A DNA stretch of 48,586 nt, from IMG/VR virus record IMGVR_UViG_3300029915_000040; one strand, given 5' to 3'. Numbering within the stretch: the first letter of the stretch is position 1; every line of letters starts with the position of its first letter. Positions 1 through 48,586 of this stretch are shown one piece after another. A model generated the notes under the pieces. That model had not been told where the DNA came from. It saw only the letters and a list, made by a program, of their open reading frames with translations, and made no database searches. The translations under genes were made by a program, and so were the position numbers. This stretch comes from a virus.

Positions 1-127
1 TAATCGCCGCCGTGGAGGCGTTCGACATGTACACATTGGTCGCATCGCCGTATATCTTTGACGGAGACGAAGGAGGAGCAATAACACCGCTACCAGCCAA
101 CGTTTTGCACGTCACAGAAAACGCTCC
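1..127. repeat. Terminal direct repeat, copy 1 (identical to 48460..48586); circular-closure overlap
   Basis: The first 127 nt (taatcgccgccgtggagg...cagaaaacgctcc) recur verbatim as the last 127 nt. A coding frame runs through the junction. Confidence 0.9.
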
Positions 128-694
128 GGAACAGTTATTCACCACCAGCCATTGACCCACGATAGCCGGGAAATTCAGGTTCACATTGGCTGTGAGAGTT
201 CCCGACAAGCTGATGATCGGCTTCCCATACTGTGCCGCCGTCAAGGTCACATCCGATGCCGTGAGCGTTACAGGCGCGATTCCATAGGTGGTATCAGGGA
301 CCCATCCCGCCGCTGCTCCGCCGCTAGACTCTGGATCAGTCGTATTGTTGTCTACCGTGTTGAGCCAATATCCCGACCCATCCGTGCGCAGCACTCTTGC
401 GCCTTGTGGATAACCACCGACAGCAGTAGACCACACTGAATCGAACGGGAATCCGCCACCGCCGCTAAACCATACTGAAGGAGCCGTAGCGGCCTTCAGT
501 ATTCCGTTCATGTCGAGGCCGTTGGGAGGCACGCCGCCGCTGGCAATCGGCGTGCGCGTGAGTGGAGGGAAGCCGTCTGTGTACGATGCCGCTCCTGGCG
601 TAACCGAAATTTGTGATGGCACAGGAATAGTATTCGCTCCCCCTGCCTCGGCGAATGGAACGGTCAACTTCGATGGCGCGTTAGATAGCTGCAT
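1..694 (-). CDS. Tail fibre protein, N-terminal part. The gene wraps the window ends and continues from 48459 down to 48041; 370 aa in total.
   Basis: ATG at 694. My translation is MQLSNAPSKLTVPFAEAGGANTIPVPSQISVTPGAASYTDGFPPLTRTPIASGGVPPNGLDMNGILK..., matching the conserved N-terminal attachment domain of P2/Mu-type tail fibres. There is no stop before position 1, and it is in frame with track ORF 48041..48574. Confidence 0.8.
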   Translation of the reverse strand, partial: MQLSNAPSKLTVPFAEAGGANTIPVPSQISVTPGAASYTDGFPPLTRTPIASGGVPPNGLDMNGILKAATAPSVWFSGGGGFPFDSVWSTAVGGYPQGARVLRTDGSGYWLNTVDNNTTDPESSGGAAAGWVPDTTYGIAPVTLTASDVTLTAAQYGKPIISLSGTLTANVNLNFPAIVGQWLVVNNCSGAFSVTCKTLAGSGVIAPPSSPSKIYGDATNVYMSNASTAAI

Positions 695-709
695 AACTAG
701 CCCTCACGA

Positions 710-1342
710 CTACATTGTTGCTGAAGAGAAATGAAGTTCCGGCACAGTTGTATCGGCCACCGGAAAATAAATGTCGTAACTTACTCCTGCTGGACGGAGG
801 ATCACTCCCGTCTGCGCGATAATTGCATACTGAGTTGCAGATAATGGCGAATAGAATATATAGCGGATCGCCATATTCCTAAAACCCTCGCCTCCAAGAT
901 CCACAACATGACATTGAATTCCCGGGAACACGTTATGGAGCAATTGATTCACAGCAGGAGCCGTCACCTCTGAGATGTTGCTCAGGGCTTTTGCCATGAT
1001 GACTGTTCTGTAAATTTCATCTGTGAGCAGATATGTAAAGCTCGTCGCGCTTCCGTTGTAAAACGGTTCCTGTCCAAACGGGGCAAACTCTTCTGGCGAT
1101 GTGCCGTTCTGGAAGCCGAAGAATGTTCCCACGTCTGGAATTTGCACGCTGCGCGAAACGCCAACTATGCGCCCCCATATGTCCAATCCGAATCCCTGCG
1201 CTGTCTCCACGTTCCACACATAATCGAAGAAACCGTCAATGTCCGCAGTCGGGTCGATGTACTCATTCATGTTTTGAATGAGCCTCACCAGCGTCGGCGA
1301 ATTACTATATTGACTTACCACGGTTTGTTCGATATTTTTCAC
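710..1342 (-). CDS. Baseplate/tail-fibre-associated protein (DUF2612-like)
   Basis: 210-aa ORF. The N-terminus (VVSQYSNSPTLVRLIQNMNEYIDP...AQGFGLDIWGRIVGVSR) fits the DUF2612 pattern. It sits between the baseplate J gene and the fibre gene. Confidence 0.6.
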   Translation of the reverse strand: MKNIEQTVVSQYSNSPTLVRLIQNMNEYIDPTADIDGFFDYVWNVETAQGFGLDIWGRIVGVSRSVQIPDVGTFFGFQNGTSPEEFAPFGQEPFYNGSATSFTYLLTDEIYRTVIMAKALSNISEVTAPAVNQLLHNVFPGIQCHVVDLGGEGFRNMAIRYIFYSPLSATQYAIIAQTGVILRPAGVSYDIYFPVADTTVPELHFSSATM

Positions 1343-2586
1343 GGAGTCACCAGTGTGACACTTACATTTGCGATGTTCAGCGATGGCGTTTGATCGATAC
1401 CCACGGCAACCTTTAACGCGGTCGGCGTGCTTGTCGTCCCGATCAGCACTTCCAGAATCGGCACATTATCCGCAACTGAGGCAATGGCCCCGTAGTATCG
1501 AGTCACGAAAACAGTTGCTCCGATGCGTTCGCGGTTCGTGTCATCGAGTCCATAGAAGCGGTTGAAGATAGCTTGCTGGACAAGGCTCACGATGTTCGAT
1601 GGCAAGGACGGATCATTCACAATCTGGACTGCAAAATAGATCGGCAATGACGCTGGACGCTCAAACTTGACCGTATACGTTGGGGCCGGGAAGTTATATC
1701 CACTTGGGTCAGTCACTATGACGGTTGTGTTTCCGTTGTAGCTGCACCCAAGGGACTTCTTCTTCCATATTGCGAGAGCCACCGCGTTCGCATCGCCTCC
1801 CAGCGTAGCGACATAGACAGAGTTTGCAATCATTGGGTAGTTTGTTGGACCAGTGTTTACAGTTTCACCTTCGTCATTGTCTATGACGTAGCAATCCTGA
1901 ACTCCATCTACCGCAAAGACGTTTCCGCGAATCGCTTGCGTTGTGCCATTTCCATTGACCGCGACAGATGCCTGACGGCGATACTCGAAATCTGCTCTCG
2001 ACTCGACATCCCGCCCGAGAACAGCACTCGCAATGCTTCCAGCCAAGGTTGGATTGTTGACCGCATCCCATCCTGGCACCGCCTGATATACCTGCGTCAG
2101 AGTGTTGTCCGCGCACGGAATTGGACCATTCACGATGTTCTGGAAAACGCCCTGCGCTGTTCCATCCGAACCGATAGTGACCTGAGCCGCGAGAGTGTAT
2201 TTGTTCCCTGATGTGTCTTTGGCTTGCGATGCCGATGGGATAACCGCGCCCACCAGACCGCTCAAAGTAGCCGTCACGATGGTTGGCTGCGCTACCTTGC
2301 GATCCATGAAGTAGATGTTCCCGATTGCGTCTTGGAAGCGACCAGAAGCGTATTGTGGGTCCACCTGATTTACAACATAGGCAATTTCGCTGTTTTTCTC
2401 GGCGATGATAGCTGTATCGCTGCTGGCAATCTGGCCTTGCGGGGTTTCAAGGGACGGATTCAACCCTCCGCCGAAAGCAGTATTCTGATCGGCCTGTACG
2501 CCTGCCAGAATTTCCGAATCAGCGGGCAGCACGATTCCCGATGGTGTGAATTGGATGGCCGGAACTGAGCTAGAAGGCGATGCCAT
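1339..2586 (-). CDS. Baseplate J-like protein (Mu gp47 / P2 gpJ family)
   Basis: 415-aa ORF placed after a gp25/W-like gene, with ATGA-type overlap to its neighbours. Confidence 0.65.
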   Translation of the reverse strand: MASPSSSVPAIQFTPSGIVLPADSEILAGVQADQNTAFGGGLNPSLETPQGQIASSDTAIIAEKNSEIAYVVNQVDPQYASGRFQDAIGNIYFMDRKVAQPTIVTATLSGLVGAVIPSASQAKDTSGNKYTLAAQVTIGSDGTAQGVFQNIVNGPIPCADNTLTQVYQAVPGWDAVNNPTLAGSIASAVLGRDVESRADFEYRRQASVAVNGNGTTQAIRGNVFAVDGVQDCYVIDNDEGETVNTGPTNYPMIANSVYVATLGGDANAVALAIWKKKSLGCSYNGNTTVIVTDPSGYNFPAPTYTVKFERPASLPIYFAVQIVNDPSLPSNIVSLVQQAIFNRFYGLDDTNRERIGATVFVTRYYGAIASVADNVPILEVLIGTTSTPTALKVAVGIDQTPSLNIANVSVTLVTP

Positions 2587-2935
2587 TCGCTGCCCCCGTA
2601 GAATCGGTGAATTGAATCTTTCCCGTCACTTCACGGGAAGTGAAAGACTGAATTACCACCTGAGCCGTTATCACGCCCGGAACCGTCAGTGCCGCTTTGA
2701 CAATAAGCGCCTTGAGTAGCGACGTGGGAGGATACTGCCCGAAGACCTGAGTCCAGTACGGAATACCCTTTGTCTGATCGTAATACAGTTCCCCCAGAAA
2801 CAGCCGAACGGCACTCGCCACATCCTGAGCCAACGAATAGGATGGAGTCGCCATAGCGATGTTTCCGCTGCTGTCGAGGCACAAATCCCATTGGGACCGC
2901 GAGAGCAAGAGCGTATTGTATCCGGTCGTACTCAT
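2570..2935 (-). CDS. Baseplate wedge protein (gp25/GpW/Mu gp46-like)
   Basis: 121-aa ORF with the motif LGELYYDQTKGIPYW. Its size and position between the spike and J genes fit this family. Confidence 0.6.
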   Translation of the reverse strand: MSTTGYNTLLLSRSQWDLCLDSSGNIAMATPSYSLAQDVASAVRLFLGELYYDQTKGIPYWTQVFGQYPPTSLLKALIVKAALTVPGVITAQVVIQSFTSREVTGKIQFTDSTGAANGIAF

Positions 2936-3619
2936 CTACTGCCCCTTCAAAACCGTAGTCTGCGAATTCGTTGGCATCGTAGGTCCAGTGTAGCCCAAAC
3001 CCTCTAGGAAAGGCTGGATGTTTTCAGTGTACCAAGACAGCCATGCGGAGTTAACCAGCGCGAGGGCAGTACCGCCGCTGCTCAGCACGGTTGATTCTGG
3101 CGCGGTGATGGTAACCGCTATTGGGGAAACGAGAGAGATTCCGCTTGCGGAGAACTGAAGGAGCTGCGTCGGCGTGCCATTCAACAACCCGCCCAGGTAC
3201 ATCCCGTCTCCCCAGTCGTATTGCCGCCAGCTTCCAGGGTTGGCCTGTGCCTTCGTAGACTTCACATTGGAAATGTCCCTACTGGCAAATACGGCGATAC
3301 CAAGGTCTCCAACTTGCGGGTCGAGAATCACCGCATTCGCACCGCCTTGGATGCGAAAATATGGGATATTGTAGATCGTTCCGTGCGGCGTTGGGTTCCC
3401 GCTTCCATCCACTTGATTCACCATCGGCATGACGTCAACAGTTCCGACTGGGGAAGCGCCGCCTGAATTTGAGCAGGCCATGATTTTTACTATCGCCGCC
3501 GTCTGCATCTTGGCAAGCACCTGCATCACAACAAAGAGAATGTTGTTGTAGTCGCCCCACGTCGTAGAGGGCTTAAGCGCACCGAGCGTTACCTCGTCAT
3601 TTTGTGACAGCAAGCCCAT
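2936..3619 (-). CDS. Baseplate assembly/spike protein (Mu gp45 / gpV-like)
   Basis: 227-aa ORF with OB-fold-like motifs (VDVMPMVNQVDGSGNPTPHGTIYNIPYFRIQGG, PQVGDLGIAVFASRD). Confidence 0.6.
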   Translation of the reverse strand: MGLLSQNDEVTLGALKPSTTWGDYNNILFVVMQVLAKMQTAAIVKIMACSNSGGASPVGTVDVMPMVNQVDGSGNPTPHGTIYNIPYFRIQGGANAVILDPQVGDLGIAVFASRDISNVKSTKAQANPGSWRQYDWGDGMYLGGLLNGTPTQLLQFSASGISLVSPIAVTITAPESTVLSSGGTALALVNSAWLSWYTENIQPFLEGLGYTGPTMPTNSQTTVLKGQ

Positions 3620-4469
3620 ATTTATTTCCTCTCACTGTCGAGAACCATGCGCCGCTAGGCTTCTCGCTTTCCAGTTGGTGATTGATAGAAGTCACGATCC
3701 ATTGCGCGTTCGCCTGTGGAACATCCGTTCGCATATCAATCAACCCGCCGAATAGAATAGCGGGAGTAAATATCGTCTGGAAATTAACCCCTAGGCCATC
3801 GAATGTGGGATACCCAATCATTCCCGAACCTTTTGAAATCTGCGGAATCTTCGACCCACGAGGAGTGTTTGGAGGCGTGATCGCCAGAACTGTATCGTCA
3901 AGATAGAGATCGATTCCAGCCGCCCGCGCCAAACTCTTCGCCTGATCCATTCCAGTTCCGGGAAGATATACATTAGCCAGTTGGATCGACACGCCGTTAT
4001 TCTCAAACGTGAATCCCATCCCCGCCGCAAGTTGACCCATTGCGGTTGCCACGTCGATGCTTTCCCGATAACTCACAGGCGCGACTGGAAGCAACTGAGG
4101 ATAGTAAGCGGATTGCGCCTGGATCATCAGGAACACATCTGGCATGGACCGATAGTCGCCCCAAGCATTGATAATGTTTCCGGTAAAAACGCTGGTTTCC
4201 TGCGCTCCGTCGATGGCGAATACTTGCACGGTGTTTGGAATGATTCTGTTTGGTTGCCATTGCAGCGTCGTGACGGATCGGATGTCGCTTTGGCTTACTC
4301 CGTAGATTTGCGCCCGCATTGAACCCATCTGGTTTCCGCCAGCCTTCTCGATCATGGCGATGGCGCGAAATCCTTCAAGCGTAATCACATTGTTGGAACT
4401 CGAGCCGAATGTCCCTGTGGCCAGAGTAACAATGAAGCGAAGGCGTTTCTTGTTCTCAAAGGAGTTCAT
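3597..4469 (-). CDS. Baseplate hub-like tail protein
   Basis: I trimmed track ORF 3597..4607 to the ATG at 4469 (MNSFENKKRLRFIVTLATGTF...). It lies in the baseplate module. Confidence 0.5.
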   Translation of the reverse strand: MNSFENKKRLRFIVTLATGTFGSSSNNVITLEGFRAIAMIEKAGGNQMGSMRAQIYGVSQSDIRSVTTLQWQPNRIIPNTVQVFAIDGAQETSVFTGNIINAWGDYRSMPDVFLMIQAQSAYYPQLLPVAPVSYRESIDVATAMGQLAAGMGFTFENNGVSIQLANVYLPGTGMDQAKSLARAAGIDLYLDDTVLAITPPNTPRGSKIPQISKGSGMIGYPTFDGLGVNFQTIFTPAILFGGLIDMRTDVPQANAQWIVTSINHQLESEKPSGAWFSTVRGNKYGLAVTK

Positions 4470-4764
4470 ATTCGGCACCCGTAAGGTACAAAAGCTGAAA
4501 ACGGACTCCCGCCCCGGTGTAATCAGGATCATCCAATCCTTGCGTGTCGATGAATAGCAAATTCCCAACGAAGCCCAAATAGTTGGTCGGGCATAGTGGC
4601 ACGCCATTCAATGCAAGGACACCGCTCGATACGTCCACGCCGCCCACGTTTAGATCGACAAACATGCCCTGGTTTTTTTGATACACGGCAATCTGGCAGT
4701 TCTGACCACCGAGAACTGTCTTGACCTGCTGTGAGGGCACGGATTGGAGCGGAACCAACTGCAT
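4456..4764 (-). CDS. Conserved small tail/baseplate protein
   Basis: 102-aa ORF in the tail module, directly abutting the upstream gene (stop 4765..4767, ATG at 4764) and overlapping the downstream gene start (4469) by 14 nt. Confidence 0.5.
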   Translation of the reverse strand: MQLVPLQSVPSQQVKTVLGGQNCQIAVYQKNQGMFVDLNVGGVDVSSGVLALNGVPLCPTNYLGFVGNLLFIDTQGLDDPDYTGAGVRFQLLYLTGAEYELL

Positions 4765-5511
4765 CTACTTAGCTCCTAACAAAGACTGGAGTATACTGAC
4801 GATCTGCTTAGCCGTCGAGACATCAGGCTTAGGAGATTGCACCATTCCGTTGTCTGTCTGCGGGGCTGCGCTTGGACTTTGCGGATCATTGATCGGCGTG
4901 GCAACCGTCGTATACGAAGCAGATACCGGGCGGATTTCCTTGAGCGAAATCTCTACAATGAGGAGATTGGCACCTTTGATTGCGGTGCGCGGGTAGGTGT
5001 AGGTCTCAAGGCTGACATTCATGTACGTCGCTTCTGGCGTCACTACGCTATAAAGCTGTGTAGACTTGCAAGCCGCGTCCACTGCCGTCAGGAACGCCGC
5101 GCGATCATCCTCTGTGCCATTCAAAATCAGCGTGACTTTAGGGTTTCCCGGCATCTCAACTTTGTTGTAGCTTGCAAATCCCCCCCGCTCAATCGGGAAA
5201 TCACTGATTCGCATTTCCTTGATATAGGTCACATCATATGTGGAGAGAACCGCCGTGCTGTCACTGCTGGCCCCGAGCGCATTTCCTAGCACATTCGTTG
5301 TCGAAGTCGTTCCTGCGAACGATGAAGATGTCGTGACCGACGGAAAGATTCCCCACTGCGGAGAGGATTGCAGCGAGTTCGTGAGCGCCTCTGTCATCGC
5401 TCCAGGCGGTATTGTTGCGCTTGCATCTTCGGGAGGAATAGAAGTGTTCACGCGCGGGACCGATGGCACGCCTGAGACCATTGGAACATCGGGATAGGGG
5501 ATCAGAGTCAT
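4765..5511 (-). CDS. Tail protein immediately downstream of the tape measure (function unknown)
   Basis: 248-aa ORF directly abutting the tape-measure stop. Confidence 0.5.
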   Translation of the reverse strand: MTLIPYPDVPMVSGVPSVPRVNTSIPPEDASATIPPGAMTEALTNSLQSSPQWGIFPSVTTSSSFAGTTSTTNVLGNALGASSDSTAVLSTYDVTYIKEMRISDFPIERGGFASYNKVEMPGNPKVTLILNGTEDDRAAFLTAVDAACKSTQLYSVVTPEATYMNVSLETYTYPRTAIKGANLLIVEISLKEIRPVSASYTTVATPINDPQSPSAAPQTDNGMVQSPKPDVSTAKQIVSILQSLLGAK

Positions 5512-7284
5512 TTAGTTCAGCCCCGAATTTGCTTGGCTTGCGAACTGCCATTCGAGCGATTGTTTCATGTCCTTGGCGATTCCTGGCGCGTCAGTTGCGG
5601 CGGTGTACACTTTGACTTCACCGATTTGCACGCTGCTGCTTTGGCTCGATGATGCGTTTGCCGGGTTGCGGAGATAGCTCATCAAGCCAGCGGTATAATT
5701 TCCCGCGCCAGCAACGCCCATCAGCGATTGAGCGTACGCCCCACGCGCCGAAGCCTCTCCTGAAGCATCCGCAGGACGCAAGTCTAAGCGCGACACGATG
5801 CTGGCCGCATCAGCAGCGTTCGTGGCCCTGCGCAGTTGGTTGCCAGCTTTTTTCTCGGGTCCGACCGTAAGCTCCCAATTTTTGAAAGCCATCTGCTCTT
5901 CTGGGCTGGCATCACGCAAGTCTTTTCCAAACACGCGCTTGAATGTAGCCTGCCGGTCAGGATGCCATTGTGCAAGCCCTACAGCCTGCCCATGGTCGCC
6001 AATAGCGTTTGCATTCCCCTGGCTCTCCCTCATCAAGTTCGCTGCGATGCCAGCGGATTGCTCAGGAGTCCATCCGAGTTTCTGAAAGAACTCCTGCATT
6101 TGTTTGGCAGAGAGGTTCTTCCCGCGAATTCCCAAAGCATCCCCGATAGCCTGGATTCCAGCAGTGAAATCATCAGAGAACTTGTGCCCGGTCACCCGTT
6201 CATACCAGCGAGTATAAGCGTCGTAGAGGCCGACAAGGCCATCCTTCAATGCGTCCATGGCATCTAGTGTGGATTTAATTCCTGGTTCCCATTTTCCCCA
6301 ATCAATCAGCGAATCCCCGCCACGCTTCCATGTCTCATAATCGTCCCACAATAGAGCAATTCCTGCTGCAAGCCCAAGGATAGCTAGAACAGTTAGATTG
6401 AGTGGCATCGATTTCAAAGCAATCGCTCCCAACCCCACAGCAACAATTTTCAAGAATTTTTCTATGAACTGCTCATTATCCTTGCACCAATCACCGAAAG
6501 TGCTAAGCAGTGTGAGAATCTTTTCAATAGCGGGCGCATTTTTAAGCAAGAGATCGCGCCCAAACGCAGCGAATGTCTGCTTTACCTGCTCGATGGACTT
6601 CTTGAGTTTGACTCCCTCTTCCGCCTGCTTTGCGGTTACGGCATTCGATTCCTTTTGGCGGCGCAAGGTCAGTTCCAACTCTTTACGGCCAGTGAGCAGG
6701 AGATTCATGGTCCCCTGGTCAATGCCCATCATCTGGCCCATATTGTTGGCTGTGGCGCGTCCCTTGATCCTCACAATGCGCTCAAAAGCATCAGCCAGGC
6801 CCAACAGCAATTGATCGGGTTTCTGCGAGGTCAAAGCTCCCGTTCCCATGCCAAGCGCCGAGAGAAACGGAATCAGGCCAGATTGCCCTGTCAAAGCGAA
6901 TTCGGTCTGCGCCTTGGAGAGCATCGCCAGCGTGCCCTGTACGCCCGAGGCGCTCCCGCCGATCTGTTCCGCTGCCTGCGACCATGCCGAGATCGTAGAA
7001 ACGCCCACGCCGAGGTTCTGCGATAGGCGCTGAAGCTGAGAATTCGATTCAGCAAGGTCAACAATGAACGTCTTGATTGCGGCAGTTCCGCCAATGACAG
7101 CGAGAAACTTCATGGCGCTTCCGGCCATGTCGGTCAGGCCCTTGTTTACCTCTTTGGTACTCTTCGCTATGTTCTTGTTTTCGTTGTCTACGTCTTTGAA
7201 TTTACGAGTGATCGCAGGGATTTTGGCCGTCGCGTTGTCTTGGATGCCGAGGGTGACGAGCAACGAATCGATGATGGTCGGCAT
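5512..7284 (-). CDS. Tape measure protein with a C-terminal lysozyme-like domain
   Basis: 590-aa ORF after the chaperone pair. The N-terminal part is helical with TM-like segments. The C-terminal motif ANLMRESQGNANAIGDHGQAVGLAQWHPDRQ resembles the phage tail lysozyme family. Confidence 0.7.
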   Translation of the reverse strand: MPTIIDSLLVTLGIQDNATAKIPAITRKFKDVDNENKNIAKSTKEVNKGLTDMAGSAMKFLAVIGGTAAIKTFIVDLAESNSQLQRLSQNLGVGVSTISAWSQAAEQIGGSASGVQGTLAMLSKAQTEFALTGQSGLIPFLSALGMGTGALTSQKPDQLLLGLADAFERIVRIKGRATANNMGQMMGIDQGTMNLLLTGRKELELTLRRQKESNAVTAKQAEEGVKLKKSIEQVKQTFAAFGRDLLLKNAPAIEKILTLLSTFGDWCKDNEQFIEKFLKIVAVGLGAIALKSMPLNLTVLAILGLAAGIALLWDDYETWKRGGDSLIDWGKWEPGIKSTLDAMDALKDGLVGLYDAYTRWYERVTGHKFSDDFTAGIQAIGDALGIRGKNLSAKQMQEFFQKLGWTPEQSAGIAANLMRESQGNANAIGDHGQAVGLAQWHPDRQATFKRVFGKDLRDASPEEQMAFKNWELTVGPEKKAGNQLRRATNAADAASIVSRLDLRPADASGEASARGAYAQSLMGVAGAGNYTAGLMSYLRNPANASSSQSSSVQIGEVKVYTAATDAPGIAKDMKQSLEWQFASQANSGLN

Positions 7285-7286
7285 AG

Positions 7287-7505
7287 TTACTCCTGCGATG
7301 CGTTGTAATCGTCCACGGCCACTATCTCCAGCATGTCGTAAGCATCCTGCACCCCGTAGATCGTGTCCAGTTCATGCAATGTCGCCACACGCCGGGAAAT
7401 CAGGACCGCAATCACTTTTGGGACGTTCTGGTATTGGGCCGGTTCATGCTTGCCGCCGCCGACTTGATTCCGGTGGAGAATGAGGGCGCGACGGCTTGCA
7501 AAAAA
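7287..7505 (-). CDS. Minus-one-frame extension of the tail assembly chaperone (gpGT-like fusion, 7885 -> 7499, then -1 to 7287)
   Basis: Track ORF 7287..7628 is in the -1 frame relative to 7412..7885 and has no convincing start of its own. After a slip the reading continues FFASRRAL...DTIYGVQDAYDMLEIVAVDDYNASQE. Confidence 0.65.
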   Translation of the reverse strand, partial: FFASRRALILHRNQVGGGKHEPAQYQNVPKVIAVLISRRVATLHELDTIYGVQDAYDMLEIVAVDDYNASQE

Positions 7506-7885
7506 TCCATGTGCAGCTTCCACACCTCCACTCTCAGCTTGAACCGCGTCAGAATCTCTTCGATATCGCTTTCCACAAGCGCCCGCACAACTTGAGGCTT
7601 GCCCGGGCTGGGGATGATCTGCACGCACTGAAGCATCTCTTCGAGGAGCGGCTCAGCAACTTCCCACTTCAGGCCCGCGATAGCCTTGAGTCCAAGTTCC
7701 GCGAGTCCAGCCATGCCCATATCGGCGAAGTTCTCAGGCAGATTGGTATTCGACCCCATGAGGGCTAGAAGGACGCGCGTAGCCCATGCCTCGGCTCGGG
7801 AAGCTGGCATTTCGGTGAGAAGAAATACCTTCCCTTTGTCGCGCCCCTCATCGGTTACAGTCCACTGTGCGATTTTGCGTGCCAT
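7412..7885 (-). CDS. Tail assembly chaperone (gpG-like, zero-frame product)
   Basis: 157-aa ORF between the tube and tape-measure genes. It contains the slippery heptamer T TTT TTG. Confidence 0.7.
   Translation of the reverse strand: MARKIAQWTVTDEGRDKGKVFLLTEMPASRAEAWATRVLLALMGSNTNLPENFADMGMAGLAELGLKAIAGLKWEVAEPLLEEMLQCVQIIPSPGKPQVVRALVESDIEEILTRFKLRVEVWKLHMDFLQAVAPSFSTGIKSAAASMNRPNTRTSQK
7499..7505 (-). other. Programmed -1 ribosomal frameshift slippery site (T TTT TTG)
   Basis: The minus strand reads ATG GAT TTT TTG CAA. The heptamer sits in X XXY YYZ register in the zero frame, within the overlap of the two chaperone ORFs. Confidence 0.65.
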
Positions 7886-7897
7886 GATTTCCTCTTG

Positions 7898-8332
7898 CTA
7901 CGCGAGGCTCGGTACGAGCTTTTCCCAGATGATGATGAAGTTTTGCGCCTGCAACGTCTTGGACGCATCGGGAATGACAGCCGCAGTGTCCAGCACTCCG
8001 TTGGTTCCCGTGTAGACCTTGCCAGTCGCCGGGACTGAAATCGTTCCGCTGATCCGATACACTTCCCGCGCCTGGCGGGTCGCGTTGGTAATCGCCTCGA
8101 AAATATCGATGCCCAACGAATCGGCCTGTAGCGAGACAGTGAACGAAACCGGATTCGGAACGTATCCAGCCGACAGATGCCCGTCCACCCCCATCATTGT
8201 TTCGGCCAGCTTCACAGCCTCGGCAGACCATGCCTTATCGGTAGAATAGCCGGAGAACTGCTGCGGAGAGTCATACAATCCCGGAACCGTGATTGTCATA
8301 ACGACATTTGCGCTAGTGATTGACCTTGCCAT
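7898..8332 (-). CDS. Tail tube protein (DUF3277-like)
   Basis: 144-aa ORF directly after the sheath gene. Confidence 0.6.
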   Translation of the reverse strand: MARSITSANVVMTITVPGLYDSPQQFSGYSTDKAWSAEAVKLAETMMGVDGHLSAGYVPNPVSFTVSLQADSLGIDIFEAITNATRQAREVYRISGTISVPATGKVYTGTNGVLDTAAVIPDASKTLQAQNFIIIWEKLVPSLA

Positions 8333-8344
8333 TGTTTCCTCTCC

Positions 8345-10108
8345 CTACATCACATCTACAGATTGAAGTGTGAGCTTCTGGACTGCCCCGCCGTCAGTGA
8401 ACCAGAAATTCTGAATCGGAGTACCGCGTAAAGCGCGAATCTCTGGCCCTGGGTCAAGAATCTGCAAGTACCATCCCTGCGTCGAAATGGCAGATGCAAC
8501 CGGCTGACCTGCGGCCATGTTGATCTCTGCAATCTCCGCAGCCGACAGCGTTACTCCGGCCTTGATTGCTCCGAAGTTGATTGCGGCATTGATCGTGTCC
8601 AGCTTCGATGCCCGGAGCAGGCCGTATCCAGTTTCATCGTAGGGAACACTACCGACTTGCGTCAGAAGGTTCATGTCCGCAACCTGGAACTGATCGCACA
8701 GCCAGATCGAATTGATGAACGGGTCAATCCACTCCCACACTCCGGGGACTTGCCCAGGGGCGAAGAAGGACCACTGATTTGCCTTGCTGGCCCACGTTCC
8801 GTAGAAGTTGTACCCGTTGGCGACAAGATTGGTTTTCAGTTGGAGGTTATTCACTCCAACCGTCAGACCGGCTTGAGACTTGAACATGAACGTCACGCGC
8901 CCGTTGGCTTGGCTGAAATTTACCGAGGCAATCGCGCCAAGCAAAAACGCCGCATGAGTAAGCAGCAATTGCGCCAGCGTCATGCCCGCGTTGTAGGCCA
9001 GATTCGGGTCGCCTGAAATGCAGCATCCGCCGTTGTACGCGGCGACTGTGGCAAGATGGCCGAAGCAGGTAGTCGAACCCTGGATGAGAGCCTGTGCGTC
9101 AGTATCCCACCCGGCGTACTCGTATGGGTTGTATTCTTGCGCGTTGCTCCATGCAAAGAACGCCATCTTGTCAGCCGTGACCGGTTCCCACATCGTCGTG
9201 AATCCGCAAAAGTTCTGCGTGATAGCGACGACATTGTTCATCGCACTCGCCGGTGTATCAGCAACAGCGCCCGCCGAGACAATCGCACCCGTCGCTGAGG
9301 TAAAGCCAAGAGACGCGGCCAGCGTGCCCGTAGCGAACGCGGCGCTTGACGCCAGACCCGTGATGCCGGAAGTGATGATGAACGCGCTCTGCGTGCTGCT
9401 CCACGTCACCGTGACGGCAGTAGCATCGCCAGTCATAGATTCAGGCGTGGAAACTACTGCCGAGGTCGCGGAGAGAGAATACGTTCCGGCGCCGCCTGGA
9501 GTGGTGCCGGTCAACTGAGCGGTAATCACAGGAGAGTTGGTTACGCCAGAACCTACGATGGTCTGACCCACCGCAAACGATCCGGTAACTGTTCCGCCAA
9601 CCGTGAGCGTCGTCCCTGCGATTGTGCAGAGCGTTGCCGTCGCCTCAGCAGGAAGACTGGTATTCAGTCCGGTAGCGATGGCGCTGGCGACCTGCGATTG
9701 ACTCGTTAGGCCGGTAAACGTGAGGCCGGTAGCCGTCCGGCTGTAGCCGTCGATAACCACCGTCAACGTGCCGGTCAATGCTTGCCATGCCGCTTCCGTG
9801 AGAGATGCCAGATTGCCAGACTGCAACCATGCGGCCCGCGCAGTCAGATTGAAAGCCGCGAAGAGCATGGCACTCGGTACGGCTGTGCGACCGGTGTAGC
9901 CGGCGAAGTAGATCGGGGCCAGCGCCGCTTCCGCCGATGCCGCTCCGAAGAAGGATGCAACAGCCGCCGCACTCGCAAAGCTGTATACCTTCCCGGCTGG
10001 CATCAAAGGGTTCTGAGTCAGGAACAATCCGCTGAGCAGCGCATTGGAACCGGAGCTGCTAATCACGTTCGGAATTACGCCTACGATGTCGCTTGCCGGG
10101 ATGCTCAT
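8345..10108 (-). CDS. Tail sheath protein (DUF3383-like)
   Basis: I trimmed the track ORF to the ATG at 10108 (MSIPASDIVGVIPNV...), which makes an ATGA overlap with the upstream stop. 587 aa. The conserved C-terminal half contains GWYLQILDPGPEIRALRGTPIQNFWFTDGGAVQKL. Confidence 0.7.
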   Translation of the reverse strand: MSIPASDIVGVIPNVISSSGSNALLSGLFLTQNPLMPAGKVYSFASAAAVASFFGAASAEAALAPIYFAGYTGRTAVPSAMLFAAFNLTARAAWLQSGNLASLTEAAWQALTGTLTVVIDGYSRTATGLTFTGLTSQSQVASAIATGLNTSLPAEATATLCTIAGTTLTVGGTVTGSFAVGQTIVGSGVTNSPVITAQLTGTTPGGAGTYSLSATSAVVSTPESMTGDATAVTVTWSSTQSAFIITSGITGLASSAAFATGTLAASLGFTSATGAIVSAGAVADTPASAMNNVVAITQNFCGFTTMWEPVTADKMAFFAWSNAQEYNPYEYAGWDTDAQALIQGSTTCFGHLATVAAYNGGCCISGDPNLAYNAGMTLAQLLLTHAAFLLGAIASVNFSQANGRVTFMFKSQAGLTVGVNNLQLKTNLVANGYNFYGTWASKANQWSFFAPGQVPGVWEWIDPFINSIWLCDQFQVADMNLLTQVGSVPYDETGYGLLRASKLDTINAAINFGAIKAGVTLSAAEIAEINMAAGQPVASAISTQGWYLQILDPGPEIRALRGTPIQNFWFTDGGAVQKLTLQSVDVM

Positions 10109-10620
10109 AGAATCTCCTTGAAGATGTTCATGCTCAGCGCCGTGGCGCTCTGTTGAGGAACGATCACATTTGGATTGTATTGCAATGAAGCGGTAAGGGT
10201 CCAACGCTTTTCATATTGCTCTTCGCCGTTGACTAGAGGAGCCTGGTGGCCGTCAGAGCAATAGAGCGGTTGGATGTTCGCGGGAAATTGGGCAGTCGCA
10301 TAGGGAGTACGCCAGACGCCTTTAACAGCAGCGCAGTACTCGCCAGATGCAGTCCCGTAGAAATCAACTTGGATGTCGATACGCTTGGGCGAAAGATAAC
10401 CGACCTGCTGGTTTACCTTGTCATTTGTGCCCGTGGGAGTCTCAAGATCAACCTGAAGGATTTCCGTCAACTCAACGAAGGCAGAAACAGGCATCGGAAC
10501 GCGATTAACCTGCGCACGGACAATCTGCGTAGCACCCACAAATGGCTGGAGAAACGCGCCCAGGGCCTCGATTACCGTATCGACCGCGATAGAGGAAACG
10601 TACTCGACAGGGGCGCTCAT
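10105..10620 (-). CDS. Neck/tail-completion-like protein
   Basis: Trimmed to the ATG at 10620 (MSAPVEYVSS...), with ATGA overlaps at both ends. It lies just upstream of the sheath gene. Confidence 0.45.
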   Translation of the reverse strand: MSAPVEYVSSIAVDTVIEALGAFLQPFVGATQIVRAQVNRVPMPVSAFVELTEILQVDLETPTGTNDKVNQQVGYLSPKRIDIQVDFYGTASGEYCAAVKGVWRTPYATAQFPANIQPLYCSDGHQAPLVNGEEQYEKRWTLTASLQYNPNVIVPQQSATALSMNIFKEIL

Positions 10621-10988
10621 GCTGGCACCTGCATAACGAGGGCTGCGCGAGTCCAGAGCGGCCACTGCTCTAGGATTGCTACCGTAAGCCACGTATCGCT
10701 TCCGATAGTCACGAGATCGCCGCCTTTGGAATGCGCCCTCACAACAGCATCAAGTGAACCGCGCAGGATGATCGATTGCGTGGCGTCTTGGATGTTAAGG
10801 CCGTCAAGGTGCCGGAGGTCTGCCGCAGTCAAGGCTTGAACCTGTGCGAACCCAGTGACCGGCGTTCCATACGCGGGAACCTGCTTTAGGCCTGCGCCTA
10901 TAGCGTATCCGGTAGACGGAGACACCGTAACCGATATGTTTGGGTTCACTGTGTTCGTCGCACTGTTTGCAATGCCGCGCAAGTCCAT
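10617..10988 (-). CDS. Head-tail joining region protein (unknown family)
   Basis: Trimmed to the ATG at 10988 (MDLRGIANSATNTVNPN...), preceded by a G-rich RBS. 123 aa. Confidence 0.5.
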   Translation of the reverse strand: MDLRGIANSATNTVNPNISVTVSPSTGYAIGAGLKQVPAYGTPVTGFAQVQALTAADLRHLDGLNIQDATQSIILRGSLDAVVRAHSKGGDLVTIGSDTWLTVAILEQWPLWTRAALVMQVPA

Positions 10989-11002
10989 CAATACCCCCCC
11001 CT

Positions 11003-11030
11003 TTGACACATTGCGTAATGTGTGTATACT
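11003..11030 (+). promoter_or_regulatory. Sigma70-type promoter with an embedded operator-like palindrome, driving the plus-strand cassette
   Basis: TTGACA (11003..11008), a 16-nt spacer, then TATACT (11025..11030). The spacer holds the inverted repeat ACACATT-GCGT-AATGTGT. Confidence 0.5.
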
Positions 11031-11052
11031 GAAATTGAGGCAGATTTCTGAA

Positions 11053-11259
11053 ATGAGAATCGTTGAGGTTGTACCTGATCGTCCATGCGCTTGTGGCTCA
11101 CTAGATTTTGAATTGACCGGATGCGCTCAACTTGCAACCGTAGACAAATACAGCGCGTGCGTATGTTGCGGTTGCGGGCTGTCCTACGCTTTGGCAACCC
11201 CATTGCATCCCGGTAAGCCAAAGCGCCCCATTGCACATGTTGTAGAAATGGGCAAATGA
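11053..11259 (+). CDS. Small Cys-rich protein (68 aa), first gene of the opposite-strand cassette
   Basis: ATG at 11053 downstream of the promoter. Sequence MRIVEVVPDRPCACGSLDFELTGC...ACVCCGCG. ATGA overlap with the next ORF. Confidence 0.45.
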   Translation: MRIVEVVPDRPCACGSLDFELTGCAQLATVDKYSACVCCGCGLSYALATPLHPGKPKRPIAHVVEMGK

Positions 11260-11624
11260 ACGCAACCAAAGCAGCCCGCATTCTTCGCGCCGCGCAAACC
11301 AAACCGCCCCGCTCTCCCGTTCTACACGTATGCCCAAAGTGCGAAGCGGCAATTCTTGGAACACGCGCTTTCAGAGCACATAAACCCGAGTGCAGAAAGG
11401 AACACATGGCAGTTGATGAGAAGTTCATTATCCGAGGAATCAAAGCACAGTTGCTTGTACTTAGAAAGGGAATTCTCGCCAAAGGGAAAACTGTTCCCAG
11501 CGATGCCGTTTTGCGGCTAAAGATTTTCGACCAAGCCGATGAGAGCGGGTTACAGACGTGCGATGAATACCGCGTCCCGTTTTCCATTCTCGAAGGGTTC
11601 AAGCCGGGAGATGTGAACACGTAG
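11256..11624 (+). CDS. Hypothetical protein with a CxxC...HxxxxC zinc-finger-like motif (122 aa), second cassette gene
   Basis: Balanced, protein-like composition (HVCPKCEAAILGTRAFRAHKPEC; DEKFIIRGIKAQLLVLRKGILAKGK). Confidence 0.55.
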   Translation: MNATKAARILRAAQTKPPRSPVLHVCPKCEAAILGTRAFRAHKPECRKEHMAVDEKFIIRGIKAQLLVLRKGILAKGKTVPSDAVLRLKIFDQADESGLQTCDEYRVPFSILEGFKPGDVNT

Positions 11625-11781
11625 GTTTTTGAGTGTGAGTTCCTTCTGGGGCAGTCGTGCGTGGAAGCGTGTCCATCTATAGTGGACGCGGCCCATTTAC
11701 CACGGGGAACGGTTAAGCGCAGCCCATCACCGAAGATTGCAAGATAGGTGATGTTCCCCCGCTTAATTGAAGCTGCTCCAC

Positions 11782-12363
11782 TCATTTACGTTCCTCATAG
11801 TCTTGGGTTTTCGCGTTAAGCACCATCACCGCGCCAGAATTTACGCGGTATCCAGTGCTGTTAAGCATTTCGCCAGTCCAGATCAATGGCTTGGCCTGAG
11901 TTCCGCTAGCCATTCCAAGATTCTTTCTCCCTTTTACTACATCCGCTTGCGCTTGCAATACATCGCGGGCACGAATATTCTGGGGATTATTTTTGAACTT
12001 AAAGCGAAGCCGTAGGGTCGTAGGAGAAAGGGGAGGATCATTAGTATCGATGATGCTTTGCTTCAATGCGCCGTCAATTTCCTCTCCCATATACGCAAGG
12101 GTATGAGCGCCGTCAAAGTTGCTGGCCTTGAGTTCTTGCGCCATCATCTTCGGCCATTGCGGAGAATCCTTCGCTACCATCGTGCGAAAGAAAGGACGCG
12201 GAGGAGCAGGGAAGCGGCCCTTGTGCCCAAACTCATTCCAGAACGCAATTGGAGCCTGTTCGCTGTCGATGAAACCAATATCCACAGAGCCGTGTACCTT
12301 CTTTGCGATCTCTTTCAGCTTCGCAGCGACGGCATCGGACAGCAGGATGGTTTTAGCAGCCAC
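11782..12363 (-). CDS. Head-tail joining protein (HK97 gp10-like)
   Basis: Trimmed to the GTG at 12363, preceded by GAGGAA. The motif FWNEFGHKGRFPAPPRPFFRT is typical of the gp10 family. Confidence 0.6.
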   Translation of the reverse strand: MAAKTILLSDAVAAKLKEIAKKVHGSVDIGFIDSEQAPIAFWNEFGHKGRFPAPPRPFFRTMVAKDSPQWPKMMAQELKASNFDGAHTLAYMGEEIDGALKQSIIDTNDPPLSPTTLRLRFKFKNNPQNIRARDVLQAQADVVKGRKNLGMASGTQAKPLIWTGEMLNSTGYRVNSGAVMVLNAKTQDYEERK

Positions 12364-12523
12364 AGGATTCCTCGTCAAGGTAGATCGGCATGTACTCAAC
12401 CACATCGGGGCCGATATTCAATACGACTGCTGAAACGGTTGGCAGTTCCAGTTCCCCGTTCTCAATGCGCTCCAGATCGCGCTTCAATTCCGAAGCGTCC
12501 AATGAGAGCGTAACCGAGATCAT
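12353..12523 (-). CDS. Small hypothetical protein (56 aa)
   Basis: ATG at 12523 in an ATGA overlap with the upstream stop. Sequence MISVTLSLDASELKRDLERIENGELELP... Confidence 0.45.
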   Translation of the reverse strand: MISVTLSLDASELKRDLERIENGELELPTVSAVVLNIGPDVVEYMPIYLDEESCGC

Positions 12524-12978
12524 CGGCGCAACCACGGCGTGCCCGATGGCGTGCCTACAAAGCCCTCAACCTGAGTCGGCTGCGGGAAGTATCGCGCCCC
12601 GCGCAAGTTGGTTGTAGCCTGCCAAAAGGCAGACCCGTACTGGCTTTGCGCGAACCAAGGGCCGCTCCCAGGCGTTGCTGGAGTGTAATCGAAGGAAGCC
12701 CCCACTGCTCCCTCATTGGCTGCACTGACGCGCCCCACGGGCCGGGGCTGGCCATCTGCCGTCAGTACCCCGCCCAGGAATGCGATATGCGCAGTGAGCA
12801 TCTGGAGCAGAACGGTTCTGAGGCCAATATTCTGCACGATGCTGCAATCCGTGTTGTTAAGGTAAAGGCCCGCTTCGGAGAACAGGGAAGGAAACAGAGT
12901 CGGGTTGGCGTTGTACGCAGCCGTAAACTCAGGGTAGCGCCCAAGGAACTGCACCGGGTTGAATACGGCCACGCCCAT
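12520..12978 (-). CDS. Head-tail connector protein (DUF4054-like)
   Basis: 152-aa ORF. Motifs FLGRYPEFTAAY...LLQMLTAHIAFL fit the DUF4054 pattern. Confidence 0.55.
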   Translation of the reverse strand: MGVAVFNPVQFLGRYPEFTAAYNANPTLFPSLFSEAGLYLNNTDCSIVQNIGLRTVLLQMLTAHIAFLGGVLTADGQPRPVGRVSAANEGAVGASFDYTPATPGSGPWFAQSQYGSAFWQATTNLRGARYFPQPTQVEGFVGTPSGTPWLRR

Positions 12979-13338
12979 TTATTCCCTCACCGAATCAGGC
13001 TTCACGCCGCCAGCCGTCTTTGCCATCTGCTCGAAGCCGGTCTTTTCATTCTTGAGTTCCTTGGCTTTGGCTGAGGCTTCCTGCTCCGACTTTGCTTCAA
13101 ACACTGCGCGGGTCTTGAGCGACGGAAATCCAACGTATGCCGCCTTCCATGCCGCCCAGAACTCCGCATCCACTTCAGTCGTTGCAAACATCTTCGGAGG
13201 AAGATACAAGCCGCCTTCAGTCGGGGCGGAGAACGTGCCTGCGAGTTTTACGGTTTGATCGCGTTTCGTCGGATCGGGGTTGTGGAGAATCAAACCGTTT
13301 GGAAGCCTGCAACCGATGAGAATTGTTTCGCGTGCCAT
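12979..13338 (-). CDS. Hypothetical head-module protein
   Basis: 119-aa ORF in the head module with protein-like composition. Confidence 0.5.
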   Translation of the reverse strand: MARETILIGCRLPNGLILHNPDPTKRDQTVKLAGTFSAPTEGGLYLPPKMFATTEVDAEFWAAWKAAYVGFPSLKTRAVFEAKSEQEASAKAKELKNEKTGFEQMAKTAGGVKPDSVRE

Positions 13339-13347
13339 GTTTCCCTT

Positions 13348-14199
13348 TCAAGGAGCGGTGATTGCCGCGCTGAGGGGCACCGAAGTGCCCTCCTGTTGAA
13401 GTGCCTTTTCTCGGCTGTAACGAATACGCTGTGCAGCCGACATTTTCAACCTGACTTCTTCTGGCATCCCAGCCTCAAAACGATTGCGCTGAGATTGCGC
13501 CATTCTTGCCCGTACTTCTGGAGTGCAACGTTCACGCGCTGCAACCCGCATACGTGCTCTTGTCTCTTTGGAAATCTCTCGGCCCTGTTGAACCTGAGAC
13601 ATTTTCATTCGTGTCTCGGCTGTGTGATGATGCCCCGCAAAGTGCTTATTACCGAGCGGAGCGCCTGCGCCGACTTCTTTGAGTTTTGCCGAAATCTGCG
13701 CTCTCATTTCCGGCGTCATGCGCTCTTTCGCAGATGCCGATAACCTTGCGCATACTTCGGGAGAATGCTGGTGGCCGGGTTTGAAACCTGATCCGTTTGC
13801 TTTAGATGCAGCCGAAAGTCTAGCTCTCATCTCAGTTGTCATTCTCTTTTTTGTTCGTTCGGAATTACGCATATTTTCTTCAGGAGTAGCTTTTCTTCCG
13901 GATACCCCCTCACCGCCATCAGTGAGATTTCCTAGAATTCCTGTGCGATTATCCAAACGCCCATACTTGGCGATTTGACGCTTTTCCTCGGAGAAGGCGT
14001 CCTGCTCAGAAAGGTTTTGAGCAACAAAGATAATCATCGCTGGATTCTGCGGAGTCCGGATGCGATTATGTCTCATGTAGGCTCTCATGCCCCTTCCTTT
14101 GCCAACGTAGTACGGTGTTCCTGCTGCCCCGTGCTTCGTCGTATTCTCACGGATGTACAGATAAACGTAGAAGTTATCCATACATCCATGATACACCAA
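13348..14199 (-). CDS. Free-standing GIY-YIG homing endonuclease with about 8 NUMOD3-like repeats
   Basis: GIY-YIG motifs are FYVYLYIRE...TPYYVGKGRG...E. These are followed by repeated units of the form (T/S)xExRxKMSxAxxxR. The start may be the ATG at 14181. Confidence 0.8.
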   Translation of the reverse strand: MVYHGCMDNFYVYLYIRENTTKHGAAGTPYYVGKGRGMRAYMRHNRIRTPQNPAMIIFVAQNLSEQDAFSEEKRQIAKYGRLDNRTGILGNLTDGGEGVSGRKATPEENMRNSERTKKRMTTEMRARLSAASKANGSGFKPGHQHSPEVCARLSASAKERMTPEMRAQISAKLKEVGAGAPLGNKHFAGHHHTAETRMKMSQVQQGREISKETRARMRVAARERCTPEVRARMAQSQRNRFEAGMPEEVRLKMSAAQRIRYSREKALQQEGTSVPLSAAITAP

Positions 14200-14227
14200 A
14201 ACGACGCAATATCAAGCAAAAGAAAAC

Positions 14228-15274
14228 CTAAACCCCAAGTAATGAAGAGATTAGGAATGGGCGGTATAAGACGCACCCCCACGTGCCCTGGCTTTGCTTC
14301 TGCTTGAAGCTGGACAGATCGATCTTGACCGGATGTGCACGTAGCTTCTCAGTGAACGCCGTGGTGGCCGTGCGCTGCCCCTGCACTTCGTCCGCGATCA
14401 ACTGCACCAGTTCGCCAGAGGCGGTGTGGTATTCCGGCGCCGTCTCGATCTTCATCTTCGGGAAGTTCTTCTTGAGCATGTCCTGCACATTGACGTTGTA
14501 AGTGTTCGTCAAGGTCAGATACACCTGAGCCTCGGGCGACATTGCCAGCGTCAGCGGAGAGTCCATGTCAAGATCGACAAGGCCATTCGCTTGGGAGACA
14601 AGCTGCCCATATAGCGCCTTGATGTCGTTGTAGACATAGATTGCGCCGTTCGGGTCAGTGGCCTTCTGTGCCCACGTCACCAGCCCGCCAGCCGAGATCG
14701 GCGCGATGGGAGCGGAGAGCGACGGGTCGTTGAGCAGGCCATAGTTCGCCAGCCCAGCGACACCTAAGAAGTAGCTCTTGTTCTGAAACTTGTTCAGCGT
14801 CAGAACCGAAGCGATCCTCTGCCGGTTGGCCCAGTCGATACGCGCGAGGCCCATCTTGTCGAGTTCGCGCTCTCCCCACTGAGTGATGACCTGGTAGGTG
14901 TACGACTGGCGCTGCACCCAGTTCACGTTCGCGCCGGCGATGCCCGTCTCGGAATAGTCGCCATACGAGGAAACCATGCCGGTCGATTCAACGATGGGGA
15001 ACATTGCAGTCTCCAGCGTCCAATCGCCCTTCTTGGTCTCTTCGCCAACGATCTCCGTCGCCTTCATCGGGGCCACAAGGACTTCAATCACCTTGGGGTC
15101 GATGTAGGTTGACAGAAACGCAGGGATGCCGCTGTTCGAGACCGTGACCAACTGGGGCTGAGCATCCATCGCCAGCAAGCCGCCACGCTCCTTTTCGGTC
15201 TGCTGCAACTGGGCATCCACGCCCATGAAATGAACGCCCCATTTCCGCGATACTGCTTCAAGATTGCGATCCAT
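14228..15274 (-). CDS. Major capsid protein (DUF2184-type, HK97 fold)
   Basis: 348-aa ORF with an AAGGAG RBS. It is conserved along its length and sits after the scaffold-like and decoration-like genes. Confidence 0.7.
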   Translation of the reverse strand: MDRNLEAVSRKWGVHFMGVDAQLQQTEKERGGLLAMDAQPQLVTVSNSGIPAFLSTYIDPKVIEVLVAPMKATEIVGEETKKGDWTLETAMFPIVESTGMVSSYGDYSETGIAGANVNWVQRQSYTYQVITQWGERELDKMGLARIDWANRQRIASVLTLNKFQNKSYFLGVAGLANYGLLNDPSLSAPIAPISAGGLVTWAQKATDPNGAIYVYNDIKALYGQLVSQANGLVDLDMDSPLTLAMSPEAQVYLTLTNTYNVNVQDMLKKNFPKMKIETAPEYHTASGELVQLIADEVQGQRTATTAFTEKLRAHPVKIDLSSFKQKQSQGTWGCVLYRPFLISSLLGV

Positions 15275-15283
15275 GACGGCTCC

Positions 15284-16462
15284 TTAATTTCCCTGCGTTG
15301 AAATCTGCACGAGTTCGCCAACTGCGGCGACAGACTTGGCAGTGAACTTCGTGATAATGCCCTGGGCGGTGATAACGATCGTTCCAGAGGCAGTGTAAGC
15401 GGTTCCGGGGATGTTGAGGCTGTAGAGTCCAACCCCGCCATAGGTGCCGCTAATGAACCCGGCAATACTTGCGCCAGCCGGGATGCCGCCAGTGGCCGTG
15501 ATGGGCATTCCAACAGCGAGAGTACCAGTCACAGCGGTCACGTCCAGCACGGTACCGAAGGTGGTCATGCCGGCCGCACTCGCCACGTAGCTGGTACCGC
15601 GAACGCTGATGGTATAGACGCCCGCCGTTGCTACGCCGCCGCCACTGACAATGCCGGTCACAGTCGCACCAGCCGGGAATCCAATCGCTGCGGAAGCGAT
15701 GCTCTCGCCAACCGAGACCAGGCCCGTCGATGCGGTGATCTTGACCACATTGCCAAAGCAGGTGCAGGTGACCGCGCTGGCCGTGTTCGTACCGCTCAGC
15801 ACATAAGTTCCCGCGCCGCCCGTTGTACCGCCCGAGTCCTGCGAGACGATGGTCTGATTCCCAGCGATGCCCGTCACATTGCCAACCGTGTCGCCGATGC
15901 TAATCAGCCCGGTAACAGCGGTTACGTCGATGCGGGTATTGTCGCCCGCATGAGCGCTGGCCGTAAACGTCGCGCCGAGAGCGCCGGTGTTTGTTGAACC
16001 GAGAGTCGCGGTGATTCCCGAAGGAACAACAGGCAACGACCCAACGCCCGGAAGAACCGATCCGTCCGCATACAGCGCATAGATGGCTTCGCCCACAGTG
16101 CTGGAACTTGTACCTGCGTTATTGGCCAGGAAGTCGCCAGCGACCATCAGCGTCACAGCGAATCCCGGAGGAATGACCGATCCCGCAGCCTGCAAATACT
16201 GAGTCAGAAGACCCTGCTGGTTGCGGTGAATGAAACCGGAAGGGGCAACGCCCGACTCGCCGAAACTGTTGACCGTGCGACCGTCCGGAGCGATCCATGC
16301 GAACTTGCCGACAGTAACGCCACCGGGACCGGCGATGAGTGCGCCACTATCAGGAGTGAGCGCGGTGGCACGAGGGTTCGCGCTTGCGAAATCACCTGCT
16401 ACACCCCAAGGGTTGTTCAGGTTGACTCGCGTCTGAAAACTACCAATCAAAGGGCTTCCCAT
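15284..16462 (-). CDS. Head decoration/structural protein with repeated Gly/Thr-rich beta modules
   Basis: 392-aa ORF between the scaffold-like and capsid genes. It has internal repeats of about 60 aa (VTAVTG.L.VG...G.Y.LS). Confidence 0.5.
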   Translation of the reverse strand: MGSPLIGSFQTRVNLNNPWGVAGDFASANPRATALTPDSGALIAGPGGVTVGKFAWIAPDGRTVNSFGESGVAPSGFIHRNQQGLLTQYLQAAGSVIPPGFAVTLMVAGDFLANNAGTSSSTVGEAIYALYADGSVLPGVGSLPVVPSGITATLGSTNTGALGATFTASAHAGDNTRIDVTAVTGLISIGDTVGNVTGIAGNQTIVSQDSGGTTGGAGTYVLSGTNTASAVTCTCFGNVVKITASTGLVSVGESIASAAIGFPAGATVTGIVSGGGVATAGVYTISVRGTSYVASAAGMTTFGTVLDVTAVTGTLAVGMPITATGGIPAGASIAGFISGTYGGVGLYSLNIPGTAYTASGTIVITAQGIITKFTAKSVAAVGELVQISTQGN

Positions 16463-16472
16463 ATTCGTCTCC

Positions 16473-17882
16473 TCACATCACCTGGATTGAACGAGCCGCG
16501 CCGGGGAACTTCTCTTCCACCGAAACCGCATCGAATGCTTGCCGCACGGCGGGCTTGGAAGCCTGCTGTGCGAGATTGAACAGCGCCCGAAGAGCCGGAA
16601 CGCCAGTGACGCCTTCCCGGTCAACCTTCATCTGGTCGAGCGCAAAGCCGTAAATTTCATCGGCTGAGTCCTGGGCCAGAACATCGCCCACCACAGGCCG
16701 CACAGCCCGACGCGCTTCATCGGCGGCGCGAAGATCAGCCTTGAATTCGTCCATCGCGTGCTTCATGCCATCCTCAGCTTTCTTCTTTTCCGCTTCTTCG
16801 GAATCCTTGGCGGAGCAGTCCTTGGCCTTTTTGTCTTTGGCCCGCTTCTCCAGCCGTTCCTTGCGCTCTTCCTCGGACTCCTCTTCGGAATCATCGGCGC
16901 GGCGCTTTTCACGCTCATAGCGGGCTTTCTTCTCTTCGAGAGACTCTTCTTCGCCGTCCTTCCCCTTATGGTCGGACTCGCCTTCCTCTTCCTTGGCCCA
17001 TTCCTCGAAGGAAAGGTCTTTGGCGGTCTTGCCGTCTTTGGCCTTCTTGTCCTTGGCTTCCTTTTCCTTCTTCTCGCGTTCCTTCTTTTCCTCTTCGGAC
17101 TCTTCCTCCGATTCGGCATCCTTCGCGGCCTGCATCGCGGCCAGTGTTTCAGGCTTGCGCAGTTCCGCGTCCATGGCCAGCAGCTTCGGCTCAAGAGACG
17201 CAATATCGCACTTCTTGCGCGTCAGACCGATCACCAGAGGCTTGAGGGCCGCATCTTGAGCCAGCTTCGGAGATGCAGCGCAGAGAATTGCGTAAAGTGC
17301 TTTGCCAAACTTCGTTTCTGTCATTTTCGTCTCCAGTTTGCTGTCTGCCGCCTTCACATCTGATCCGGCGCGTCCTGCTTTGACCAGGGCAACGTGATTA
17401 CCCTGAATGTCCCTCATTACACCGTCGTACCGCTGCCCCTCGTACATCCCAGGCGTCATGTCTGCCCGGTAGCTGTAGGAGGATGAGAGTTCTTGAACTG
17501 TTTCGGTTTCCACCCCGGCGATTGCTTCCGCGTCCCAGATGCACATATCCGCCATCAGATATGGCGCTTCGAAGTCCACATTTGATCCGATTGTCCCGGC
17601 GATGTACTCCTGCTTCGGATCGTCCGCATTCACGGCGATGTGCTTGAACATCAACTGCTTGTTTTTGAAGGATGAAGCAGACTTTGCCAACTCGCCTGGG
17701 TCGCGCAGCAGGTAATACACCCGCTCCAGGTCCAGTCCCAACTCTTCCGATTTGGGGATTTCGCGCCCGTAATATGGGTTTACTGTCGCCTTGGAGATAG
17801 GCGTGCGGTCGATATGCAGCATCTTGTCGCTGTCGTATCGCCGGTTCTTCAGGGCTGCGTCGCAAGCGATCTCCGTAGGCAT
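16473..17882 (-). CDS. DUF2213-like head scaffold/protease-like protein with a long Lys/Glu-rich region
   Basis: 469-aa ORF with a conserved N-terminal domain (YYGREIP...LMADMCIWD...HVALV) and a central EEESEEEKKEREKKEKEAKDKKAKD low-complexity stretch. Confidence 0.6.
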   Translation of the reverse strand: MPTEIACDAALKNRRYDSDKMLHIDRTPISKATVNPYYGREIPKSEELGLDLERVYYLLRDPGELAKSASSFKNKQLMFKHIAVNADDPKQEYIAGTIGSNVDFEAPYLMADMCIWDAEAIAGVETETVQELSSSYSYRADMTPGMYEGQRYDGVMRDIQGNHVALVKAGRAGSDVKAADSKLETKMTETKFGKALYAILCAASPKLAQDAALKPLVIGLTRKKCDIASLEPKLLAMDAELRKPETLAAMQAAKDAESEEESEEEKKEREKKEKEAKDKKAKDGKTAKDLSFEEWAKEEEGESDHKGKDGEEESLEEKKARYEREKRRADDSEEESEEERKERLEKRAKDKKAKDCSAKDSEEAEKKKAEDGMKHAMDEFKADLRAADEARRAVRPVVGDVLAQDSADEIYGFALDQMKVDREGVTGVPALRALFNLAQQASKPAVRQAFDAVSVEEKFPGAARSIQVM

Positions 17883-18037
17883 CTTGTTTCATAGCCTTTC
17901 ACTACGGATTAGCCAGCGCAAGTCAACGGTTGAAAATGAACGGCAATACTATATATTTATATCTATGGGAAGACCACGGAATGAAAAATGTTCACGCGGG
18001 CATCGACTGAAGTCTGGAAAGACAAGACGGCGCTGCC

Positions 18038-18862
18038 CTATTTGCGAGGCTGCGCGGCTTCGGGTTTTTCGGCAATCGTCCACGGTAACACAGACCGGCC
18101 TTGGCACCGGCACCCAATCAATTCACCCGGAAGAATCCACTTCTTAACTGCCGAGTCGTACATCCCCTTGGCAATCTCGTACCGCTTGCCGTTCATTGCG
18201 ACGTGCGTAGGGCGGGGCGTCTTTCCTGCGTGGGAATGAAGCCAGATTCCCTCTTTAATCCCCAGCTCAGTCTGGCGAGTCCGCTGCACCACTGCATTCG
18301 CTTTGTTGCTCTGGTCCCTTGCGATCAGCCATGCCCGGTTGGATGCCACCTTGTAGCGCCCGCGAATCTCCTCAGCCATCGCCCGCACGTTGCGCCCTGA
18401 CGTGTAGTTGCGCATCACGATGCCCTCAACCTCTTGCAGGTATTGCGCGGGAATCGAGCGAATCAGGCCCACATTTTCAGCCAGAGAAGCCTCGAACGCC
18501 TCACGCATGGCCGGGGTGAGCGTGAACTCAATCGACCAGCCCGCATCACGTAGGGCTTGCCGCATGGCGTTATCTGTACCTTGGAACTGGTTCTTGAGAA
18601 ACGAATCGGCCACCGTGGTAGCCATCTCATCGAACTTCTTCTGCCAGCGTTCCCACAGTTCACGCAGTTCTTCGAGAATCTCCTCCACCGGGGAAGCATC
18701 CACCGCCATCGCAGGAGGATCGCTCTTGCGCCTTGCCGTAACCCAATACTCGACGCTGTGCGCCATCTCCGCGACGAGCTTCAGTATCCGCCGATGATAA
18801 CGGTTTCGAGTGCCGATGTTCGGCCAGATCGCACGGATTACTGTTGGCTTTTTGGGGAGCAT
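18038..18862 (-). CDS. Minor head protein (Phage Mu F / SPP1 gp7 family)
   Basis: 274-aa ORF with a C-terminal motif (HAGKTPRPTHVAMNGKRY...GELIGCRCQ). Confidence 0.7.
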   Translation of the reverse strand: MLPKKPTVIRAIWPNIGTRNRYHRRILKLVAEMAHSVEYWVTARRKSDPPAMAVDASPVEEILEELRELWERWQKKFDEMATTVADSFLKNQFQGTDNAMRQALRDAGWSIEFTLTPAMREAFEASLAENVGLIRSIPAQYLQEVEGIVMRNYTSGRNVRAMAEEIRGRYKVASNRAWLIARDQSNKANAVVQRTRQTELGIKEGIWLHSHAGKTPRPTHVAMNGKRYEIAKGMYDSAVKKWILPGELIGCRCQGRSVLPWTIAEKPEAAQPRK

Positions 18863-18984
18863 TTGGGTTCCGATTGATAGAGCGGTGGAATTCCGAGATG
18901 GTGATGCGTGGTCTTCACCAGAAGATGAATGTCCACCAGTTCAAGTTTGGTCAATTGCCGTGGAACCGGGTATCCGTTGCTCAT
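18838..18984 (-). CDS. Small ORF (48 aa) filling the portal to Mu-F gap
   Basis: Hand-translated as MSNGYPVPRQLTKLELVDIHLLVKTTHHHLGIPPLYQSEPKCSPKSQQ. ATGA overlap with the portal stop; it ends inside the Mu-F start region. It is below the track cutoff. Confidence 0.3.
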   Translation of the reverse strand: MSNGYPVPRQLTKLELVDIHLLVKTTHHHLGIPPLYQSEPKCSPKSQQ

Positions 18985-20465
18985 TCTTTTCCATCCTCTA
19001 ACTGCTTTGGTTCTTCTTCCGCAGGCGATTCAATTACCTTGTCTATGTCAAGGCCGGTGTATCCCGACTCCGGATCACGCGCCAGCTTCTCGCGCTCTTC
19101 CTGTGGGTCGATCACGCCTCTATCAATCAGGTTTCCAGCCCGCGTGCTGTCGTTCATGCGGATGGTCGAAAGCTGCTCTTCCGTCATCTGATAGAGCGGA
19201 TTGAACGTAATACCGATTTCGGGATCGATTGATCCGTACAACGATAGCTGGACGATCTTCAGAATCGTTTCGATGGGGTTGCGGGCATGGGCCTCTTGGT
19301 TCGCTCGAATCCAGTCCCTCCACGCGCCCATCTCGCCCTCGGCCACATTGCCGAATCCAGATGGGGATACGCCGGTCATAATCACGGACGGCTCCCTGCT
19401 GGCGGTACACATCTGCTCCTGAGCCTGTGCCTGAAGCTCATGCAGGCCACCCAGGGGAACGGCAAGCTGCTCCAGTTCCTCGCGGTCCTTGTCTAGCACC
19501 ATGACGCCCTTATTGCTGCGCGTAGCCGTAAACAGCTTGATACGGGCGAACAGGCCAGTACCGTCATCGCCTCCCGTAAGCACCTGGTCCATGGCCGTCT
19601 TGAGGCTAAGGATTGAAAAGTTGTTGATGAGGTCTGAAACGCTCTGCCTGGTGCGCAGCCAGTTGTTAACATACGGCTCGACAAGCTGCGAGAGGCTGAT
19701 ACCGCTGAAATTGAACGCTGGCTTGAAGATGTCAGGCACAGGCCGCGTGACAATCCGAAGCATCCTGGTGGCGTCCCAACGCTGGCCCATGACCCACCAG
19801 CCGGACGGGTTATAGAAGTCCTTGCGCGACGGGTCCAGCGCGTTGTACATGAGGGGCGTAGTCCAGATCGGCTCGACGTTCTTGAATCCGTTCAAGCTGT
19901 CTTTCTTGATGGTCTTTGGGCTGATAGATAGCGGTACTTGTATATCCGCGCCATTGATATTGATGAGGATTTGCCCTGTTCCGTAGAAAGCATCGTCCTC
20001 GATAGCCTTGCGGATTAGCGCCTGAATATCCAGTTCGCGGAACGCCTGCTCCAGTTCGGTGATCTTGTCTTTGGTCGCTTCGCCTGCTGTCTCGCTGCTG
20101 GTGAACTCGATCCACTCCCGCGTCATCTCATTTGCCAGCGCCGCCGCCATGTTGCGGTATTCGACTCGCAGAGCCAACAGCGCTAGGTACGGATAGCCGG
20201 GGAAGCCCTCGACATTGCTGTAGGCGTAGAGTTGAGAGCCAAACTCGGCCCCGGGCATGGCATCCATTGCCAGCTTCACATCGCTCTGGACCTGTGCCTT
20301 TACGCCGGCCGGCACCACGCCAGGCAGGATGTCAGGAGGCCTAATCGGGAACTGTGGGCGGGGTACTTCCTCCATCGCCTTGTAGAGAGCCGCGCGGATA
20401 CCGGCACTCGTTGGAATCGCTTTCGCTGGACGCCCTGCGTTTTCTCGTTTTCCACCGCTCGGCAT
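18981..20465 (-). CDS. Portal protein (DUF1073-type)
   Basis: Trimmed to the ATG at 20465 (MPSGGKRENAGRP...), preceded by AAGGAAA. It lies downstream of terL. A TTG at 20498 is an alternative start. Confidence 0.7.
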   Translation of the reverse strand: MPSGGKRENAGRPAKAIPTSAGIRAALYKAMEEVPRPQFPIRPPDILPGVVPAGVKAQVQSDVKLAMDAMPGAEFGSQLYAYSNVEGFPGYPYLALLALRVEYRNMAAALANEMTREWIEFTSSETAGEATKDKITELEQAFRELDIQALIRKAIEDDAFYGTGQILININGADIQVPLSISPKTIKKDSLNGFKNVEPIWTTPLMYNALDPSRKDFYNPSGWWVMGQRWDATRMLRIVTRPVPDIFKPAFNFSGISLSQLVEPYVNNWLRTRQSVSDLINNFSILSLKTAMDQVLTGGDDGTGLFARIKLFTATRSNKGVMVLDKDREELEQLAVPLGGLHELQAQAQEQMCTASREPSVIMTGVSPSGFGNVAEGEMGAWRDWIRANQEAHARNPIETILKIVQLSLYGSIDPEIGITFNPLYQMTEEQLSTIRMNDSTRAGNLIDRGVIDPQEEREKLARDPESGYTGLDIDKVIESPAEEEPKQLEDGKE

Positions 20466-20494
20466 TTTGATTTCCTTTGATTTCCTGCAACTAT

Positions 20495-20731
20495 TCAAAC
20501 TACCACATTGTACCGAGTATGTACCAGTTCCCGCATCTCCTCCCGCGTAAAGTAGCCGTCTGCGAAAAAATCTCCCATCTTTGTCCAGCCGTTGCGGTAG
20601 TCAAACTGTGATGCACCGCGCCAAGAGGGGAAGCTGCTGCGCAGGCCGTCCCGCAGCGCAAGTTGGCTCTTTGTGTACATGATCGGTTTGGCCTCGGCAA
20701 TTATTTCCTCTTCAGACCTGCGCTTTCTCAT
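20495..20731 (-). CDS. Hypothetical protein (78 aa)
   Basis: Its ATG directly follows the terL stop (TAAATG). The sequence is protein-like. Confidence 0.5.
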   Translation of the reverse strand: MRKRRSEEEIIAEAKPIMYTKSQLALRDGLRSSFPSWRGASQFDYRNGWTKMGDFFADGYFTREEMRELVHTRYNVVV

Positions 20732-23128
20732 TTACCCCCTCATTGCCATCTTCAGTACCGCGTCAGAAATATTGAGCCGGGACGTAGTGGGTGCTGCAAA
20801 AGCCATCACGAACGCATCAGCGCAATTTTTTACCAGCACTCCGTTTGCATAGTAAGCGTTATGTCGATCGAGTGTCAGGTTGTATACGGTTGCGATTATG
20901 CGCGATTGCAGAGCATTTCCTGGAGCAGAATGCGTGAATATTCCCTCTTCTCGGTTTTGGATGTCTAAACATGGTTCCACAGTTCCTGCACTCCGACTCG
21001 CAAGCGATTTTTGCTTTTGAGCTTTGGATAGCGGTTCCGCATGTGCGAGAGCAGGTCTTCGATCCTCTTGGATTTCGAGAAAGAAATGATTTTCCGCACA
21101 CGATGCACACATACTCCGTATATGGCAGACCGACTGCGACACTTCTCCCGTGTTGGCTATGCCATTCGCGTCCTTTTTCGCTGGCGTGCCAAGCCTTTGC
21201 GGCCTCTTTCGCCAACTCAAGAGATTTAGAATTTTGAACGCGATATTCTTCCGACTTGAATCGCTCCCGCATGTGCATACGGGCGTGCTCAGAAAATGGG
21301 ATGCACTCAAGGTTTTCAATCTCGTTATTGCGCCAATTGCCGTCGATGTGATGGATTGTATGGCCGTCAGGAATCTTGCCGTAATGGTCAGACCATACCC
21401 GCCGGTGTAAAAGTCGCTCATCGCCAGCGTACTTCCCGCCGTGCCTGCCTGAGCAATAGTATCGACCCGTGTTGAGAACTGCGAACACTTCGCCGCGATA
21501 AACAACTCGTTCATTATCTGCCACGTGTGCCTCCATTTATGATACGACTCTAGTATATCACATGATGAAAGCATCCGCAGTTCGCACCATCCGCGATTCC
21601 AAGTGAAAATCTTATGTGTCGGTGTCCCTGTTAGTCCGAAAGCCGAAATTACCTCCGCTTGATTTACGTGACGAACTATGATCCTAGCTGCACCCATTGG
21701 CGTAATCACTTCATCGCCTACAGATAGATTTTCGATTGGGACTGACCCGCGTGGAGTTTCAACAACGGTTCCCGCAACGAAGCAATTTGGGCTGGGCACT
21801 GGTCCACCAGGCCGCGTGCTCTTCGCCAGGTCCTCTTTGCTCTCCACCTTGACGCGCCCATTGCGGTCAAAGTCCCGCTTTGGGGTGGAAAGCTCTGTCT
21901 CCAGCTTCTCCAGATGCGGCATATCGCTTGAAATCGAGATAAGTTCATCGTCCTTGAACTTCTCACCCCGGTTGATTGCGTTGTACGTGTTGCGGAAGCG
22001 GTCGGCGATATTCCACCACGTTTGGGCCTTGAGATTGGCGAAGAAGTCCTTGTTTTTGATCTTGTCCTGCCGGTCGCTCACGTAGTACTCCTCGGGCCGC
22101 TCGACTGCCGCGCCCGCATTGAACTTGGCGTAGTTGATTCGCAGATGCTTGTCCCGCACCTGGTTCAACTCGTCAAACTTCGCACCCGCGCTTGCCCCCA
22201 CCCCGATGCAGTCGTAGCGTATCTCTGCCGCCCTCTCAGAGGCATTCAGGAACGTCCGAGAGCAGGACTTGAGCAGTTCATCTTCCTTCGCCCGCCACTC
22301 CTCGCACCAGAGTGCCACACTGCCATGGGCATAGACATTCGCGCAAGCATCCTCACCGTCGTCTGCCACATCAAAGCCGATGATCCTCCGTCCAGCAGCC
22401 TCAAAGCCAAGTTTTAGATGCGCATCGATAGCGGCCTCAATCCAACTGCGCTTGATGACCGCGCCCTCTGTATCCTCTTTGGGGTTGCCCAGGTAGATGT
22501 GCTGGTAATCCTCCTCGGACTCAGCTTTGCACGCAGCGATGACTTCAAGCATAGTCTTTGAAAGAAAAGGGTTCTCTGGATAGTTGATTTTTCTAACCAG
22601 TGTTCTTGGCGGTGGATTTAACACGAACTTTTGATAGACAAAATCCGTTGCATACCGGGGATTGAAAACAATAAATATACGCGATCCTTCTTCGCGGATG
22701 GTTGGTTCCAGAATCTCCCATTGATCCTTTGTTAAGTCTTCCGCCTCTTCAACCCAAAGTATGTCTATTCCCGATATGCCCTTTATTTCCTTCAAATTCC
22801 GCTGAATACCGAGAAAACTAAAGTATGAGCCAGTCGTTTTATGCTCAATGGTGTTCTCGGTGATATTGAATTCATCTTGGATGCCAGCGCGGTAAATGCA
22901 CTCCTCTATGACGGTTTTGACAGAATCGGTGATTCTATTCTGAAACTGCCTCACGCAGAGAAAACGAACCTTAAACTGAGAGCTTAGGAACACGCAGAAA
23001 GCGGCAGTATGATAGGTTTTGGATGATCCGCGACCGCCATACAAAACATGGTTTCTAATGCCTGGAGTCTCGTAAAATCCCCTTAGATTTGGATTAAGCA
23101 GACTCATAACGGCTCCAGGTATATCCAT
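20732..23128 (-). CDS. terL: Terminase large subunit (PBSX/Terminase_3-like) interrupted by a 320-aa intein
   Basis: Walker A motif YGGRGSSKT, Walker B-like motif ILWVEEAE, nuclease-domain motif GFDVADDG. After splicing the predicted junction reads SPN-CADAFVMAF. Confidence 0.85.
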   Translation of the reverse strand: MDIPGAVMSLLNPNLRGFYETPGIRNHVLYGGRGSSKTYHTAAFCVFLSSQFKVRFLCVRQFQNRITDSVKTVIEECIYRAGIQDEFNITENTIEHKTTGSYFSFLGIQRNLKEIKGISGIDILWVEEAEDLTKDQWEILEPTIREEGSRIFIVFNPRYATDFVYQKFVLNPPPRTLVRKINYPENPFLSKTMLEVIAACKAESEEDYQHIYLGNPKEDTEGAVIKRSWIEAAIDAHLKLGFEAAGRRIIGFDVADDGEDACANVYAHGSVALWCEEWRAKEDELLKSCSRTFLNASERAAEIRYDCIGVGASAGAKFDELNQVRDKHLRINYAKFNAGAAVERPEEYYVSDRQDKIKNKDFFANLKAQTWWNIADRFRNTYNAINRGEKFKDDELISISSDMPHLEKLETELSTPKRDFDRNGRVKVESKEDLAKSTRPGGPVPSPNCFVAGTVVETPRGSVPIENLSVGDEVITPMGAARIIVRHVNQAEVISAFGLTGTPTHKIFTWNRGWCELRMLSSCDILESYHKWRHTWQIMNELFIAAKCSQFSTRVDTIAQAGTAGSTLAMSDFYTGGYGLTITARFLTAIQSITSTAIGAITRLKTLSASHFLSTPVCTCGSDSSRKNIAFKILNLLSWRKRPQRLGTPAKKDANGIANTGEVSQSVCHIRSMCASCAENHFFLEIQEDRRPALAHAEPLSKAQKQKSLASRSAGTVEPCLDIQNREEGIFTHSAPGNALQSRIIATVYNLTLDRHNAYYANGVLVKNCADAFVMAFAAPTTSRLNISDAVLKMAMRG
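20825..21784 (-). mobile_element. Intein (Hint domain) within terL
   Basis: Starts CFVAGTVVETPRGSVPIENLSVGDEV immediately after SPN. Block B is LTGTPTHKIF. It ends VYNLTLDRHNAYYANGVLVKN, followed by a +1 Cys. Confidence 0.8.
20859..21536 (-). CDS. HNH homing endonuclease, encoded inside the intein in a different reading frame
   Basis: 225-aa ORF with its own ATG. HNH motif: HRRVWSDHYGKIPDGHTIHHIDGNWRNNEIENLECIPFSEHARMH. The C-terminus has repeated CxxC...FCSxxC zinc-finger-like units. The start coordinate is 2 mod 3, against 1 mod 3 for terL. Confidence 0.8.
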   Translation of the reverse strand: MEAHVADNERVVYRGEVFAVLNTGRYYCSGRHGGKYAGDERLLHRRVWSDHYGKIPDGHTIHHIDGNWRNNEIENLECIPFSEHARMHMRERFKSEEYRVQNSKSLELAKEAAKAWHASEKGREWHSQHGRSVAVGLPYTEYVCIVCGKSFLSRNPRGSKTCSRTCGTAIQSSKAKIACESECRNCGTMFRHPKPRRGNIHAFCSRKCSAIAHNRNRIQPDTRST

Positions 23129-23870
23129 ATGATTTCTGATGTTTTCCCACTAGCGCCATCCATACGCCGGTCCTTGTTGCCTTGGGGTACCCGTTTACAT
23201 TAAGCCATTTTGCAGCCTCGGTTATGGAAGCGAATTCGCTTCCCGTCTCGGCACAAACAACCCTGCATTTTGGCTGCGCCTCTGACATATTTATCCGAGC
23301 CTGGCCTGAACGTTTCTTACCTCTGTGCCATGAAGCTGTCTTTTCAATTGCAATGGAATCTTTGTGCAATCCGATATGTGATATGCGCATCTTTTGACGC
23401 GTCTCTAGGGTGTGATTTTGACCCATCTTTCTCGCGGATACCGCTGCACAGAATTCTTTAGACCGCTTTTGGCCACGCAACAAGGCTGTTCTTTTTTCGA
23501 TGACCTCAGCGGACTGCTTTCTTTGGAAATGGGCTTTATGTAGTCTTTCTTTCGTCTCTTCTGTGTGTCTATAGCCGGATATACCCTCCCCCCCAGACGT
23601 AAAGTTGCATAACGGGGATAGACGGGAGATCGTCTCAACTTCGATCTTAAAGGCATCCTCTTCTGTTAAATTATCAGCTATTTTCTCTGGTACAAACCCA
23701 TGCTTCTTGGATATGCGACTCCACAAAGAGTTGCGTCCCGTGGAGCAATTCATCCTTTTCCCTCTCCCTTTTCCGACATAGAATATTTCCCCTGTGTCGG
23801 CCCGACGATGGACGTACACATAAAAATCTGTAGGCAGGAGTGGAGTGAGGATAGGGGTAGCTGTACTCAT
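23094..23870 (-). CDS. Free-standing GIY-YIG homing endonuclease (NUMOD3-like repeats plus a C-terminal DNA-binding module)
   Basis: Motifs FYVYVHRRADTGEIFYVGKGRGKR...E, HTEETKERL and HTLETRQKM. C-terminal sequence FASITEAAKWL...YGYTW. It overlaps the terL start by 35 nt. Confidence 0.8.
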   Translation of the reverse strand: MSTATPILTPLLPTDFYVYVHRRADTGEIFYVGKGRGKRMNCSTGRNSLWSRISKKHGFVPEKIADNLTEEDAFKIEVETISRLSPLCNFTSGGEGISGYRHTEETKERLHKAHFQRKQSAEVIEKRTALLRGQKRSKEFCAAVSARKMGQNHTLETRQKMRISHIGLHKDSIAIEKTASWHRGKKRSGQARINMSEAQPKCRVVCAETGSEFASITEAAKWLNVNGYPKATRTGVWMALVGKHQKSYGYTWSRYESA

Positions 23871-24220
23871 TTCGCCTTACACCCCTTGAAATGATTGCCA
23901 TTGAGTGCGCCGCAATTTGGGCAACACGTTGATTTGGGTCGCGCAGTGGGAGCATTATTTGGCTCCTTCGCACCATCGTCTATGGCCGAAAGACACTGCG
24001 CAACTTTGGATCGGGGGCCTGGACTCGAACCAGAGACCTGCGGATTAGGTAGAGGGTTTCGAAGTCCCTCCGTTTTCCGCTGCTCTACCACTGAGCTACC
24101 CCCGCTGAGCCGCATGATAATCACTCGCGCTCGGCTTCGCTGCTCACGCTTTGCTTGCGCTTCTATTTCCGCAAGTAAAGGATTCGGAATCCTTAGCGAT
24201 ATGAGAGATGTATCACACAT
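23867..24220 (-). CDS. 117-codon ORF reading through the tRNA-like element (RHH-like N-terminus, Cys-motif C-terminus); coding status uncertain
   Basis: The N-terminus (LISLRIPNPLLAEIEAQAKREQRSRARVIIMRL) resembles a ribbon-helix-helix. The middle (GSSVVEQRKTEGL...) is simply the tRNA-like sequence translated. The stop overlaps the GIY-YIG ATG (ATGA). Confidence 0.3.
   Translation of the reverse strand: MCDTSLISLRIPNPLLAEIEAQAKREQRSRARVIIMRLSGGSSVVEQRKTEGLRNPLPNPQVSGSSPGPRSKVAQCLSAIDDGAKEPNNAPTARPKSTCCPNCGALNGNHFKGCKAK
24006..24104 (-). tRNA. tRNA-like gene with a 31-nt insert-bearing anticodon loop (nested hairpin presenting CUUCGAA, UCG/Arg-like); encoded CCA
   Basis: Minus-strand layout: GCGGGGG TA GCTC AGTGGTA GAGC A GCGGA [31 nt] TCCGC AGGTC TCTGG TTCGAGT CCAGG CCCCCGA T CCA. 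The D and T arms are canonical; positions 1:72 form a G-A mismatch. Confidence 0.55.
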
Positions 24221-24232
24221 GAATACATTGTA

Positions 24233-24778
24233 CTACGGTTTCTTGGCAGCGTCCGCGTAGAAGTCGCTCAGCGTGCGCACCTGGATCGGCCCGCCATCCT
24301 TGCCGGTCACTTCGGTGCGATCAGTGAACAGCTTCAGGTACTTGCCCAGCAATTCAAGGCTTGCCCGCTTATCGGTCAATTTGTACTTCTTCAGCAGGCC
24401 GTATGCGTGCTTCTGATCTCCTGTGCCTTCAAACAGTTCCACGAATTCAAAGCCTGCAACCGCCATAGCCGTTTCGTCGTCAAGCTCATGCAGTTGCTTC
24501 GGACTTCCGTCCGATTCAAACAGTTTGCGCGGATCAAAAAATGCCAGCTTTGCGATCTCTCCAAGCACTCTTTCTGCGCTAATCTCTAGTTTCGTGAACA
24601 CTTTGCCCGTTTTCTTGGCAATCTCTGCACGGACCTTAGAATTACTTAGAAGCTGCGCTCCCCAACTATCAGCTCCCTTTTCGCTGTAACCTGCTTTAAT
24701 TGCCGCACTTGTAGCATTCAGGCTCACACAATACTCCGCCACAAATCGTGCTTGCCGTGCTGTGAGACCTTCAGCCAT
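24233..24778 (-). CDS. terS: Terminase small subunit (Terminase_2-like)
   Basis: 181-aa ORF. The N-terminus (LTARQARFVAEYCVSLNATSAAIKAGYSEKGADSWGAQLLSNSKV) is the typical terS HTH region. Confidence 0.8.
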   Translation of the reverse strand: MAEGLTARQARFVAEYCVSLNATSAAIKAGYSEKGADSWGAQLLSNSKVRAEIAKKTGKVFTKLEISAERVLGEIAKLAFFDPRKLFESDGSPKQLHELDDETAMAVAGFEFVELFEGTGDQKHAYGLLKKYKLTDKRASLELLGKYLKLFTDRTEVTGKDGGPIQVRTLSDFYADAAKKP

Positions 24779-24889
24779 TTACGCAGCCCTCTTCTCCGGC
24801 AAGATCAGCCACCGCTCCGACACAAGCCCGCCCGGATAGCGCACATGCACTACCAGAGAGACTCTCGGCTTGGGAATCGGCTTGACCAT
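24779..24889 (-). CDS. Possible small leader ORF (36 aa) abutting terS
   Basis: Hand-translated as MVKPIPKPRVSLVVHVRYPGGLVSERWLILPEKRAA. An AAGGA motif lies 4 nt upstream, and its TAA is immediately followed by the terS ATG. Confidence 0.25.
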   Translation of the reverse strand: MVKPIPKPRVSLVVHVRYPGGLVSERWLILPEKRAA

Positions 24890-24907
24890 TGTCCTTACCA
24901 TGCGAGT

Positions 24908-24947
24908 ATTCTAGCGCAATTCTGAGATTTCCACAGGATTTCCACAG
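24908..24947 (-). promoter_or_regulatory. Candidate late-operon control region: TAGAAT -10-like box plus two perfect tandem 11-bp repeats
   Basis: On the minus strand, CTGTGGAAATC occurs twice (24926..24947) upstream of TAGAAT (24908..24913). No good -35 is present. The region lies in the divergent intergenic space 24890..25100. Confidence 0.25.
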
Positions 24948-25100
24948 TTATTCGCTCTTTTCGCTTTCATTCCCTCTTTTGACGCTGTACTCTTATCACA
25001 GATCAGTTTGGAGGTTTGGTTATGGTTTTACGTTCGCCGCTACGCGAGTAGGGTCCGGGGAATGTGTCCTCGCTTTTAACTATCGTTGAAAGGAAAGAAT

Positions 25101-25349
25101 ATGAATCAGCCCAAAGAGATCGCCCGTCAGACAGTGAATTACATGCTCAACAATGGCATGGACCCAGTAGCCGCTGCTCACCTGCTCATCAGCACAATTG
25201 CGGACGAATGTTTCCCGCATATCGGGATGATAGAAATCGACCGCAAGGGAACGCATTTGCTGTGGCGGGCTGGATACCATCTGGCTTTGCAGCAGCCCTC
25301 CACGCCCTCCGTAGCTCTCAGGGTAGGGTATTGGGCACGCGGATTTTAA
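25101..25349 (+). CDS. Hypothetical protein (82 aa), first early gene
   Basis: ATG at 25101, preceded by GAAAGGAAAG. Confidence 0.5.
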   Translation: MNQPKEIARQTVNYMLNNGMDPVAAAHLLISTIADECFPHIGMIEIDRKGTHLLWRAGYHLALQQPSTPSVALRVGYWARGF

Positions 25350-25406
25350 CGGCTAGTAAGAAAATGGTGCAATGCTTTGCACTAAATCGAATTCGAGGAG
25401 AATGAC

Positions 25407-26153
25407 ATGGAAATCAAGAACATTTACGATGCAGTGATTTTTTTCTCGGCAGCGTTGACCATCAAAGACGCGCTGACAGAGGCCATCAAGGCAAAAACCG
25501 ACCTGCGCGGTGCCAACCTGAGCGGTGCCTACCTGAGCGGTGCCGACCTGCGCGGTGCCGACCTGTACGGTGCCTACCTGAGCTGTGCCGACCTGAGCTG
25601 TGCCAACCTGCGCTGTGCCAACCTGAGCGGTGCCTACCTGAGCGGTGCCGACCTGCGCGGTGCCGACCTGTACGGTGCCTACCTGAGCTGTGCCGACCTG
25701 AGCTGTGCCAACCTGAGCGGTGCCGACCTGCGCGGTGCCGACCTGTACGGTGCCTACCTGAGCGGTGCCGACCTGCGCGGTGCCAACCTGAGCGGTGCCG
25801 AGGATATTCCGGCCATAGCTCTCGCGCAAATACAGTTCATCCCTACCGAGGGAGCGTTTACCGGATGGAAGAAATGCAGAAATGGCGCAATCGTAAAACT
25901 TGGCATCTCCACATCTGCCAAGCGCAGCCATGGGTCAGGGCGCAAGTGCCGATGCTCAGAAGCGAAGTGCCTCGCCATCTTTGACCGTAACGGCAACGCA
26001 ATTGCTGATGCAACCAGCGAATATGATACCTCATTTGTCTACCGTGTTGGCAAAATGGCGGGAAGCTGTCAAGCGCACTGGATACAATCTCCAACTCGCT
26101 ACCGCATCCCGTGTCCTGATGGAAATCGAAAGCCTCACTCCTCAAGCGTTTGA
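25407..26153 (+). CDS. Pentapeptide-repeat protein with an extra C-terminal domain
   Basis: About 24 consecutive A(D/N)L(S/R/Y)(G/C) pentapeptides (DLRGANLSGAYLSGADLRGADLYGAYLSCADL...). These are followed by a Lys/Cys-containing domain (FTGWKKCRNGAIVKLGI...KCRCSEAKCLAIFD). Confidence 0.8.
   Translation: MEIKNIYDAVIFFSAALTIKDALTEAIKAKTDLRGANLSGAYLSGADLRGADLYGAYLSCADLSCANLRCANLSGAYLSGADLRGADLYGAYLSCADLSCANLSGADLRGADLYGAYLSGADLRGANLSGAEDIPAIALAQIQFIPTEGAFTGWKKCRNGAIVKLGISTSAKRSHGSGRKCRCSEAKCLAIFDRNGNAIADATSEYDTSFVYRVGKMAGSCQAHWIQSPTRYRIPCPDGNRKPHSSSV
25513..25722. repeat. Near-perfect 105-bp tandem duplication (7 pentapeptide units) inside the pentapeptide gene
   Basis: The sequence ccaacctgagcggtgcctacctgagcggtgccgacctgcgcggtgccgacctgtacggtgcc... 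starts at 25513 and again at 25618. The two copies differ only near the unit ends. Confidence 0.8.
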
Positions 26154-26198
26154 ATCCTATTGTGCAAATCTGTACCGGAGTCTTTGAAAGGAAATCTA

Positions 26199-26609
26199 AT
26201 GCAAGAGATCGAACTCACACCGACCCGCAAAGATGCGCTGGAATTCGCCGACTACCTGGCCAATCATCCGCAGCCGGAACCAATCCCCTTGGCAGCGCTT
26301 TTCGAACTGGCCGAACGGGCACAGATCAGAGCGGAAGTGGTAAAGATCGTAGCCGAGACGACCCAAATTGCGGACGAACGCATCGACTGGCAGGCCATCT
26401 GCGAACAGCATGACCCGCAGCTTGACGGTCTGAGACTGGACATTGACGCCGAGCGCAAACGGCAGAACGCGCCAATGCCTGATCCGCAATTCTTTCGGGG
26501 CGCAATCAATGGTCTATTGCTCGAAATCATCATCGCCGCTTTCGTATTTCTGATGATCTATGGGCACCGGCTGGCCCTCTGGATCGATTCGTGGAGGCTA
26601 TCGTGGTAG
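26199..26609 (+). CDS. Hypothetical protein with a C-terminal TM helix
   Basis: Trimmed to the ATG at 26199 (MQEIELTPTRKD...). C-terminal hydrophobic segment LLLEIIIAAFVFLMIYG. Confidence 0.5.
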   Translation: MQEIELTPTRKDALEFADYLANHPQPEPIPLAALFELAERAQIRAEVVKIVAETTQIADERIDWQAICEQHDPQLDGLRLDIDAERKRQNAPMPDPQFFRGAINGLLLEIIIAAFVFLMIYGHRLALWIDSWRLSW

Positions 26610-26743
26610 CGCCATACGTGGCGTGTCTGGCGCTTGGCTTTCTGCTGGGCGTAGGTTTCTGGAAGATAACAAACATCATTCGTGATACGCGCTGGCTCGG
26701 GCAGGAACGCCGCAAGGCTGAGCGCAGAAAAGGGGAACTGTGA
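26603..26743 (+). CDS. Small membrane protein (46 aa)
   Basis: Hand-translated as VVAPYVACLALGFLLGVGFWKITNIIRDTRWLGQERRKAERRKGEL. The GTG start overlaps the upstream stop, and there is a GTGA overlap downstream. Confidence 0.35.
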   Translation: MVAPYVACLALGFLLGVGFWKITNIIRDTRWLGQERRKAERRKGEL

Positions 26744-27006
26744 GCTGCTCTTATCACAAAGAAGGTTGTGCATCTACTGGACAAGTGATTGGCGGAAAGT
26801 GGATTTGCCTTAATCATATGCCCGGCGAATTTAACGCCCTGCAAGCCTCACACGAGGCACTGGTAAAAGCGCTTAAACCTTGCCTGGGACACCTTGCTGA
26901 CTATCTAGATAAGTGCGGTCCTAACAAAGCGCAACCATCTCTCGAGAACGCCCTACTCGCCCTCGCCAACGCGGCGAAGCTGGCCCCCAACCCGTACCAA
27001 AAGTGA
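26740..27006 (+). CDS. Hypothetical protein (88 aa)
   Basis: Track ORF with a GTG start in a GTGA overlap. Confidence 0.45.
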   Translation: MSCSYHKEGCASTGQVIGGKWICLNHMPGEFNALQASHEALVKALKPCLGHLADYLDKCGPNKAQPSLENALLALANAAKLAPNPYQK

Positions 27007-27012
27007 GGCGAA

Positions 27013-27117
27013 ATGACTGCTCTACTAGTCCTGTCCGCGCCCACCATGTTGGCCGTGGCTGTCGTGATCGTTGTCTACGCATCCGGCCTGTGCCGGGGAA
27101 AGAAAGGTGTGCTGTGA
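27013..27117 (+). CDS. Small membrane peptide (34 aa)
   Basis: Hand-translated as MTALLVLSAPTMLAVAVVIVVYASGLCRGKKGVL. GAGG lies 4-5 nt upstream. Confidence 0.35.
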   Translation: MTALLVLSAPTMLAVAVVIVVYASGLCRGKKGVL

Positions 27118-27290
27118 TTGAGAAACTCGACCCTAACGATGCCGTTACGCCCTATGCCAAGGCCCGCGCCAGGGAAGATGCGCTACTAAAGGCGCTGAAA
27201 GCGGTTCTGGATCTCCACTGCTCTATGGATATGGGCGAAACTTCTACGCAAGCGCGGCTACTCATCCGCGAGATCGAAGGCTCCCGATGA
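27114..27290 (+). CDS. Small hypothetical protein (58 aa)
   Basis: GTG at 27114 in a GTGA overlap. Sequence VIEKLDPNDAVTPYAKARAREDALLKALKAV... Confidence 0.4.
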   Translation: MIEKLDPNDAVTPYAKARAREDALLKALKAVLDLHCSMDMGETSTQARLLIREIEGSR

Positions 27291-27496
27291 CACTCCGCAA
27301 CGGCTCCTGGACCAACCGAACCGACCCGATGTACGACCACTCCCACGAGATGCCGAGCAAAGACTACTCACTCGCAACTGTGGAACTTGAGCATCACTGG
27401 TGGCAGGACGTACCCTGGGGCCAAGTCGCCGCCGCAATCGTAATCGCTCTCATCATCTTCGGCGCGTGCAAGTGCGCCGGGTGCTTCGACAGGTAG
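27287..27496 (+). CDS. Small protein with a C-terminal TM helix (69 aa)
   Basis: ATGA overlap. C-terminal hydrophobic segment VAAAIVIALIIFGACKCAGC. Confidence 0.45.
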   Translation: MTLRNGSWTNRTDPMYDHSHEMPSKDYSLATVELEHHWWQDVPWGQVAAAIVIALIIFGACKCAGCFDR

Positions 27497-27588
27497 CCGT
27501 ACTGCCCCGCTTTTGGCCCTGCACGGCCCCGATATAGGGATAGACAGGGAAACGGGCATGGACGATTTAACAGGTTCTCAAACCACTT

Positions 27589-27604
27589 GGTGCAATGTTG
27601 CACC
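27589..27604. promoter_or_regulatory. 16-bp palindrome GGTGCAATGTTGCACC followed by T6 (copy 1 of 3); operator/parS-like site or small terminator
   Basis: The arms GGTGCAA/TTGCACC are reverse complements. The 20-mer ttggtgcaatgttgcacctt recurs as its reverse complement at 32007..32026, and with 1 mismatch in the 16-mer at 35922..35937. Confidence 0.5.
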
Positions 27605-27622
27605 TTTTTTGAACGAGGAAAT

Positions 27623-27811
27623 ATGAAAAGCGGAATTCCAACCAAAGATGAATACAGCATAACGGAAGTGGCAACGATCACCGGCTTCTCCCCCTCAACC
27701 ATCCTGCGCTGGATTCTCACCGGCCATCTCAAGGCGCATCGGCTGGGCCTGAAGTTCTGGCGGATAAACCAGCCAGACGTTGCACGCATCATCAACCCGA
27801 AAGGAAACTGA
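27623..27811 (+). CDS. Excisionase/MerR-type HTH DNA-binding protein (HTH_17-like)
   Basis: Trimmed to the ATG at 27623, after GAGGAA. Sequence YSITEVATITGFSPSTILRWILTGHLKAHRLG. Confidence 0.6.
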   Translation: MKSGIPTKDEYSITEVATITGFSPSTILRWILTGHLKAHRLGLKFWRINQPDVARIINPKGN

Positions 27812-27812
27812 C

Positions 27813-28676
27813 ATGGCAACACCTGGAGAGAGATTCGGACGCGGCGAAGTAGACAAGCCGTATCGTCCAGAGACAACCGCCAACGACCCGCGGGAAATCG
27901 TGATCGTGGACGGATGGAATGTACGCGACATGAACAGCGCAGAGACCCGCGAACATATCGCTACTCTCAAGCTGTCCATGCTCACCAACGGCTACGATCC
28001 TACGAAGCCTATCAGTGTGCGCTACGACCGAAAGACCGGAGTAAAGACACTCGTGGATGGGCAATGCCGCCTTACCGCGGCTCGTGAATTGTGGGACGAA
28101 CACCACGAAATCTACGTTCCGCAGATTCGCACCGAAGGCGACGAGGCCCAGCTTACCGCAGCATCGCTTTCGAGCAACGCCGGCCATCCACTCACTCAGT
28201 GGGAAATCGGCGAAGGTTGCCGCCGTCTGACCCGGTTTGGCTGGGGCATCGACAAGATCGCCGCCTCAATCTGCAAGTCCAAGAGATACGTGACTGACGC
28301 TATTGCCCTGAGCAATGTCTCTCTCGATGCCAAGGCCATGCTCTCCGCCGGAACGGTCACGCCTGGGGCTGTCCTGCACGCTGTCAAGGAGCATGGACCT
28401 GACAAGGCGACCGAAGCCCTGCAAGAGGCCATTGCGGCCCAACCCGATGCGCCTGAGCCGCCCCGGGCCACCATCCCCGGCACCGCCAAGCCGTCCAAGG
28501 TGAAGCCGGTCGCCCGTCCCAAGGCCGAAAGCAAAGGCGCTCTGGAAATCAAAACGGTTCTGAAGGCGGTAAAGGCGCTTTTGGCAGGAGTGACGGCTGA
28601 GGAACTAGCAAGCGAAGATGAGTTTGTCGGTGTGGACCGGGTAAAGCTGGCCGCACTCGCCGCGCTTGTCCGGTAA
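27813..28676 (+). CDS. ParB/Srx-domain protein (ParB-like nuclease/partition family)
   Basis: Trimmed to the ATG at 27813. Motifs VIVDGWNVRD...PISV...LVDGQCRLTAAREL, plus an HTH-like segment IDKIAASICKSKRYVTDAIAL. Confidence 0.65.
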   Translation: MATPGERFGRGEVDKPYRPETTANDPREIVIVDGWNVRDMNSAETREHIATLKLSMLTNGYDPTKPISVRYDRKTGVKTLVDGQCRLTAARELWDEHHEIYVPQIRTEGDEAQLTAASLSSNAGHPLTQWEIGEGCRRLTRFGWGIDKIAASICKSKRYVTDAIALSNVSLDAKAMLSAGTVTPGAVLHAVKEHGPDKATEALQEAIAAQPDAPEPPRATIPGTAKPSKVKPVARPKAESKGALEIKTVLKAVKALLAGVTAEELASEDEFVGVDRVKLAALAALVR

Positions 28677-29416
28677 AACAGAAAGGCCCAATCCGGGAGG
28701 AAAGGGCCAATCTGCTTTCAAAAAGGAGGAAGCGGGGATGGACTTCATGTTTTTCCTGCCAAGGTGAACATGAAAGGATAGGTGAGCAGTCTACCCCGCA
28801 AATTGATTATTGCAAATTTCAGAACTTTATGCAAGGATGGAATTGCCAAGGTGAAGATGCTTGATTCCTCGACAATTCGTTGCACCACGTCAAGGCTTCC
28901 GCTTTCCTGCGCCTGGGCATTCCCCGCGAAAGCGAGGCGGCGCGGTTAGATGATCCTGCATTCCCATAGCGTCGTTATGTTCGACCAGGGCCTAAATCCA
29001 GAAATGGGTATGTCTTGGAGCTTGGATGCTGAAACCTTCGGTGTGTCGGGTGGACAGTACGCAGGATTGAAACCCTAGCTGGCGCGTTAACAGACGTGAC
29101 GGCTGGTGGCCGGAGCGTAGGCGTAGAGCAGAGTCAATCCGGCAAGTCAATCACTCCTCCGTTTCAAGCCTCTCTCCAGATTAAGGCCTCAAGCGAGTAT
29201 GGGACAGTCAGGCAAATCACCTTCCGAACGCGGTCTACCGGATGTTCCAACTTCCAGCCCGCGCGGGTAATCACGGTTAGCAGTTTTCACTCTCCCGTAG
29301 GCCGTATTGCGCCCTGACGATGTGAAAACCCTAATAGGGAAGAGCTTGGAATTTCACTGAGTACATCTTCGATGGCGAGTAGGAATTCCAAGAATTACCC
29401 TCAAGGAGACAAAATA

Positions 29417-29709
29417 ATGTGGACTCCAAAGCGGTTTTTCTCCCCTGAGCAAGTAGAAGCGGCCATGACGGCACGCGGTGGATTCAGCCGCCAGTCACTT
29501 GCCAACTCGGCGTACCCTTCCCGCCGCCGAAAGGATGGCGCAAGGCGATCACTCAACAGCCTGTGACCTGCAAAGAAATCGTTCGGCGAGGTCGCAAGTG
29601 GGGCGCAACTATGCCTGTATACAACAGCCCTTACGACAATCCATCACAGCGAACGCCGGAAGAGTGGTATGCGCTCATTCCCAAACTCGCTCATTGGGCA
29701 TTCAAATAA
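29417..29709 (+). pseudogene. Small gene apparently split by a -1 frame change near 29500
   Basis: Frame A reads MWTPKRFFSPEQVEAAMTARGGFSRQSLAN and then a poor tail to 29566. The -1 frame has no start of its own but reads QLGVPFPPPKGWRKAITQQPV...EEWYALIPKLAHWAFK, open to the TAA at 29707..29709. Confidence 0.35.
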
Positions 29710-29797
29710 CCGGATCGGCCCTACTAGAATGAAGTTATCCACAACTTACTTCAATCTTACCCTTGACAACAATCTTACAGCGGAGTAACTTCAACAC

Positions 29798-29938
29798 ATG
29801 GGACAGAAAAAGGCAGTACCAAAGCGGATTTACGCTCTGACAGACAAGGGGCGCGAGAGGATCGCCAAGGCTCAGCGTAGGCGCTGGCGGGCGTTTCGGA
29901 AGGCCAAACAGGAAGCGAAGAAGGAGCAGCGACCATGA
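29798..29938 (+). CDS. Small basic protein (46 aa)
   Basis: Hand-translated as MGQKKAVPKRIYALTDKGRERIAKAQRRRWRAFRKAKQEAKKEQRP. ATGA overlap with the next gene. Confidence 0.4.
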   Translation: MGQKKAVPKRIYALTDKGRERIAKAQRRRWRAFRKAKQEAKKEQRP

Positions 29939-30678
29939 AGGGATTCAAGGGATTTAACAAGCAACTTCAATGCACATCGAACGGCAAGTTGTTTCAGTAC
30001 GAGATCGGCAAAACCTATACTGAACCAACAGCCTCACTTTGTTTCAAAGGGTTCCACTTCTGCTGCAACCCGCTCGATGTGTTTTCATATTATAGTCCAG
30101 CAAATAGCCGCTATACGAAAATCGACGCCGCAGATGTAAGCGATGAAACCACCAAAGAGGATTCCAAGCGCGTAGCAATGTCAATCACTATCGGCGCTGA
30201 ATTTGATCTTAGGTCTCTCATTGGGGAGGCGGTAAAATTCGTCTTTAGCGAAACAGAGAAATCCCCCCCCGGCTGCTCCGCTAACAGCGCCACCACCGGC
30301 AAATTCGCTCACAGCGCCACCACCGGCAACTACGCTCACAGCGCCACCACCGGCGAATCCGCTCACAGCGCCACCACCGGCTGCTCCGCTAACAGCGCCA
30401 CCACCGGCAAATTCGCTCACAGCGCCACCACCGGCAAATTCGCTCACAGCGCCACCACCGGCAAATTCGCTCTATCGAGCGTGAGTGGGAAGAATACTAT
30501 TGCGGCCTCTTTGGGCGTAAAAGGCAAAGCCAAGGGCACGAAAGGTAGTTTTCTTGTGTTGGCAGAGTACGGCGAGGATAGAGCTATCAAGGCGATGGGC
30601 ATTGCAATTGTAAGGGGAAAAATAAAGCCCGATACGTTCTATGTGCTCAAGGATGGAAAATTTGTTGAATCAAAATAA
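29935..30678 (+). CDS. Repeat protein: conserved GFHFC-motif N-terminal domain plus 9-residue (27-bp) tandem repeats
   Basis: N-terminal sequence MKGFKGFNKQLQC...YEIGKTY...CFKGFHFCCNPLDVFSYY, followed by about 7 copies of SATTG(K/N/E)(F/Y/S)AH. Confidence 0.65.
   Translation: MKGFKGFNKQLQCTSNGKLFQYEIGKTYTEPTASLCFKGFHFCCNPLDVFSYYSPANSRYTKIDAADVSDETTKEDSKRVAMSITIGAEFDLRSLIGEAVKFVFSETEKSPPGCSANSATTGKFAHSATTGNYAHSATTGESAHSATTGCSANSATTGKFAHSATTGKFAHSATTGKFALSSVSGKNTIAASLGVKGKAKGTKGSFLVLAEYGEDRAIKAMGIAIVRGKIKPDTFYVLKDGKFVESK
30271..30472. repeat. 27-bp tandem repeat array (about 7.5 units), coding
   Basis: The unit gctcacagcgccaccaccggcaaattc is repeated with few substitutions. Confidence 0.8.
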
Positions 30679-30697
30679 TACGTTGGAGGATATGGCC

Positions 30698-31003
30698 ATG
30701 AACTTTCCAGAATCATTACGAGCGTATGCCAACTGGTGTGATGAGCATCCCACGCTCCAACAGAACGCCAGTATCAACACTTACGGCGAGACGGTGCAGC
30801 AGGCGAAGGGCATCATGCTGGCCGATTCCTGCGCGAAACTCGACCTCTCGACGCATAACGATATCGTGTACCTGAGACAGGTGTTCGGCGAAATCACCGT
30901 GCAGCACGTCCTACTCAAGAATGACGTGTGCAACCTGGCCATCGTAGACAACAAGGTAGTTTCCGTCCTCAAGCCGGAGTTCGCGAAGTTGGTCACGCCA
31001 TGA
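30698..31003 (+). CDS. Hypothetical protein
   Basis: ATG at 30698, 7 nt after GGAGGA. An ATG at 30692 is also possible. Confidence 0.5.
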   Translation: MNFPESLRAYANWCDEHPTLQQNASINTYGETVQQAKGIMLADSCAKLDLSTHNDIVYLRQVFGEITVQHVLLKNDVCNLAIVDNKVVSVLKPEFAKLVTP

Positions 31004-31335
31004 ACAACTTGAACACGATGAAAAACAGAATCGATTATTTGCGCGGCGAGGAGAAAAAACTATCCGCAGAACGGACCCAAACGGAAATTGATCTCGCCGC
31101 CGCGATTGCTGAAGGCTTGGGGGTTCGCATCGGAACAATCGTAACGGTTACAACCGAACGGGGATATGGGATTGAGAAGCAGCGCGTCATCTCTCGATAC
31201 CGAGTGTGCGAGATTAACTATTGCAACTACGACCCCAAGCTATTGCGTTTGTGGGGGATCACTCTCCGCAAAGATGGAATAGATGGCGAGAAGCATGAAA
31301 TATGGAGCGATTGGGAAGTTGAGGTCACGCCATGA
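31000..31335 (+). CDS. Hypothetical protein (111 aa)
   Basis: ATGA overlap at 31000. Sequence MNNLNTMKNRIDYLRGEEKK... Confidence 0.5.
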   Translation: MNNLNTMKNRIDYLRGEEKKLSAERTQTEIDLAAAIAEGLGVRIGTIVTVTTERGYGIEKQRVISRYRVCEINYCNYDPKLLRLWGITLRKDGIDGEKHEIWSDWEVEVTP

Positions 31336-31499
31336 CCATCGACCAGGCAGTAGAGTGGCAAAGGGCCGAGGATGTAGAGCGCGGCTTCAGCGGTGAGCCG
31401 GAGCGGGTGGAGCGGGAATACGATGCCGATACCGACCCGAACTGGGGCATCCACTACGAGCGTGTAGACGGGAAGCTGATTCACGGAGGAAAACTATGA
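31332..31499 (+). CDS. Small acidic protein (55 aa)
   Basis: Hand-translated as MTIDQAVEWQRAEDVERGFSGEPERVEREYDADTDPNWGIHYERVDGKLIHGGKL. ATGA overlaps at both ends. Confidence 0.45.
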   Translation: MTIDQAVEWQRAEDVERGFSGEPERVEREYDADTDPNWGIHYERVDGKLIHGGKL

Positions 31500-32443
31500 G
31501 CGAGAAAATCATGCAAGAGGTCCCGGGGGTCGTTGTCCTTGCAGAGGGAACGACGGCATCCGATTACGCGCTGAAGAATCTCAACAAGGCACTCGGTGAA
31601 GCACAGGTAGAATTTCTGCCAGCCGAGAAGAACGTGAAGAATGAATTTGTCGGCTACAAGTACACTCCCCTTGTGGAGATCGTCGCCGCCGTGCGTCCTT
31701 CGCTCACAAAGTACCATCTCACCGTTTCTCAGTTCCCGGTGGTTGATCTGGAAAGGAAGACGGTCACGGTTTACACCAGACTCGTTCATTGGGATTCGGG
31801 CGAGTGGATGCAAAACGAAATCGAATTGCCAGGAGAACTGGCGCTTGGCAAGGGTGGAACTCCGGTATTCAACCAGCAGACCATCGGCGGCTCTCAGACC
31901 TATGGGCAGAAGTATGGATACAAGGCCATCGTAGGCATAGCCGACTCGGAAGAGATGATTGACTCTACCGGCGAGAAAGGCGACTTGCCCTCCCGGCAGA
32001 CTCGCCAAGGTGCAACATTGCACCAAACCGCCAGAGCGACCAGCACACAGCAGTCAAGTCAACAGGCCAACCAACGTGCAGCGGCCCCGCAGGAGCAAGC
32101 ACAACCCCAGGCAGGGCAATGCAAATTCATACCTCCGAACGGCCTGACCACGGTTATCAAGGGCGTCCAGGCTGTAGAGGCAAAACCGGCTTCTGAAGGA
32201 CAGTCAGCACGTAAGGGCTATGTAGTGGTCACCTTCCTTGGAGCCCACAACGGCGTCAGCTTCGCCTCATGCTTCAATACGAAGTATTGGGACTTGCTTA
32301 AGGAGAGCGTGGGTCTGGAGTGCAATTTCACAATCAAGGAAGCGGACAAGAACAATCAGCACTTCATCAACATCATCGACGTGTGCTTTGTTGACGGACA
32401 AGCGTACTTCGAGGGTAAACCGGTCGTGGAAGGGGAAGCGTAA
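31496..32443 (+). CDS. erf: ERF-family single-strand annealing recombinase with a C-terminal extension
   Basis: Matches the ERF pattern: NEFVGYKYTPLVEIVAAVRPSLTKYHLTVSQ...LVHWDSGEW...QTIGGSQTYGQKYGYKAIVGI. Confidence 0.75.
   Translation: MSEKIMQEVPGVVVLAEGTTASDYALKNLNKALGEAQVEFLPAEKNVKNEFVGYKYTPLVEIVAAVRPSLTKYHLTVSQFPVVDLERKTVTVYTRLVHWDSGEWMQNEIELPGELALGKGGTPVFNQQTIGGSQTYGQKYGYKAIVGIADSEEMIDSTGEKGDLPSRQTRQGATLHQTARATSTQQSSQQANQRAAAPQEQAQPQAGQCKFIPPNGLTTVIKGVQAVEAKPASEGQSARKGYVVVTFLGAHNGVSFASCFNTKYWDLLKESVGLECNFTIKEADKNNQHFINIIDVCFVDGQAYFEGKPVVEGEA
32009..32024. promoter_or_regulatory. Palindrome copy 2 (GGTGCAACATTGCACC), inside the erf-like gene
   Basis: Exact reverse complement of the 27589..27604 element. 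The identity extends to 20 bp. Confidence 0.45.
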
Positions 32444-32484
32444 TGACGTAGTTTTCAGCAGTAGACCTTTTGGAAGAAGAAGGG

Positions 32485-32679
32485 ATGCAGTGGCAGGCAG
32501 TCGATTCCTCGCAAATCAGCGAGATCGGCTATGAGAGCGGAGCAGAGTATCCGCTTGGAATCAAGTTTCCGCCCAACTAGAAGCAGCAGGCATCAGGGCT
32601 ACCGGGGAGCGAGTACCGCTACGCCAACGTAACGCCGGAACTGTACGCGGCGCTTGAGGCGCTCGGCTGGCCGGAGTAG
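32485..32679 (+). pseudogene. KTSC-domain-like ORF interrupted by an in-frame TAG at 32578..32580
   Basis: Sequence MQWQAVDSSQISEIGYESGAEYPLGIKFPPN-TAG-KQQASGLPGSEYRYANVTPELYAALEALGWPE-TAG. The two halves together fit the KTSC pattern (V.SS.I..vgY....L.v.F......Y.Y..V....Y..L..A). Confidence 0.45.
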
Positions 32680-32728
32680 CTCAACCAGGGGCGGTGCAAG
32701 CTGCCCCGCAACCCTACGAGGAACTGAA

Positions 32729-33316
32729 ATGGCTGAGGCAATCGAACTCTATAAGGCAGACGGGACCACGGCAGGCATCTTCTATTGCTCTGAGTGCCGC
32801 ATCGTTTATGCATCCAAAGAACAGGCCGACTGGTGTCATGGTGAGCATCTCTGCGCGTGTGGAAAAAAGGTAACGAAGGGGCACTTCCAGCACATGTGCG
32901 AAGAGTGCGCACGTAAGGATTGGCACGATAAGGAAGAAGCCAAGGAAGCCGAGCGTTTCGAGAAAGCAACCAAGATCAAGGCATCCGATTATGCCGGTGA
33001 TCACGTCATGTGCGGAGATAAGTTTTACGATTCCGTCGAGGACGCTGTTGACCAGTTTCTTGAAGGCCAAGAACCGGATTACGTGTGGGCGTGTCAGGAT
33101 TCGCACTTGCCAAAAGTCGATCTTGAGGATGTGACCTGCAACCTTTTGGATAACATGTGGGACGATGCCGATACTTCGGACCTGAACGGCATTGAAGAAC
33201 TCGAAACAGCACTTGGTGCCTTCAATAAGGCGAATGAGTCAATATCGCTTTGGGAGCCAGACTACTCGACAGCGATCTTGGTCGAGAAGCGCAAAGAATC
33301 AGATGAGTCAGTGTAA
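32729..33316 (+). CDS. Hypothetical Cys-rich/acidic protein (195 aa)
   Basis: Trimmed to the ATG at 32729 (MAEAIELYKADGTTAGIFYCSEC...). Confidence 0.5.
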   Translation: MAEAIELYKADGTTAGIFYCSECRIVYASKEQADWCHGEHLCACGKKVTKGHFQHMCEECARKDWHDKEEAKEAERFEKATKIKASDYAGDHVMCGDKFYDSVEDAVDQFLEGQEPDYVWACQDSHLPKVDLEDVTCNLLDNMWDDADTSDLNGIEELETALGAFNKANESISLWEPDYSTAILVEKRKESDESV

Positions 33317-33632
33317 GAGGTGCCAGAAAGACGGCCTACGATGGGTCCAGACGGACGGCAAATGGCGGCTCTACGCAGGCGATACCCTCCATGTATGCCA
33401 GTGGACCAAACCGCCCGTCAGAACGCCGCAGAGGGCACGCGCGGCACAGAGCGCGTTTACCGCGGGCGTGGCAAAGTGGGAAGCGAAGCAGCCGCCGAAG
33501 GAGCCGTTCCCGCGTGAAGCTGATGGAGACTGGCAGCATCCGTACTGGGCGTTCACTGACTATGTGGTAGACAGAAAGATCGTTCCAAAGAATCCGCAAC
33601 AGATACCGATGTTTTCAGAAATGGTGCCATAA
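33303..33632 (+). CDS. Hypothetical zinc-ribbon-like protein (109 aa)
   Basis: Trimmed to the ATG at 33303 (MSQCKRCQKDGLRWVQTDGKWRLY...HVC). Confidence 0.45.
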   Translation: MSQCKRCQKDGLRWVQTDGKWRLYAGDTLHVCQWTKPPVRTPQRARAAQSAFTAGVAKWEAKQPPKEPFPREADGDWQHPYWAFTDYVVDRKIVPKNPQQIPMFSEMVP

Positions 33633-34040
33633 ATGGGATGGATACCTGTCACAGATCAGAGACGAACGCCGGGTGGAGACTGGGTACCTGTCAAGAACCC
33701 TATGCGCGGGATGCGATTCTCGCCCATGGGAGATGGAACCGGATACTTGGCAGTGCGCTACGACAAGGCGCGTTACATCTACGAGGGGGTTCCACAACAC
33801 AGCGCAGATTCACTCAAGAGTACCCGCATGGCCAGCAGCTATCTACGGCAGCATATCCGTGACAAATGCACCTTTGTGGAGGTCAAGGCTTATGAGAATC
33901 TGGAATCGTACCAGGCGGATGAGGGGGCGATACCGGAGAAGAAGTTTGCGAGGGTGCAAGAGATTCCAGACGGGACCGCAGAGCCGCAGATGTCACTATT
34001 TGCGCTGATGGACCTGAAGAAGAAAAGGAGAGGACATTGA
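33633..34040 (+). CDS. KTSC-like domain protein (135 aa)
   Basis: The segment GYLAVRYDKARYIYEGVPQHSADSLKSTRMASSYLRQHIRDK fits the KTSC pattern. Confidence 0.45.
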   Translation: MGWIPVTDQRRTPGGDWVPVKNPMRGMRFSPMGDGTGYLAVRYDKARYIYEGVPQHSADSLKSTRMASSYLRQHIRDKCTFVEVKAYENLESYQADEGAIPEKKFARVQEIPDGTAEPQMSLFALMDLKKKRRGH

Positions 34041-34417
34041 AAAAACTGCGCATTGGCGAGCTTGAGCAGGTTGGAACTTGCGAGATCGCAACCAGGCATG
34101 GTCGTATGAAGTGGCCAGTATTTATGGTTGTCGGTTTATGGGGATTGACTCCGCCTCCACAATATGGCGCACGCAAGCCCAGTACAGACAAAGAATGGCT
34201 GGCCGTTACGCACCTTCCCACGGGTGTTCGCGGCGGAGATGTAAGAGTTGACGATCCGCGCAAGAAGCAGAAATTGGAGAAGTATGCACAAATGTTCGGC
34301 GGCGCTCGTACATACGATGGAGTTCTGCGGAAATATCGGAAGCTCTCGAAGGACCAGAAGTTGTGGATCAAGCGGCAAGTCGTATGGTTGCTGCCATCAA
34401 AGGTGGTGAAGCCATGA
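34037..34417 (+). CDS. Hypothetical protein (126 aa)
   Basis: Track ORF with a TTG start overlapping the upstream stop. Confidence 0.4.
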   Translation: MKKLRIGELEQVGTCEIATRHGRMKWPVFMVVGLWGLTPPPQYGARKPSTDKEWLAVTHLPTGVRGGDVRVDDPRKKQKLEKYAQMFGGARTYDGVLRKYRKLSKDQKLWIKRQVVWLLPSKVVKP

Positions 34418-34665
34418 CCGATACCGAGCTAGACCCGACCGCGCTCAATGGCGAAGTGCTTAGCCTCCTGAGAGAGCATCACGCCTGGCATACGCCCTAC
34501 ACGCTCAAGCAGCGCATCGAGGCGCTGACGGGCCGGTGGGTATCGGACTCCACGATTTGCAGCCGGATACGTGACCTTCGGCTGGACAAGTACGGGGCGC
34601 ACCAGATCATTACGGAGCGGTTGTTGCACTCGCACACTTGCAGGTATAGGCTGGTGGGTAAATGA
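34414..34665 (+). CDS. Putative winged-helix DNA-binding protein (83 aa)
   Basis: ATGA overlap at 34414. Sequence LSLLREHHAWHTPYTLKQRIEALTGRWVSDSTICSRIRDLR. Confidence 0.4.
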   Translation: MTDTELDPTALNGEVLSLLREHHAWHTPYTLKQRIEALTGRWVSDSTICSRIRDLRLDKYGAHQIITERLLHSHTCRYRLVGK

Positions 34666-35027
34666 GCAATGACCGCAAGCACGTACTCTGGCAGTGCCCA
34701 CTTTGCAACGTCACAATGTCTGGCTTTCTGCTCCCAGGCGAATCAACAGTACGGTTCTGTGGGCGCATTCCATCGGGGACGACAGAGCGCAACAGCGACG
34801 GATCACCAAAGCGGTGTGGTGGCTTGATGAAGGTGCTGATGGACAATCGGCCACTGGTGCACCAGCCGCGAGTGATGGACGCAACAGAATCAGGGCAGAA
34901 GGCGAGAATCATCGCAGCGTGCGAGGCCGCTATCAAGGCAGTGATTGCCGGGACGGGAACGGCGGCTGAGGTGCTGGAAGAGATGGGCAACGGGTTGAAG
35001 GGAATACGGGTTAGAAAAACGAAATGA
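34662..35027 (+). CDS. Hypothetical zinc-ribbon-like protein (121 aa)
   Basis: ATGA overlap. Motif WQCPLCNV...FCGR...RCGG. Confidence 0.45.
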   Translation: MSNDRKHVLWQCPLCNVTMSGFLLPGESTVRFCGRIPSGTTERNSDGSPKRCGGLMKVLMDNRPLVHQPRVMDATESGQKARIIAACEAAIKAVIAGTGTAAEVLEEMGNGLKGIRVRKTK

Positions 35028-35266
35028 AGAGACGAATAAACATTGAAGTATCGGACGATTCCATTTCACTGGAAGACGCGGTTAAGTGTGTCGCGGCGGT
35101 AATCGGTCAGGGGCGTATCAGCAACGACAGGAAAAGTTTTTGTTATGCCACTCGCATTTTTTCTCATGAGGTATCGGTATGGGCAAAGGTTAACAAACTG
35201 AGCGCGGCGAGTGAATTAGCGTCCAGCGATAGTTTCTTTGTTCTCCCAGATAAACAGGATAGGTGA
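35024..35266 (+). CDS. Hypothetical protein (80 aa)
   Basis: ATGA overlap; track ORF. Confidence 0.45.
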   Translation: MKRRINIEVSDDSISLEDAVKCVAAVIGQGRISNDRKSFCYATRIFSHEVSVWAKVNKLSAASELASSDSFFVLPDKQDR

Positions 35267-35288
35267 AGGGAATACGGAGGAAGAAAGC

Positions 35289-35486
35289 ATGAGCCAAGAA
35301 AAGCGCAATCAGATGTATGAATGTATGGCTGGCGACGCCCTTGAATTAGTTAAAGGATCGCGCAATCCTGCGGACCAAAGGGTTGTCCTAGTTGGGTTAT
35401 GCTTGGCAGTTCAAATGATGTTAGAGGATGAACCAAACCCTGAAGATGAGCATCCATCGCCATTTCCTACCGGAGTAGAGGCATGA
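35289..35486 (+). CDS. Hypothetical acidic protein (65 aa)
   Basis: ATG at 35289, after GGAGGAAGAAAGC. Confidence 0.45.
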   Translation: MSQEKRNQMYECMAGDALELVKGSRNPADQRVVLVGLCLAVQMMLEDEPNPEDEHPSPFPTGVEA

Positions 35487-35695
35487 AAGACACGGAAAGA
35501 GTTCGCCGTATGCTGCTAGACGTAGTGGATGATTGCAAGGAAACTCCTCCAGAGCAGATGCGCATCCAGTTGCTTGCGGCTGGCTGGACTCCTGTCAATC
35601 AGAGCGTCTGGCGGCATCCTGATGGAACGCTCCATATTGGACCCTATGGAGCATGGAAGAAAATGTGTGCGGAGATTCGCGGGGTGAAGGCATGA
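35483..35695 (+). CDS. Hypothetical protein (70 aa)
   Basis: ATGA overlap; track ORF. Confidence 0.45.
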   Translation: MKDTERVRRMLLDVVDDCKETPPEQMRIQLLAAGWTPVNQSVWRHPDGTLHIGPYGAWKKMCAEIRGVKA

Positions 35696-35907
35696 GCGAC
35701 ATTAAGCAGGCGGGTAAATGGCTAGAAGAAGGAAAGCATGTACGCCGCTCCACATGGCTGCACAACGCACGCATCGGACGCCAAATCGCTCCTCTGTGCC
35801 ATTCGCTATTAGAGCTTTTATGGGATGAAGGCCCAGTCGTGCATCGTGGCGAATTCATTCTTAGCGTCTCAGACCTGACTACCGAGGATTGGGAGATTGC
35901 CAAGTGA
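35692..35907 (+). CDS. DUF2829-like small protein (the family that includes the Thoeris anti-defence protein Tad2)
   Basis: MSDIKQAGKWLEEGKHVRRSTW...VSDLTTEDWEIAK matches the N-terminal A...L.eGk.vrR..W motif and the C-terminal Dl.aeDWei motif. Confidence 0.5.
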   Translation: MSDIKQAGKWLEEGKHVRRSTWLHNARIGRQIAPLCHSLLELLWDEGPVVHRGEFILSVSDLTTEDWEIAK

Positions 35908-36584
35908 ACGATCTAGTCACAGGTGCAACATTGCATCCCACGCTCTGCGCTCCTGATTTTCAGGCCATAAGGCAATTGGGCAGACCCGAAGCAGGAACGC
36001 GTCTCAAGGCCATCCTGACATCACTGGTGGGCGCTGAGGAACACGCGCTAGACACGATATTCCATGTGCGGCTTCAATGCTTTCGGATGGTGCGGGAGTT
36101 GGAGACGTGGAAGGACGATGTAGATCCGGAGATGGACCGCCCATTCAAGTCGCTGGACCGCTGGACGGAGTGCTTCTTCCCCGACCAGCCAAGGTATGCC
36201 AAGGCAGCGAAGGCGGCTGATGAGTCCCTGGCCGGCGTCCCGATGGAGACGATTAACAAGATCAGCGTGTCGAATCTGATGCTGCTCTCCAGCCCCGGCG
36301 TGTCGGAGAAGGTGCGCACCAAGCCGGACGTATTGCAGACCGCGCAGACCTCCACCAAGAGGGGATTGCTGAACTATCTGAACCAGAAGCATAACCAGAA
36401 GCTCGAACACGCTGAACCGGTGATGCTGCCCAAGGATGGGAAGAGCCGGTTTGATGTGGCGATCACAATGGCGCTGGCTTTGGATGCAAAGACACAGCCA
36501 GAGGCAATCGAGTACATCGCAGAGACGTATATCAGCGAGAACGCGGTTCGGTATCAGAAGTGGATTGAGGAGCAGAAGGCATGA
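35904..36584 (+). CDS. Hypothetical protein (226 aa)
   Basis: GTG at 35904 in a GTGA overlap. It contains palindrome copy 3. Confidence 0.45.
   Translation: MNDLVTGATLHPTLCAPDFQAIRQLGRPEAGTRLKAILTSLVGAEEHALDTIFHVRLQCFRMVRELETWKDDVDPEMDRPFKSLDRWTECFFPDQPRYAKAAKAADESLAGVPMETINKISVSNLMLLSSPGVSEKVRTKPDVLQTAQTSTKRGLLNYLNQKHNQKLEHAEPVMLPKDGKSRFDVAITMALALDAKTQPEAIEYIAETYISENAVRYQKWIEEQKA
35922..35937. promoter_or_regulatory. Palindrome copy 3 (GGTGCAACATTGCATC, 1 mismatch)
   Basis: 15 of 16 positions match the 32009..32024 element. Confidence 0.35.
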
Positions 36585-36736
36585 GCGCAATAGCCCCACA
36601 GCGGGAAGCATGGATACTCCGGTTCGGGCTTAGCTATGTCCAGCCGAGCCACAATTTACCTGATGCGTTGCTTGCTCAGCTTTGCAGATGCAGGGACGAT
36701 TCCGCAAGACGGCTTATTTTGGGGTGTTCACGATGA
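36581..36736 (+). CDS. Small hypothetical protein (51 aa)
   Basis: Hand-translated as MSAIAPQREAWILRFGLSYVQPSHNLPDALLAQLCRCRDDSARRLILGCSR. ATGA overlaps at both ends. Confidence 0.35.
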   Translation: MSAIAPQREAWILRFGLSYVQPSHNLPDALLAQLCRCRDDSARRLILGCSR

Positions 36737-37308
36737 AGATATTAGTGGCCTGTGAATTTTCCGGTGTGGTTCGTGAAGCGTTTAGAAAGTTGGGCCATGA
36801 TGCTTGGTCCCTCGATATGATCCCGGCTACAGATGGGAGTGAGTTTCATATCGTAGGTGACGCTTGGGACGCTTTGCTTCCATACACCTACCAGTGGGAC
36901 ATGATGATTGCCTTTCCGCCTTGTACTCGTCTCGCAGTCAGCGGCGCTCGATGGTGGAAGGATAAGCAGAAAGAGCAGATACAAGCGATAGACCTGTTCA
37001 TGCTGTTCGCCAACGCTGACATACCTAAAATCGCTATCGAGAATCCCATCGGCCTGATGTCGAGTCGCTGGCGCAAGCCCGACCAGATCATTCAACCTTG
37101 GCAGTTCGGCCACGGCGAAACAAAGGCCACTTGTCTATGGCTCAAAGGATTGCCGAAACTAGTGCCGACAAACATTGTCGCCGGGCGTGAGCCGCGCGTC
37201 CACTATGAGTCACCTGGCATCAAGAACGGACTCACACGTCAGCAACGCAGAAGCACCACACTACAAGGGATTGGCGATGCGATGGCCGAGCAATGGGGGA
37301 ATTTATGA
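36733..37308 (+). CDS. Compact DNA cytosine-C5 methyltransferase-like protein (191 aa)
   Basis: Motif I-like ILVACEFSGVV, motif IV-like AFPPCTRLAVSG, motif VI-like IAIENP, and a C-terminal RQQRRSTTLQGIGDAMAEQW. Confidence 0.55.
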   Translation: MKILVACEFSGVVREAFRKLGHDAWSLDMIPATDGSEFHIVGDAWDALLPYTYQWDMMIAFPPCTRLAVSGARWWKDKQKEQIQAIDLFMLFANADIPKIAIENPIGLMSSRWRKPDQIIQPWQFGHGETKATCLWLKGLPKLVPTNIVAGREPRVHYESPGIKNGLTRQQRRSTTLQGIGDAMAEQWGNL

Positions 37309-37709
37309 AACCACGCAGGCCATTACCGCGCAGCACAGTACCGATCCCGAAGAAGAGCGCACGTATCCGCCGCAAGCCATTTCCTGACGCGAAGGACAAG
37401 CGGGAGCCGATAGTTATCAGAGTCATGGAAGATGGGCGAGAGCGAATCAATATGCTCACGAAGACAGGGCGCGACATTTACAGGGAAAGAAAGTTTATCG
37501 CTTGGGTTGCGCAAGATGGACTCTGCGCTATATGCGGTAAGCCAGTAGGATGGGAAGAGTGTGAAGCAGACCACATCCGGCCGCGATCAGTGAAGCATGA
37601 TGACCGGCAAGAGAATATCCAGGCAACGTGCCACGGATGCAACTGCTTTCGGAAAGGATCGCAACAGAACTATTCACCGAAAGGAAAACACCATGGCAAC
37701 ACTGAGTGA
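37305..37709 (+). CDS. HNH endonuclease (134 aa)
   Basis: Motif CAICGKPVGWEECEADHIRPRSVKHDDRQENIQATCHGCNCFK. Confidence 0.7.
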   Translation: MKPRRPLPRSTVPIPKKSARIRRKPFPDAKDKREPIVIRVMEDGRERINMLTKTGRDIYRERKFIAWVAQDGLCAICGKPVGWEECEADHIRPRSVKHDDRQENIQATCHGCNCFRKGSQQNYSPKGKHHGNTE

Positions 37710-38376
37710 GATGGCAAGCGGAATCGCAAAACAGGCGACGAGTATCGGGATGGAAGCGGCCACGCTGGCGCTACGGCTGGCCGATGCGGAGTGCAAGGTT
37801 ACAGATAGGATGCAGGGAGTTGACTGCCCTCTATGCGAGGACGCGACTCTGCATACCCACGGAACACCTGCTCCCAAATACGATCATGAATGCGGAAGAA
37901 CCTGTGCTGGCGATGGGTGCGTATGCCCATGCCATAACACGCAGTCCGCTCCGGCAAACTTCGCCAGTGTAGGGTCTCCATTCACGTCAGAGTCAGATAG
38001 GACTCCCGCCCCTGCTCCGGTAGACGGCGCTCTGGTGGAGAGCGCATGTACAGCATTTATGACTGTACCTTGGACTCCTAAGCAACCTCAGCATCTGCGC
38101 GAACCTATTGCGGCAGTAATCCGCCTCGTCCAGCAGGACAGCAATGCGCGGTGGGAGAAGGCGATACGCAAAGGTTTGGCAGACCGCAAAGAACAATATG
38201 TGGATAGCGTTTTGTTTGACATTCGCTTCCACGTAAAGGCCGCACCACCCCCGCCCACACTTCAGGAGCGCATCACGGAACGGTTTAAGACGCAACGATG
38301 TATCAACAGCAGCGTCTGGAACCCGGCAGAACTCGCGGCTATTGTCATGGAAGAGATCGCAAAGGAGACGAAATGA
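37693..38376 (+). CDS. Hypothetical protein (227 aa)
   Basis: Trimmed to the ATG at 37693, after AAGGAAAACACC. Confidence 0.45.
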   Translation: MATLSEMASGIAKQATSIGMEAATLALRLADAECKVTDRMQGVDCPLCEDATLHTHGTPAPKYDHECGRTCAGDGCVCPCHNTQSAPANFASVGSPFTSESDRTPAPAPVDGALVESACTAFMTVPWTPKQPQHLREPIAAVIRLVQQDSNARWEKAIRKGLADRKEQYVDSVLFDIRFHVKAAPPPPTLQERITERFKTQRCINSSVWNPAELAAIVMEEIAKETK

Positions 38377-38693
38377 AGACACTCGCAGTATTTCTATTTG
38401 CAGCGGCACTCTCAGCGCAGACAGTCAAGCCTGCGCTGCCAGTTGCAGATCACAATAAGCAGGAGCAGCAGACAACTCCGACAGGAGTATATTTGTACGA
38501 ACCTCCGTGCGGGTATAGCTACTTTTCGGCCACGAAAGACGCTAACGGGGTATGTCGCTTGACTGCCAATCTTCACTTTGGACCTGATTATGCGGATTGC
38601 CGTTTTGTCTCTACGGAGGACGGCAAGGTACTTCAGATTGTATGTACCTGGAAGCCAAAGGAGGCCGCAGATGCGCCACCACCGCGCAACTGA
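38373..38693 (+). CDS. Small secreted protein (signal peptide, 106 aa)
   Basis: ATGA overlap. Sequence MKTLAVFLFAAALSAQT... Confidence 0.5.
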   Translation: MKTLAVFLFAAALSAQTVKPALPVADHNKQEQQTTPTGVYLYEPPCGYSYFSATKDANGVCRLTANLHFGPDYADCRFVSTEDGKVLQIVCTWKPKEAADAPPPRN

Positions 38694-38820
38694 CCGAACT
38701 CCCAAGTGCCAACACTGCCGTCATCCGCGAATCGAGCATGAGCCTGGGCGTGGATGCCAGCGTGAGGGATGCTGTTGCCAAGAATCGGGGAATGATTCAA
38801 TGGAAGAGGAGAAACAGTGA
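38671..38820 (+). CDS. Small Cys-rich protein (49 aa)
   Basis: Sequence MRHHRATDRTPKCQHCRHPRIEHEPGRGCQREGCCCQ... It overlaps the upstream gene end. Confidence 0.3.
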   Translation: MRHHRATDRTPKCQHCRHPRIEHEPGRGCQREGCCCQESGNDSMEEEKQ

Positions 38821-39131
38821 GCGAGACGCAAGAGATCACCGGGCCGCTGGTACGGATGATTAACCAGATGGGACACTTCGCGCTGCGCATGAACAGCGGA
38901 ATGGTTCGCGTCAAGGGCGGATTCATGCACCTGCATGACAAGGGGACGGCAGATATTCTGGTGTTCTTCCGCAGCGGGCGCGTAGTATGGCTTGAGACCA
39001 AAGACCCCAAGGGAATCACACAAAAGCAGCGCATTGCAGACCAGGCGGCGTTCGGGGAAAAGGTGCGCGGCATGGGACACGAGTACTACATCGTCAACAG
39101 CATTGACGAAGGACTGGAGAAAGTACGATGA
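38817..39131 (+). CDS. VRR-NUC domain nuclease (PD-(D/E)xK)
   Basis: GTGA overlap. Motif GTADILVFFRSGRVVWLETKDPKGITQKQ. Confidence 0.65.
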   Translation: MSETQEITGPLVRMINQMGHFALRMNSGMVRVKGGFMHLHDKGTADILVFFRSGRVVWLETKDPKGITQKQRIADQAAFGEKVRGMGHEYYIVNSIDEGLEKVR

Positions 39132-39376
39132 AAGGAAACTTTGACGGCATCCGAGCGCAACCGAGCAAGGAACCGATACCGCAGCTATGGAAGAAGCCGG
39201 AGGTCTGCATCTGCTCGAAGCCATTCGTGATCGATGGACATACCTGTTTCCCAGTAAGCCCATCATGTGAGATTCACGGAATTCGGTCAGACTACATCCC
39301 GCAGGCTTGCCACATCTGTCAGGAGAAGCGGGTTGACGCCAAGAGGAATACACAGGTAAGCGGGAAGGCGCAATAA
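39128..39376 (+). CDS. Hypothetical Cys-rich protein (82 aa), last early gene
   Basis: ATGA overlap; track ORF. Confidence 0.45.
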   Translation: MKGNFDGIRAQPSKEPIPQLWKKPEVCICSKPFVIDGHTCFPVSPSCEIHGIRSDYIPQACHICQEKRVDAKRNTQVSGKAQ

Positions 39377-39379
39377 AAA

Positions 39380-39400
39380 GGGAGGCCCTAAAAGCCTCCC
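39380..39400. terminator. Stem-loop between the convergent early and late units (intrinsic terminator for the minus-strand transcript)
   Basis: GGGAGGC-cctaaaa-GCCTCCC. An A5 run on the plus side gives a U-run after the hairpin on the minus transcript. Confidence 0.6.
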
Positions 39401-39428
39401 GCTCTGGCGCTATCCTCCTGCTTTGGAT

Positions 39429-39881
39429 TTATACCCTGTTCCACAAATCAATCTCAGCCTGCCGTCGCGCCACCATGCCGGACTGAATCTGCTCGACCCC
39501 ATGCGCATCCTTGGCGTATATCCAGCCGTGCTGCGTCCCGTCTCCGGCCACGCGGTAAAGCTGGTAAGGCACTTGGTCTACCCCATGCGCAAGGAGCTGC
39601 CCCAGGGCACCCACGCCGCATTCGTGCGTGAAGTCTGAGAGGACGTCCCATTGGTTCTGCGTCAGCTTCAGGTTGTGCGCCGCGATAGCCTTGTCCCACT
39701 TGGCAACGTCATCTTCGAGAATGATCCATGCTTGAAGTTTGGTGATGCCGTGGGGATAGCTCTCTCCGACTAGAAGATCATGGCCGTAACCGATGACACT
39801 GTGCCCGCAATCCGGCTTGACTGTGGCCGTAAATCCTTCCCGTGCTGCGATGAAATCCAATCCCGCTTCTGATGTGTGCAT
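39429..39881 (-). CDS. Endolysin (GH24 T4/lambda-type lysozyme)
   Basis: Trimmed to the ATG at 39881, after GAGGGAG. Motif GLDFIAAREGFTATVKPDCGHSVIGYGHDL. Confidence 0.75.
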   Translation of the reverse strand: MHTSEAGLDFIAAREGFTATVKPDCGHSVIGYGHDLLVGESYPHGITKLQAWIILEDDVAKWDKAIAAHNLKLTQNQWDVLSDFTHECGVGALGQLLAHGVDQVPYQLYRVAGDGTQHGWIYAKDAHGVEQIQSGMVARRQAEIDLWNRV

Positions 39882-39990
39882 GCTCCCTCTTTCTCTACCA
39901 TTTTGTCCACTCAAGCAAAATGGTTACCTCATGAAAAATGAGCCGCTAGTTGTCAAATCTAGCGGCTCCCCAAGTGTGTGCAGTGGAAGG

Positions 39991-40326
39991 TTAGACGATC
40001 TCTGACAACGGCTGTAGCGAAGACGGATCAATCGCGATCTGCGCCTTCTGGTAGGCCGCAATAGCCGCTTGCAGGTCGTTCACACCCTCGCTGATATCGC
40101 CCAGGATTACCGGGCTGAGACTGGTGTCTGCCTGAAGTGCGGTAAGCGCCGTCTGGAGCGCCGTTAAGCTTGAAGCAACTGGCGTCTTGGTTTGGATGCC
40201 GGTGATTATCTGGCCGAGAGCCGTAATCATGGCCGGAATAAGGTTGTCGATGCTGCTCGATACGCCGAACCCTTTGAGAACGGCCGGAAGAAGCGTGCTG
40301 ATGAGCGTAAGGATGGTCAGAAGCAT
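39991..40326 (-). CDS. N-terminal-TM helical protein (possible i-spanin-like)
   Basis: TM segment MLLTILTLISTLLPAVLKGFGV, followed by Ala/Leu/Gln-rich helices. Confidence 0.35.
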   Translation of the reverse strand: MLLTILTLISTLLPAVLKGFGVSSSIDNLIPAMITALGQIITGIQTKTPVASSLTALQTALTALQADTSLSPVILGDISEGVNDLQAAIAAYQKAQIAIDPSSLQPLSEIV

Positions 40327-40757
40327 TATTTCACCTCTTGGACGAGCGTCTGAATCGCGCTCAGATTCTGTGTAACGGCCAGCATGGCGTCAATGAGTTG
40401 CTGAGGCTCTCCGGCTGCGGGGTTGGCCACAAGTAGGGCATGATAGCTTCCCACGGCGCACGGTTGGCCTTGGGCGGGAGCGCCACAGTAGATGCGGTCG
40501 GCTGCATTCAGGGATGCAATGAACTTGTTTACCACCGCTTTCTCGGTAGCATCTGGCGTGTGCTTGCCAGCGACTACGTTGGATTGGTAATTGACCACGG
40601 CGGCATGAGCAGCTTCGAGGTTGGCGCTGATACGGGCGTCCGTGGCGTTGATGGCGTTCGCGGGGAGCGGCGTGTTTGCAGCCTTGCACCCAACGAACAG
40701 GGATATGGCCAGCATAAGGCTGGCGAATAGAGTAAATCGTTTCACTGAAAGCCTCAT
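40326..40757 (-). CDS. Lipoprotein (possible o-spanin or exclusion lipoprotein)
   Basis: Trimmed to the ATG at 40757. Lipobox in MRLSVKRFTLFASLMLAISLFVGC. Confidence 0.45.
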   Translation of the reverse strand: MRLSVKRFTLFASLMLAISLFVGCKAANTPLPANAINATDARISANLEAAHAAVVNYQSNVVAGKHTPDATEKAVVNKFIASLNAADRIYCGAPAQGQPCAVGSYHALLVANPAAGEPQQLIDAMLAVTQNLSAIQTLVQEVK

Positions 40758-41020
40758 TTCGTTACGACTGTGGTTTCGGTTGACGCGGGAACCGCTGGCG
40801 TGGTGACGGTCGTTGCGGTAGTGGTCACGGTGTTTGTCGGCAGCGCATCGTTCTGAAGCATTCCGACCCACACGCGGGCAATGGCGGCAGCACAGGTAAG
40901 AACGCCGCACACTTCTGTGGCCTTGGGGTTTGCTGTGGTAGCGAGGTAGGCTGTGAGCGGTCCCACAGTGCCGATGAATGCCGCCAACAGGCCAGCGGTA
41001 GTTGTCTTCCAATTGCTCAT
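40754..41020 (-). CDS. Two-TM small membrane protein (putative holin)
   Basis: Trimmed to the ATG at 41020. Sequence MSNWKTTTAGLLAAFIGTVGPLTAYLA...VCGVLTCAAAIARVWVGML. Confidence 0.45.
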   Translation of the reverse strand: MSNWKTTTAGLLAAFIGTVGPLTAYLATTANPKATEVCGVLTCAAAIARVWVGMLQNDALPTNTVTTTATTVTTPAVPASTETTVVTK

Positions 41021-41153
41021 TCGGTTTCGTCCTTGTCTTTCATGTCGTCGGGATCGGGCAAGTCCGACTTGTTGGGAATTCCCGTAGGAACATCGCAATT
41101 GACTGGCCCGGGCTTCTGCGGAAACGGATACCCGGTTGGATCAGGTGTCGTAC

Positions 41154-41717
41154 TCATTGGTTGCCTCCATTAGCAATTGGCGGGATTCCCGCGTCCTGCG
41201 GCTTTTGGTTAGATGATACTCCCGACTGAAGATGTTGGAAGTAGGATTTGTGCGGATTCTGCGGAGCGGGAACTATGAGCGGCGGCGTAGGGTTGTTCTG
41301 GTAGTAGCGGGTCCAGTCGTCTGCTATCTTGTTGAGAATCACTGCGCGGTCCCATCCCTTTTGGCACAGGAACCCGAGGAGGGCCAGCATCGCAACAGCG
41401 ACTATTCCATTGCGCCACTGTGAATTTCTGCGGCGTTCCCTATCGCGCTCTGCCAGCGCCGCTCGTTCCTCAAGAAGCTCAGCCTGCGCCTTGTCTTCAT
41501 CTTTTGTACGCTGCACCCAAGCGCTGTGAAAATCGCGGAACTCATAAGATAGTCCGCTCTTTCCATCTTCGCCGTTGTATAAGTCGGCGCGGATTCTCTC
41601 AAGCGATTGAATGTTCTGAGCCATAGGGCATCCAAGTTTATGCTCATTCAGTGCGGCTCCGATAGCGTTTCTTACTGCTTCCATGATTTCAATCTTGTCA
41701 TCTTCCAAGTTGCCCAT
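41154..41717 (-). CDS. Membrane-anchored hypothetical protein (187 aa)
   Basis: Charged coiled-coil-like N-terminal half and a central TM segment (IVAVAMLALLGFLC). Confidence 0.45.
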   Translation of the reverse strand: MGNLEDDKIEIMEAVRNAIGAALNEHKLGCPMAQNIQSLERIRADLYNGEDGKSGLSYEFRDFHSAWVQRTKDEDKAQAELLEERAALAERDRERRRNSQWRNGIVAVAMLALLGFLCQKGWDRAVILNKIADDWTRYYQNNPTPPLIVPAPQNPHKSYFQHLQSGVSSNQKPQDAGIPPIANGGNQ

Positions 41718-41835
41718 TTCATCTCCTGGCCCTCGTACTCTAAAACCCCGATCCCGCCATTACTGCATCTTCATCGGGTCCTACTCAGGCACCGCAGTGC
41801 GCACAGCGACGTTGCCTTCAAGTCGCCCGGATTGT

Positions 41836-42135
41836 CTACGGGAGTACAACATTGCCGATGACCGGCACGGCACTCACCGACGCAAGCCAGTTTGCCTTTT
41901 GCGCTGCCGCAATAGGTAGCGCCGCTTGCACCGCCGTCTGTGCTGTATAAGGCACCGCAGGGACAGCCGCCGTCAGGATCGTAATTCCGTCGCTGGCGTA
42001 GACCGCTGGTGTGCCGACAGGGGCCGGAACGTGGACATCCGTCTCCCCGGTGATCCCCGCGCCATTATCAAACAGGAAGCCGAAGTCAAAGCTCCCGTCG
42101 CCGTTTTGCTGCATACTTACAACTTTGTCTGCCAT
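41836..42135 (-). CDS. Hypothetical protein (99 aa)
   Basis: AAGGAG RBS; track ORF. Confidence 0.5.
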   Translation of the reverse strand: MADKVVSMQQNGDGSFDFGFLFDNGAGITGETDVHVPAPVGTPAVYASDGITILTAAVPAVPYTAQTAVQAALPIAAAQKANWLASVSAVPVIGNVVLP

Positions 42136-42145
42136 GATAATCTCC

Positions 42146-42241
42146 TTAGTTTCCGTCGCAGTGATAGAACAGGTTGCCGGTCAGTGCCGGAAAAGTGAAC
42201 GTAACCGTTGTGTTGCTCTGCGCCGTGAGTTCCTGCTTCAT
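42146..42241 (-). CDS. Possible micro-protein (31 aa)
   Basis: Sequence MKQELTAQSNTTVTFTFPALTGNLFYHCDGN, with GGAGG 10 nt upstream. Confidence 0.25.
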   Translation of the reverse strand: MKQELTAQSNTTVTFTFPALTGNLFYHCDGN

Positions 42242-42297
42242 GCCCCGAATTACCTCCCATCTGATGATTAGGTAACGTTCAGATGTATTCAACGACG

Positions 42298-45200
42298 CTA
42301 CTGCATCTGGTAAAGCGTGGCGCTCCATCTGTAGGTTGGGGTGCCTGTGACGCCGCTCAAAAATAGTTCGACTTGAATAGCCGCTGCGTCGCTCCAGAAC
42401 GGTTCGCAGGCTTTAGCTCCGGCCCATTGCGTAGTCGTCGTACCGAGATTCGCCACCACCTGACCATTAGCACCTGTGTTGACCGCGCCAGCGTCGGTAT
42501 GCCCATCCGTGGTATAGCTGCGATAGACCTCGGCCTGTGTCTGAGCACTCGGGGCGACGGTGATTCTCATGTCTCCGCAGAGCAGAAATTCGCCTGCGCT
42601 TCCCGGCGTGTAGATCGTGGTTAGTCCGGTTGAAGTTGTTCCTGAGTAAAGCGAGCTTGCTACTTTGGCAACTGGTTTCCACATTCCACCTGTACCGAGC
42701 AAAGAAGCCGCGGTACCACTGGTGTTGTTTGTCAGGGTGGCCCCGCTGGCGTCCACAAGCTGCCCATTGGAGTTAGTGCCTACTACGGTCTTACTGGTCG
42801 GAACCGCTGCCCCATTTATCGCCTTCACCGTGGCCAACACAGGCGTTGACGCATTGCCCTGCGCCGTCACATCACCATTTAGCGCATAGATCGCCGTCGC
42901 GCTCGTGTAGTCAATGGCTGCCGTGGTGGTCTGGGCGTAGCTAGAAATGCCGATGGATTTATAGGATAACTGCGATTCAGACACCAACGCCGTCATCGTG
43001 TCAGTGCCAAAAGCCGCTGGTTTTGCGGTAAAAAGAACCCATTGGGTACTCGTAGCGGCAACCGACGTTGTGAAATTAAAGCATGACCATGATCCAACTG
43101 TAAGAGTCACTTGAGCGTTTCCGTATCCGACCACACCAAGGAACACAACTGGATTCGTGATCGAACCGCCGCCGATGGCGGTTGCAGCAGTAGGCTTGAT
43201 ACAGACCCTTTCGTAAGCCATATGAGGGTTTGTGGCTCCCGAGACGGTCTGGATCAGTTCTGAATAGGCGGTATTGGTCAAATCTCCGTTCAGATTAAAC
43301 GCGACTTGTTGCGTAGCGTAACCATTGGGATCGAGCACGGCACTGGTTGTCACAACCGGATTGCTCCCCAATCCCGAATGAGAAGGAACCCACGCGCCAT
43401 TGGTCAGATCACCTGAATAAAGAAGTTGGTTCTGAGGCGTAGTCGATGAGGGTGCCCAAGGGATTGCGCCCTTGACTCCGTTCGCCATTACGCCATACTG
43501 CAAAGGCTGAGGTCCGGTTGAAGTAGTCTCAATGTGAGGGTACAAACCAGAAGCATTGTCGGCTCCCCCAAAGAGAAGATCCACGCTATCAGAATAGGTT
43601 GAAACCGTGCTCCCAACGATGACGAACCGGAGTAGATCGGTAGTCGCAGCGGTACTCGGGGGCGTTGACACGGACGGTCTGATCCATCCGTTGTCAGGGT
43701 AGTTAGGATTAGCCCACCCAATGTCATACTCTTCACCGTTTGCCCCGTCTGCGACGTCGATCTTGAATACCACGTTGCCGCCGCTCACGTAGCTACACGT
43801 CGTATTAGGCGCCGCCACCGTCACGGTATTGGTGCCTGTTGCGGTGACCGTCGCCGCAGTTGCGTTGCAGGAGGACGGGTTGACGTTTGCGACCGTGTAA
43901 GGTTTGCCGCTTACTGCGCCAGCCGTTGTCAAGCCACCGCAGGAAGCGATTTCGGAAAGCGTATAGGTGATGGTAGCTCCTGTGCCCGACCCGCTGACGC
44001 TGGCACCTGTTACCTGCACATTCGACTTCAGCCACGCCGATCCTACCACCGGATGCGGGTTTGTGAGACCCGTCAAAGACTGCGTAATGCTGGAACTGTC
44101 TCCTGTCGTTGTTCCCCCATTCAGTGCAAGTACAAGGCACGAAACTGTACTTGTGTTCTGCGGATCGTTGGGCGTTGCCACGCCGCTCACGTTCGTTGGT
44201 GCAGGCAAACTACCGGCACCAAGGTTGGCCGGAACCCAAGAAAGACACGTTAAATCCTCTGAGCAAGTCAGGCGGTTTTCCAGCACACCGACCGGGGCCG
44301 CACCTTCGATGGACTTGTTGTTCTCCCACGCAGTAGTGCCGGGTCCGACGATCTGTGAGACAACAGGAGATTTACTTCCGCTGATCCAGTTGTTCCGCCC
44401 CGGCCTCGTCAAAGTCCCTGCGTTGTAAATTAAAGCATTTCCGGTCGATGCCGGAGGCTCAAACATATTCCACTCGACACTCACGTTGGTACTGGTTGCA
44501 CCGATATAGAGAGGCGACACCGGCACAGTTGGCACCTGATCTACACCCAGCGTGTTGCCCATAACCAGAGCATTTCCCACGGCGGAGGTCCCGTCTCCCA
44601 CTGTGAGCGTTCCGGTCGTGCAGCCTTGCGAGAAGTATTGCGATATGCCAAGCTCGTTGTAGATGAAGCTCGCCCCATAACCTCCGGCATAGAGAATGGG
44701 ACAGTCTCCCGAGGTCACGCTGTTGTGCTCAAAGAGCGTATCGACCGCCCCGCTGATCTCGGAGTAGTAAATCCCATGCGGAGCGTTGATGTGGTTGTGC
44801 CGGATTAGGTTCGTGTCCCCGGCATTTCGCATGTAGATTCCAGCGGACATGAAGTTGTCGGCAATCGTGGAGACGAATAAACCACCGTTGGAGTTTTGTG
44901 CGGACTGGTTTGGAGCCACGCCGCCCGAAGTCGCATTGTTCATAAAAAAGGAATAGCCGGAAGTGGTCCCGAAGAATCGGTTGTTAATCCAGCGATTCAT
45001 AAATCCGCCCTGATTGCTGGCGTCAAAGCGGAGCCAGTAGCGCACGTTCGCGCCGCCCGGAAGCCAAGTATTCGGCGCAGATGCTTCCACAAATGTTTGG
45101 TTTTGATTCGTCACATTCTGGTAGTAGTATCCATCACCGCCAAGCCCGCTGCTATATGTACCCGGCTTGATCAAGAAGCCGTCCATCCCACTTGCCACGT

Positions 45201-47283
45201 TGAACTGGAGAAGTCCGTTCTGGCCGTTGATAGGAAGCGGTGTCGTAATAGCAGCGATTTGTCCATCCGAAAGGGTTGAGTCGAACAGGTAGAGTGGCGT
45301 CTGCGGAGGCAGATAAAAAGGGTTGACGCTTGGCTGCGTAGTTGGGCTTGCAGCCACGGCGTTGCGAATCGTAGTCGTATCCGCGCTTGTGTTCGTAGCA
45401 CCGAAAGATACCGAAGTCTTCGCCGCAACGGTGCTAAAGGTTCCGGTGCCCGGAAACGTGCTGACCTGCGAACTTGTGCCAAGCGTGCCAGTCTGTGTTA
45501 CGCCTGTGATGTTCAGGTTCGCTCCCGCTGCTGTGGTTGCGCCTGTGCCGCCCGACGCCGGAAGCAATGGCGATCCAAGCGTCTCACTGCCCGCCGCCGA
45601 AAAATTACCAGCGTCATCCAGCGAGGCTATTGGTGCAGTAAAACCGCTGTTAAGTATTTGCAGTACACCCGCTGAAATCCTGAAAAATTTGTGCGGTGTA
45701 ACCGCCGCCGCCGTGGTGTCGAACATATCGAGCGTTGCAGCAGAAGAACCCCCACCATTCACCATGACTTGAGCACCCGTAAAAGTTCCACGACCTTGAG
45801 CGTTAATCGAAGCCAGCCCGTTACTCATACTGAAGTAGTCGCTGAGGTACAGATCGCGACAGGTGAAACTTGGATCACACAGGTTGTAAGCGTTTGTCAC
45901 ATTAGGAATTAGCGAATTGTTAAACCCAAACTGCCAATATGAGTCTGCCTGATCGTTGTTTCCGAAATAGGTGCTCTGTGGAAGCAGGTTCAACACTCCA
46001 GTTCCATACGAGCCGACGTTAATTAGGTTCCCTACAACCGAACTTCCCATCGGCAGCACATTTACTTGTGCAGGTTCGTTGACCATGTACCGATATCGGT
46101 AACCTCCTCCACCCAAAAACACATTGCCTGTAACGGATGCATTGCAGTCTTGCAGGTGGATTGCGTCGTAGGTATTGTCGGTCTTGAGCATATTGTTTAT
46201 CGTGAATTGGTTTCCGGTGATCGTATGAAATCCCACCGACCAAGCCATTAGCGATCCATCACAGTTGAAGTCATTTCCACCGTTGCCGCCAAACTGAGTA
46301 TTACTAACCAACCATCCTTGAGAAGTAAAAAGCGGCGAAAGGGCCGGGATCACATTTACTCCGCCCATTGCATTACCACCGATATCACTGTGGTCTAAAC
46401 GGACGACTGCGAACCCTACTGCTTCGATTCCGTACCGACCGTTGCTTTCAAACTCTGTGCCACTGATGAACGTGTCTCCAGTACGCTCGCCATACAAGCC
46501 CGAACCACCGTTGTCGATCGAAAACGAGTTGGTGATCTTCCCGCAACATGACTCGTTATTCGTGCCGGTGGAGTGAATCCAAATGCCGTGGGATGTCGCG
46601 TTCTGAGTGGTAACGTGGCGCAGTTCAAAGCGTCCAGATCGGTCAACCTCGATTGCAACTCCACTGGCTGACGTTCCACCATTTACTTTGTTGCCATCCA
46701 CTACAAGGTTATCAACCACATTTTCGGCTCCGGAAGCTGATCCCAACACTAAAACAGCCGCGAGGTTCGCACCGTTGGCTGCTTGTAAATAGGCGCTTCC
46801 GTGTAGCAGATCGCCAATTTCACTAGGTGATGGCTGCCCCACAATAGATGCCCCATTTCCGGCCAGCGTAACGCTTGCTGACGTGGTATAGACTCCACCC
46901 TGCACAAAGCGCAGCGTGTGATTATGAGAGAGCGTCACTGCCGTAGTCCACGCCATTCCACACGACTGATTCACGTCAATTTCAACCGGAATACTCGAAA
47001 ATGCCGCGTCTGTGGCCATGATCTTCGCACCGCAATCAGCGCCGGGGTACATGGCTGCGTTGGCAATACCGTTCGTCGTGGCCGCCGCGACGGTGCCTGA
47101 GAACGATGCGCTGGTGCCGGTGAGTGCGCCATCTAATTGCGTCGGCCCAGTCACTTCAAGGCCAATACCATTCGTCGCCGTACCCTTTATCTTGGTAGGC
47201 CCCTGGGTGGTCTGTGCAAGCGCATCGACGGGGATGAGCATGAAGAGCGAAAGAGCGAAAATCGTAAGAACTGTTCTGCGCAT
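42298..47283 (-). CDS. Giant (1661 aa) beta-helix protein with an N-terminal signal-peptide-like sequence; putative tail spike/depolymerase
   Basis: N-terminus MRRTVLTIFALSLFMLIPVDALAQ. There are two regions of parallel beta-helix-type repeats (NGGSGLYGERTGDTFISGTEFESNGRYGIEAVG...; IYMRNAGDTNLIRHNHINAPHGIYYSE...). It lies after the tail-fibre genes. Confidence 0.65.
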   Translation of the reverse strand: MRRTVLTIFALSLFMLIPVDALAQTTQGPTKIKGTATNGIGLEVTGPTQLDGALTGTSASFSGTVAAATTNGIANAAMYPGADCGAKIMATDAAFSSIPVEIDVNQSCGMAWTTAVTLSHNHTLRFVQGGVYTTSASVTLAGNGASIVGQPSPSEIGDLLHGSAYLQAANGANLAAVLVLGSASGAENVVDNLVVDGNKVNGGTSASGVAIEVDRSGRFELRHVTTQNATSHGIWIHSTGTNNESCCGKITNSFSIDNGGSGLYGERTGDTFISGTEFESNGRYGIEAVGFAVVRLDHSDIGGNAMGGVNVIPALSPLFTSQGWLVSNTQFGGNGGNDFNCDGSLMAWSVGFHTITGNQFTINNMLKTDNTYDAIHLQDCNASVTGNVFLGGGGYRYRYMVNEPAQVNVLPMGSSVVGNLINVGSYGTGVLNLLPQSTYFGNNDQADSYWQFGFNNSLIPNVTNAYNLCDPSFTCRDLYLSDYFSMSNGLASINAQGRGTFTGAQVMVNGGGSSAATLDMFDTTAAAVTPHKFFRISAGVLQILNSGFTAPIASLDDAGNFSAAGSETLGSPLLPASGGTGATTAAGANLNITGVTQTGTLGTSSQVSTFPGTGTFSTVAAKTSVSFGATNTSADTTTIRNAVAASPTTQPSVNPFYLPPQTPLYLFDSTLSDGQIAAITTPLPINGQNGLLQFNVASGMDGFLIKPGTYSSGLGGDGYYYQNVTNQNQTFVEASAPNTWLPGGANVRYWLRFDASNQGGFMNRWINNRFFGTTSGYSFFMNNATSGGVAPNQSAQNSNGGLFVSTIADNFMSAGIYMRNAGDTNLIRHNHINAPHGIYYSEISGAVDTLFEHNSVTSGDCPILYAGGYGASFIYNELGISQYFSQGCTTGTLTVGDGTSAVGNALVMGNTLGVDQVPTVPVSPLYIGATSTNVSVEWNMFEPPASTGNALIYNAGTLTRPGRNNWISGSKSPVVSQIVGPGTTAWENNKSIEGAAPVGVLENRLTCSEDLTCLSWVPANLGAGSLPAPTNVSGVATPNDPQNTSTVSCLVLALNGGTTTGDSSSITQSLTGLTNPHPVVGSAWLKSNVQVTGASVSGSGTGATITYTLSEIASCGGLTTAGAVSGKPYTVANVNPSSCNATAATVTATGTNTVTVAAPNTTCSYVSGGNVVFKIDVADGANGEEYDIGWANPNYPDNGWIRPSVSTPPSTAATTDLLRFVIVGSTVSTYSDSVDLLFGGADNASGLYPHIETTSTGPQPLQYGVMANGVKGAIPWAPSSTTPQNQLLYSGDLTNGAWVPSHSGLGSNPVVTTSAVLDPNGYATQQVAFNLNGDLTNTAYSELIQTVSGATNPHMAYERVCIKPTAATAIGGGSITNPVVFLGVVGYGNAQVTLTVGSWSCFNFTTSVAATSTQWVLFTAKPAAFGTDTMTALVSESQLSYKSIGISSYAQTTTAAIDYTSATAIYALNGDVTAQGNASTPVLATVKAINGAAVPTSKTVVGTNSNGQLVDASGATLTNNTSGTAASLLGTGGMWKPVAKVASSLYSGTTSTGLTTIYTPGSAGEFLLCGDMRITVAPSAQTQAEVYRSYTTDGHTDAGAVNTGANGQVVANLGTTTTQWAGAKACEPFWSDAAAIQVELFLSGVTGTPTYRWSATLYQMQ

Positions 47284-47291
47284 TGTGTCTC

Positions 47292-48023
47292 CTATGAATA
47301 CATCATTGGCCCGACAGCGGTTGCACTGCCATCAGTATTGACCGCGAACATTTGTACGCTGGTTGAATTGGCATCCGTGTTGGGCGTACCAGCATTGAGC
47401 ATATTGCTAGGCCATGCGAACGTGTGACCTCCTGCGCTGTCCTGCACGATACGAACGACGATGATTGTCGGGCCTGACGCGCCATTGATAAACGTGCTGC
47501 TGGTCACGTTGCCAGTCAGGATGATCTTGAATTGAAGGCCTTGCGTAGCATTGATGACTGGAGTCGCGGAAAATGGGATCAGCACAACACCGCTCAGAAC
47601 TACAGATGACCCAGGCGGCCCCTGTATTCCTTGCGGTCCTTGAGGCCCTTCCTGCACCGTCACTTGGGGCGCTAGATTGGGAGGGTAGTTGTCAAGATTG
47701 CATACCCCACCCTGGCACCAGTCGCTTGAATTTATAGCCGTTGCGTGAGGCTGAAGAGTGTCGTATCCGGTTGTAATGCCCGGAACAACGAGTCTGAAGC
47801 AGATGTTCTTGGGAGATGTCTGTGTCGTGTCAGGAAGCTCTACAGAGAATGCGCCGTTGTGCGCTATGACTTCGATTGCGGCATCGGTTACTGTTCCGCC
47901 TCCGCCTACGCGATAAGGAGTAGGCAGTCCGCTTGTCAGGACAGGCTGGAATAGCACGATGCCGCTGTACAGATTGCCCGCCGAATCGCAGAGGTTTGTC
48001 GAAGTCACCGTAACCGTGTTCAT
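47292..48023 (-). CDS. Second tail fibre/receptor-binding protein with a short collagen-like motif
   Basis: Trimmed to the ATG at 48023, after AAGGAG. Contains GPQGPQGIQGPPG. Confidence 0.55.
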   Translation of the reverse strand: MNTVTVTSTNLCDSAGNLYSGIVLFQPVLTSGLPTPYRVGGGGTVTDAAIEVIAHNGAFSVELPDTTQTSPKNICFRLVVPGITTGYDTLQPHATAINSSDWCQGGVCNLDNYPPNLAPQVTVQEGPQGPQGIQGPPGSSVVLSGVVLIPFSATPVINATQGLQFKIILTGNVTSSTFINGASGPTIIVVRIVQDSAGGHTFAWPSNMLNAGTPNTDANSTSVQMFAVNTDGSATAVGPMMYS

Positions 48024-48040
48024 GCGTTCTCCTTTTAGCG

Positions 48041-48586
48041 CTAATACCCTATCGCAAACCACGAAGCCGATGCGCTTGATCCGTTTGCCATGATGTAAAA
48101 TCCAGCAGTACTATTTGGAACACACTGAATGGTTCTGATGTTCGATCCGACGTTATTGTTCATGCTCGCACAGATGGAAAAAACGGCATTCGGAAACGAG
48201 ATAGGGAAGTTCACTGGAACCTGAGAACTATCCGGCAACGTGCCAGTGCTACCCCATTGAAGGATGAGGCCGCTGTCGAGAATCTGATGCCCCGATGTGC
48301 CCGTAAAAGGCGGAGTGCTGCTCGATGCGGATGTCACCCTTCCTTTGGAGTCCACAGTGATATTGGCCCCGCTGTAGCTTCCTGGTGCCACTCCAGATGC
48401 CGCCAAGGTCGCTGTTGCGCTGCCAGGTCCCGACGCAGTCACATCCCCAGTCAATGACGTAATCGCCGCCGTGGAGGCGTTCGACATGTACACATTGGTC
48501 GCATCGCCGTATATCTTTGACGGAGACGAAGGAGGAGCAATAACACCGCTACCAGCCAACGTTTTGCACGTCACAGAAAACGCTCC
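48041..48586 (-). CDS. Tail fibre protein, C-terminal part (same gene as 1..694)
   Basis: The track ORF begins at an internal GTG only because of the window edge. The frame is continuous with 1..694 across the 127-nt overlap. Confidence 0.8.
   Translation of the reverse strand, partial: GAFSVTCKTLAGSGVIAPPSSPSKIYGDATNVYMSNASTAAITSLTGDVTASGPGSATATLAASGVAPGSYSGANITVDSKGRVTSASSSTPPFTGTSGHQILDSGLILQWGSTGTLPDSSQVPVNFPISFPNAVFSICASMNNNVGSNIRTIQCVPNSTAGFYIMANGSSASASWFAIGY
48460..48586. repeat. Terminal direct repeat, copy 2
   Basis: Identical to 1..127. Confidence 0.9.

Follow-up and report, generated by a model that had tools for sequence, protein, structure and literature searches.

An antisense accessory cassette in a phage late operon and the stop-free frame that bridges it, possibly kept for translation rather than for a product

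In the late operon of an IMG/VR virus (record IMGVR_UViG_3300029915_000040; the 48,586-nt stretch analyzed here is called the window), a small group of plus-strand genes lies between two minus-strand structural genes, and the minus strand opposite them stays open from one structural gene to the next. Long antisense frames can have several origins: the frame may encode a second protein, may be left over from a lost gene, or may be open by chance. A further possibility, raised in an earlier note made from the letters of the window, is that it is maintained to let ribosomes traverse the insert. We asked which of these best accounts for the locus, whose features are collected in Table 1.

Table 1. 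Features of the insert and its two flanking genes (window coordinates).
Feature	Position	Strand	Description
Downstream late gene	10617..10988	-	"Head protein," 123 aa; PHROG 1912
Bridging frame	10988..11785	-	265 codons + TGA, ATG-initiated; crosses the insert from end to end on the strand of the late operon
G-run GGGGGGGG	10994..11001	-	Shine-Dalgarno-like; 5 nt upstream of the downstream-gene ATG; insert-supplied
Cassette promoter (predicted)	11003..11030	+	Sigma-70 type: TTGACA (11003-11008), 16-nt spacer, TATACT (11025-11030); 11/12 consensus positions
Operator-like palindrome	11006-11023		ACACATT-GCGT-AATGTGT; within the cassette promoter
Shine-Dalgarno AATTGAGG	11033-11040	+	Downstream of the cassette promoter
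p68	11053..11259	+	Gene for a Cys-rich small protein, 68 aa; purifying selection in its own frame
p122	11256..11624	+	122 aa, zinc-finger/p72 fusion; different frame from p68
Zinc-finger module of p122	11256..11405	+	C-x2-C-x12-H-x4-C; core module common to all cassette variants
p72 module of p122	11406..11624	+	Own internal Shine-Dalgarno AAAGGAA (11396-11402), ATG at 11406
Structured-RNA candidate	11625..11790	+	~150 nt, 3' end of cassette; at least 90% identity
Upstream late gene	11782..12405	-	Tail completion/Neck1; PHROG 222

The insert and its genes

Comparison with related phages identified the DNA between the Neck1 and PHROG 1912 genes as an accessory insert in opposite orientation. 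Of 48 related phage contigs, 35 have the flanking genes overlapping directly (TGATG or TAATG), so that relatives lacking the insert bear out the moron-like, opposite-strand insertion that the earlier note had proposed. The downstream PHROG 1912 gene was located in 51 related loci; the insert was seen only in the window and in L009, L042, L055/56, L060, L061, and L062. Other inserts, too, favor the Neck1/PHROG 1912 junction, a hotspot that holds a complete GIY-YIG gene in L011 and, in L007 and L047, small genes on the late strand. Inserts one junction further along, in L027 and L004, proved to be ordinary late-strand genes and so gave no extra test.

Several searches were made for further copies. 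GenBank phages searched with the insert DNA, p122, and the 265-aa product of the bridging frame gave no match, and a scan of metagenome contigs with zinc-finger and p72 profiles yielded nothing that could be confirmed. Further scans and a promoter-pattern scan of viral contigs returned L009 and L042 again and nothing more, and the pattern scan of genome contigs was empty. A scan of the genome contigs with the 123-aa head protein recovered one relative, in a MAG, which is without the insert.

The composition of the insert differs from that of the surrounding genome. Its GC content is 0.513, against 0.55 to 0.57 on either side, and the codon log-odds of its two plus-strand genes are -0.15 and +0.03, against 0.19 to 0.24 in neighboring genes. 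The cassette carries its own predicted promoter, and this promoter, its palindrome, and the AATTGAGG Shine-Dalgarno sequence are conserved nearly base for base across six variants of the insert. The genes p68 and p122 are joined through an ATGA overlap. The coordinates and differing frames of the two plus-strand genes, the promoter, and the palindrome had been described in the earlier note and were confirmed here, as were the bridging frame and the overlaps at its two ends. A scan of positions 10500 to 12500 for intrinsic terminators found no terminator-like site; at its 3' end the cassette has the structured element described below.

The product of p122 is built from two modules that recur in other phages and at other positions with their ORF boundaries respected. 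The zinc-finger module also exists free-standing, as homologues of 57 to 88 aa, and its ligand residues (C26, C29, H42, and C46) are invariant in nine homologues. Precomputed database annotation assigns PF13913, which we take to be the C2HC-type zinc finger family, to two distant zinc-finger homologues only; p122 of the window lies below every Pfam cut-off. The AF2 model of p122 (pLDDT 75) gives the module as a beta-hairpin plus helix, and a Foldseek search of this model against PDB found no match below E = 1. In other contigs, gene calls give the p72 module as a 72-aa protein by itself (P0002 to P0004), and a homologue with 74% identity occurs in L052, a different phage with a different cassette. 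Pfam, PHROG, and PADLOC searches found an endonuclease on neither strand of the window insert, and PADLOC returned nothing significant for it. P0001 also matched giant repeat proteins (NACHT, SpaA, and Big_5), hits that were set aside as spurious repeat matches.

The segment from 11625 to 11785, which had been taken for plain noncoding flank, is instead part of a conserved element with a predicted plus-strand RNA structure. It stays at least 90% identical where the adjacent sequence diverges. Of 57 predicted pairs, 5 show compensatory changes, and many are G.U pairs possible on the plus strand only. The folding energies likewise favor that strand (MFE -62.4, z = -3.4; for the late strand, -52.9, z = -2.25). 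The candidate is multi-helix and without a U-tract, and Rfam covariance models run against positions 10900 to 11900 gave no match at E ≤ 10.

The bridging frame and its recurrence

The bridging frame lies antisense to the promoter, p68, p122, and the structured-RNA candidate, and it is joined to both neighbors in the manner of a coupled gene. Its ATG (11785-11783) shares ATGA (11782-11785) with the TGA of the upstream gene, and its TGA (10990-10988) shares TGATG (10986-10990) with the ATG of the downstream gene (10988). Neighboring junctions of the operon show the same type of stop/start overlap, and ATGA, TGATG, or TAATG overlaps bound the frame at both ends in every variant. At each end, in all variants, the overlap is accompanied by a Shine-Dalgarno sequence inside the upstream ORF. 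For the bridging ATG this is a native GAGG (11793-11796) within the last codons of the Neck1 gene, 6 to 9 nt 5' of the ATG and conserved across cassette variants; the string TATGAGG at the Neck1 gene end is invariant in all of them. For the downstream gene it is the G-run supplied by the insert, found in 6/6 cassette variants and in the scar in L012. Chains of mini-ORFs are kept in L009 and in the scars in L012 and L013.

The frame is open from end to end in six structural variants of the insert, at 265 codons in the window, 335 in L009, 186 in L042, 215 in L060, 243 in L061, and 145 in L062. In all six it contains 0 stops, versus 5 to 14 in each other late-strand frame; across the window insert the other two frames have 11 and 8. 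The bridging frame played no part in the discovery of L009, L042, and L062; L060 and L061 were found through its own translation.

Protein, relic, or chance

The late-strand frame might encode a functional protein, perhaps a virion component or a regulator that is basic, disordered, and Cys-rich, so that both strands would code. It has a Shine-Dalgarno sequence, an ATG, and coupled ends, it recurs in six variants, and functional antiparallel overlapping genes have been reported in Pseudomonas phage Fc02 (PMC9936078). Selection on the two strands can be compared in the p68 region only, because the two frames have their third codon positions in common over the zinc-finger/p72 part; in the zinc-finger region the constraints on the late frame and the plus-strand gene are inseparable. 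Across four variants, p68 has a dN/dS of 0.07 to 0.25 at a dS of 0.4 to 2.7. Its substitutions number 22, 11, and 8 at codon positions 3, 1, and 2. Over the same region the late frame has a dN/dS of 1.7 to 2.4, versus 0.17 to 0.25 for p68, and the dS of p68 (0.755) matches that of a nonoverlapped neighboring gene (0.65), i.e., it is not depressed by a second coding layer. Purifying selection was thus found on the protein of one strand and not on those of both, in the one region where this can be tested. In the first 53 bridging codons, which are antisense to the structured element, substitutions are distributed 10/8/10 by codon position, without the third-position excess expected of a constrained protein.

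The predicted product also argues against a second protein. The 265-aa sequence is rich in R, S, C, and H, and its AF2 model (pLDDT 32.4, pTM 0.18) agrees with the earlier impression that it does not look like a folded protein, whereas p122 reached a pLDDT of 75. A conserved structural protein was looked for in Pfam and PHROG, and PADLOC was searched as well; no family was matched. The sole homologues of the product are translations of the same frame in variants of the same insert, and among these its length varies (145 to 335 aa) and entire modules are exchanged, one variant (L042) even starting with a GIY-YIG fragment. Coding potential, which the earlier note had suggested comparing on the two strands, was low for the bridging frame (codon log-odds of -0.167, versus 0.01 to 0.38 for real genes), but did not single out the plus-strand genes, whose scores are also weak. 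The bridging frame is thus, by these comparisons, without protein-level constraint in the p68 region, where the frames are separable. We therefore regard dual coding as unlikely, and it seems to us rather more probable than not that the frame was selected for being translatable and not for what it encodes.

The frame could also be a historical relic: a real gene on the late strand, for instance one for a GIY-YIG homing endonuclease, may once have been inserted here, and its remains have yet to decay. The genes found at this junction in L011, L007, and L047 would be candidates for such an ancestor, the bridging frame of L042 starts with a canonical 47-aa GIY-YIG N-terminus, and the window itself has a GIY-YIG gene at 13348..14199. 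Most of the frame, however, is antisense to p72 and zinc-finger modules that are known elsewhere as plus-strand genes, and the divergence between variants (the dS of 0.4 to 2.7 given above) is long, yet zero stops have arisen. Nor does the window frame have an endonuclease signature: a kinship of its N-terminus with GIY-YIG proteins was considered and dropped, as the 265-aa product matched no such profile in Pfam or PHROG. A relic is very unlikely on this evidence.

Finally, the frame might be an ordinary antisense ORF opposite real genes that drew attention by being the longest in the window. Antisense open runs of 150 to 231 codons do lie opposite other genes of the window (231 codons being the longest opposite 28 reference genes), and the case was picked out by a reader who had already seen the frame. 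We therefore shuffled the synonymous codons of both plus-strand genes and the dinucleotides of the flanks in 20,000 trials, the kind of simulation that the earlier note had proposed. The window frame stayed open in 1e-4 to 8e-4 of the shuffles of genes plus flanks, in 0.3 to 1.4% when the genes alone were shuffled, and in 8% when the flanks alone were. Antisense stop densities in 28 other window genes (0.049 and 0.031 per codon in the two frame relations) give a similar P of ~7e-4. Over the variants, synonymous-shuffle P values run from 0.0004 to 0.085, mostly at or below 0.02.

The variants add to this. The conditional simulation chain (0.015 × 0.001 × 0.093 × 0.022 × 0.061 × 0.057) gives a P of ~1e-10, a value that comes from only six variants, all of them short metagenomic contigs with shared ancestry, and from null models that leave out some context effects. 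The three variants found independently of the frame (L009, 0.001; L042, 0.061; L062, 0.057) together give 3.5e-6. The frame, moreover, passes through the change of frame between p68 and p122 and through both flanks and ends exactly on the neighbors' stop and start, and p72 and zinc-finger homologues in other contexts contain stops in the corresponding frames. The openness of the bridging frame is thus more than chance, as the earlier note had supposed in calling it maintained, and an accidental shadow ORF is highly improbable.

The reverse proposal, which the earlier note gave as its alternative, takes the plus-strand ORFs as spurious and the minus-strand ORF alone as a real gene. It draws on gene callers, some of which pick the late-strand frame (P0005 to P0007), and on the weak codon scores of the plus-strand ORFs, and is almost certainly wrong given the purifying selection on p68, the recurrence of the p72 and zinc-finger modules, the conserved promoter and Shine-Dalgarno sequence, and the better-predicted fold of p122; the plus-strand cassette ORFs are real genes.

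A possible ribosome relay and its known counterparts

The explanation that we favor is that the frame is kept open so that late-operon ribosomes can cross the insert, which we hold to be probable as a whole. An accessory cassette comprising a predicted sigma-70 promoter with an operator-like palindrome, a Shine-Dalgarno sequence, the p68 gene, the C2HC zinc-finger/p72 gene, and a 3' structured-RNA candidate has been inserted backwards, exactly at the stop/start overlap that joins two structural genes in a myovirus-like phage. On the late mRNA, a frame begins at the ATG behind the native Shine-Dalgarno sequence of the displaced junction, crosses the entire insert, and terminates on the ATG of the following gene. 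Ribosomes of the late operon would thereby keep translating through an insert of 0.45 to 1 kb, preserving the stop-start relay to the neck and tail genes, and their cover may shield the late transcript from Rho-dependent polarity, from nucleases, or from pairing with the convergent cassette RNA. Selection would act against stop codons only and not on the encoded protein. That this family of antisense cassettes acquired, or was filtered for, such "translational transparency," with ribosome read-through alone being selected, we consider slightly better than an even bet.

The operon context is consistent with this proposal. From 17882 down to 710 there is no untranslated gap longer than 28 nt if the bridging frame is counted; otherwise a 797-nt untranslated stretch would interrupt a 17-kb run that is free of gaps. 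The same cassette family occurs at the junction between the Mu_F and PF09979 genes (L052 and L064), which in the window is a natural gap of 155 nt, and there no late frame is open (12 to 25 stops per frame). Across the insert, the late RNA shows C>G stretches: C/G reaches 2.0 at ~11700-11560, which ranks at the operon's 99th percentile or higher, and 1.8 at ~11100-11000. Coupling or the avoidance of Rho polarity is our best inference as to why the frame would be open, favored by its absence from cassettes of this family whose junction is natively uncoupled and by the C>G stretches of the late RNA; its translation, and the need for it, are likewise deduced from sequence. It is important to note that the insert gives the downstream gene a Shine-Dalgarno sequence, the G-run, so that initiation there need not obviously depend on coupling. 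Relatives of the cassette elsewhere in the late operon, including one at another junction in L067 (7 to 13 stops per late frame), do without a bridging frame, and the requirement is therefore not general. Translation would also have a cost, the synthesis at late levels of an unstructured, Cys/Arg-rich polypeptide of 145 to 335 aa, which counts against reading the frame as translated.

If the explanation is right, foreign DNA could sit backwards in a coupled structural operon without breaking it, and the need for unbroken translation in such operons would be strong enough to shape hundreds of otherwise meaningless codons. There would then be a class of ORFs, hundreds of codons long, kept for the act of translation, and mobile or accessory DNA would have a new way to cut its cost, by a logic analogous to that of introns and inteins. 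Antisense inserts tolerated in coupled operons would have a simple sequence signature. Long ORFs opposite small accessory genes may then be "relay" frames, neither genes nor pure artifacts, with consequences for phage annotation and for the rules of inserting payloads into late operons.

Among known systems, the insert most resembles morons, the independent accessory transcription units found between conserved late-operon genes of, e.g., HK97/HK022-type phages. Like them, it lies between genes that are adjacent in relatives, has its own conserved putative promoter and an atypical composition, and varies in content among related phages. Unlike them, it is oriented against the late operon, within a block of overlapping stop/start junctions, and has a candidate structured RNA in place of an intrinsic terminator. 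We know of no description of morons in which the antisense strand is kept translatable. Translational coupling through overlapping stops and starts (ATGA, TGATG) is known in phage and bacterial operons, and the bridging frame uses such overlaps at both ends and the displaced junction's own Shine-Dalgarno sequence at its start; the coupled "gene" here, however, apparently has no selected product and forms a relay of 145 to 335 codons across foreign antisense DNA. In Rho-dependent polarity, mRNA is protected by translating ribosomes, and an untranslated C>G stretch is the classic substrate. Without the frame, the insert would present such a stretch, judged by composition only, although related cassettes at other junctions tolerate untranslated gaps.

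Free-standing homing endonuclease genes also insert between conserved phage genes. The one in L011 occupies the same junction, with exact stop/start insertion and coupling retained, and in L042 the bridging frame begins with a GIY-YIG fragment; the window insert differs in having no endonuclease on either strand. In Pseudomonas phage Fc02, olg1 and gene 10 overlap in antiparallel orientation, and exclusion activity is reported for both products (PMC9936078). The two loci are alike in having long ORFs on both strands, one of them belonging to a lytic operon and its partner to a unit of lysogeny or accessory type, and they part in that the late-strand product of the window would be without protein-level constraint (in the p68 region) or a predicted fold.

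Leader peptides and upstream ORFs are cases in which translation and not the product matters; they are regulatory and run from a few to a few dozen codons. The bridging frame seems to share with them selection for the act of translation and not for a peptide sequence, but it is of gene length, lies antisense to real genes, and would be apparently constitutive within its operon.

Insert at a hotspot junction of the late operon

The myovirus-type structural operon runs on the minus (late) strand from ∼24.8 kb to 0.7 kb, and the nearest GenBank phages share only ∼51% identity at the protein level. Consecutive ORFs between 17882 and 710 are separated by untranslated gaps of ≤28 nt, with ATGA-type overlaps at many junctions, if the 265-codon late-strand frame of the insert (the bridging frame) is included; leaving it out creates one untranslated stretch of 797 nt. 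The bridging frame begins with an ATG at 11785, sharing an ATGA overlap with the Neck1 stop codon, and ends at a TGA (10990-10988) that overlaps the ATG of the downstream gene (TGATG). The only untranslated gaps of >100 nt in the structural region are 17883-18037, 18863-18980, and 20499-20731, which may be promoter sites; relatives have antisense cassettes at the first of these. The GIY-YIG endonuclease has NUMOD3-like repeats and lies directly downstream of the major head gene, within the operon. A 1,661-aa ORF elsewhere in the window matched no PHROG family at E ≤ 1e-5.

Features of the window and related cassettes in other phages
Feature	Coordinates	Strand	Remarks
1,661-aa ORF	42298..47283	-	
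Portal	18981..20498	-	
Mu F-like	18038..18862	-	
PF09979 protease/scaffold	16473..17882	-	
Major head protein	14228..15274	-	
GIY-YIG homing endonuclease	13348..14199	-	
Tail completion/Neck1	11782..12405	-	PHROG 222
Insert	10988..11785	-	
Conserved 3' element	11625-11790	+	∼150 nt
p122	11256..11624	+	122 aa
p68	11053..11259	+	68 aa
Predicted promoter	11003-11030	+	TTGACA, 16 nt, TATACT
"Head protein" (downstream gene)	10617..10988	-	PHROG 1912
Neck terminator	10105..10692	-	PF23961
Sheath	8345..10204	-	
Tape measure	5512..7284	-	
Related cassettes	L052:3697-5427; L064:962-1793; L067:3704-4724		antisense to late operon

Scanning with the downstream 123-aa protein yielded 51 viral contigs, 48 of which contained both flanking genes. 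The Neck1 stop directly overlaps the downstream ATG (TGATG or TAATG) in 35 of these 48, and the Shine-Dalgarno sequence (SD; GAGG or GGTGAG) of this native junction lies in the final Neck1 codons. Inserted sequence occupies the junction in 12 contigs: a complete GIY-YIG endonuclease gene (L011, 4343-5001, homologous to that of the window), late-strand genes of ∼74 aa (L007/8 and L047/48), tiny coupled mini-ORFs (L013, L040/41, and L046), a 123-nt scar (L012), or two other architectures of the window's cassette (L009 and L042). Database searches added contigs L055/56, L060, L061, and L062. The insert is thus an insertion, as the earlier note had supposed in calling it moron-like, and lies at a hotspot junction.

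The L012 scar (1902-2026) holds a second copy of the downstream gene's opening 8 codons, joined to a Neck1-tail-like peptide; a 16-codon mini-ORF comes next and brings together sequences that L042 has ∼450 nt from each other. Overlapping stops and starts chain all of these parts, and two chained mini-ORFs are retained. In L009, Neck1 stops 14 codons early and its tail is a separate mini-ORF (MVLNAKTQDYEERK, 3953-3994) that relays from the shortened Neck1 through TGATG and ATGA overlaps; the same 14 codons are fused to Neck1 in the window. The sole genome-collection relative of the downstream gene (L071, CAWCWZ010000043.1; 56% identity) has a split Neck1 and no insert; it is a 146-kb contig in a MAG labeled Actinomycetes, an uncertain host assignment.

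Coding on the two strands of the insert

The description of the frame, overlaps, plus-strand ORFs, promoter, and palindrome in the earlier note was confirmed in full on reexamination. The two plus-strand genes, p68 and p122, are joined by an ATGA overlap, lie in different reading frames, and follow a predicted promoter matching 11 of 12 consensus positions, with the palindrome ACACATT-GCGT-AATGTGT in its spacer. Promoter, palindrome, and the AATTGAGG SD are nearly base-for-base identical across six cassette variants. An SD lies 6 to 9 nt upstream of the bridging ATG in all six (GAGG in five, GGAGG in L042), and TATGAGG is invariant in this region of six aligned sequences. Each variant also has overlapping stops and starts at the two ends of the frame. 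The insert itself also brings a G-run SD for the downstream gene.

The 265-aa late-strand product is rich in R, S, C, and H (R, 11.3% versus 4.3% in the proteome; C, 4.2% versus 1.3%) and, as the earlier note had expected, does not look folded (AlphaFold2 pLDDT, 32.4; pTM, 0.18). Family searches with it returned no match, and its database relatives were only the same frame in cassette variants. Variants differ freely in the length of this product and in the modules it contains. In the p68 region, where third positions differ between strands, late-frame dN/dS was 1.7 to 2.4. Synonymous divergence of p68 (dS, 0.755) is as large as that of the adjacent nonoverlapped gene (0.65). Judged by these rates, the late-strand peptide is not under selection, with the proviso that the two frames share third positions over the zinc-finger part of p122. 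A functional product would be likeliest there, but the late-frame dN/dS and low pLDDT make one improbable overall; a decaying late-strand gene is poorly supported. In L042, the late-strand frame opens with a canonical 47-aa GIY-YIG N terminus (MSGIYAIVSPSGNLYIGN...RWNQHRSALRKGVHH, 4441-4583), fused in frame to the zinc-finger antisense and belonging to a different endonuclease family from that of L011 and the window.

That the minus ORF is the sole gene, with the plus ORFs spurious, is likewise poorly supported. In its own frame, p68 is under purifying selection (dN/dS, 0.07 to 0.25 at dS 0.4 to 2.7; four variants), and its substitutions between the window and L009 fall 22/11/8 at codon positions 3/1/2. 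The modules of p122 recur elsewhere: its first 50 aa, a zinc finger (C-x2-C-x12-H-x4-C), are also known as free-standing proteins of 57 to 88 aa, and its last 72 aa (p72), with their own SD and ATG (11406), are annotated elsewhere as a protein in their own right, with a 74% homologue in another cassette of another phage. Among variants, modules are shuffled at ORF boundaries. The plus-strand genes are, on this sequence evidence, real; AlphaFold2 gave p122 a pLDDT of 74.9 from only five sequences. Their products could not be placed in any functional family. Window positions 11500-11830 are ∼99% identical to L009 (p72 dS, 0.08) beside a p68, zinc finger, and flanking gene at dS 0.65 to 0.76, a pattern suggesting recent recombination inside the cassette.

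The right-hand flank, one of the noncoding parts in the earlier note, is not spacer but a conserved element and a predicted structured RNA. It is ≥90% identical across variants, against down to ∼50% in neighboring sequence, and is not present in L042 and L062. The plus strand is predicted to form a multihelix fold (MFE, −62.4 kcal/mol; z, −3.4; 0/200 shuffles as good), compared with −52.9 (z, −2.25) for the late strand, on which its roughly ten G.U pairs would be C.A. Five pairs show compensatory changes (reached in 0/500 shuffles), all from a single divergent sequence, and Rfam gave no match. Substitutions fall 10/8/10 across late-frame codon positions; because a third-position excess is absent, the element is conserved as nucleotides and not as peptide.

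Openness of the late-strand frame

The late-strand frame is open far beyond chance expectation, and pure chance is a poorly supported explanation. When the genes were shuffled synonymously and the flanks shuffled too, as the earlier note had proposed, here by dinucleotides, only 1e-4 to 8e-4 of trials kept the frame free of stops (P, 0.005 to 0.015 with fixed flanks). Antisense stop densities in 28 window genes (0.049 and 0.031 per codon in the two relevant frame relations) give 7e-4, and the longest antisense open run against these genes was 231 codons. In every cassette architecture, the equivalent frame runs uninterrupted from the stop of Neck1 to the start codon of the downstream gene.

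Late-strand stops and plus-strand content of the six variants, with conditional P
Variant	Plus-strand content	Bridging codons	Stops	Stops in other late frames	P
Window	p68 + p122	265	0	11, 8	0.015
L009	extra 71-aa N-terminal module	335	0	14, 11	0.001
L042	N-terminal module of L009 + finger, nothing else	186	0	5, 6	0.061
L060	p68 + finger only	215	0	11, 10	0.022
L061	p68 + finger + unrelated 55-aa gene	243	0	10, 7	0.093
L062	new N-terminal module + finger	145	0	12, 9	0.057

Kinship among the six variants, all on short metagenomic contigs, was handled by simulating each conditional on its nearest relative, retaining the observed count of synonymous differences and redrawing replaced or new codons. 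The product of the six P values is ∼1e-10, under approximate null models, and that for L009, L042, and L062, which were found independently of the frame, is 3.5e-6.

Same-family cassettes (zinc-finger or p72 homologue with a similar TTGAC(A/G)-palindrome promoter) also occupy other late-operon junctions, again in antisense orientation: L052 and L064/65 have one where the Mu F-like gene meets the PF09979 gene, and L067/68 has one at yet another junction. In these cassettes, an open late-strand frame is absent, with 7 to 25 stops in each frame; neither the zinc-finger nor the p72 coding sequence is inherently open. The window itself has a natural, AT-rich untranslated gap of 155 nt at its Mu F/PF09979 junction. 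The open frame thus goes with a native stop/start overlap and not with a naturally uncoupled junction.

Proposed ribosome traversal and known systems

At the level of sequence, stop codons are selected against in one particular frame of the late strand, and the translation start and stop signals of this frame plug into the operon relay. The simplest explanation is that of the earlier note, that ribosomes need to cross the insert. The benefit might be a supply of ribosomes to the start of the next gene, or a late transcript shielded from Rho or RNases or kept from pairing with convergent cassette RNA. The insert's own G-run SD argues that downstream initiation need not rely on coupling, and C>G segments of the late RNA over the insert (C/G up to 2.0; ≥99th percentile of the operon) would fit a polarity risk.

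Our literature search turned up no account of an antisense frame of gene length kept solely for traversal. The nearest analogue, in phage Fc02, is a pair of antiparallel overlapping genes whose products are both reported active (PMC9936078). The cassette agrees with the moron concept, but no intrinsic terminator was found at it; the ends of the bridging frame are a textbook case of translational coupling. We rate frame and cassette together as a combination of these known kinds, with a substantial chance that the bridging frame represents a new principle.

Follow-up and report, generated by a model that had tools for sequence, protein, structure and literature searches.

An HNH endonuclease gene overprinted out of frame in a terL intein, and the family of viral loci that share its layout

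Endonuclease genes associated with inteins can be encoded separately from the intein polypeptide. In the 'fractured genes' described by Dassa et al. (2009, PMC2677866), the halves of split inteins are separated by a free-standing endonuclease gene; the endonucleases in that work were GIY-YIG and Vsr-like, with an HNH counterpart no more than a prediction. Inteins that carry a LAGLIDADG or VSR-like endonuclease gene in antisense orientation have been described too (Gorbalenya 1998; Gogarten 2002). In the ShiLan insertion, found in a phage DNA methylase, a 'hidden' out-of-frame HNH was reported (Arsenault et al. 2025, PMC11855218). Finally, a preprint by Gosselin et al. (2025) describes out-of-frame, same-strand intein endonucleases in a few actinophage clusters only.

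We analysed the IMG/VR record IMGVR_UViG_3300029915_000040, a stretch of virus DNA of 48,586 nt (hereafter the window). Its terL gene carries an intein, inside which an HNH endonuclease gene is located on the same strand with an offset of 2 nt from terL (23128-21536 = 1592 = 3k+2). The features of the locus are as follows.

20732..23128, minus strand: terL precursor ORF, with N-extein, intein and C-extein in one frame; 798 aa plus stop (ORF listing and translation)
21785..23128, minus strand: N-extein, with the ATPase domain and most of the nuclease domain, C-terminal end ...PVPSPN; 448 aa, joined directly to the C-extein in the intein-less alleles L084-L099
20825..21784, minus strand: class-1 intein, Cys1 ... 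Asn320; 320 aa, blocks A, B and F/G present
21539..21784, minus strand: Hint N-terminal lobe, intein residues 1-82 (AF2, Foldseek, family HMM)
20900..21538, minus strand: HNH gene as read in the intein frame, residues about 83-295 of the intein; a stop-free linker with no confidently predicted fold
20825..20899, minus strand: Hint C-terminal blocks F/G, intein residues 296-320; first ~13 codons shared with the 3' end of the HNH ORF
20859..21536, minus strand: nested HNH_3 gene encoding two zinc ribbons (CxxC...CxxxC); 225 aa if begun at the ATG, 221 aa if begun at GTG 21524
21522..21536, minus strand: candidate HNH initiation region, with ATG at 21536-21534, GGAGG at 21534-21530, a 5-nt spacer and GTG at 21524-21522 (sequence, census of start codons and Shine-Dalgarno motifs, gene caller)
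20735..20824, minus strand: C-extein CADAFVMAF..., which completes the nuclease motif SPN-x-ADA; 30 aa

The terL ORF matched Terminase_3 in Pfam (E 1.2e-37) and the terminase large subunit in PHROG (E 2e-64), with a Walker A motif YGGRGSSKT at residues 30-38. The Hint domain starts at Cys449 of terL (block A CFVAGT, block B GLTGTPTH) and ends with block F/G, ...VYNLTLDRHNAYYANGVLVKN, followed by the +1 Cys. It was detected with Pfam Hint_2 (E 3.6e-10) and with the family HMM (E 3.9e-30). The only Pfam family matched by the nested ORF was HNH_3 (E 2.6e-16, 59.4 bits with a cut-off of 24.8); its PHROG match was to HNH endonuclease (E 1.7e-29). The original prediction, made from the letters of this stretch, had placed the intein at 20825-21784 and the nested HNH ORF at 21536..20859; both are present, as are the Walker A motif, the Hint blocks and the +1 Cys it listed. 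The HMM searches of the two translations that it proposed agree with it, and its view that the endonuclease is no in-frame intein domain but a gene nested in a different frame, with a start of its own, is supported. The overlap with block F, given there as some 15 HNH codons, is shorter: the intein continues for 13 residues past the HNH stop, and about 9-10 codons overlap.

Of 69 relatives, 66 have Cys as the +1 residue. In the window, the last intein residue but one is Lys and not His, which is usual in class-1 inteins, if not universal; across the family His occurs at this position 46 times, Ser 14, Lys 3, Ala 3 and others 3. The insertion point was confirmed, along the lines the prediction had proposed, by terminases without an intein: alleles L084-L099 (tblastn, 71-93% aa identity) read ...PVPSPN-L/C-ADAFVMAF, with the C-extein region being SPNLADAFVMAF or SPNCADAFVMAF. 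The empty site of one of them, L097, reads ...CCCAGCCCAAAC up to the insertion point and CTTGCCGATGCG... after it, and departs from the window at the final base of the N-extein, at the Leu codon and at a single base further downstream; the empty site of L084 has Cys as the +1 residue. The intein thus interrupts the nuclease domain of TerL in its last catalytic motif. The best DNA matches in the phage database were only about 65% identical (Edwardsiella and Pseudomonas phages), and a search of prokaryotic genome contigs with the spliced TerL found no close relative.

The closest parallel to this locus is the case of Gosselin et al., also a contiguous terL intein whose endonuclease is a separate same-strand ORF between the splicing blocks ('frame 3'), with an in-frame reading devoid of recognisable structure. 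The offset in Keitabear, which we recomputed, is 2 nt as well (1386-514 = 872 = 3k+2). Still, the Keitabear nuclease is an Endonuclease_7 (PF02945) of 151 aa, whereas the window encodes an HNH_3 with two zinc ribbons, 225 aa long; given the two Pfam assignments and a BLASTP E-value of 0.5 between the two proteins, we rejected membership in a single family. The insertion sites differ too, that of the preprint being in the ATPase domain (LVM-C...HN-TRWHEDD) and that of the window in the nuclease motif SPN-xADA, and so does the phylogenetic range, a few actinophage clusters versus many phyla. The layout has one published precedent and, contrary to what had been supposed at the outset, is not new in kind; here it is found in a large, widespread and still mobile family.

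With canonical bifunctional inteins (in-frame HNH or LAGLIDADG) the locus shares the union of Hint and endonuclease in one mobile unit at a conserved catalytic site, but here the endonuclease is a separate polypeptide encoded at a 2-nt offset. In ShiLan, too, an HNH is overprinted on an insertion that is open in the frame of the host gene, and a GTG start was proposed; in that insertion, however, neither a Hint nor another splicing domain could be detected, and it probably remains in the protein (PMC11855218), while the window has clear flanking Hint lobes. The antisense genes are likewise encoded in intein DNA without being part of the intein polypeptide, but they run on the other strand and their products are nucleases of different families.

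In an alignment of 39 HNH sequences, residues H62, H63, N75, H84, C144 and C162 are invariant; N71, H88, C147, C166, C183, C186 and C204 are at least 90% conserved. The start codon is located 32-79 codons ahead of the HH motif in 65 of 66 nested loci (50-75 codons in most). A TAA immediately upstream closes the HNH frame in the window, and the frame is usually closed a few codons upstream of the start in nested loci. The protein P0011, encoded in a short contig and 99% identical to the window HNH, was called from the GTG start by the gene caller. Only about half of the nested loci have a Shine-Dalgarno motif of at least 4 nt ahead of the HNH start, and for this reason the census is not decisive for internal initiation. 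A hairpin over the HNH start (z = -1.77; 12 of 200 shuffles fold as well) is suggestive only. A scan of positions 20600-22000 for promoters and terminators returned one promoter-like site at the HNH 3' end, at chance level, with no internal promoter and no terminator.

Structure prediction treated the two frames very differently. The HNH frame was modelled by AF2 with a mean pLDDT of 88.8. The intein frame gave a pLDDT of 80-93 for the N-terminal Hint lobe and 70-89 for the C-terminal blocks F/G, with beta strands; in the overprinted part the values dropped to 23-35 (residues 171-290) and were below 50 over residues 166-293. Foldseek matched the Hint lobes with probability 1.00 to the gp41-1, DnaB and RecA inteins (mini-inteins) and to a BIL domain. 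For the HNH model, the top Foldseek match in PDB was I-HmuI (1u3e), a weak one (E 0.12, TM 0.16-0.21). The HNH profile search of PDB sequences found no solved relative, the only match being a zinc finger at E 0.004.

Across the HNH ORF of the window, the terL frame has no stops, the third frame has 15 and each antisense frame has 4-6. The original prediction estimated the probability of such an open frame as (61/64)^226, about 2e-5, a value that is much too low. With the HNH protein held fixed, the probability of an open terL frame is 0.076 by synonymous permutation, the shuffle proposed with the prediction; an exact calculation with the window codon usage gave 0.052, and with the codon usage of the local locus the value was 0.011. 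The expected number of terL-frame stops is about 2.5-3.7. With a conditional probability of about 0.01-0.08, an open frame is not improbable for the window alone; the single-sequence statistic is only suggestive, and single-locus shuffling (P 0.05-0.08) was rejected as proof of selection, being too weak.

The evidence for selection comes from comparison of many loci. In nested loci we observed 0 stops in the intein frame versus 3.95 expected, while the third frame had 20.6 versus 20.4 expected; free-standing or split homologues had, in the same frame as the intein frame, 5.7 stops versus 4.9 expected. The lowest per-locus probability of an open frame was 7e-8 (phage phiCDHM19, 30% GC), and the product over 33 HNH clusters, defined at 50% identity, was about 1e-83. 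These comparative data, and not the single-locus number, show that selection maintains the open intein frame; the earlier claim that selection keeps the intein translatable thus holds, on a basis other than its chance figure. As to the HNH frame, substitutions between close relatives at codon positions 1/2/3 numbered 1/0/10, 2/2/10 and 19/15/53. The third codon position of HNH corresponds to position 2 in the intein frame, and the excess there shows purifying selection on the HNH frame. Intein-frame motifs such as 'LGT...NG' shadow the conserved 'WH..G..WH' of HNH.

A survey of related loci covered 126 cases, 84 from viral contigs and phage records and the others from prokaryotic genome contigs. 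The HNH is nested in a terL intein at the window's offset in 89 loci and in the other frame in three; the remainder comprises 21 split inteins, 11 loci without a nearby Hint and two cut by contig ends, with none in frame. For the 84 viral and phage loci the counts are 66 nested at the window's offset, three at the other offset and none in frame; for prokaryotic genome contigs, 23 contiguous at the window's offset, 13 split, four free, two partial and, again, none in frame. Block A upstream and block F/G just past the HNH stop were present in all 69 nested IMG/VR and phage loci. Carriers with the same offset include phages phiCDHM19 (C. difficile), TJE1 (Tetrasphaera) and Highwayman (Acinetobacter), as well as a complete Corynebacterium chromosome; phiCD119 of C. 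difficile is a further culturable carrier. The HNH profile matched 1,317 database clusters at E<=1e-30. No in-frame (canonical bifunctional) relative was found among the 126 loci or the best 150 of the 1,317 clusters; one database protein, P0138, has Hint-N and HNH in one frame. The HNH family spreads over 33 clusters at 50% identity and four Pfam terminase families, its carriers being phages or prophages assigned to many bacterial phyla and to archaeal MAGs.

In the split loci (e.g. L025, L078 and L113 of Peptococcus simiae) a homologous HNH gene lies between the Hint-N and Hint-C ORFs at the terL site used in the window, and its 3' end runs into the first part of the IntC ORF, matching the description of Dassa et al. 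(PMC2677866); the window terL, unlike these, is one continuous ORF. The relation to fractured genes that the original prediction proposed is upheld by these loci. Its transitional 'intermediate' is not: across the 33 HNH clusters and four terminase families, overprinting is the dominant, long-lived state of this HNH/terL intein family. We lean, by a modest degree, towards a broader statement as well, namely that a very large and old family of terL inteins in bacterial and probably archaeal viruses has the overprinted layout as its stable and preferred design, that HNH is never fused in frame in it and that it has switched repeatedly between contiguous overprinted and naturally split forms.

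The inteins of the window and of locus L004 are 99.4% identical, with only three mismatches inside 20825..21784; outside the intein bounds the first mismatch is 7 nt away on the upstream side and 6 nt away on the downstream side. The exteins of the two loci share 73% (N-extein) and 59% amino acid identity. The closest exteins (L097, 92.5%) are without the intein. The same pattern, inteins more alike than exteins, was seen in five other groups, and among close relatives HNH co-occurs only with the intein. Since the intein is 99.4% identical while the exteins are only 59-73% identical, the comparison indicates recent homing of the window intein.

Several other explanations of the locus were considered. 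A lone assembled metagenomic sequence cannot by itself exclude indels, and two compensating ones could disguise an ordinary HNH intein of the kind that P0138, with its Hint-N and HNH in one frame, might be taken to represent. The same offset, however, recurs at 89 loci from independent projects, among them isolate phages and the complete Corynebacterium chromosome; moreover, because the HNH frame is closed by a stop right before its start and ends inside block F, more than two indels would be required to obtain an in-frame version. An artefact is effectively refuted, the chance left to it being negligible. Programmed -1 ribosomal frameshifting, with a Hint-N-HNH fusion as the product instead of a free HNH protein, agrees with the position of HNH in the -1 frame of terL and with the existence of P0138 as an ORF for such a fusion. 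We consider it very improbable, as the window has a stop immediately before the HNH start and most relatives have one no more than a few codons away, only 14 of 66 loci contain in-phase slippery heptamers, with no conserved position among them (none in the window), HNH start codons are conserved and the shifted product would be without Hint-C. A group I intron or another RNA-level explanation was dropped, since at every locus the insert is bordered on both sides by Hint blocks read in the terL frame.

Inteins often lose their endonucleases, and the HNH ORF could be a decaying relic in what is now a mini-intein with a junk linker, inherited only vertically. This is quite improbable in view of the position-3 substitution excess, the invariant catalytic residues and zinc ligands in a frame that is confidently modelled, and the near-identical inteins found in diverged exteins while closer exteins have none. 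The remaining alternative, which we rate as improbable, is that the nested HNH acts mainly as a packaging cofactor, like the terminase-adjacent HNH proteins of cos phages: zinc-ribbon HNH genes commonly adjoin terminase genes (PMC3592412), and some free-standing homologues are located between terL and portal genes. Close relatives with an intein-less terL, however, had no HNH homologue in the flanks examined, HNH accompanies the intein in each of four terminase families that are unrelated to one another, and the transfer footprint stops exactly at the intein boundaries.

We therefore regard it as highly probable that the locus is a mobile class-1 intein with a separate endonuclease gene overprinted in the -1 (+2) frame between the Hint lobes. 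Ribosomes on terL would read through the HNH gene in the other frame and produce the 798-aa precursor, whose central ~210 residues would be an unstructured, fast-evolving linker. The Hint lobes (Cys1, TxxH, Asn320, Cys+1) would next cut out the 320-aa intein and join the exteins into a 478-aa TerL with SPN-C-ADAF at the junction. From a separate internal start, at ATG 21536 or GGAGG-N5-GTG 21524, the 221-225-aa HNH_3/zinc-ribbon endonuclease would be made; its putative targets are intein-less terL alleles of co-infecting relatives, where repair would copy the intein and the nested gene into the empty site (homing). The terL frame would stay open because TerL is essential and any terL-frame stop within the HNH gene would be lethal; the window's phase would be the usual one because it is the alternative frame with the fewest chance stops in the HNH gene (about 4 versus about 20).

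In the records of phiCDHM19, TJE1 and Highwayman a single 'terminase large subunit' is annotated over the region; the architecture is missed because standard pipelines allow one frame per locus, and such inteins would be mistaken for decaying or mini-inteins. The family offers a clean natural case of dual coding, with one frame under ordinary purifying selection and the other mainly under stop avoidance, at a measurable cost of about 4 stops avoided per gene (10-11 in AT-rich phages). Contiguous-overprinted, split and free-standing forms of one HNH at one terL site bear on endonuclease acquisition and on the origin of split inteins; candidate trans-splicing pairs are available in the split relatives, and candidate site-specific nucleases in the HNH proteins. 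If the overprinted layout is indeed a stable design, selection would favour uncoupling endonuclease expression from a highly expressed host protein, and the family would provide a pool of new natural split inteins and a set of extant forms on which 'splicing first, endonuclease invades later' and gene-breaking models of intein evolution could be tested.

The terL gene of the window is interrupted by an intein carrying an HNH endonuclease gene in another reading frame, as the original prediction had claimed. The features of the locus are as follows.

23128..20732, minus strand: terL precursor ORF, 798 codons (Walker A YGGRGSSKT; Pfam Terminase_3, E 1.2e-37; PHROG terminase large subunit, E 2e-64)
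21784..20825, minus strand: intein, 320 aa, between ...PVPSPN448 and the +1 Cys; bounds identical to those predicted
21536..20859, minus strand: nested HNH ORF, 225 codons, within the intein, 2 nt out of the terL frame
23094..23870, minus strand: GIY-YIG-like homing endonuclease, 258 aa, with a NUMOD3 motif (PHROG 'homing endonuclease', E 6e-18)
24233..24778: neighbouring gene for TerS
18981..20498: neighbouring portal gene
20495..20731, minus strand: ORF of 78 aa between terL and portal, with the ATG directly after the terL stop (TAAATG); no match in Pfam or PHROG

The profile searches proposed for the two translations gave Hint_2 (E 3.6e-10) and HNH_3 (E 2.6e-16, 59.4 bits against a cut-off of 24.8); the nested ORF also matches the PHROG HNH endonuclease family (E 1.7e-29). 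The Hint domain starts with Cys449-FVAGT directly after ...PVPSPN448, has block B GLTGTPTH and ends with VYNLTLDRHNAYYANGVLVKN, followed by the +1 Cys and the remaining 30 residues of TerL (CADAFVMAF...). Between the block B part and the C-terminal Hint sequence, the terL frame encodes ∼210 residues of no recognisable family. The penultimate intein residue 319 (20828..20830) is Lys instead of the usual His (in the family, Lys in 3 of 69, His in 46 and Ser in 14), which may affect the Asn-cyclisation step.

Located between the two terminase genes, the GIY-YIG/NUMOD3 gene shares 35 nt with the start of terL. No homologue of it was found by tblastn in the available DNA of L004 (an IMG/VR contig with a related intein) or of intein-less relatives, and it looks like another mobile element at the terminase locus, independent of the intein.

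Which frame carries information is seen from substitutions between close relatives in the overlap. Most affect the third position of HNH codons (1/0/10, 2/2/10, 4/5/17 and 19/15/53 at positions 1/2/3); these are second codon positions in the intein frame, and each such substitution therefore changes an intein-frame residue. The weak conservation 'LGT...NG' in the intein frame is a shadow of the HNH motif 'WH..G..WH'. The AlphaFold2 model of the HNH frame (mean pLDDT 88.8) shows the HNH core together with a beta-hairpin, a helical bundle and two zinc ribbons. In the intein frame, pLDDT is 85–93 for residues 1–80, 70–89 for residues 291–320 and ∼23–35 for residues 171–290; the confident Hint lobes match solved inteins (gp41-1, DnaB, RecA) and a BIL domain with structural match probability 1.00.

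From the window sequence alone, the openness of the terL frame exceeds chance only weakly. Across the HNH ORF, the terL frame is free of stops, while the third frame has 15 and each antisense frame four to six. The terL frame stayed open in 7.6% of 20 000 synonymous-codon permutations; an exact calculation with codons redrawn from window usage gave P = 0.052 (2.5 stops expected), and local codon usage of the locus gave P = 0.011. The earlier chance estimate of 2e-5 was not apt, since stops in this phase of a coding sequence arise only from NTA/NTG codons before A or G.

Comparison across loci did establish the selection that had been proposed. At 66 loci nested with the same 2-nt offset (labelled +1), a well-calibrated stop-codon control gave 0 observed stops against 3.95 expected in the intein frame, and 20.6 against 20.4 in the third frame; at 15 loci not run through (free or split), the values were 5.7 against 4.9 and 16.2 against 15.7. 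Per-locus P-values ranged from 0.25 down to 7e-8 (phiCDHM19) and 2e-8 (L022, a related locus), both at ∼30% GC. The nested HNHs form 33 clusters at 50% identity, for which the product of the most generous P-values is ∼1e-83; therefore, the intein frame is kept open by selection.

The 66 loci come from a survey of HNH relatives. A tblastn search of GenBank phages found matches within genes annotated as terL in Clostridium phage phiCDHM19, Tetrasphaera phage TJE1 and Acinetobacter phage Highwayman, each with the 2-nt offset. A profile built from these three proteins and that of the window detected 388 IMG/VR relatives; 80 of them were kept, and adding the window and the three phages gave a viral set of 84 loci. 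Nesting at the same offset was found in 66 of the 84 (surrounding ORF 385–913 codons, shorter at contig ends) and at the other offset in three; 15 had no ORF running through, and none had the HNH in frame with terL. Each of the 69 nested loci has Hint block A (Cys1, HMM E 1e-18 to 1e-32) ∼80–90 residues 5′ of the HNH start, block F/G directly 3′ of the HNH stop (which lies a median of 20 residues from the end of the intein) and exteins that build the TerL nuclease motif ...(D/N)H|C(I)DAxRY. Representative host proteins belong to Terminase_3 (15), Terminase_6N (15), GpA (1) and T7-type (2) families. One member of an alignment of 33 representative TerL-intein proteins matches LAGLIDADG_3 (E 2e-6) and might have a second, canonical intein.

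Among 42 near full-length loci in prokaryotic genome contigs, 23 were contiguous with the same offset, 13 split, four free and two cut by contig ends; again, none had the HNH in frame with terL. Record labels include Bacteroidota, Chloroflexota, Patescibacteria, Corynebacterium, Planctomycetota, Nitrospiraceae, Pseudomonadota and three archaeal MAGs. The contiguous out-of-frame layout also occurs on contigs binned to archaea (L110, L124 and L130; Woesearchaeota, Thermoplasmatales and Thorarchaeota MAGs), which may represent archaeal viruses or binning errors. In Clostridium phage phiCD119 (AY855346), an old annotation breaks terL into 'ter2' (778–1746) and 'hypothetical ORF3' (1897–2595); because the HNH match (1962–2456) is offset by 2 nt from ORF3, the record most likely conceals the same layout behind sequencing or annotation breaks.

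Split inteins were found in eight of the 15 IMG/VR loci without run-through (L025, L041, L048, L049, L052, L056, L061 and L078) and in the 13 genome loci (L112–L115, L120, L121, L123, L127, L136, L138, L143, L147 and L150). Here an ORF with TerL-N and Hint-N ends at a stop and is followed by the HNH gene and a short Hint-C ORF (e.g. MKVKSITYAGKADVYNMEVEDTHSFVIQGGVIAHN|C plus TerL-C) that begins inside the HNH 3′ end. Peptococcus simiae and Limosilactobacillus gastricus isolates are among the carriers. In L127 a single stop parts the halves; this locus may be a pseudogene or a sequencing error. The three contiguous inteins with the other offset (labelled +2; L031, L032 and L064) have 0 stops against 11–17 expected (P 1e-7 to 3e-10). 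The HNHs of L031 and L032 are >50% identical to that of split L025, and the Hint blocks of all three resemble those of the split lineage, which suggests that a split intein was joined again or that these inteins arose separately. Searching 1.84 billion representative proteins with a profile gave 1317 clusters at E ≤ 1e-30; nearly all of the best 150 were 170–310 aa long, and none of these 150 had Hint-HNH-Hint in a single frame. In one database protein (P0138, 545 aa), Hint_2 (residues 259–295) and HNH_3 (376–410) share a frame, and the HNH stop terminates the protein; either a variant with Hint-N fused to HNH or an assembly with a frameshift could account for it.

The intein of L004 is 99.4% identical to that of the window (3 mismatches in 960 nt), while protein identity of the exteins is only 73% (N) and 59% (C); the nearest mismatches outside the intein lie 7 nt before the Cys1 codon and 6 nt beyond the Asn codon. 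Five further groups have inteins diverged by 0–2% and exteins by 8–20%. The exteins closest to those of the window, in L097 (92.5%), L096 (88.5%) and L084 (81%), have no intein. Intein-less alleles read SPN-L-ADAF or SPN-C-ADAF, which confirms the predicted insertion point. Among close relatives, the HNH is present in six intein-bearing loci; no full homologue was found in the available flanks of intein-less loci, with only a weak partial antisense match in L092. Judged by sequence, such a pattern is the mark of recent homing in which the nested gene moved along with the intein. Intein-less L084, L085 and L096 have TGC (Cys) rather than Leu at +1, with flanks near-identical to the window (3–4 differences per 45 nt on each side); this Cys may have been left behind when an intein was precisely lost, or the allele may be pre-adapted or immune.

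We propose that terL translation would pass through the HNH gene, read in the intein frame as a floppy linker; the Hint lobes would excise the intein to leave a 478-aa TerL, while internal initiation would yield a free HNH protein that would target empty terL sites. Four codons into the HNH ORF there is GGAGG-N5-GTG, and a database protein of 221 aa, 99% identical to the window HNH, fits the GTG start. Upstream sequence is predicted to pair with the HNH ATG and GGAGG in an RNA hairpin (21580..21521, minus strand) similar to the RBS-sequestering hairpins of free-standing phage endonuclease genes; the folded 111-nt stretch as a whole has a minimum free energy of −32.7 kcal/mol, which was not significant (z = −1.77; 12 of 200 shuffles as stable). 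Programmed frameshifting is an unlikely route to HNH expression, given that a TAA directly 5′ of the ATG closes the HNH frame in the window, that HNH start codons are conserved and that a slippery site is not. A main function as packaging cofactor is also unlikely: the identity break in L004 sits at the intein ends, the HNH-bearing intein occurs in four terminase families, and the HNH goes with the intein rather than with the flanks of close intein-less loci. The recurrent phase is explained by ∼4 chance stops in this alternative frame against ∼20 in the other: a free-standing HNH gene entering a mini-intein loop would be tolerated at once in 1–25% of cases in this phase and with essentially no chance in the other.

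The overall interpretation first offered was largely right, apart from its statistics (P 0.011–0.076, not 2e-5) and its framing of the arrangement as an intermediate. The architecture class is already known: inteins with the endonuclease in a separate frame were reported in a 2025 preprint (10.1101/2025.01.02.630785), where TerL inteins of actinophages have an endonuclease VII-like gene 'in reading frame 3', a layout its authors call previously unreported; HNH endonucleases were entered there only as in-frame. We checked its example, Gordonia phage Keitabear, and found the same 2-nt offset. Its intein lies in the ATPase domain, whereas that of the window lies in the TerL nuclease motif; its nuclease is an Endonuclease_7 (E 1.5e-19), and membership of the window HNH in that family was ruled out (BLASTP E 0.5). 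The 'hidden HNH' of ShiLan (PMC11855218), unlike that of the window, has no Hint domain. The layout of the split relatives is the 'fractured gene' described by Dassa et al. 2009 (PMC2677866), whose endonucleases were GIY-YIG and Vsr-like and who predicted HNH in the same role. Full-text literature searches found no report of the HNH_3 family nested in terL inteins. New here are an endonuclease family and an insertion site that differ from those of the preprint, the very wide distribution, and siblings with split inteins.

Follow-up and report, generated by a model that had tools for sequence, protein, structure and literature searches.

The minus strand of the window, by which we mean the whole 48,586-nt stretch of viral DNA analysed here (IMG/VR record IMGVR_UViG_3300029915_000040), carries a near-perfect tRNA body in which 31 nt take the place of the 7-nt anticodon loop. 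This element lies in frame within a small open reading frame (ORF) between the genes for the small (terS) and large (terL) terminase subunits. We consider it probable that the product is a tRNA mimic which is functional, does not decode and is dual-coded with a protein. The features of the locus are listed in Table 1.

Table 1. Features of the terS-terL region, in window coordinates.
Feature	Position	Strand	Description and basis
Terminase large subunit gene with intein, downstream neighbour	20732..23128	-	Terminase_3, 1e-37; Hint_2, 4e-10
Free-standing homing endonuclease gene	23094..23870	-	Start overlaps ORF stop (ATGA); Pfam NUMOD3; PHROG 314, E 6e-18
117-codon ORF	23867..24220	-	RHH-like domain, predicted disordered linker, Cys/His tail; holds RNA gene in frame, codons ~39-72
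C-terminal tail	23870..23923	-	CPNCGALNGNHFKGCKAK; C-x2-C-x7-H-x3-C, zinc-knuckle-like by sequence pattern only
tRNA-like RNA gene	24007..24105	-	99 nt with encoded CCA; Rfam tRNA, own covariance model R1, sequence
Encoded CCA	24007-24009	-	Sequence
Discriminator U	24010	-	Sequence
Whole extended anticodon arm	24040..24080	-	Stem GCGGA (24076-24080) / UCCGC (24040-24044) around module
31-nt module in place of anticodon loop	24045..24075	-	AAAC - GGAGGG - ACUUCGAAA - CCCUCU - ACCUAA; folding, and same architecture in L094, L273/L274
Module 3' internal-loop strand	24045-24050	-	ACCUAA
Module helix, 3' strand	24051-24056	-	CCCUCU
Module apical loop	24057-24065	-	ACUUCGAAA
Module helix, 5' strand	24066-24071	-	GGAGGG
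Module 5' internal-loop strand	24072-24075	-	AAAC
Putative ribbon-helix-helix (RHH) coding part, residues 1-40	24101..24220	-	AlphaFold, PHROG, relatives' RHH_1
TACAAT (24227-24232) and 6-nt spacer before ATG	24221..24232	-	Between terS stop and ORF start
Terminase small subunit gene, upstream neighbour	24233..24778	-	Pfam Terminase_2, 1e-32

The Rfam tRNA model (RF00005) matched positions 24010-24105 of the minus strand with 44.6 bits (E 2.3e-6; gathering score 29), the sole Rfam match across the 48.6-kb window, and the alignment placed 31 nt at the model's 7-nt anticodon loop. The cloverleaf is complete, with a 7-bp acceptor stem (GCGGGGG/CCCCCGA), a D arm (GCUC-AGUGGUA-GAGC), a 5-bp anticodon stem (GCGGA/UCCGC), the variable loop AGGUC and a 5-bp T arm with a consensus T loop (UCUGG-UUCGAGU-CCAGG), followed by discriminator U73 and an encoded CCA. 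The sole non-pair in these stems is G1.A72. Sequence and RF00005 alignment bear out every arm of the fold drawn by hand in the preliminary description, and the covariance alignment agrees that the anticodon stem closes 31 nt instead of 7, with no ordinary 7-nt loop. The coordinates given there were off by one base and are now 24007-24105 for the element with CCA and 24045-24075 for the 31 nt. The minimum free energy (MFE) fold of the whole RNA (-40.9 kcal/mol, z -2.27) recovered the acceptor, D and anticodon stems as well as the hairpin that had been proposed within the 31 nt; the T arm was absent from this fold. Folded alone, the extended arm reached -11.3 kcal/mol (z -2.2).

Three sequence variants of the element are known from IMG/VR: that of the window, the L094 type (4 contigs) and that of L273/L274 (2 contigs). 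They add 22-24 nt to an ordinary tRNA. By consensus, the module has an asymmetric internal loop rich in A, a helix of 6 bp whose first pair is G.U, and a loop of 8-9 nt with WUCGAAA at its end. All three variants keep AAAS / ACCUAA in the internal loop and WUCGAAA at the apex, and the unpaired AAA / ACCUAA and UCGAAA are identical in each. In the extension helix all 18 cells are paired, and three of the six pairs (2, 3 and 4) are changed on both sides. The anticodon stem GCGGA/UCCGC becomes UCAGA/UCUGA in L273/L274, a compensatory change, and the T stem and acceptor pair 7:66 covary too. A covariance model (R1) was built from the three variants; it gave 108-120 bits for family members (119.6 for the window) and at most 65 bits for ordinary tRNAs, and pair counts on the model-made alignment concurred with the covariation. 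Against RF00005 the L094 variant scored 48 bits. Since independent contigs show the same architecture of the extension, with compensatory changes, the element goes beyond chance resemblance. The extension is, judging by these comparisons, a conserved structured module, with a covariation signal that rests on few events because only three sequence variants are known.

The apex of the window's hairpin had been described as UCG flanked by U33 and a purine at 37. This holds for the window copy and fails in the other variants, which read A-UCG-AAA; the common apical feature is thus WUCGAAA. Even this motif may not be essential. In a close relative represented by its protein sequence only (P0127), the extension differs and is shorter by one codon; its back-translation permits the 6-bp helix and excludes a UCGAAA loop, so that the apical motif is perhaps dispensable. 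Several named structures were set aside on reading the sequence: a k-turn, as the loops have no G; the UAA/GAN motif and the 11-nt GAAA-tetraloop receptor, whose strand partners do not fit all three variants together; and a hammerhead core, as there is no CUGAUGA.

The module can stand by itself. The L094 copy lies between genes, in a region of exonuclease, RecT, KTSC and HTH genes, and each of its three frames contains stop codons; in L274 it is a free-standing gene adjoining a MuF/portal module of the opposite strand. The carrier contigs of L094 and L273/L274 have almost no genes in common with the window. These observations bear on two readings put forward earlier, decay of a tRNA gene and a scar of homing, which we take together with a neutral insertion; in each of them the element would be tolerated as long as the reading frame is kept. 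The G1.A72 mismatch of the window copy, the length of its insert (24 nt, a multiple of three), the adjoining homing endonuclease gene and the loss of the tRNA in other relatives would all fit such a history. However, both decay and a homing scar are contradicted by a conserved module with a covarying helix and invariant loops that stands free in phages with almost no genes in common. Two of the three variants lie outside any ORF, all other arms are intact, and the many compensatory differences argue against L094 and L273 being recent copies of one source. We consider decay or a scar very improbable.

ARAGORN at default settings called no tRNA in the window. When introns were allowed, it reported a tRNA-Arg(CCU) with a 24-nt intron at 30/31 and a remaining loop UACCUAA carrying A33; the L094 variant received the same Arg(CCU)-type call, whereas L273/L274 were called as tRNA-Ser(GCU), with an insert of 21 nt again placed there. 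In a decoding tRNA the anticodon loop has 7 nt, among them U33 and, at 37, a purine; here 31 nt lie between the stem strands. The element could be a pre-tRNA with a new short intron, from which the hairpin and part of the internal loop would be removed by an unknown endonuclease and a ligase, or by self-cleavage and RtcB-type ligation. The mature loop would comprise 7-8 nt from UACCUAA; its anticodon would be CCU (Arg) if spacing decides, and ACC (Gly) should one A be surplus. Consistent with this are the intron-enabled calls in all three variants, the resemblance of the invariant ACCUAA to a conserved mature anticodon loop (the last seven module nucleotides are UACCUAA in each variant) and the short inserts at or near the anticodon in L095 and L107.

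We nevertheless regard an intron as unlikely. By sequence and by ARAGORN, no excision of a contiguous block from the 31 nt, leaving the first x and last 7-x nucleotides, restores U33. A bulge-helix-bulge has two 3-nt bulges and a 4-bp helix, whereas here the unpaired strands, of 4 nt and 6 nt, lie opposite one another in a single internal loop, and the helix that follows has 6 bp. The 22-24-nt insert is impossible for a group I or group II intron (group I introns measure about 200 nt or more, with a P1-P9 core), and no Rfam intron model matched. The earlier statement that no known intron type fits therefore stands, in its three points of no bulge-helix-bulge, a length too short for group I and no U33 after removal at 37/38. 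No splicing endonuclease or RNA ligase gene was recognisable in the window by Pfam. Moreover, the UCGAAA loop and the 5' AAA are as invariant as ACCUAA and would not be needed by a passive intron, and an acceptor identity for Gly disagrees with a spacing-consistent anticodon for Arg.

In Escherichia coli, the identity elements for glycyl-tRNA synthetase (GlyRS) are U73, G1:C72, C2:G71, G3:C70, C35 and C36. The arginine identity set consists of A20, C35 and A/G73. U73, C2:G71 and G3:C70 are present in the window, L094, L273, L086 and L089. The first pair is G1:C72 in the last four and G1.A72 in the window, a difference that could weaken charging or mark early decay. At the same codons as the window element, L086/L087 have an ordinary tRNA-Gly(UCC) (66 bits, loop CUUCCAG, U73, CCA) with an anticodon stem identical to the window's; the surrounding ORF is 76% identical to the window ORF, and L086 is the closest homologous locus. 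The 5' 29 nt of the L089 tRNA are also identical to the window element. A CC dinucleotide occurs within ACCUAA, close to the anticodon stem and ahead of its 3' strand. The window body is thus glycine-type in origin and not arginine-type. The tRNA-Arg identity assigned previously does not survive the glycine-type C2:G71, G3:C70 and U73 and the tRNA-Gly(UCC) counterpart in L086; in addition, the D loop AGUGGUA has no A20, the discriminator is not A or G, and the UCG and CCU triplets fall outside any 7-nt loop. Codon usage for Arg, Gly and Ser was uninformative.

The ORF around the RNA gene was present as previously described. AlphaFold predicted its residues 1-40 with pLDDT 86-96 and helices at 13-26 and 30-39, which together with a weak Arc-like PHROG match (E 8e-4) agrees with the RHH-like N-terminus suggested before. 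The window ORF had no Pfam match at E <= 0.01; among relatives, RHH_1 is precomputed for P0010 and P0014, and the relative of L274 matched RHH_1 at 5.6e-6. The RNA-coding part maps to a low-confidence (disordered) linker. Homologous ORFs were found in L081, L086 and P0001-P0019. Comparison of the tail with L081 over 21 codons gave nine synonymous and no non-synonymous differences; with L086 over 18 codons, ten synonymous and four non-synonymous differences (pN/pS 0.10), and for the RHH-like domain pN/pS against L086 was 0.2. The tail is under purifying selection. The Cys/His motif of the tail recurs in P0009, P0010, P0013, P0019, P0025 and P0034, and the ORF sequence has no in-frame start codon downstream of the tRNA. 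Because the tail differs from its L081 relative at synonymous sites only, translation passes through the RNA gene, and the ORF, earlier described as translated-looking, is on this evidence translated and dual-coded on the same strand. As noted before, its TGA stop overlaps the ATG of the next gene, and the ATGA arrangement is the same in relatives.

A conserved, translated ORF might suggest that the locus codes for protein only and resembles a tRNA incidentally. We find this barely conceivable: the Rfam match exceeds the gathering score by 15 bits despite the insert, relatives have canonical tRNAs of 66-69 bits at the same codons, the RNA part of L089/L290 is more conserved than the protein around it, and the peptide encoded by the RNA is predicted to be disordered.

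The slot between terS and terL is constant and its occupant varies, being a Gly, Thr or Met tRNA or a remodelled or permuted element. In L012/13 the anticodon arm is closed by a 4-bp helix and a tetraloop. L089/L290 have an 8-nt loop between 4-bp stem strands and are identical at 74 of 75 nt, with surrounding proteins that belong to different 50%-identity clusters. L090/L289 have another insert, of 27 nt (24 of 27 identical). L092 has a YrlA-like permuted tRNA mimic (Rfam YrlA, 40.8 bits, E 2e-6, below the gathering score of 69). The linkers of L003 and L006 gave no tRNA match, and folding of the L006 linker was not unusual; the tRNA peptide signature occurs in only 11 of 158 family representatives. 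In this slot, the anticodon is dispensable.

Such a pattern might also be expected of a cis-acting signal in the packaging mRNA, comparable to tRNA punctuation, with RNase P cleavage separating the upstream part from terL or setting the ratio of full-length RHH protein to processed transcript, and with a released RNA that has no function. The constant slot with its varying tRNA identity and the dispensable anticodon speak for this, as does the ATGA overlap of the ORF stop with the next start in the window and relatives, since translation and processing must interact there. However, the same extended element is free-standing in L094 and L274, in quite different contexts, the conserved loops of the extension are not needed for processing, and many family members, such as L003 and L006, have no linker tRNA. 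A cis signal alone is therefore, in our judgement, rather unlikely.

The occupant of L092 points to a further possibility, that the element is the unpermuted equivalent of YrlA, a Y-RNA-like molecule whose tRNA-like domain and stem bind the host Ro60 orthologue (Rsr) and recruit or block the Rsr/PNPase RNA-decay machine. In YrlA the 'anticodon stem' continues into a long helix, and YrlA RNAs occur in phages, one of them cut by RNase P and given CCA (PMC4201824). The apical WUCGAAAC also shares NCGAA with the proposed Rsr motif GNCGAAN0-1G (PMC4201824). Yet that motif lacks both of its flanking G residues here and is located in a loop, not near a 5' end; positions 23850-24260 of the window gave no YrlA or Y_RNA match at E <= 10; the window has no TROVE/Ro60 gene, whereas YrlA genes lie less than 4 kb from Ro60 (PMC4201824); and the L092 match itself is under the gathering score. 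We hold this reading to be quite unlikely.

Pfam identified no Ro60/TROVE, integrase, RNA ligase, aminoacyl-tRNA synthetase or nuclease-inhibitor gene among the 65 window ORFs. An attP site was rejected, as there is no integrase and the tRNA is present in full. The neighbour previously called a GIY-YIG endonuclease is a homing endonuclease (PHROG 314, NUMOD3). Pfam gave no match to a GIY-YIG domain itself at E <= 0.01; its sequence does show the motif YVYVHR...GEIFYVGKG. The TACAAT upstream of the ORF may be a candidate -10 box of a leaderless-type promoter, or an operator for the RHH protein; the arrangement is shared by L001, L003, L010, L012, L014, L086, L090 and L092. The sigma-70 scan did not call it, and sigma-70 promoter and terminator scans around the locus stayed at background level. 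The nearest isolated phages, Pseudomonas and Aeromonas myoviruses, have portal proteins about 50% identical, and in Amjad_SA terS is followed directly by terL, without the small ORF.

Further copies were sought in several collections. A first exact arm pattern had no match in IMG/VR, and two looser patterns, in which the D arm or the internal-loop sequence was optional, revealed no variant there beyond the L094 and L273 types. The 2 kb around the locus had no blastn match in INPHARED, and neither the element nor the arm, each used by itself as a blastn query, retrieved an extended homologue from isolated phages or plasmids. The in-frame peptide profile of the element had no match in a collection of 5.8 billion proteins. 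A metagenome search with the ORF profile yielded at least one locus (L088) among the matches listed. The pattern CGGAAAA-N-ACCTAATCCG was without tRNA context among the matches listed from genome contigs. The long-armed design is otherwise undescribed in the databases and literature searchable here. The short inserts at or near the anticodon in L095 (33/34) and L107 (37/38) belong to tRNA clusters on large viral contigs other than those discussed above.

We propose that the RNA is transcribed together with the packaging genes. Cleavage by RNase P at G24105 and 3' trimming to the encoded CCA would release a stable, L-shaped RNA of about 99 nt. With the RNA gene in frame within the linker part of a translated gene, one DNA stretch would serve both protein and RNA. 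Processing and full-length translation of a single transcript would be mutually exclusive, since a processed transcript cannot be translated to its end. Decoding on the ribosome would be impossible because the anticodon arm is longer by an internal loop and six base pairs. The features recognised by tRNA-processing enzymes, and perhaps by GlyRS, would be kept, in the form of the acceptor identity pairs, U73 and the CC dinucleotide. The RNA would then function in trans, mimicking a tRNA and occupying a factor that binds tRNAs. tRNAs are often targeted by bacterial immunity, and phage tRNAs can counter such attack (PMC10264068, PMC11555353, PMC12851939); in Y RNAs, the tRNA-like modules are substrates of RNase P and have CCA added (PMC4201824). 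From this context, our leading guess, a speculative one, is that the mimic serves as decoy, or as competitor, against a host defence or toxin that targets tRNAs; a decoy role was already raised in the preliminary description and seems plausible. More broadly, the elements might, tentatively, represent an unrecognised phage RNA class: glycine-type long-arm mimics, matured as tRNAs are and maybe charged, acting as non-decoding decoys or adaptors for a host tRNA-binding machine (defence nuclease, toxin or RNA-decay complex) and dual-coded in one lineage, or else carriers of a new protein-assisted or self-cleaving tRNA intron of bacteria and phages.

Few structures in biology vary as little in length as the anticodon arms of tRNAs, and a conserved, covarying extension of 22-24 nt on a tRNA body that is perfect in other respects, spread among phages with almost no common genes, points to selection beyond decoding. 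The question is timely, with tRNA-targeting immunity and phage counter-measures emerging in many systems. A structured RNA gene in frame and on the same strand within a translated protein gene is rare and offers a clean case of dual coding, and the slot occupants (canonical, remodelled and Y-RNA-like permuted) form a natural series for the capture, reshaping and loss of tRNA genes. Such elements are likely to be under-counted, because the element escapes tRNA finders run at default settings, while gene callers report the ORF alone.

Compared with ordinary phage tRNA genes (RF00005), such as the tRNA-Gly(UCC) of L086, the window element has the same arms, U73, encoded CCA and genomic slot, and the same U8, A14, G18G19 and T loop UUCGAGU. 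It differs in having a structured 31-nt module where these have a 7-nt loop with U33, and normal decoding is not expected of its RNA. YrlA (RF02553; PMC4201824) likewise combines a tRNA-like domain with an anticodon-stem equivalent extended into a longer helix with internal loops, occurs in phages and is a non-decoding substrate of tRNA enzymes, with a YrlA-like element in the same slot of L092. However, YrlA is a circular permutation with its ends in the long stem and a capped acceptor, and it adjoins a Ro60 gene, whereas the window RNA has normal tRNA ends, a capped arm, no YrlA match, no nearby Ro60 gene and a partial Rsr motif. tRNAs that break the rule of a 5-bp stem and 7-nt loop keep the L-shaped body, as the window RNA would; they deviate by a single additional pair, by small breaks or by a single additional loop base and still decode, whereas the family described here adds 22-24 nt. 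Intron-containing tRNA genes (archaeal and eukaryal with bulge-helix-bulge, bacterial with group I) also hold extra anticodon-loop sequence in a normal tRNA. The window insert departs from them in its geometry, in its position away from 37/38, in its shortness relative to group I, in leaving no U33 after simple excision and in the sequence conservation of its loops.

Cluster N-type mycobacteriophages reportedly have attP cores within their repressor genes, in a system of integration-dependent immunity, and so offer another case of tRNA-derived sequence in frame in a translated phage gene. Those cores comprise only the 3' part of a host tRNA and serve as recombination sites, whereas the window has a complete, maintained tRNA-like gene and no recognisable integrase. 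Finally, in phage tRNAs that counter host defences (PMC10264068, PMC11555353) the anticodon-loop region departs from the host version, as it does here, which provides a plausible selective setting. Those tRNAs decode and carry point changes in the loop, whereas the window RNA is most probably non-decoding and would act as a mimic or decoy.

The element is a tRNA-like RNA of 99 nt, whose anticodon stem encloses a structured extension in place of the usual 7-nt loop. It had been described accurately in the preliminary description, apart from coordinates that were off by one base. Positions 24010-24105 matched the Rfam tRNA model with 44.6 bits (E 2.3e-6; gathering score 29), and the alignment placed all arms, with 31 nt at the anticodon loop instead of the 7 of the model, as in the fold originally proposed. 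No Rfam match other than tRNA was found anywhere in the window or, in the element region, even at E <= 10. Folded by free energy, the full-length RNA (-40.9 kcal/mol, z -2.27) formed the extra hairpin of that fold together with its anticodon, D and acceptor stems, but not its T arm; the extended anticodon arm folded alone had a z of -2.2. ARAGORN called no tRNA by default and, when introns were allowed, a tRNA-Arg(CCU) with a 24-nt intron at 30/31. The remaining loop would be UACCUAA, in which position 33 is A instead of U. That removal of a canonical 37/38 intron leaves a loop devoid of U33 had been pointed out initially, and this is true of the excision of any contiguous block. It is quite improbable that the module represents a new kind of intron.

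Features of the window locus and RNA elements compared with it (L-numbers designate other loci or contigs)
Locus	Feature	Coordinates	Strand	Basis or description
Window	terS (terminase small subunit)	24233-24778	minus	Terminase_2, 1e-32
Window	12-base gap with TACAAT, terS to small ORF	24221-24232	minus	sequence
Window	small ORF, 117 codons	23867-24220	minus	ORF call
Window	tRNA-like RNA gene	24007-24105	minus	sequence read directly: GCGGGGG UA GCUC AGUGGUA GAGC A GCGGA [AAAC GGAGGG ACUUCGAAA CCCUCU ACCUAA] UCCGC AGGUC UCUGG UUCGAGU CCAGG CCCCCGA U CCA
Window	homing endonuclease	23094-23870	minus	NUMOD3; PHROG 314, 6e-18
Window	terL (terminase large subunit) with Hint intein	20732-23128	minus	Terminase_3; Hint_2, 4e-10
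L094/L097/L099/L112	element variant, identical in 4 contigs			GCGGGGAUAGCUCAGGGGUAGAGCA GCGGA AAA GUCCGG CAUCGAAA CCGGAU ACCUAA UCCGC AGGUG AAUGG UUCGAGU CCUUU UCCCCGC U CCA
L273/L274	element variant			GCGGGGUUAGCUCAGUUGGUAGAGCA UCAGA AAAC GGCAGG CUAUCGAAA CCUGCU ACCUAA UCUGA AGGUC GUUCG UUCGAGU CGAAC GCCCCGC U CCA
L086/L087	ordinary tRNA-Gly(UCC)			66 bits, loop CUUCCAG, U73, CCA; ORF 76% identical to window ORF
L081	tRNA-Thr(UGU) in linker			66.5 bits
L010/11	tRNA-Met(CAU)			69.1 bits; zinc-ribbon domain instead of RHH
L012; L013	tRNA body in zinc-ribbon-type small ORF	683-767; 4682-4766		arm closed by 4-bp helix, GGUU loop, 3-nt bulge
L089; L290	Gly-type body	3128-3202; 912-986		4-bp anticodon stem, 8-nt loop C(C/A)ACCAGU
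L090; L289	second kind of anticodon-arm insert	582-680; ~480-580		27 nt, AGGGACGCACCRGAASAAAGCGGGCGA
L092 (ENA ERZ18630589; protein P0012)	circularly permuted tRNA-like element in RHH-family ORF linker	1093-1201		T arm, capped acceptor, D arm
L003/4, L006-9	tRNA sought in linker			none detectable

Exact-pattern scans of IMG/VR returned two variants besides that of the window, and the comparison of the module rests on these three sequences. In a genome-collection scan, the matches listed were all chance ones. Against the Rfam tRNA model, the L094-type variant scored 48 bits, and its loop position holds 29 nt. The unpaired segments AAA, ACCUAA and (A/U)UCGAAA are identical in 3/3 variants. In the extension helix all 18 cells out of 18 are paired: pair 1 is G.U in each variant, and pairs 2-4 change on both sides (pair 2 G-C/U-A/G-C, pair 3 A-U/C-G/C-G, pair 4 G-C/C-G/A-U). 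Covariation was also detected among the three variants in the anticodon stem, the T stem and acceptor pair 7:66; it agrees with pair counts on a model-made alignment, which also includes unrelated expansions. The three variants were used to build a covariance model, which gave them 108-120 bits and ordinary tRNAs at most 65 bits; a search of 93 loci with this model found no member beyond the three. The L094 element is intergenic, with stops in 3/3 frames, between RecT-type recombinase and KTSC/HTH regions. The L274 element is free-standing and adjoins a MuF/portal module of the opposite strand; this phage also encodes an RHH...HAPGCKCLMC protein without a tRNA inside. Almost no genes are common to the window and the contigs carrying the other variants. 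The extension is a conserved module and not an accident: its loops are conserved, its helices covary and it is autonomous from its context, which together mark a functional structured RNA. The same three properties rule out a neutral in-frame insertion, as well as a homing scar and a pseudogene, two options that had been considered in the preliminary description.

Other large viral contigs have tRNA clusters in which some tRNAs contain short inserts: 26 nt between 33 and 34 in a tRNA-Ile(GAU)-like gene (L095:6313-6414, L110:709-809) and, in a 490-kb contig, 33 nt at 37/38 that pair with the anticodon (L107:7176-7284). Neither insert is related to the window module by sequence. In L283 (~600-690), a tRNA-like sequence has acceptor, D and T arms, with ~10 nt replacing the anticodon arm and variable loop.

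Glycine identity depends on C2:G71, G3:C70, U73 and G1:C72. The first three are present in all variants, and pair 1:72 is G1:C72 everywhere except in the window, where it is G1.A72. Judged from these positions, the body is glycine-type. When the last two helix bases are added to the 3' strand of the internal loop, the resulting CU-ACC-UAA is similar to CUUCCAG, the ancestral Gly loop, and retains its CC; the triplet given by spacing from the anticodon stem would be CCU. The Arg(UCG) apex read earlier does not generalise, since CU-UCG-AA is found only in the window; the apical loop can be read as U-CGA-AA in 3/3 variants.

The 117-codon ORF is present as initially described, with its ATGA overlap onto the next gene. 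AlphaFold, run with a 15-sequence family alignment, confidently modelled residues 1-40 (pLDDT 86-96) as a domain with two helices, H13-26 and H30-39, which fits the ribbon-helix-helix (RHH) domain suspected at the N-terminus; confidence was low beyond residue 40. Codon 39, at the precise end of the folded domain, is where the RNA gene begins. Homologous ORFs occupy the same slot in IMG/VR, Logan, ENA and JGI contigs, 3' of terS and with a stop overlapping the terL start, and have in common the RHH domain and a short Cys/His tail (CPxCGALNGxHxKxC, HxxxCxCxxC or GYWCxxCRRMY). The metagenome scan with this family gave at least one locus, and the all-against-all profile search 472 clusters at E <= 1e-3. 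The tail of the window ORF differs from that of L081 (21 codons) by 9 synonymous and 0 non-synonymous changes, and from that of L086 (18 codons) by 10 and 4, respectively (pN/pS 0.10); purifying selection acts on it in this frame. Between tRNA and tail, the window has no in-frame ATG, GTG or TTG, so ribosomes must read through the RNA gene, and the ORF does not merely look translated, as first noted.

Homing endonucleases have a hotspot in the terS-terL slot. In L006:962-1537 (P0002) and in the relative proteins P0003, P0008, P0011 and P0029, the RHH ORF carries an in-frame fusion to a nuclease domain, GIY-YIG-type or related, placed either 5' of it or between RHH and tRNA; the window endonuclease is a separate downstream gene. 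A 225-aa HNH endonuclease ORF (20859-21536, minus; HNH_3 3e-16, PHROG 15471 2e-29) lies inside terL in another frame. In L001:3395-3806, L014:4529-4930 and L088:101-500, two long stop-free frames overlap by 300-400 nt 3' of the zinc-ribbon/RHH domain, the second encoding a PPCPxC...RCxPCGVNW zinc-finger protein and the first ending in WC(S/A)TC in L014 and L088; such overlap may reflect dual coding or arise by chance at high GC content. A -10-like hexamer without Shine-Dalgarno stands 6-7 nt upstream of the small-ORF start codon, and TACAAT in the window belongs to the near-palindrome ATACAATGTAT. The hexamer precedes the small ORF in at least nine relatives (including L001, L003, L010, L012, L014, L086, L090 and L092), in some as TATAAT, TACGAT or TACTAT. 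A sigma-70 scan around the locus did not call TACAAT, which may be a leaderless-type promoter or an RHH operator.

Elsewhere, the window resembles a myovirus genome (DUF3383 sheath, baseplate proteins, portal, ERF, ParB-HTH), and its portal shares ~50% identity with the portals of Pseudomonas and Aeromonas phages. Genes for Ro60/TROVE, an integrase, an RNA ligase or a synthetase-like protein were not recognisable in the window. A long repetitive GTAQV ORF (25353-25931, minus), opposite a pentapeptide-repeat protein ORF (25407-26153, plus; Pfam Pentapeptide, 1e-35), is most probably an artefact of the repeat.

In relatives, the linker between RHH domain and tail hosts many kinds of tRNA-derived RNA, as follows from the elements listed in the table; a D-arm...T-arm peptide signature is present in 11/158 family representatives. 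L086/L087 supply the relative lacking the 24-nt insert that had been envisaged earlier, and their anticodon stem GCGG/CCGC is that of the window element. The closed arm in L012/L013 leaves no anticodon loop. The L089 and L290 genes are identical at 74/75 nt while the ORFs around them belong to separate 50%-identity clusters, hence the RNA is more conserved than the enclosing protein. The L090 and L289 inserts share 24/27 nt in diverged ORFs, and the absence of synonymous differences (0) suggests constraint at the nucleotide level; the L289 acceptor stem is degenerate. A fourth variant is known only as a protein, P0127 (ENA ERZ1426817; 295 aa), in which a T5orf172/MUG113 nuclease domain follows RHH as an insertion. 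Its sequence includes ...SSVVEQRKTDVGIHLPNPQVSGSSPDPRSRVAQCLSAIDDGAKEPNNA..., which closely approaches the window's element plus flank, although the extension differs and is shorter by one codon; back-translation permits a 6-bp helix GGAUGU/ACAUCU with a different apical loop. RNA bodies in this slot are kept up, but anticodon loops often are not. The permuted L092 element matched Rfam YrlA (Y RNA-like) at E 2e-6; its 40.8 bits fall short of the gathering score, 69. Together with PMC4201824, it suggests a Y-RNA-like role for the window element, which we consider highly improbable.

These comparisons demonstrate that a tRNA body with normal ends and a long arm are both maintained, and that translation passes through the gene. 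An RNA of ~99 nt would be released from the packaging transcript by RNase P and 3' processing, each transcript being either processed or translated full-length, in a mutually exclusive manner. That the element instead acts in cis for processing is improbable. Because its arm is too long, the released RNA would not decode, and would therefore act as a tRNA mimic. Our tentative guess is that it could be a decoy or competitor for a tRNA-targeting host factor. This fits the dispensability of the anticodon in the slot and current knowledge of tRNA-targeting immunity, where tRNAs are common targets and phage tRNAs counter (PMC10264068, PMC11555353, PMC12851939).

Rfam 15 holds no family for the element other than the generic tRNA model, and the records of isolated phages and plasmids include no homologue. 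The departures described in a review of natural, non-canonical tRNAs go no further than a single additional pair in the anticodon stem or small breaks (PMC7609411). The full-text literature searched describes neither such an anticodon arm nor tRNA genes nested in frame within translated phage genes. Immunity repressor genes in INPHARED matches H8-H30 (e.g. Mycobacterium phages Charlie and Xeno) match window tRNA positions 59-87 with 93% identity, presumably through the tRNA-derived attP core of these phages. Mycobacteriophage repressor genes contain an attP core that is a partial tRNA; this is the nearest precedent for the nesting, although the tRNA there is only partial.
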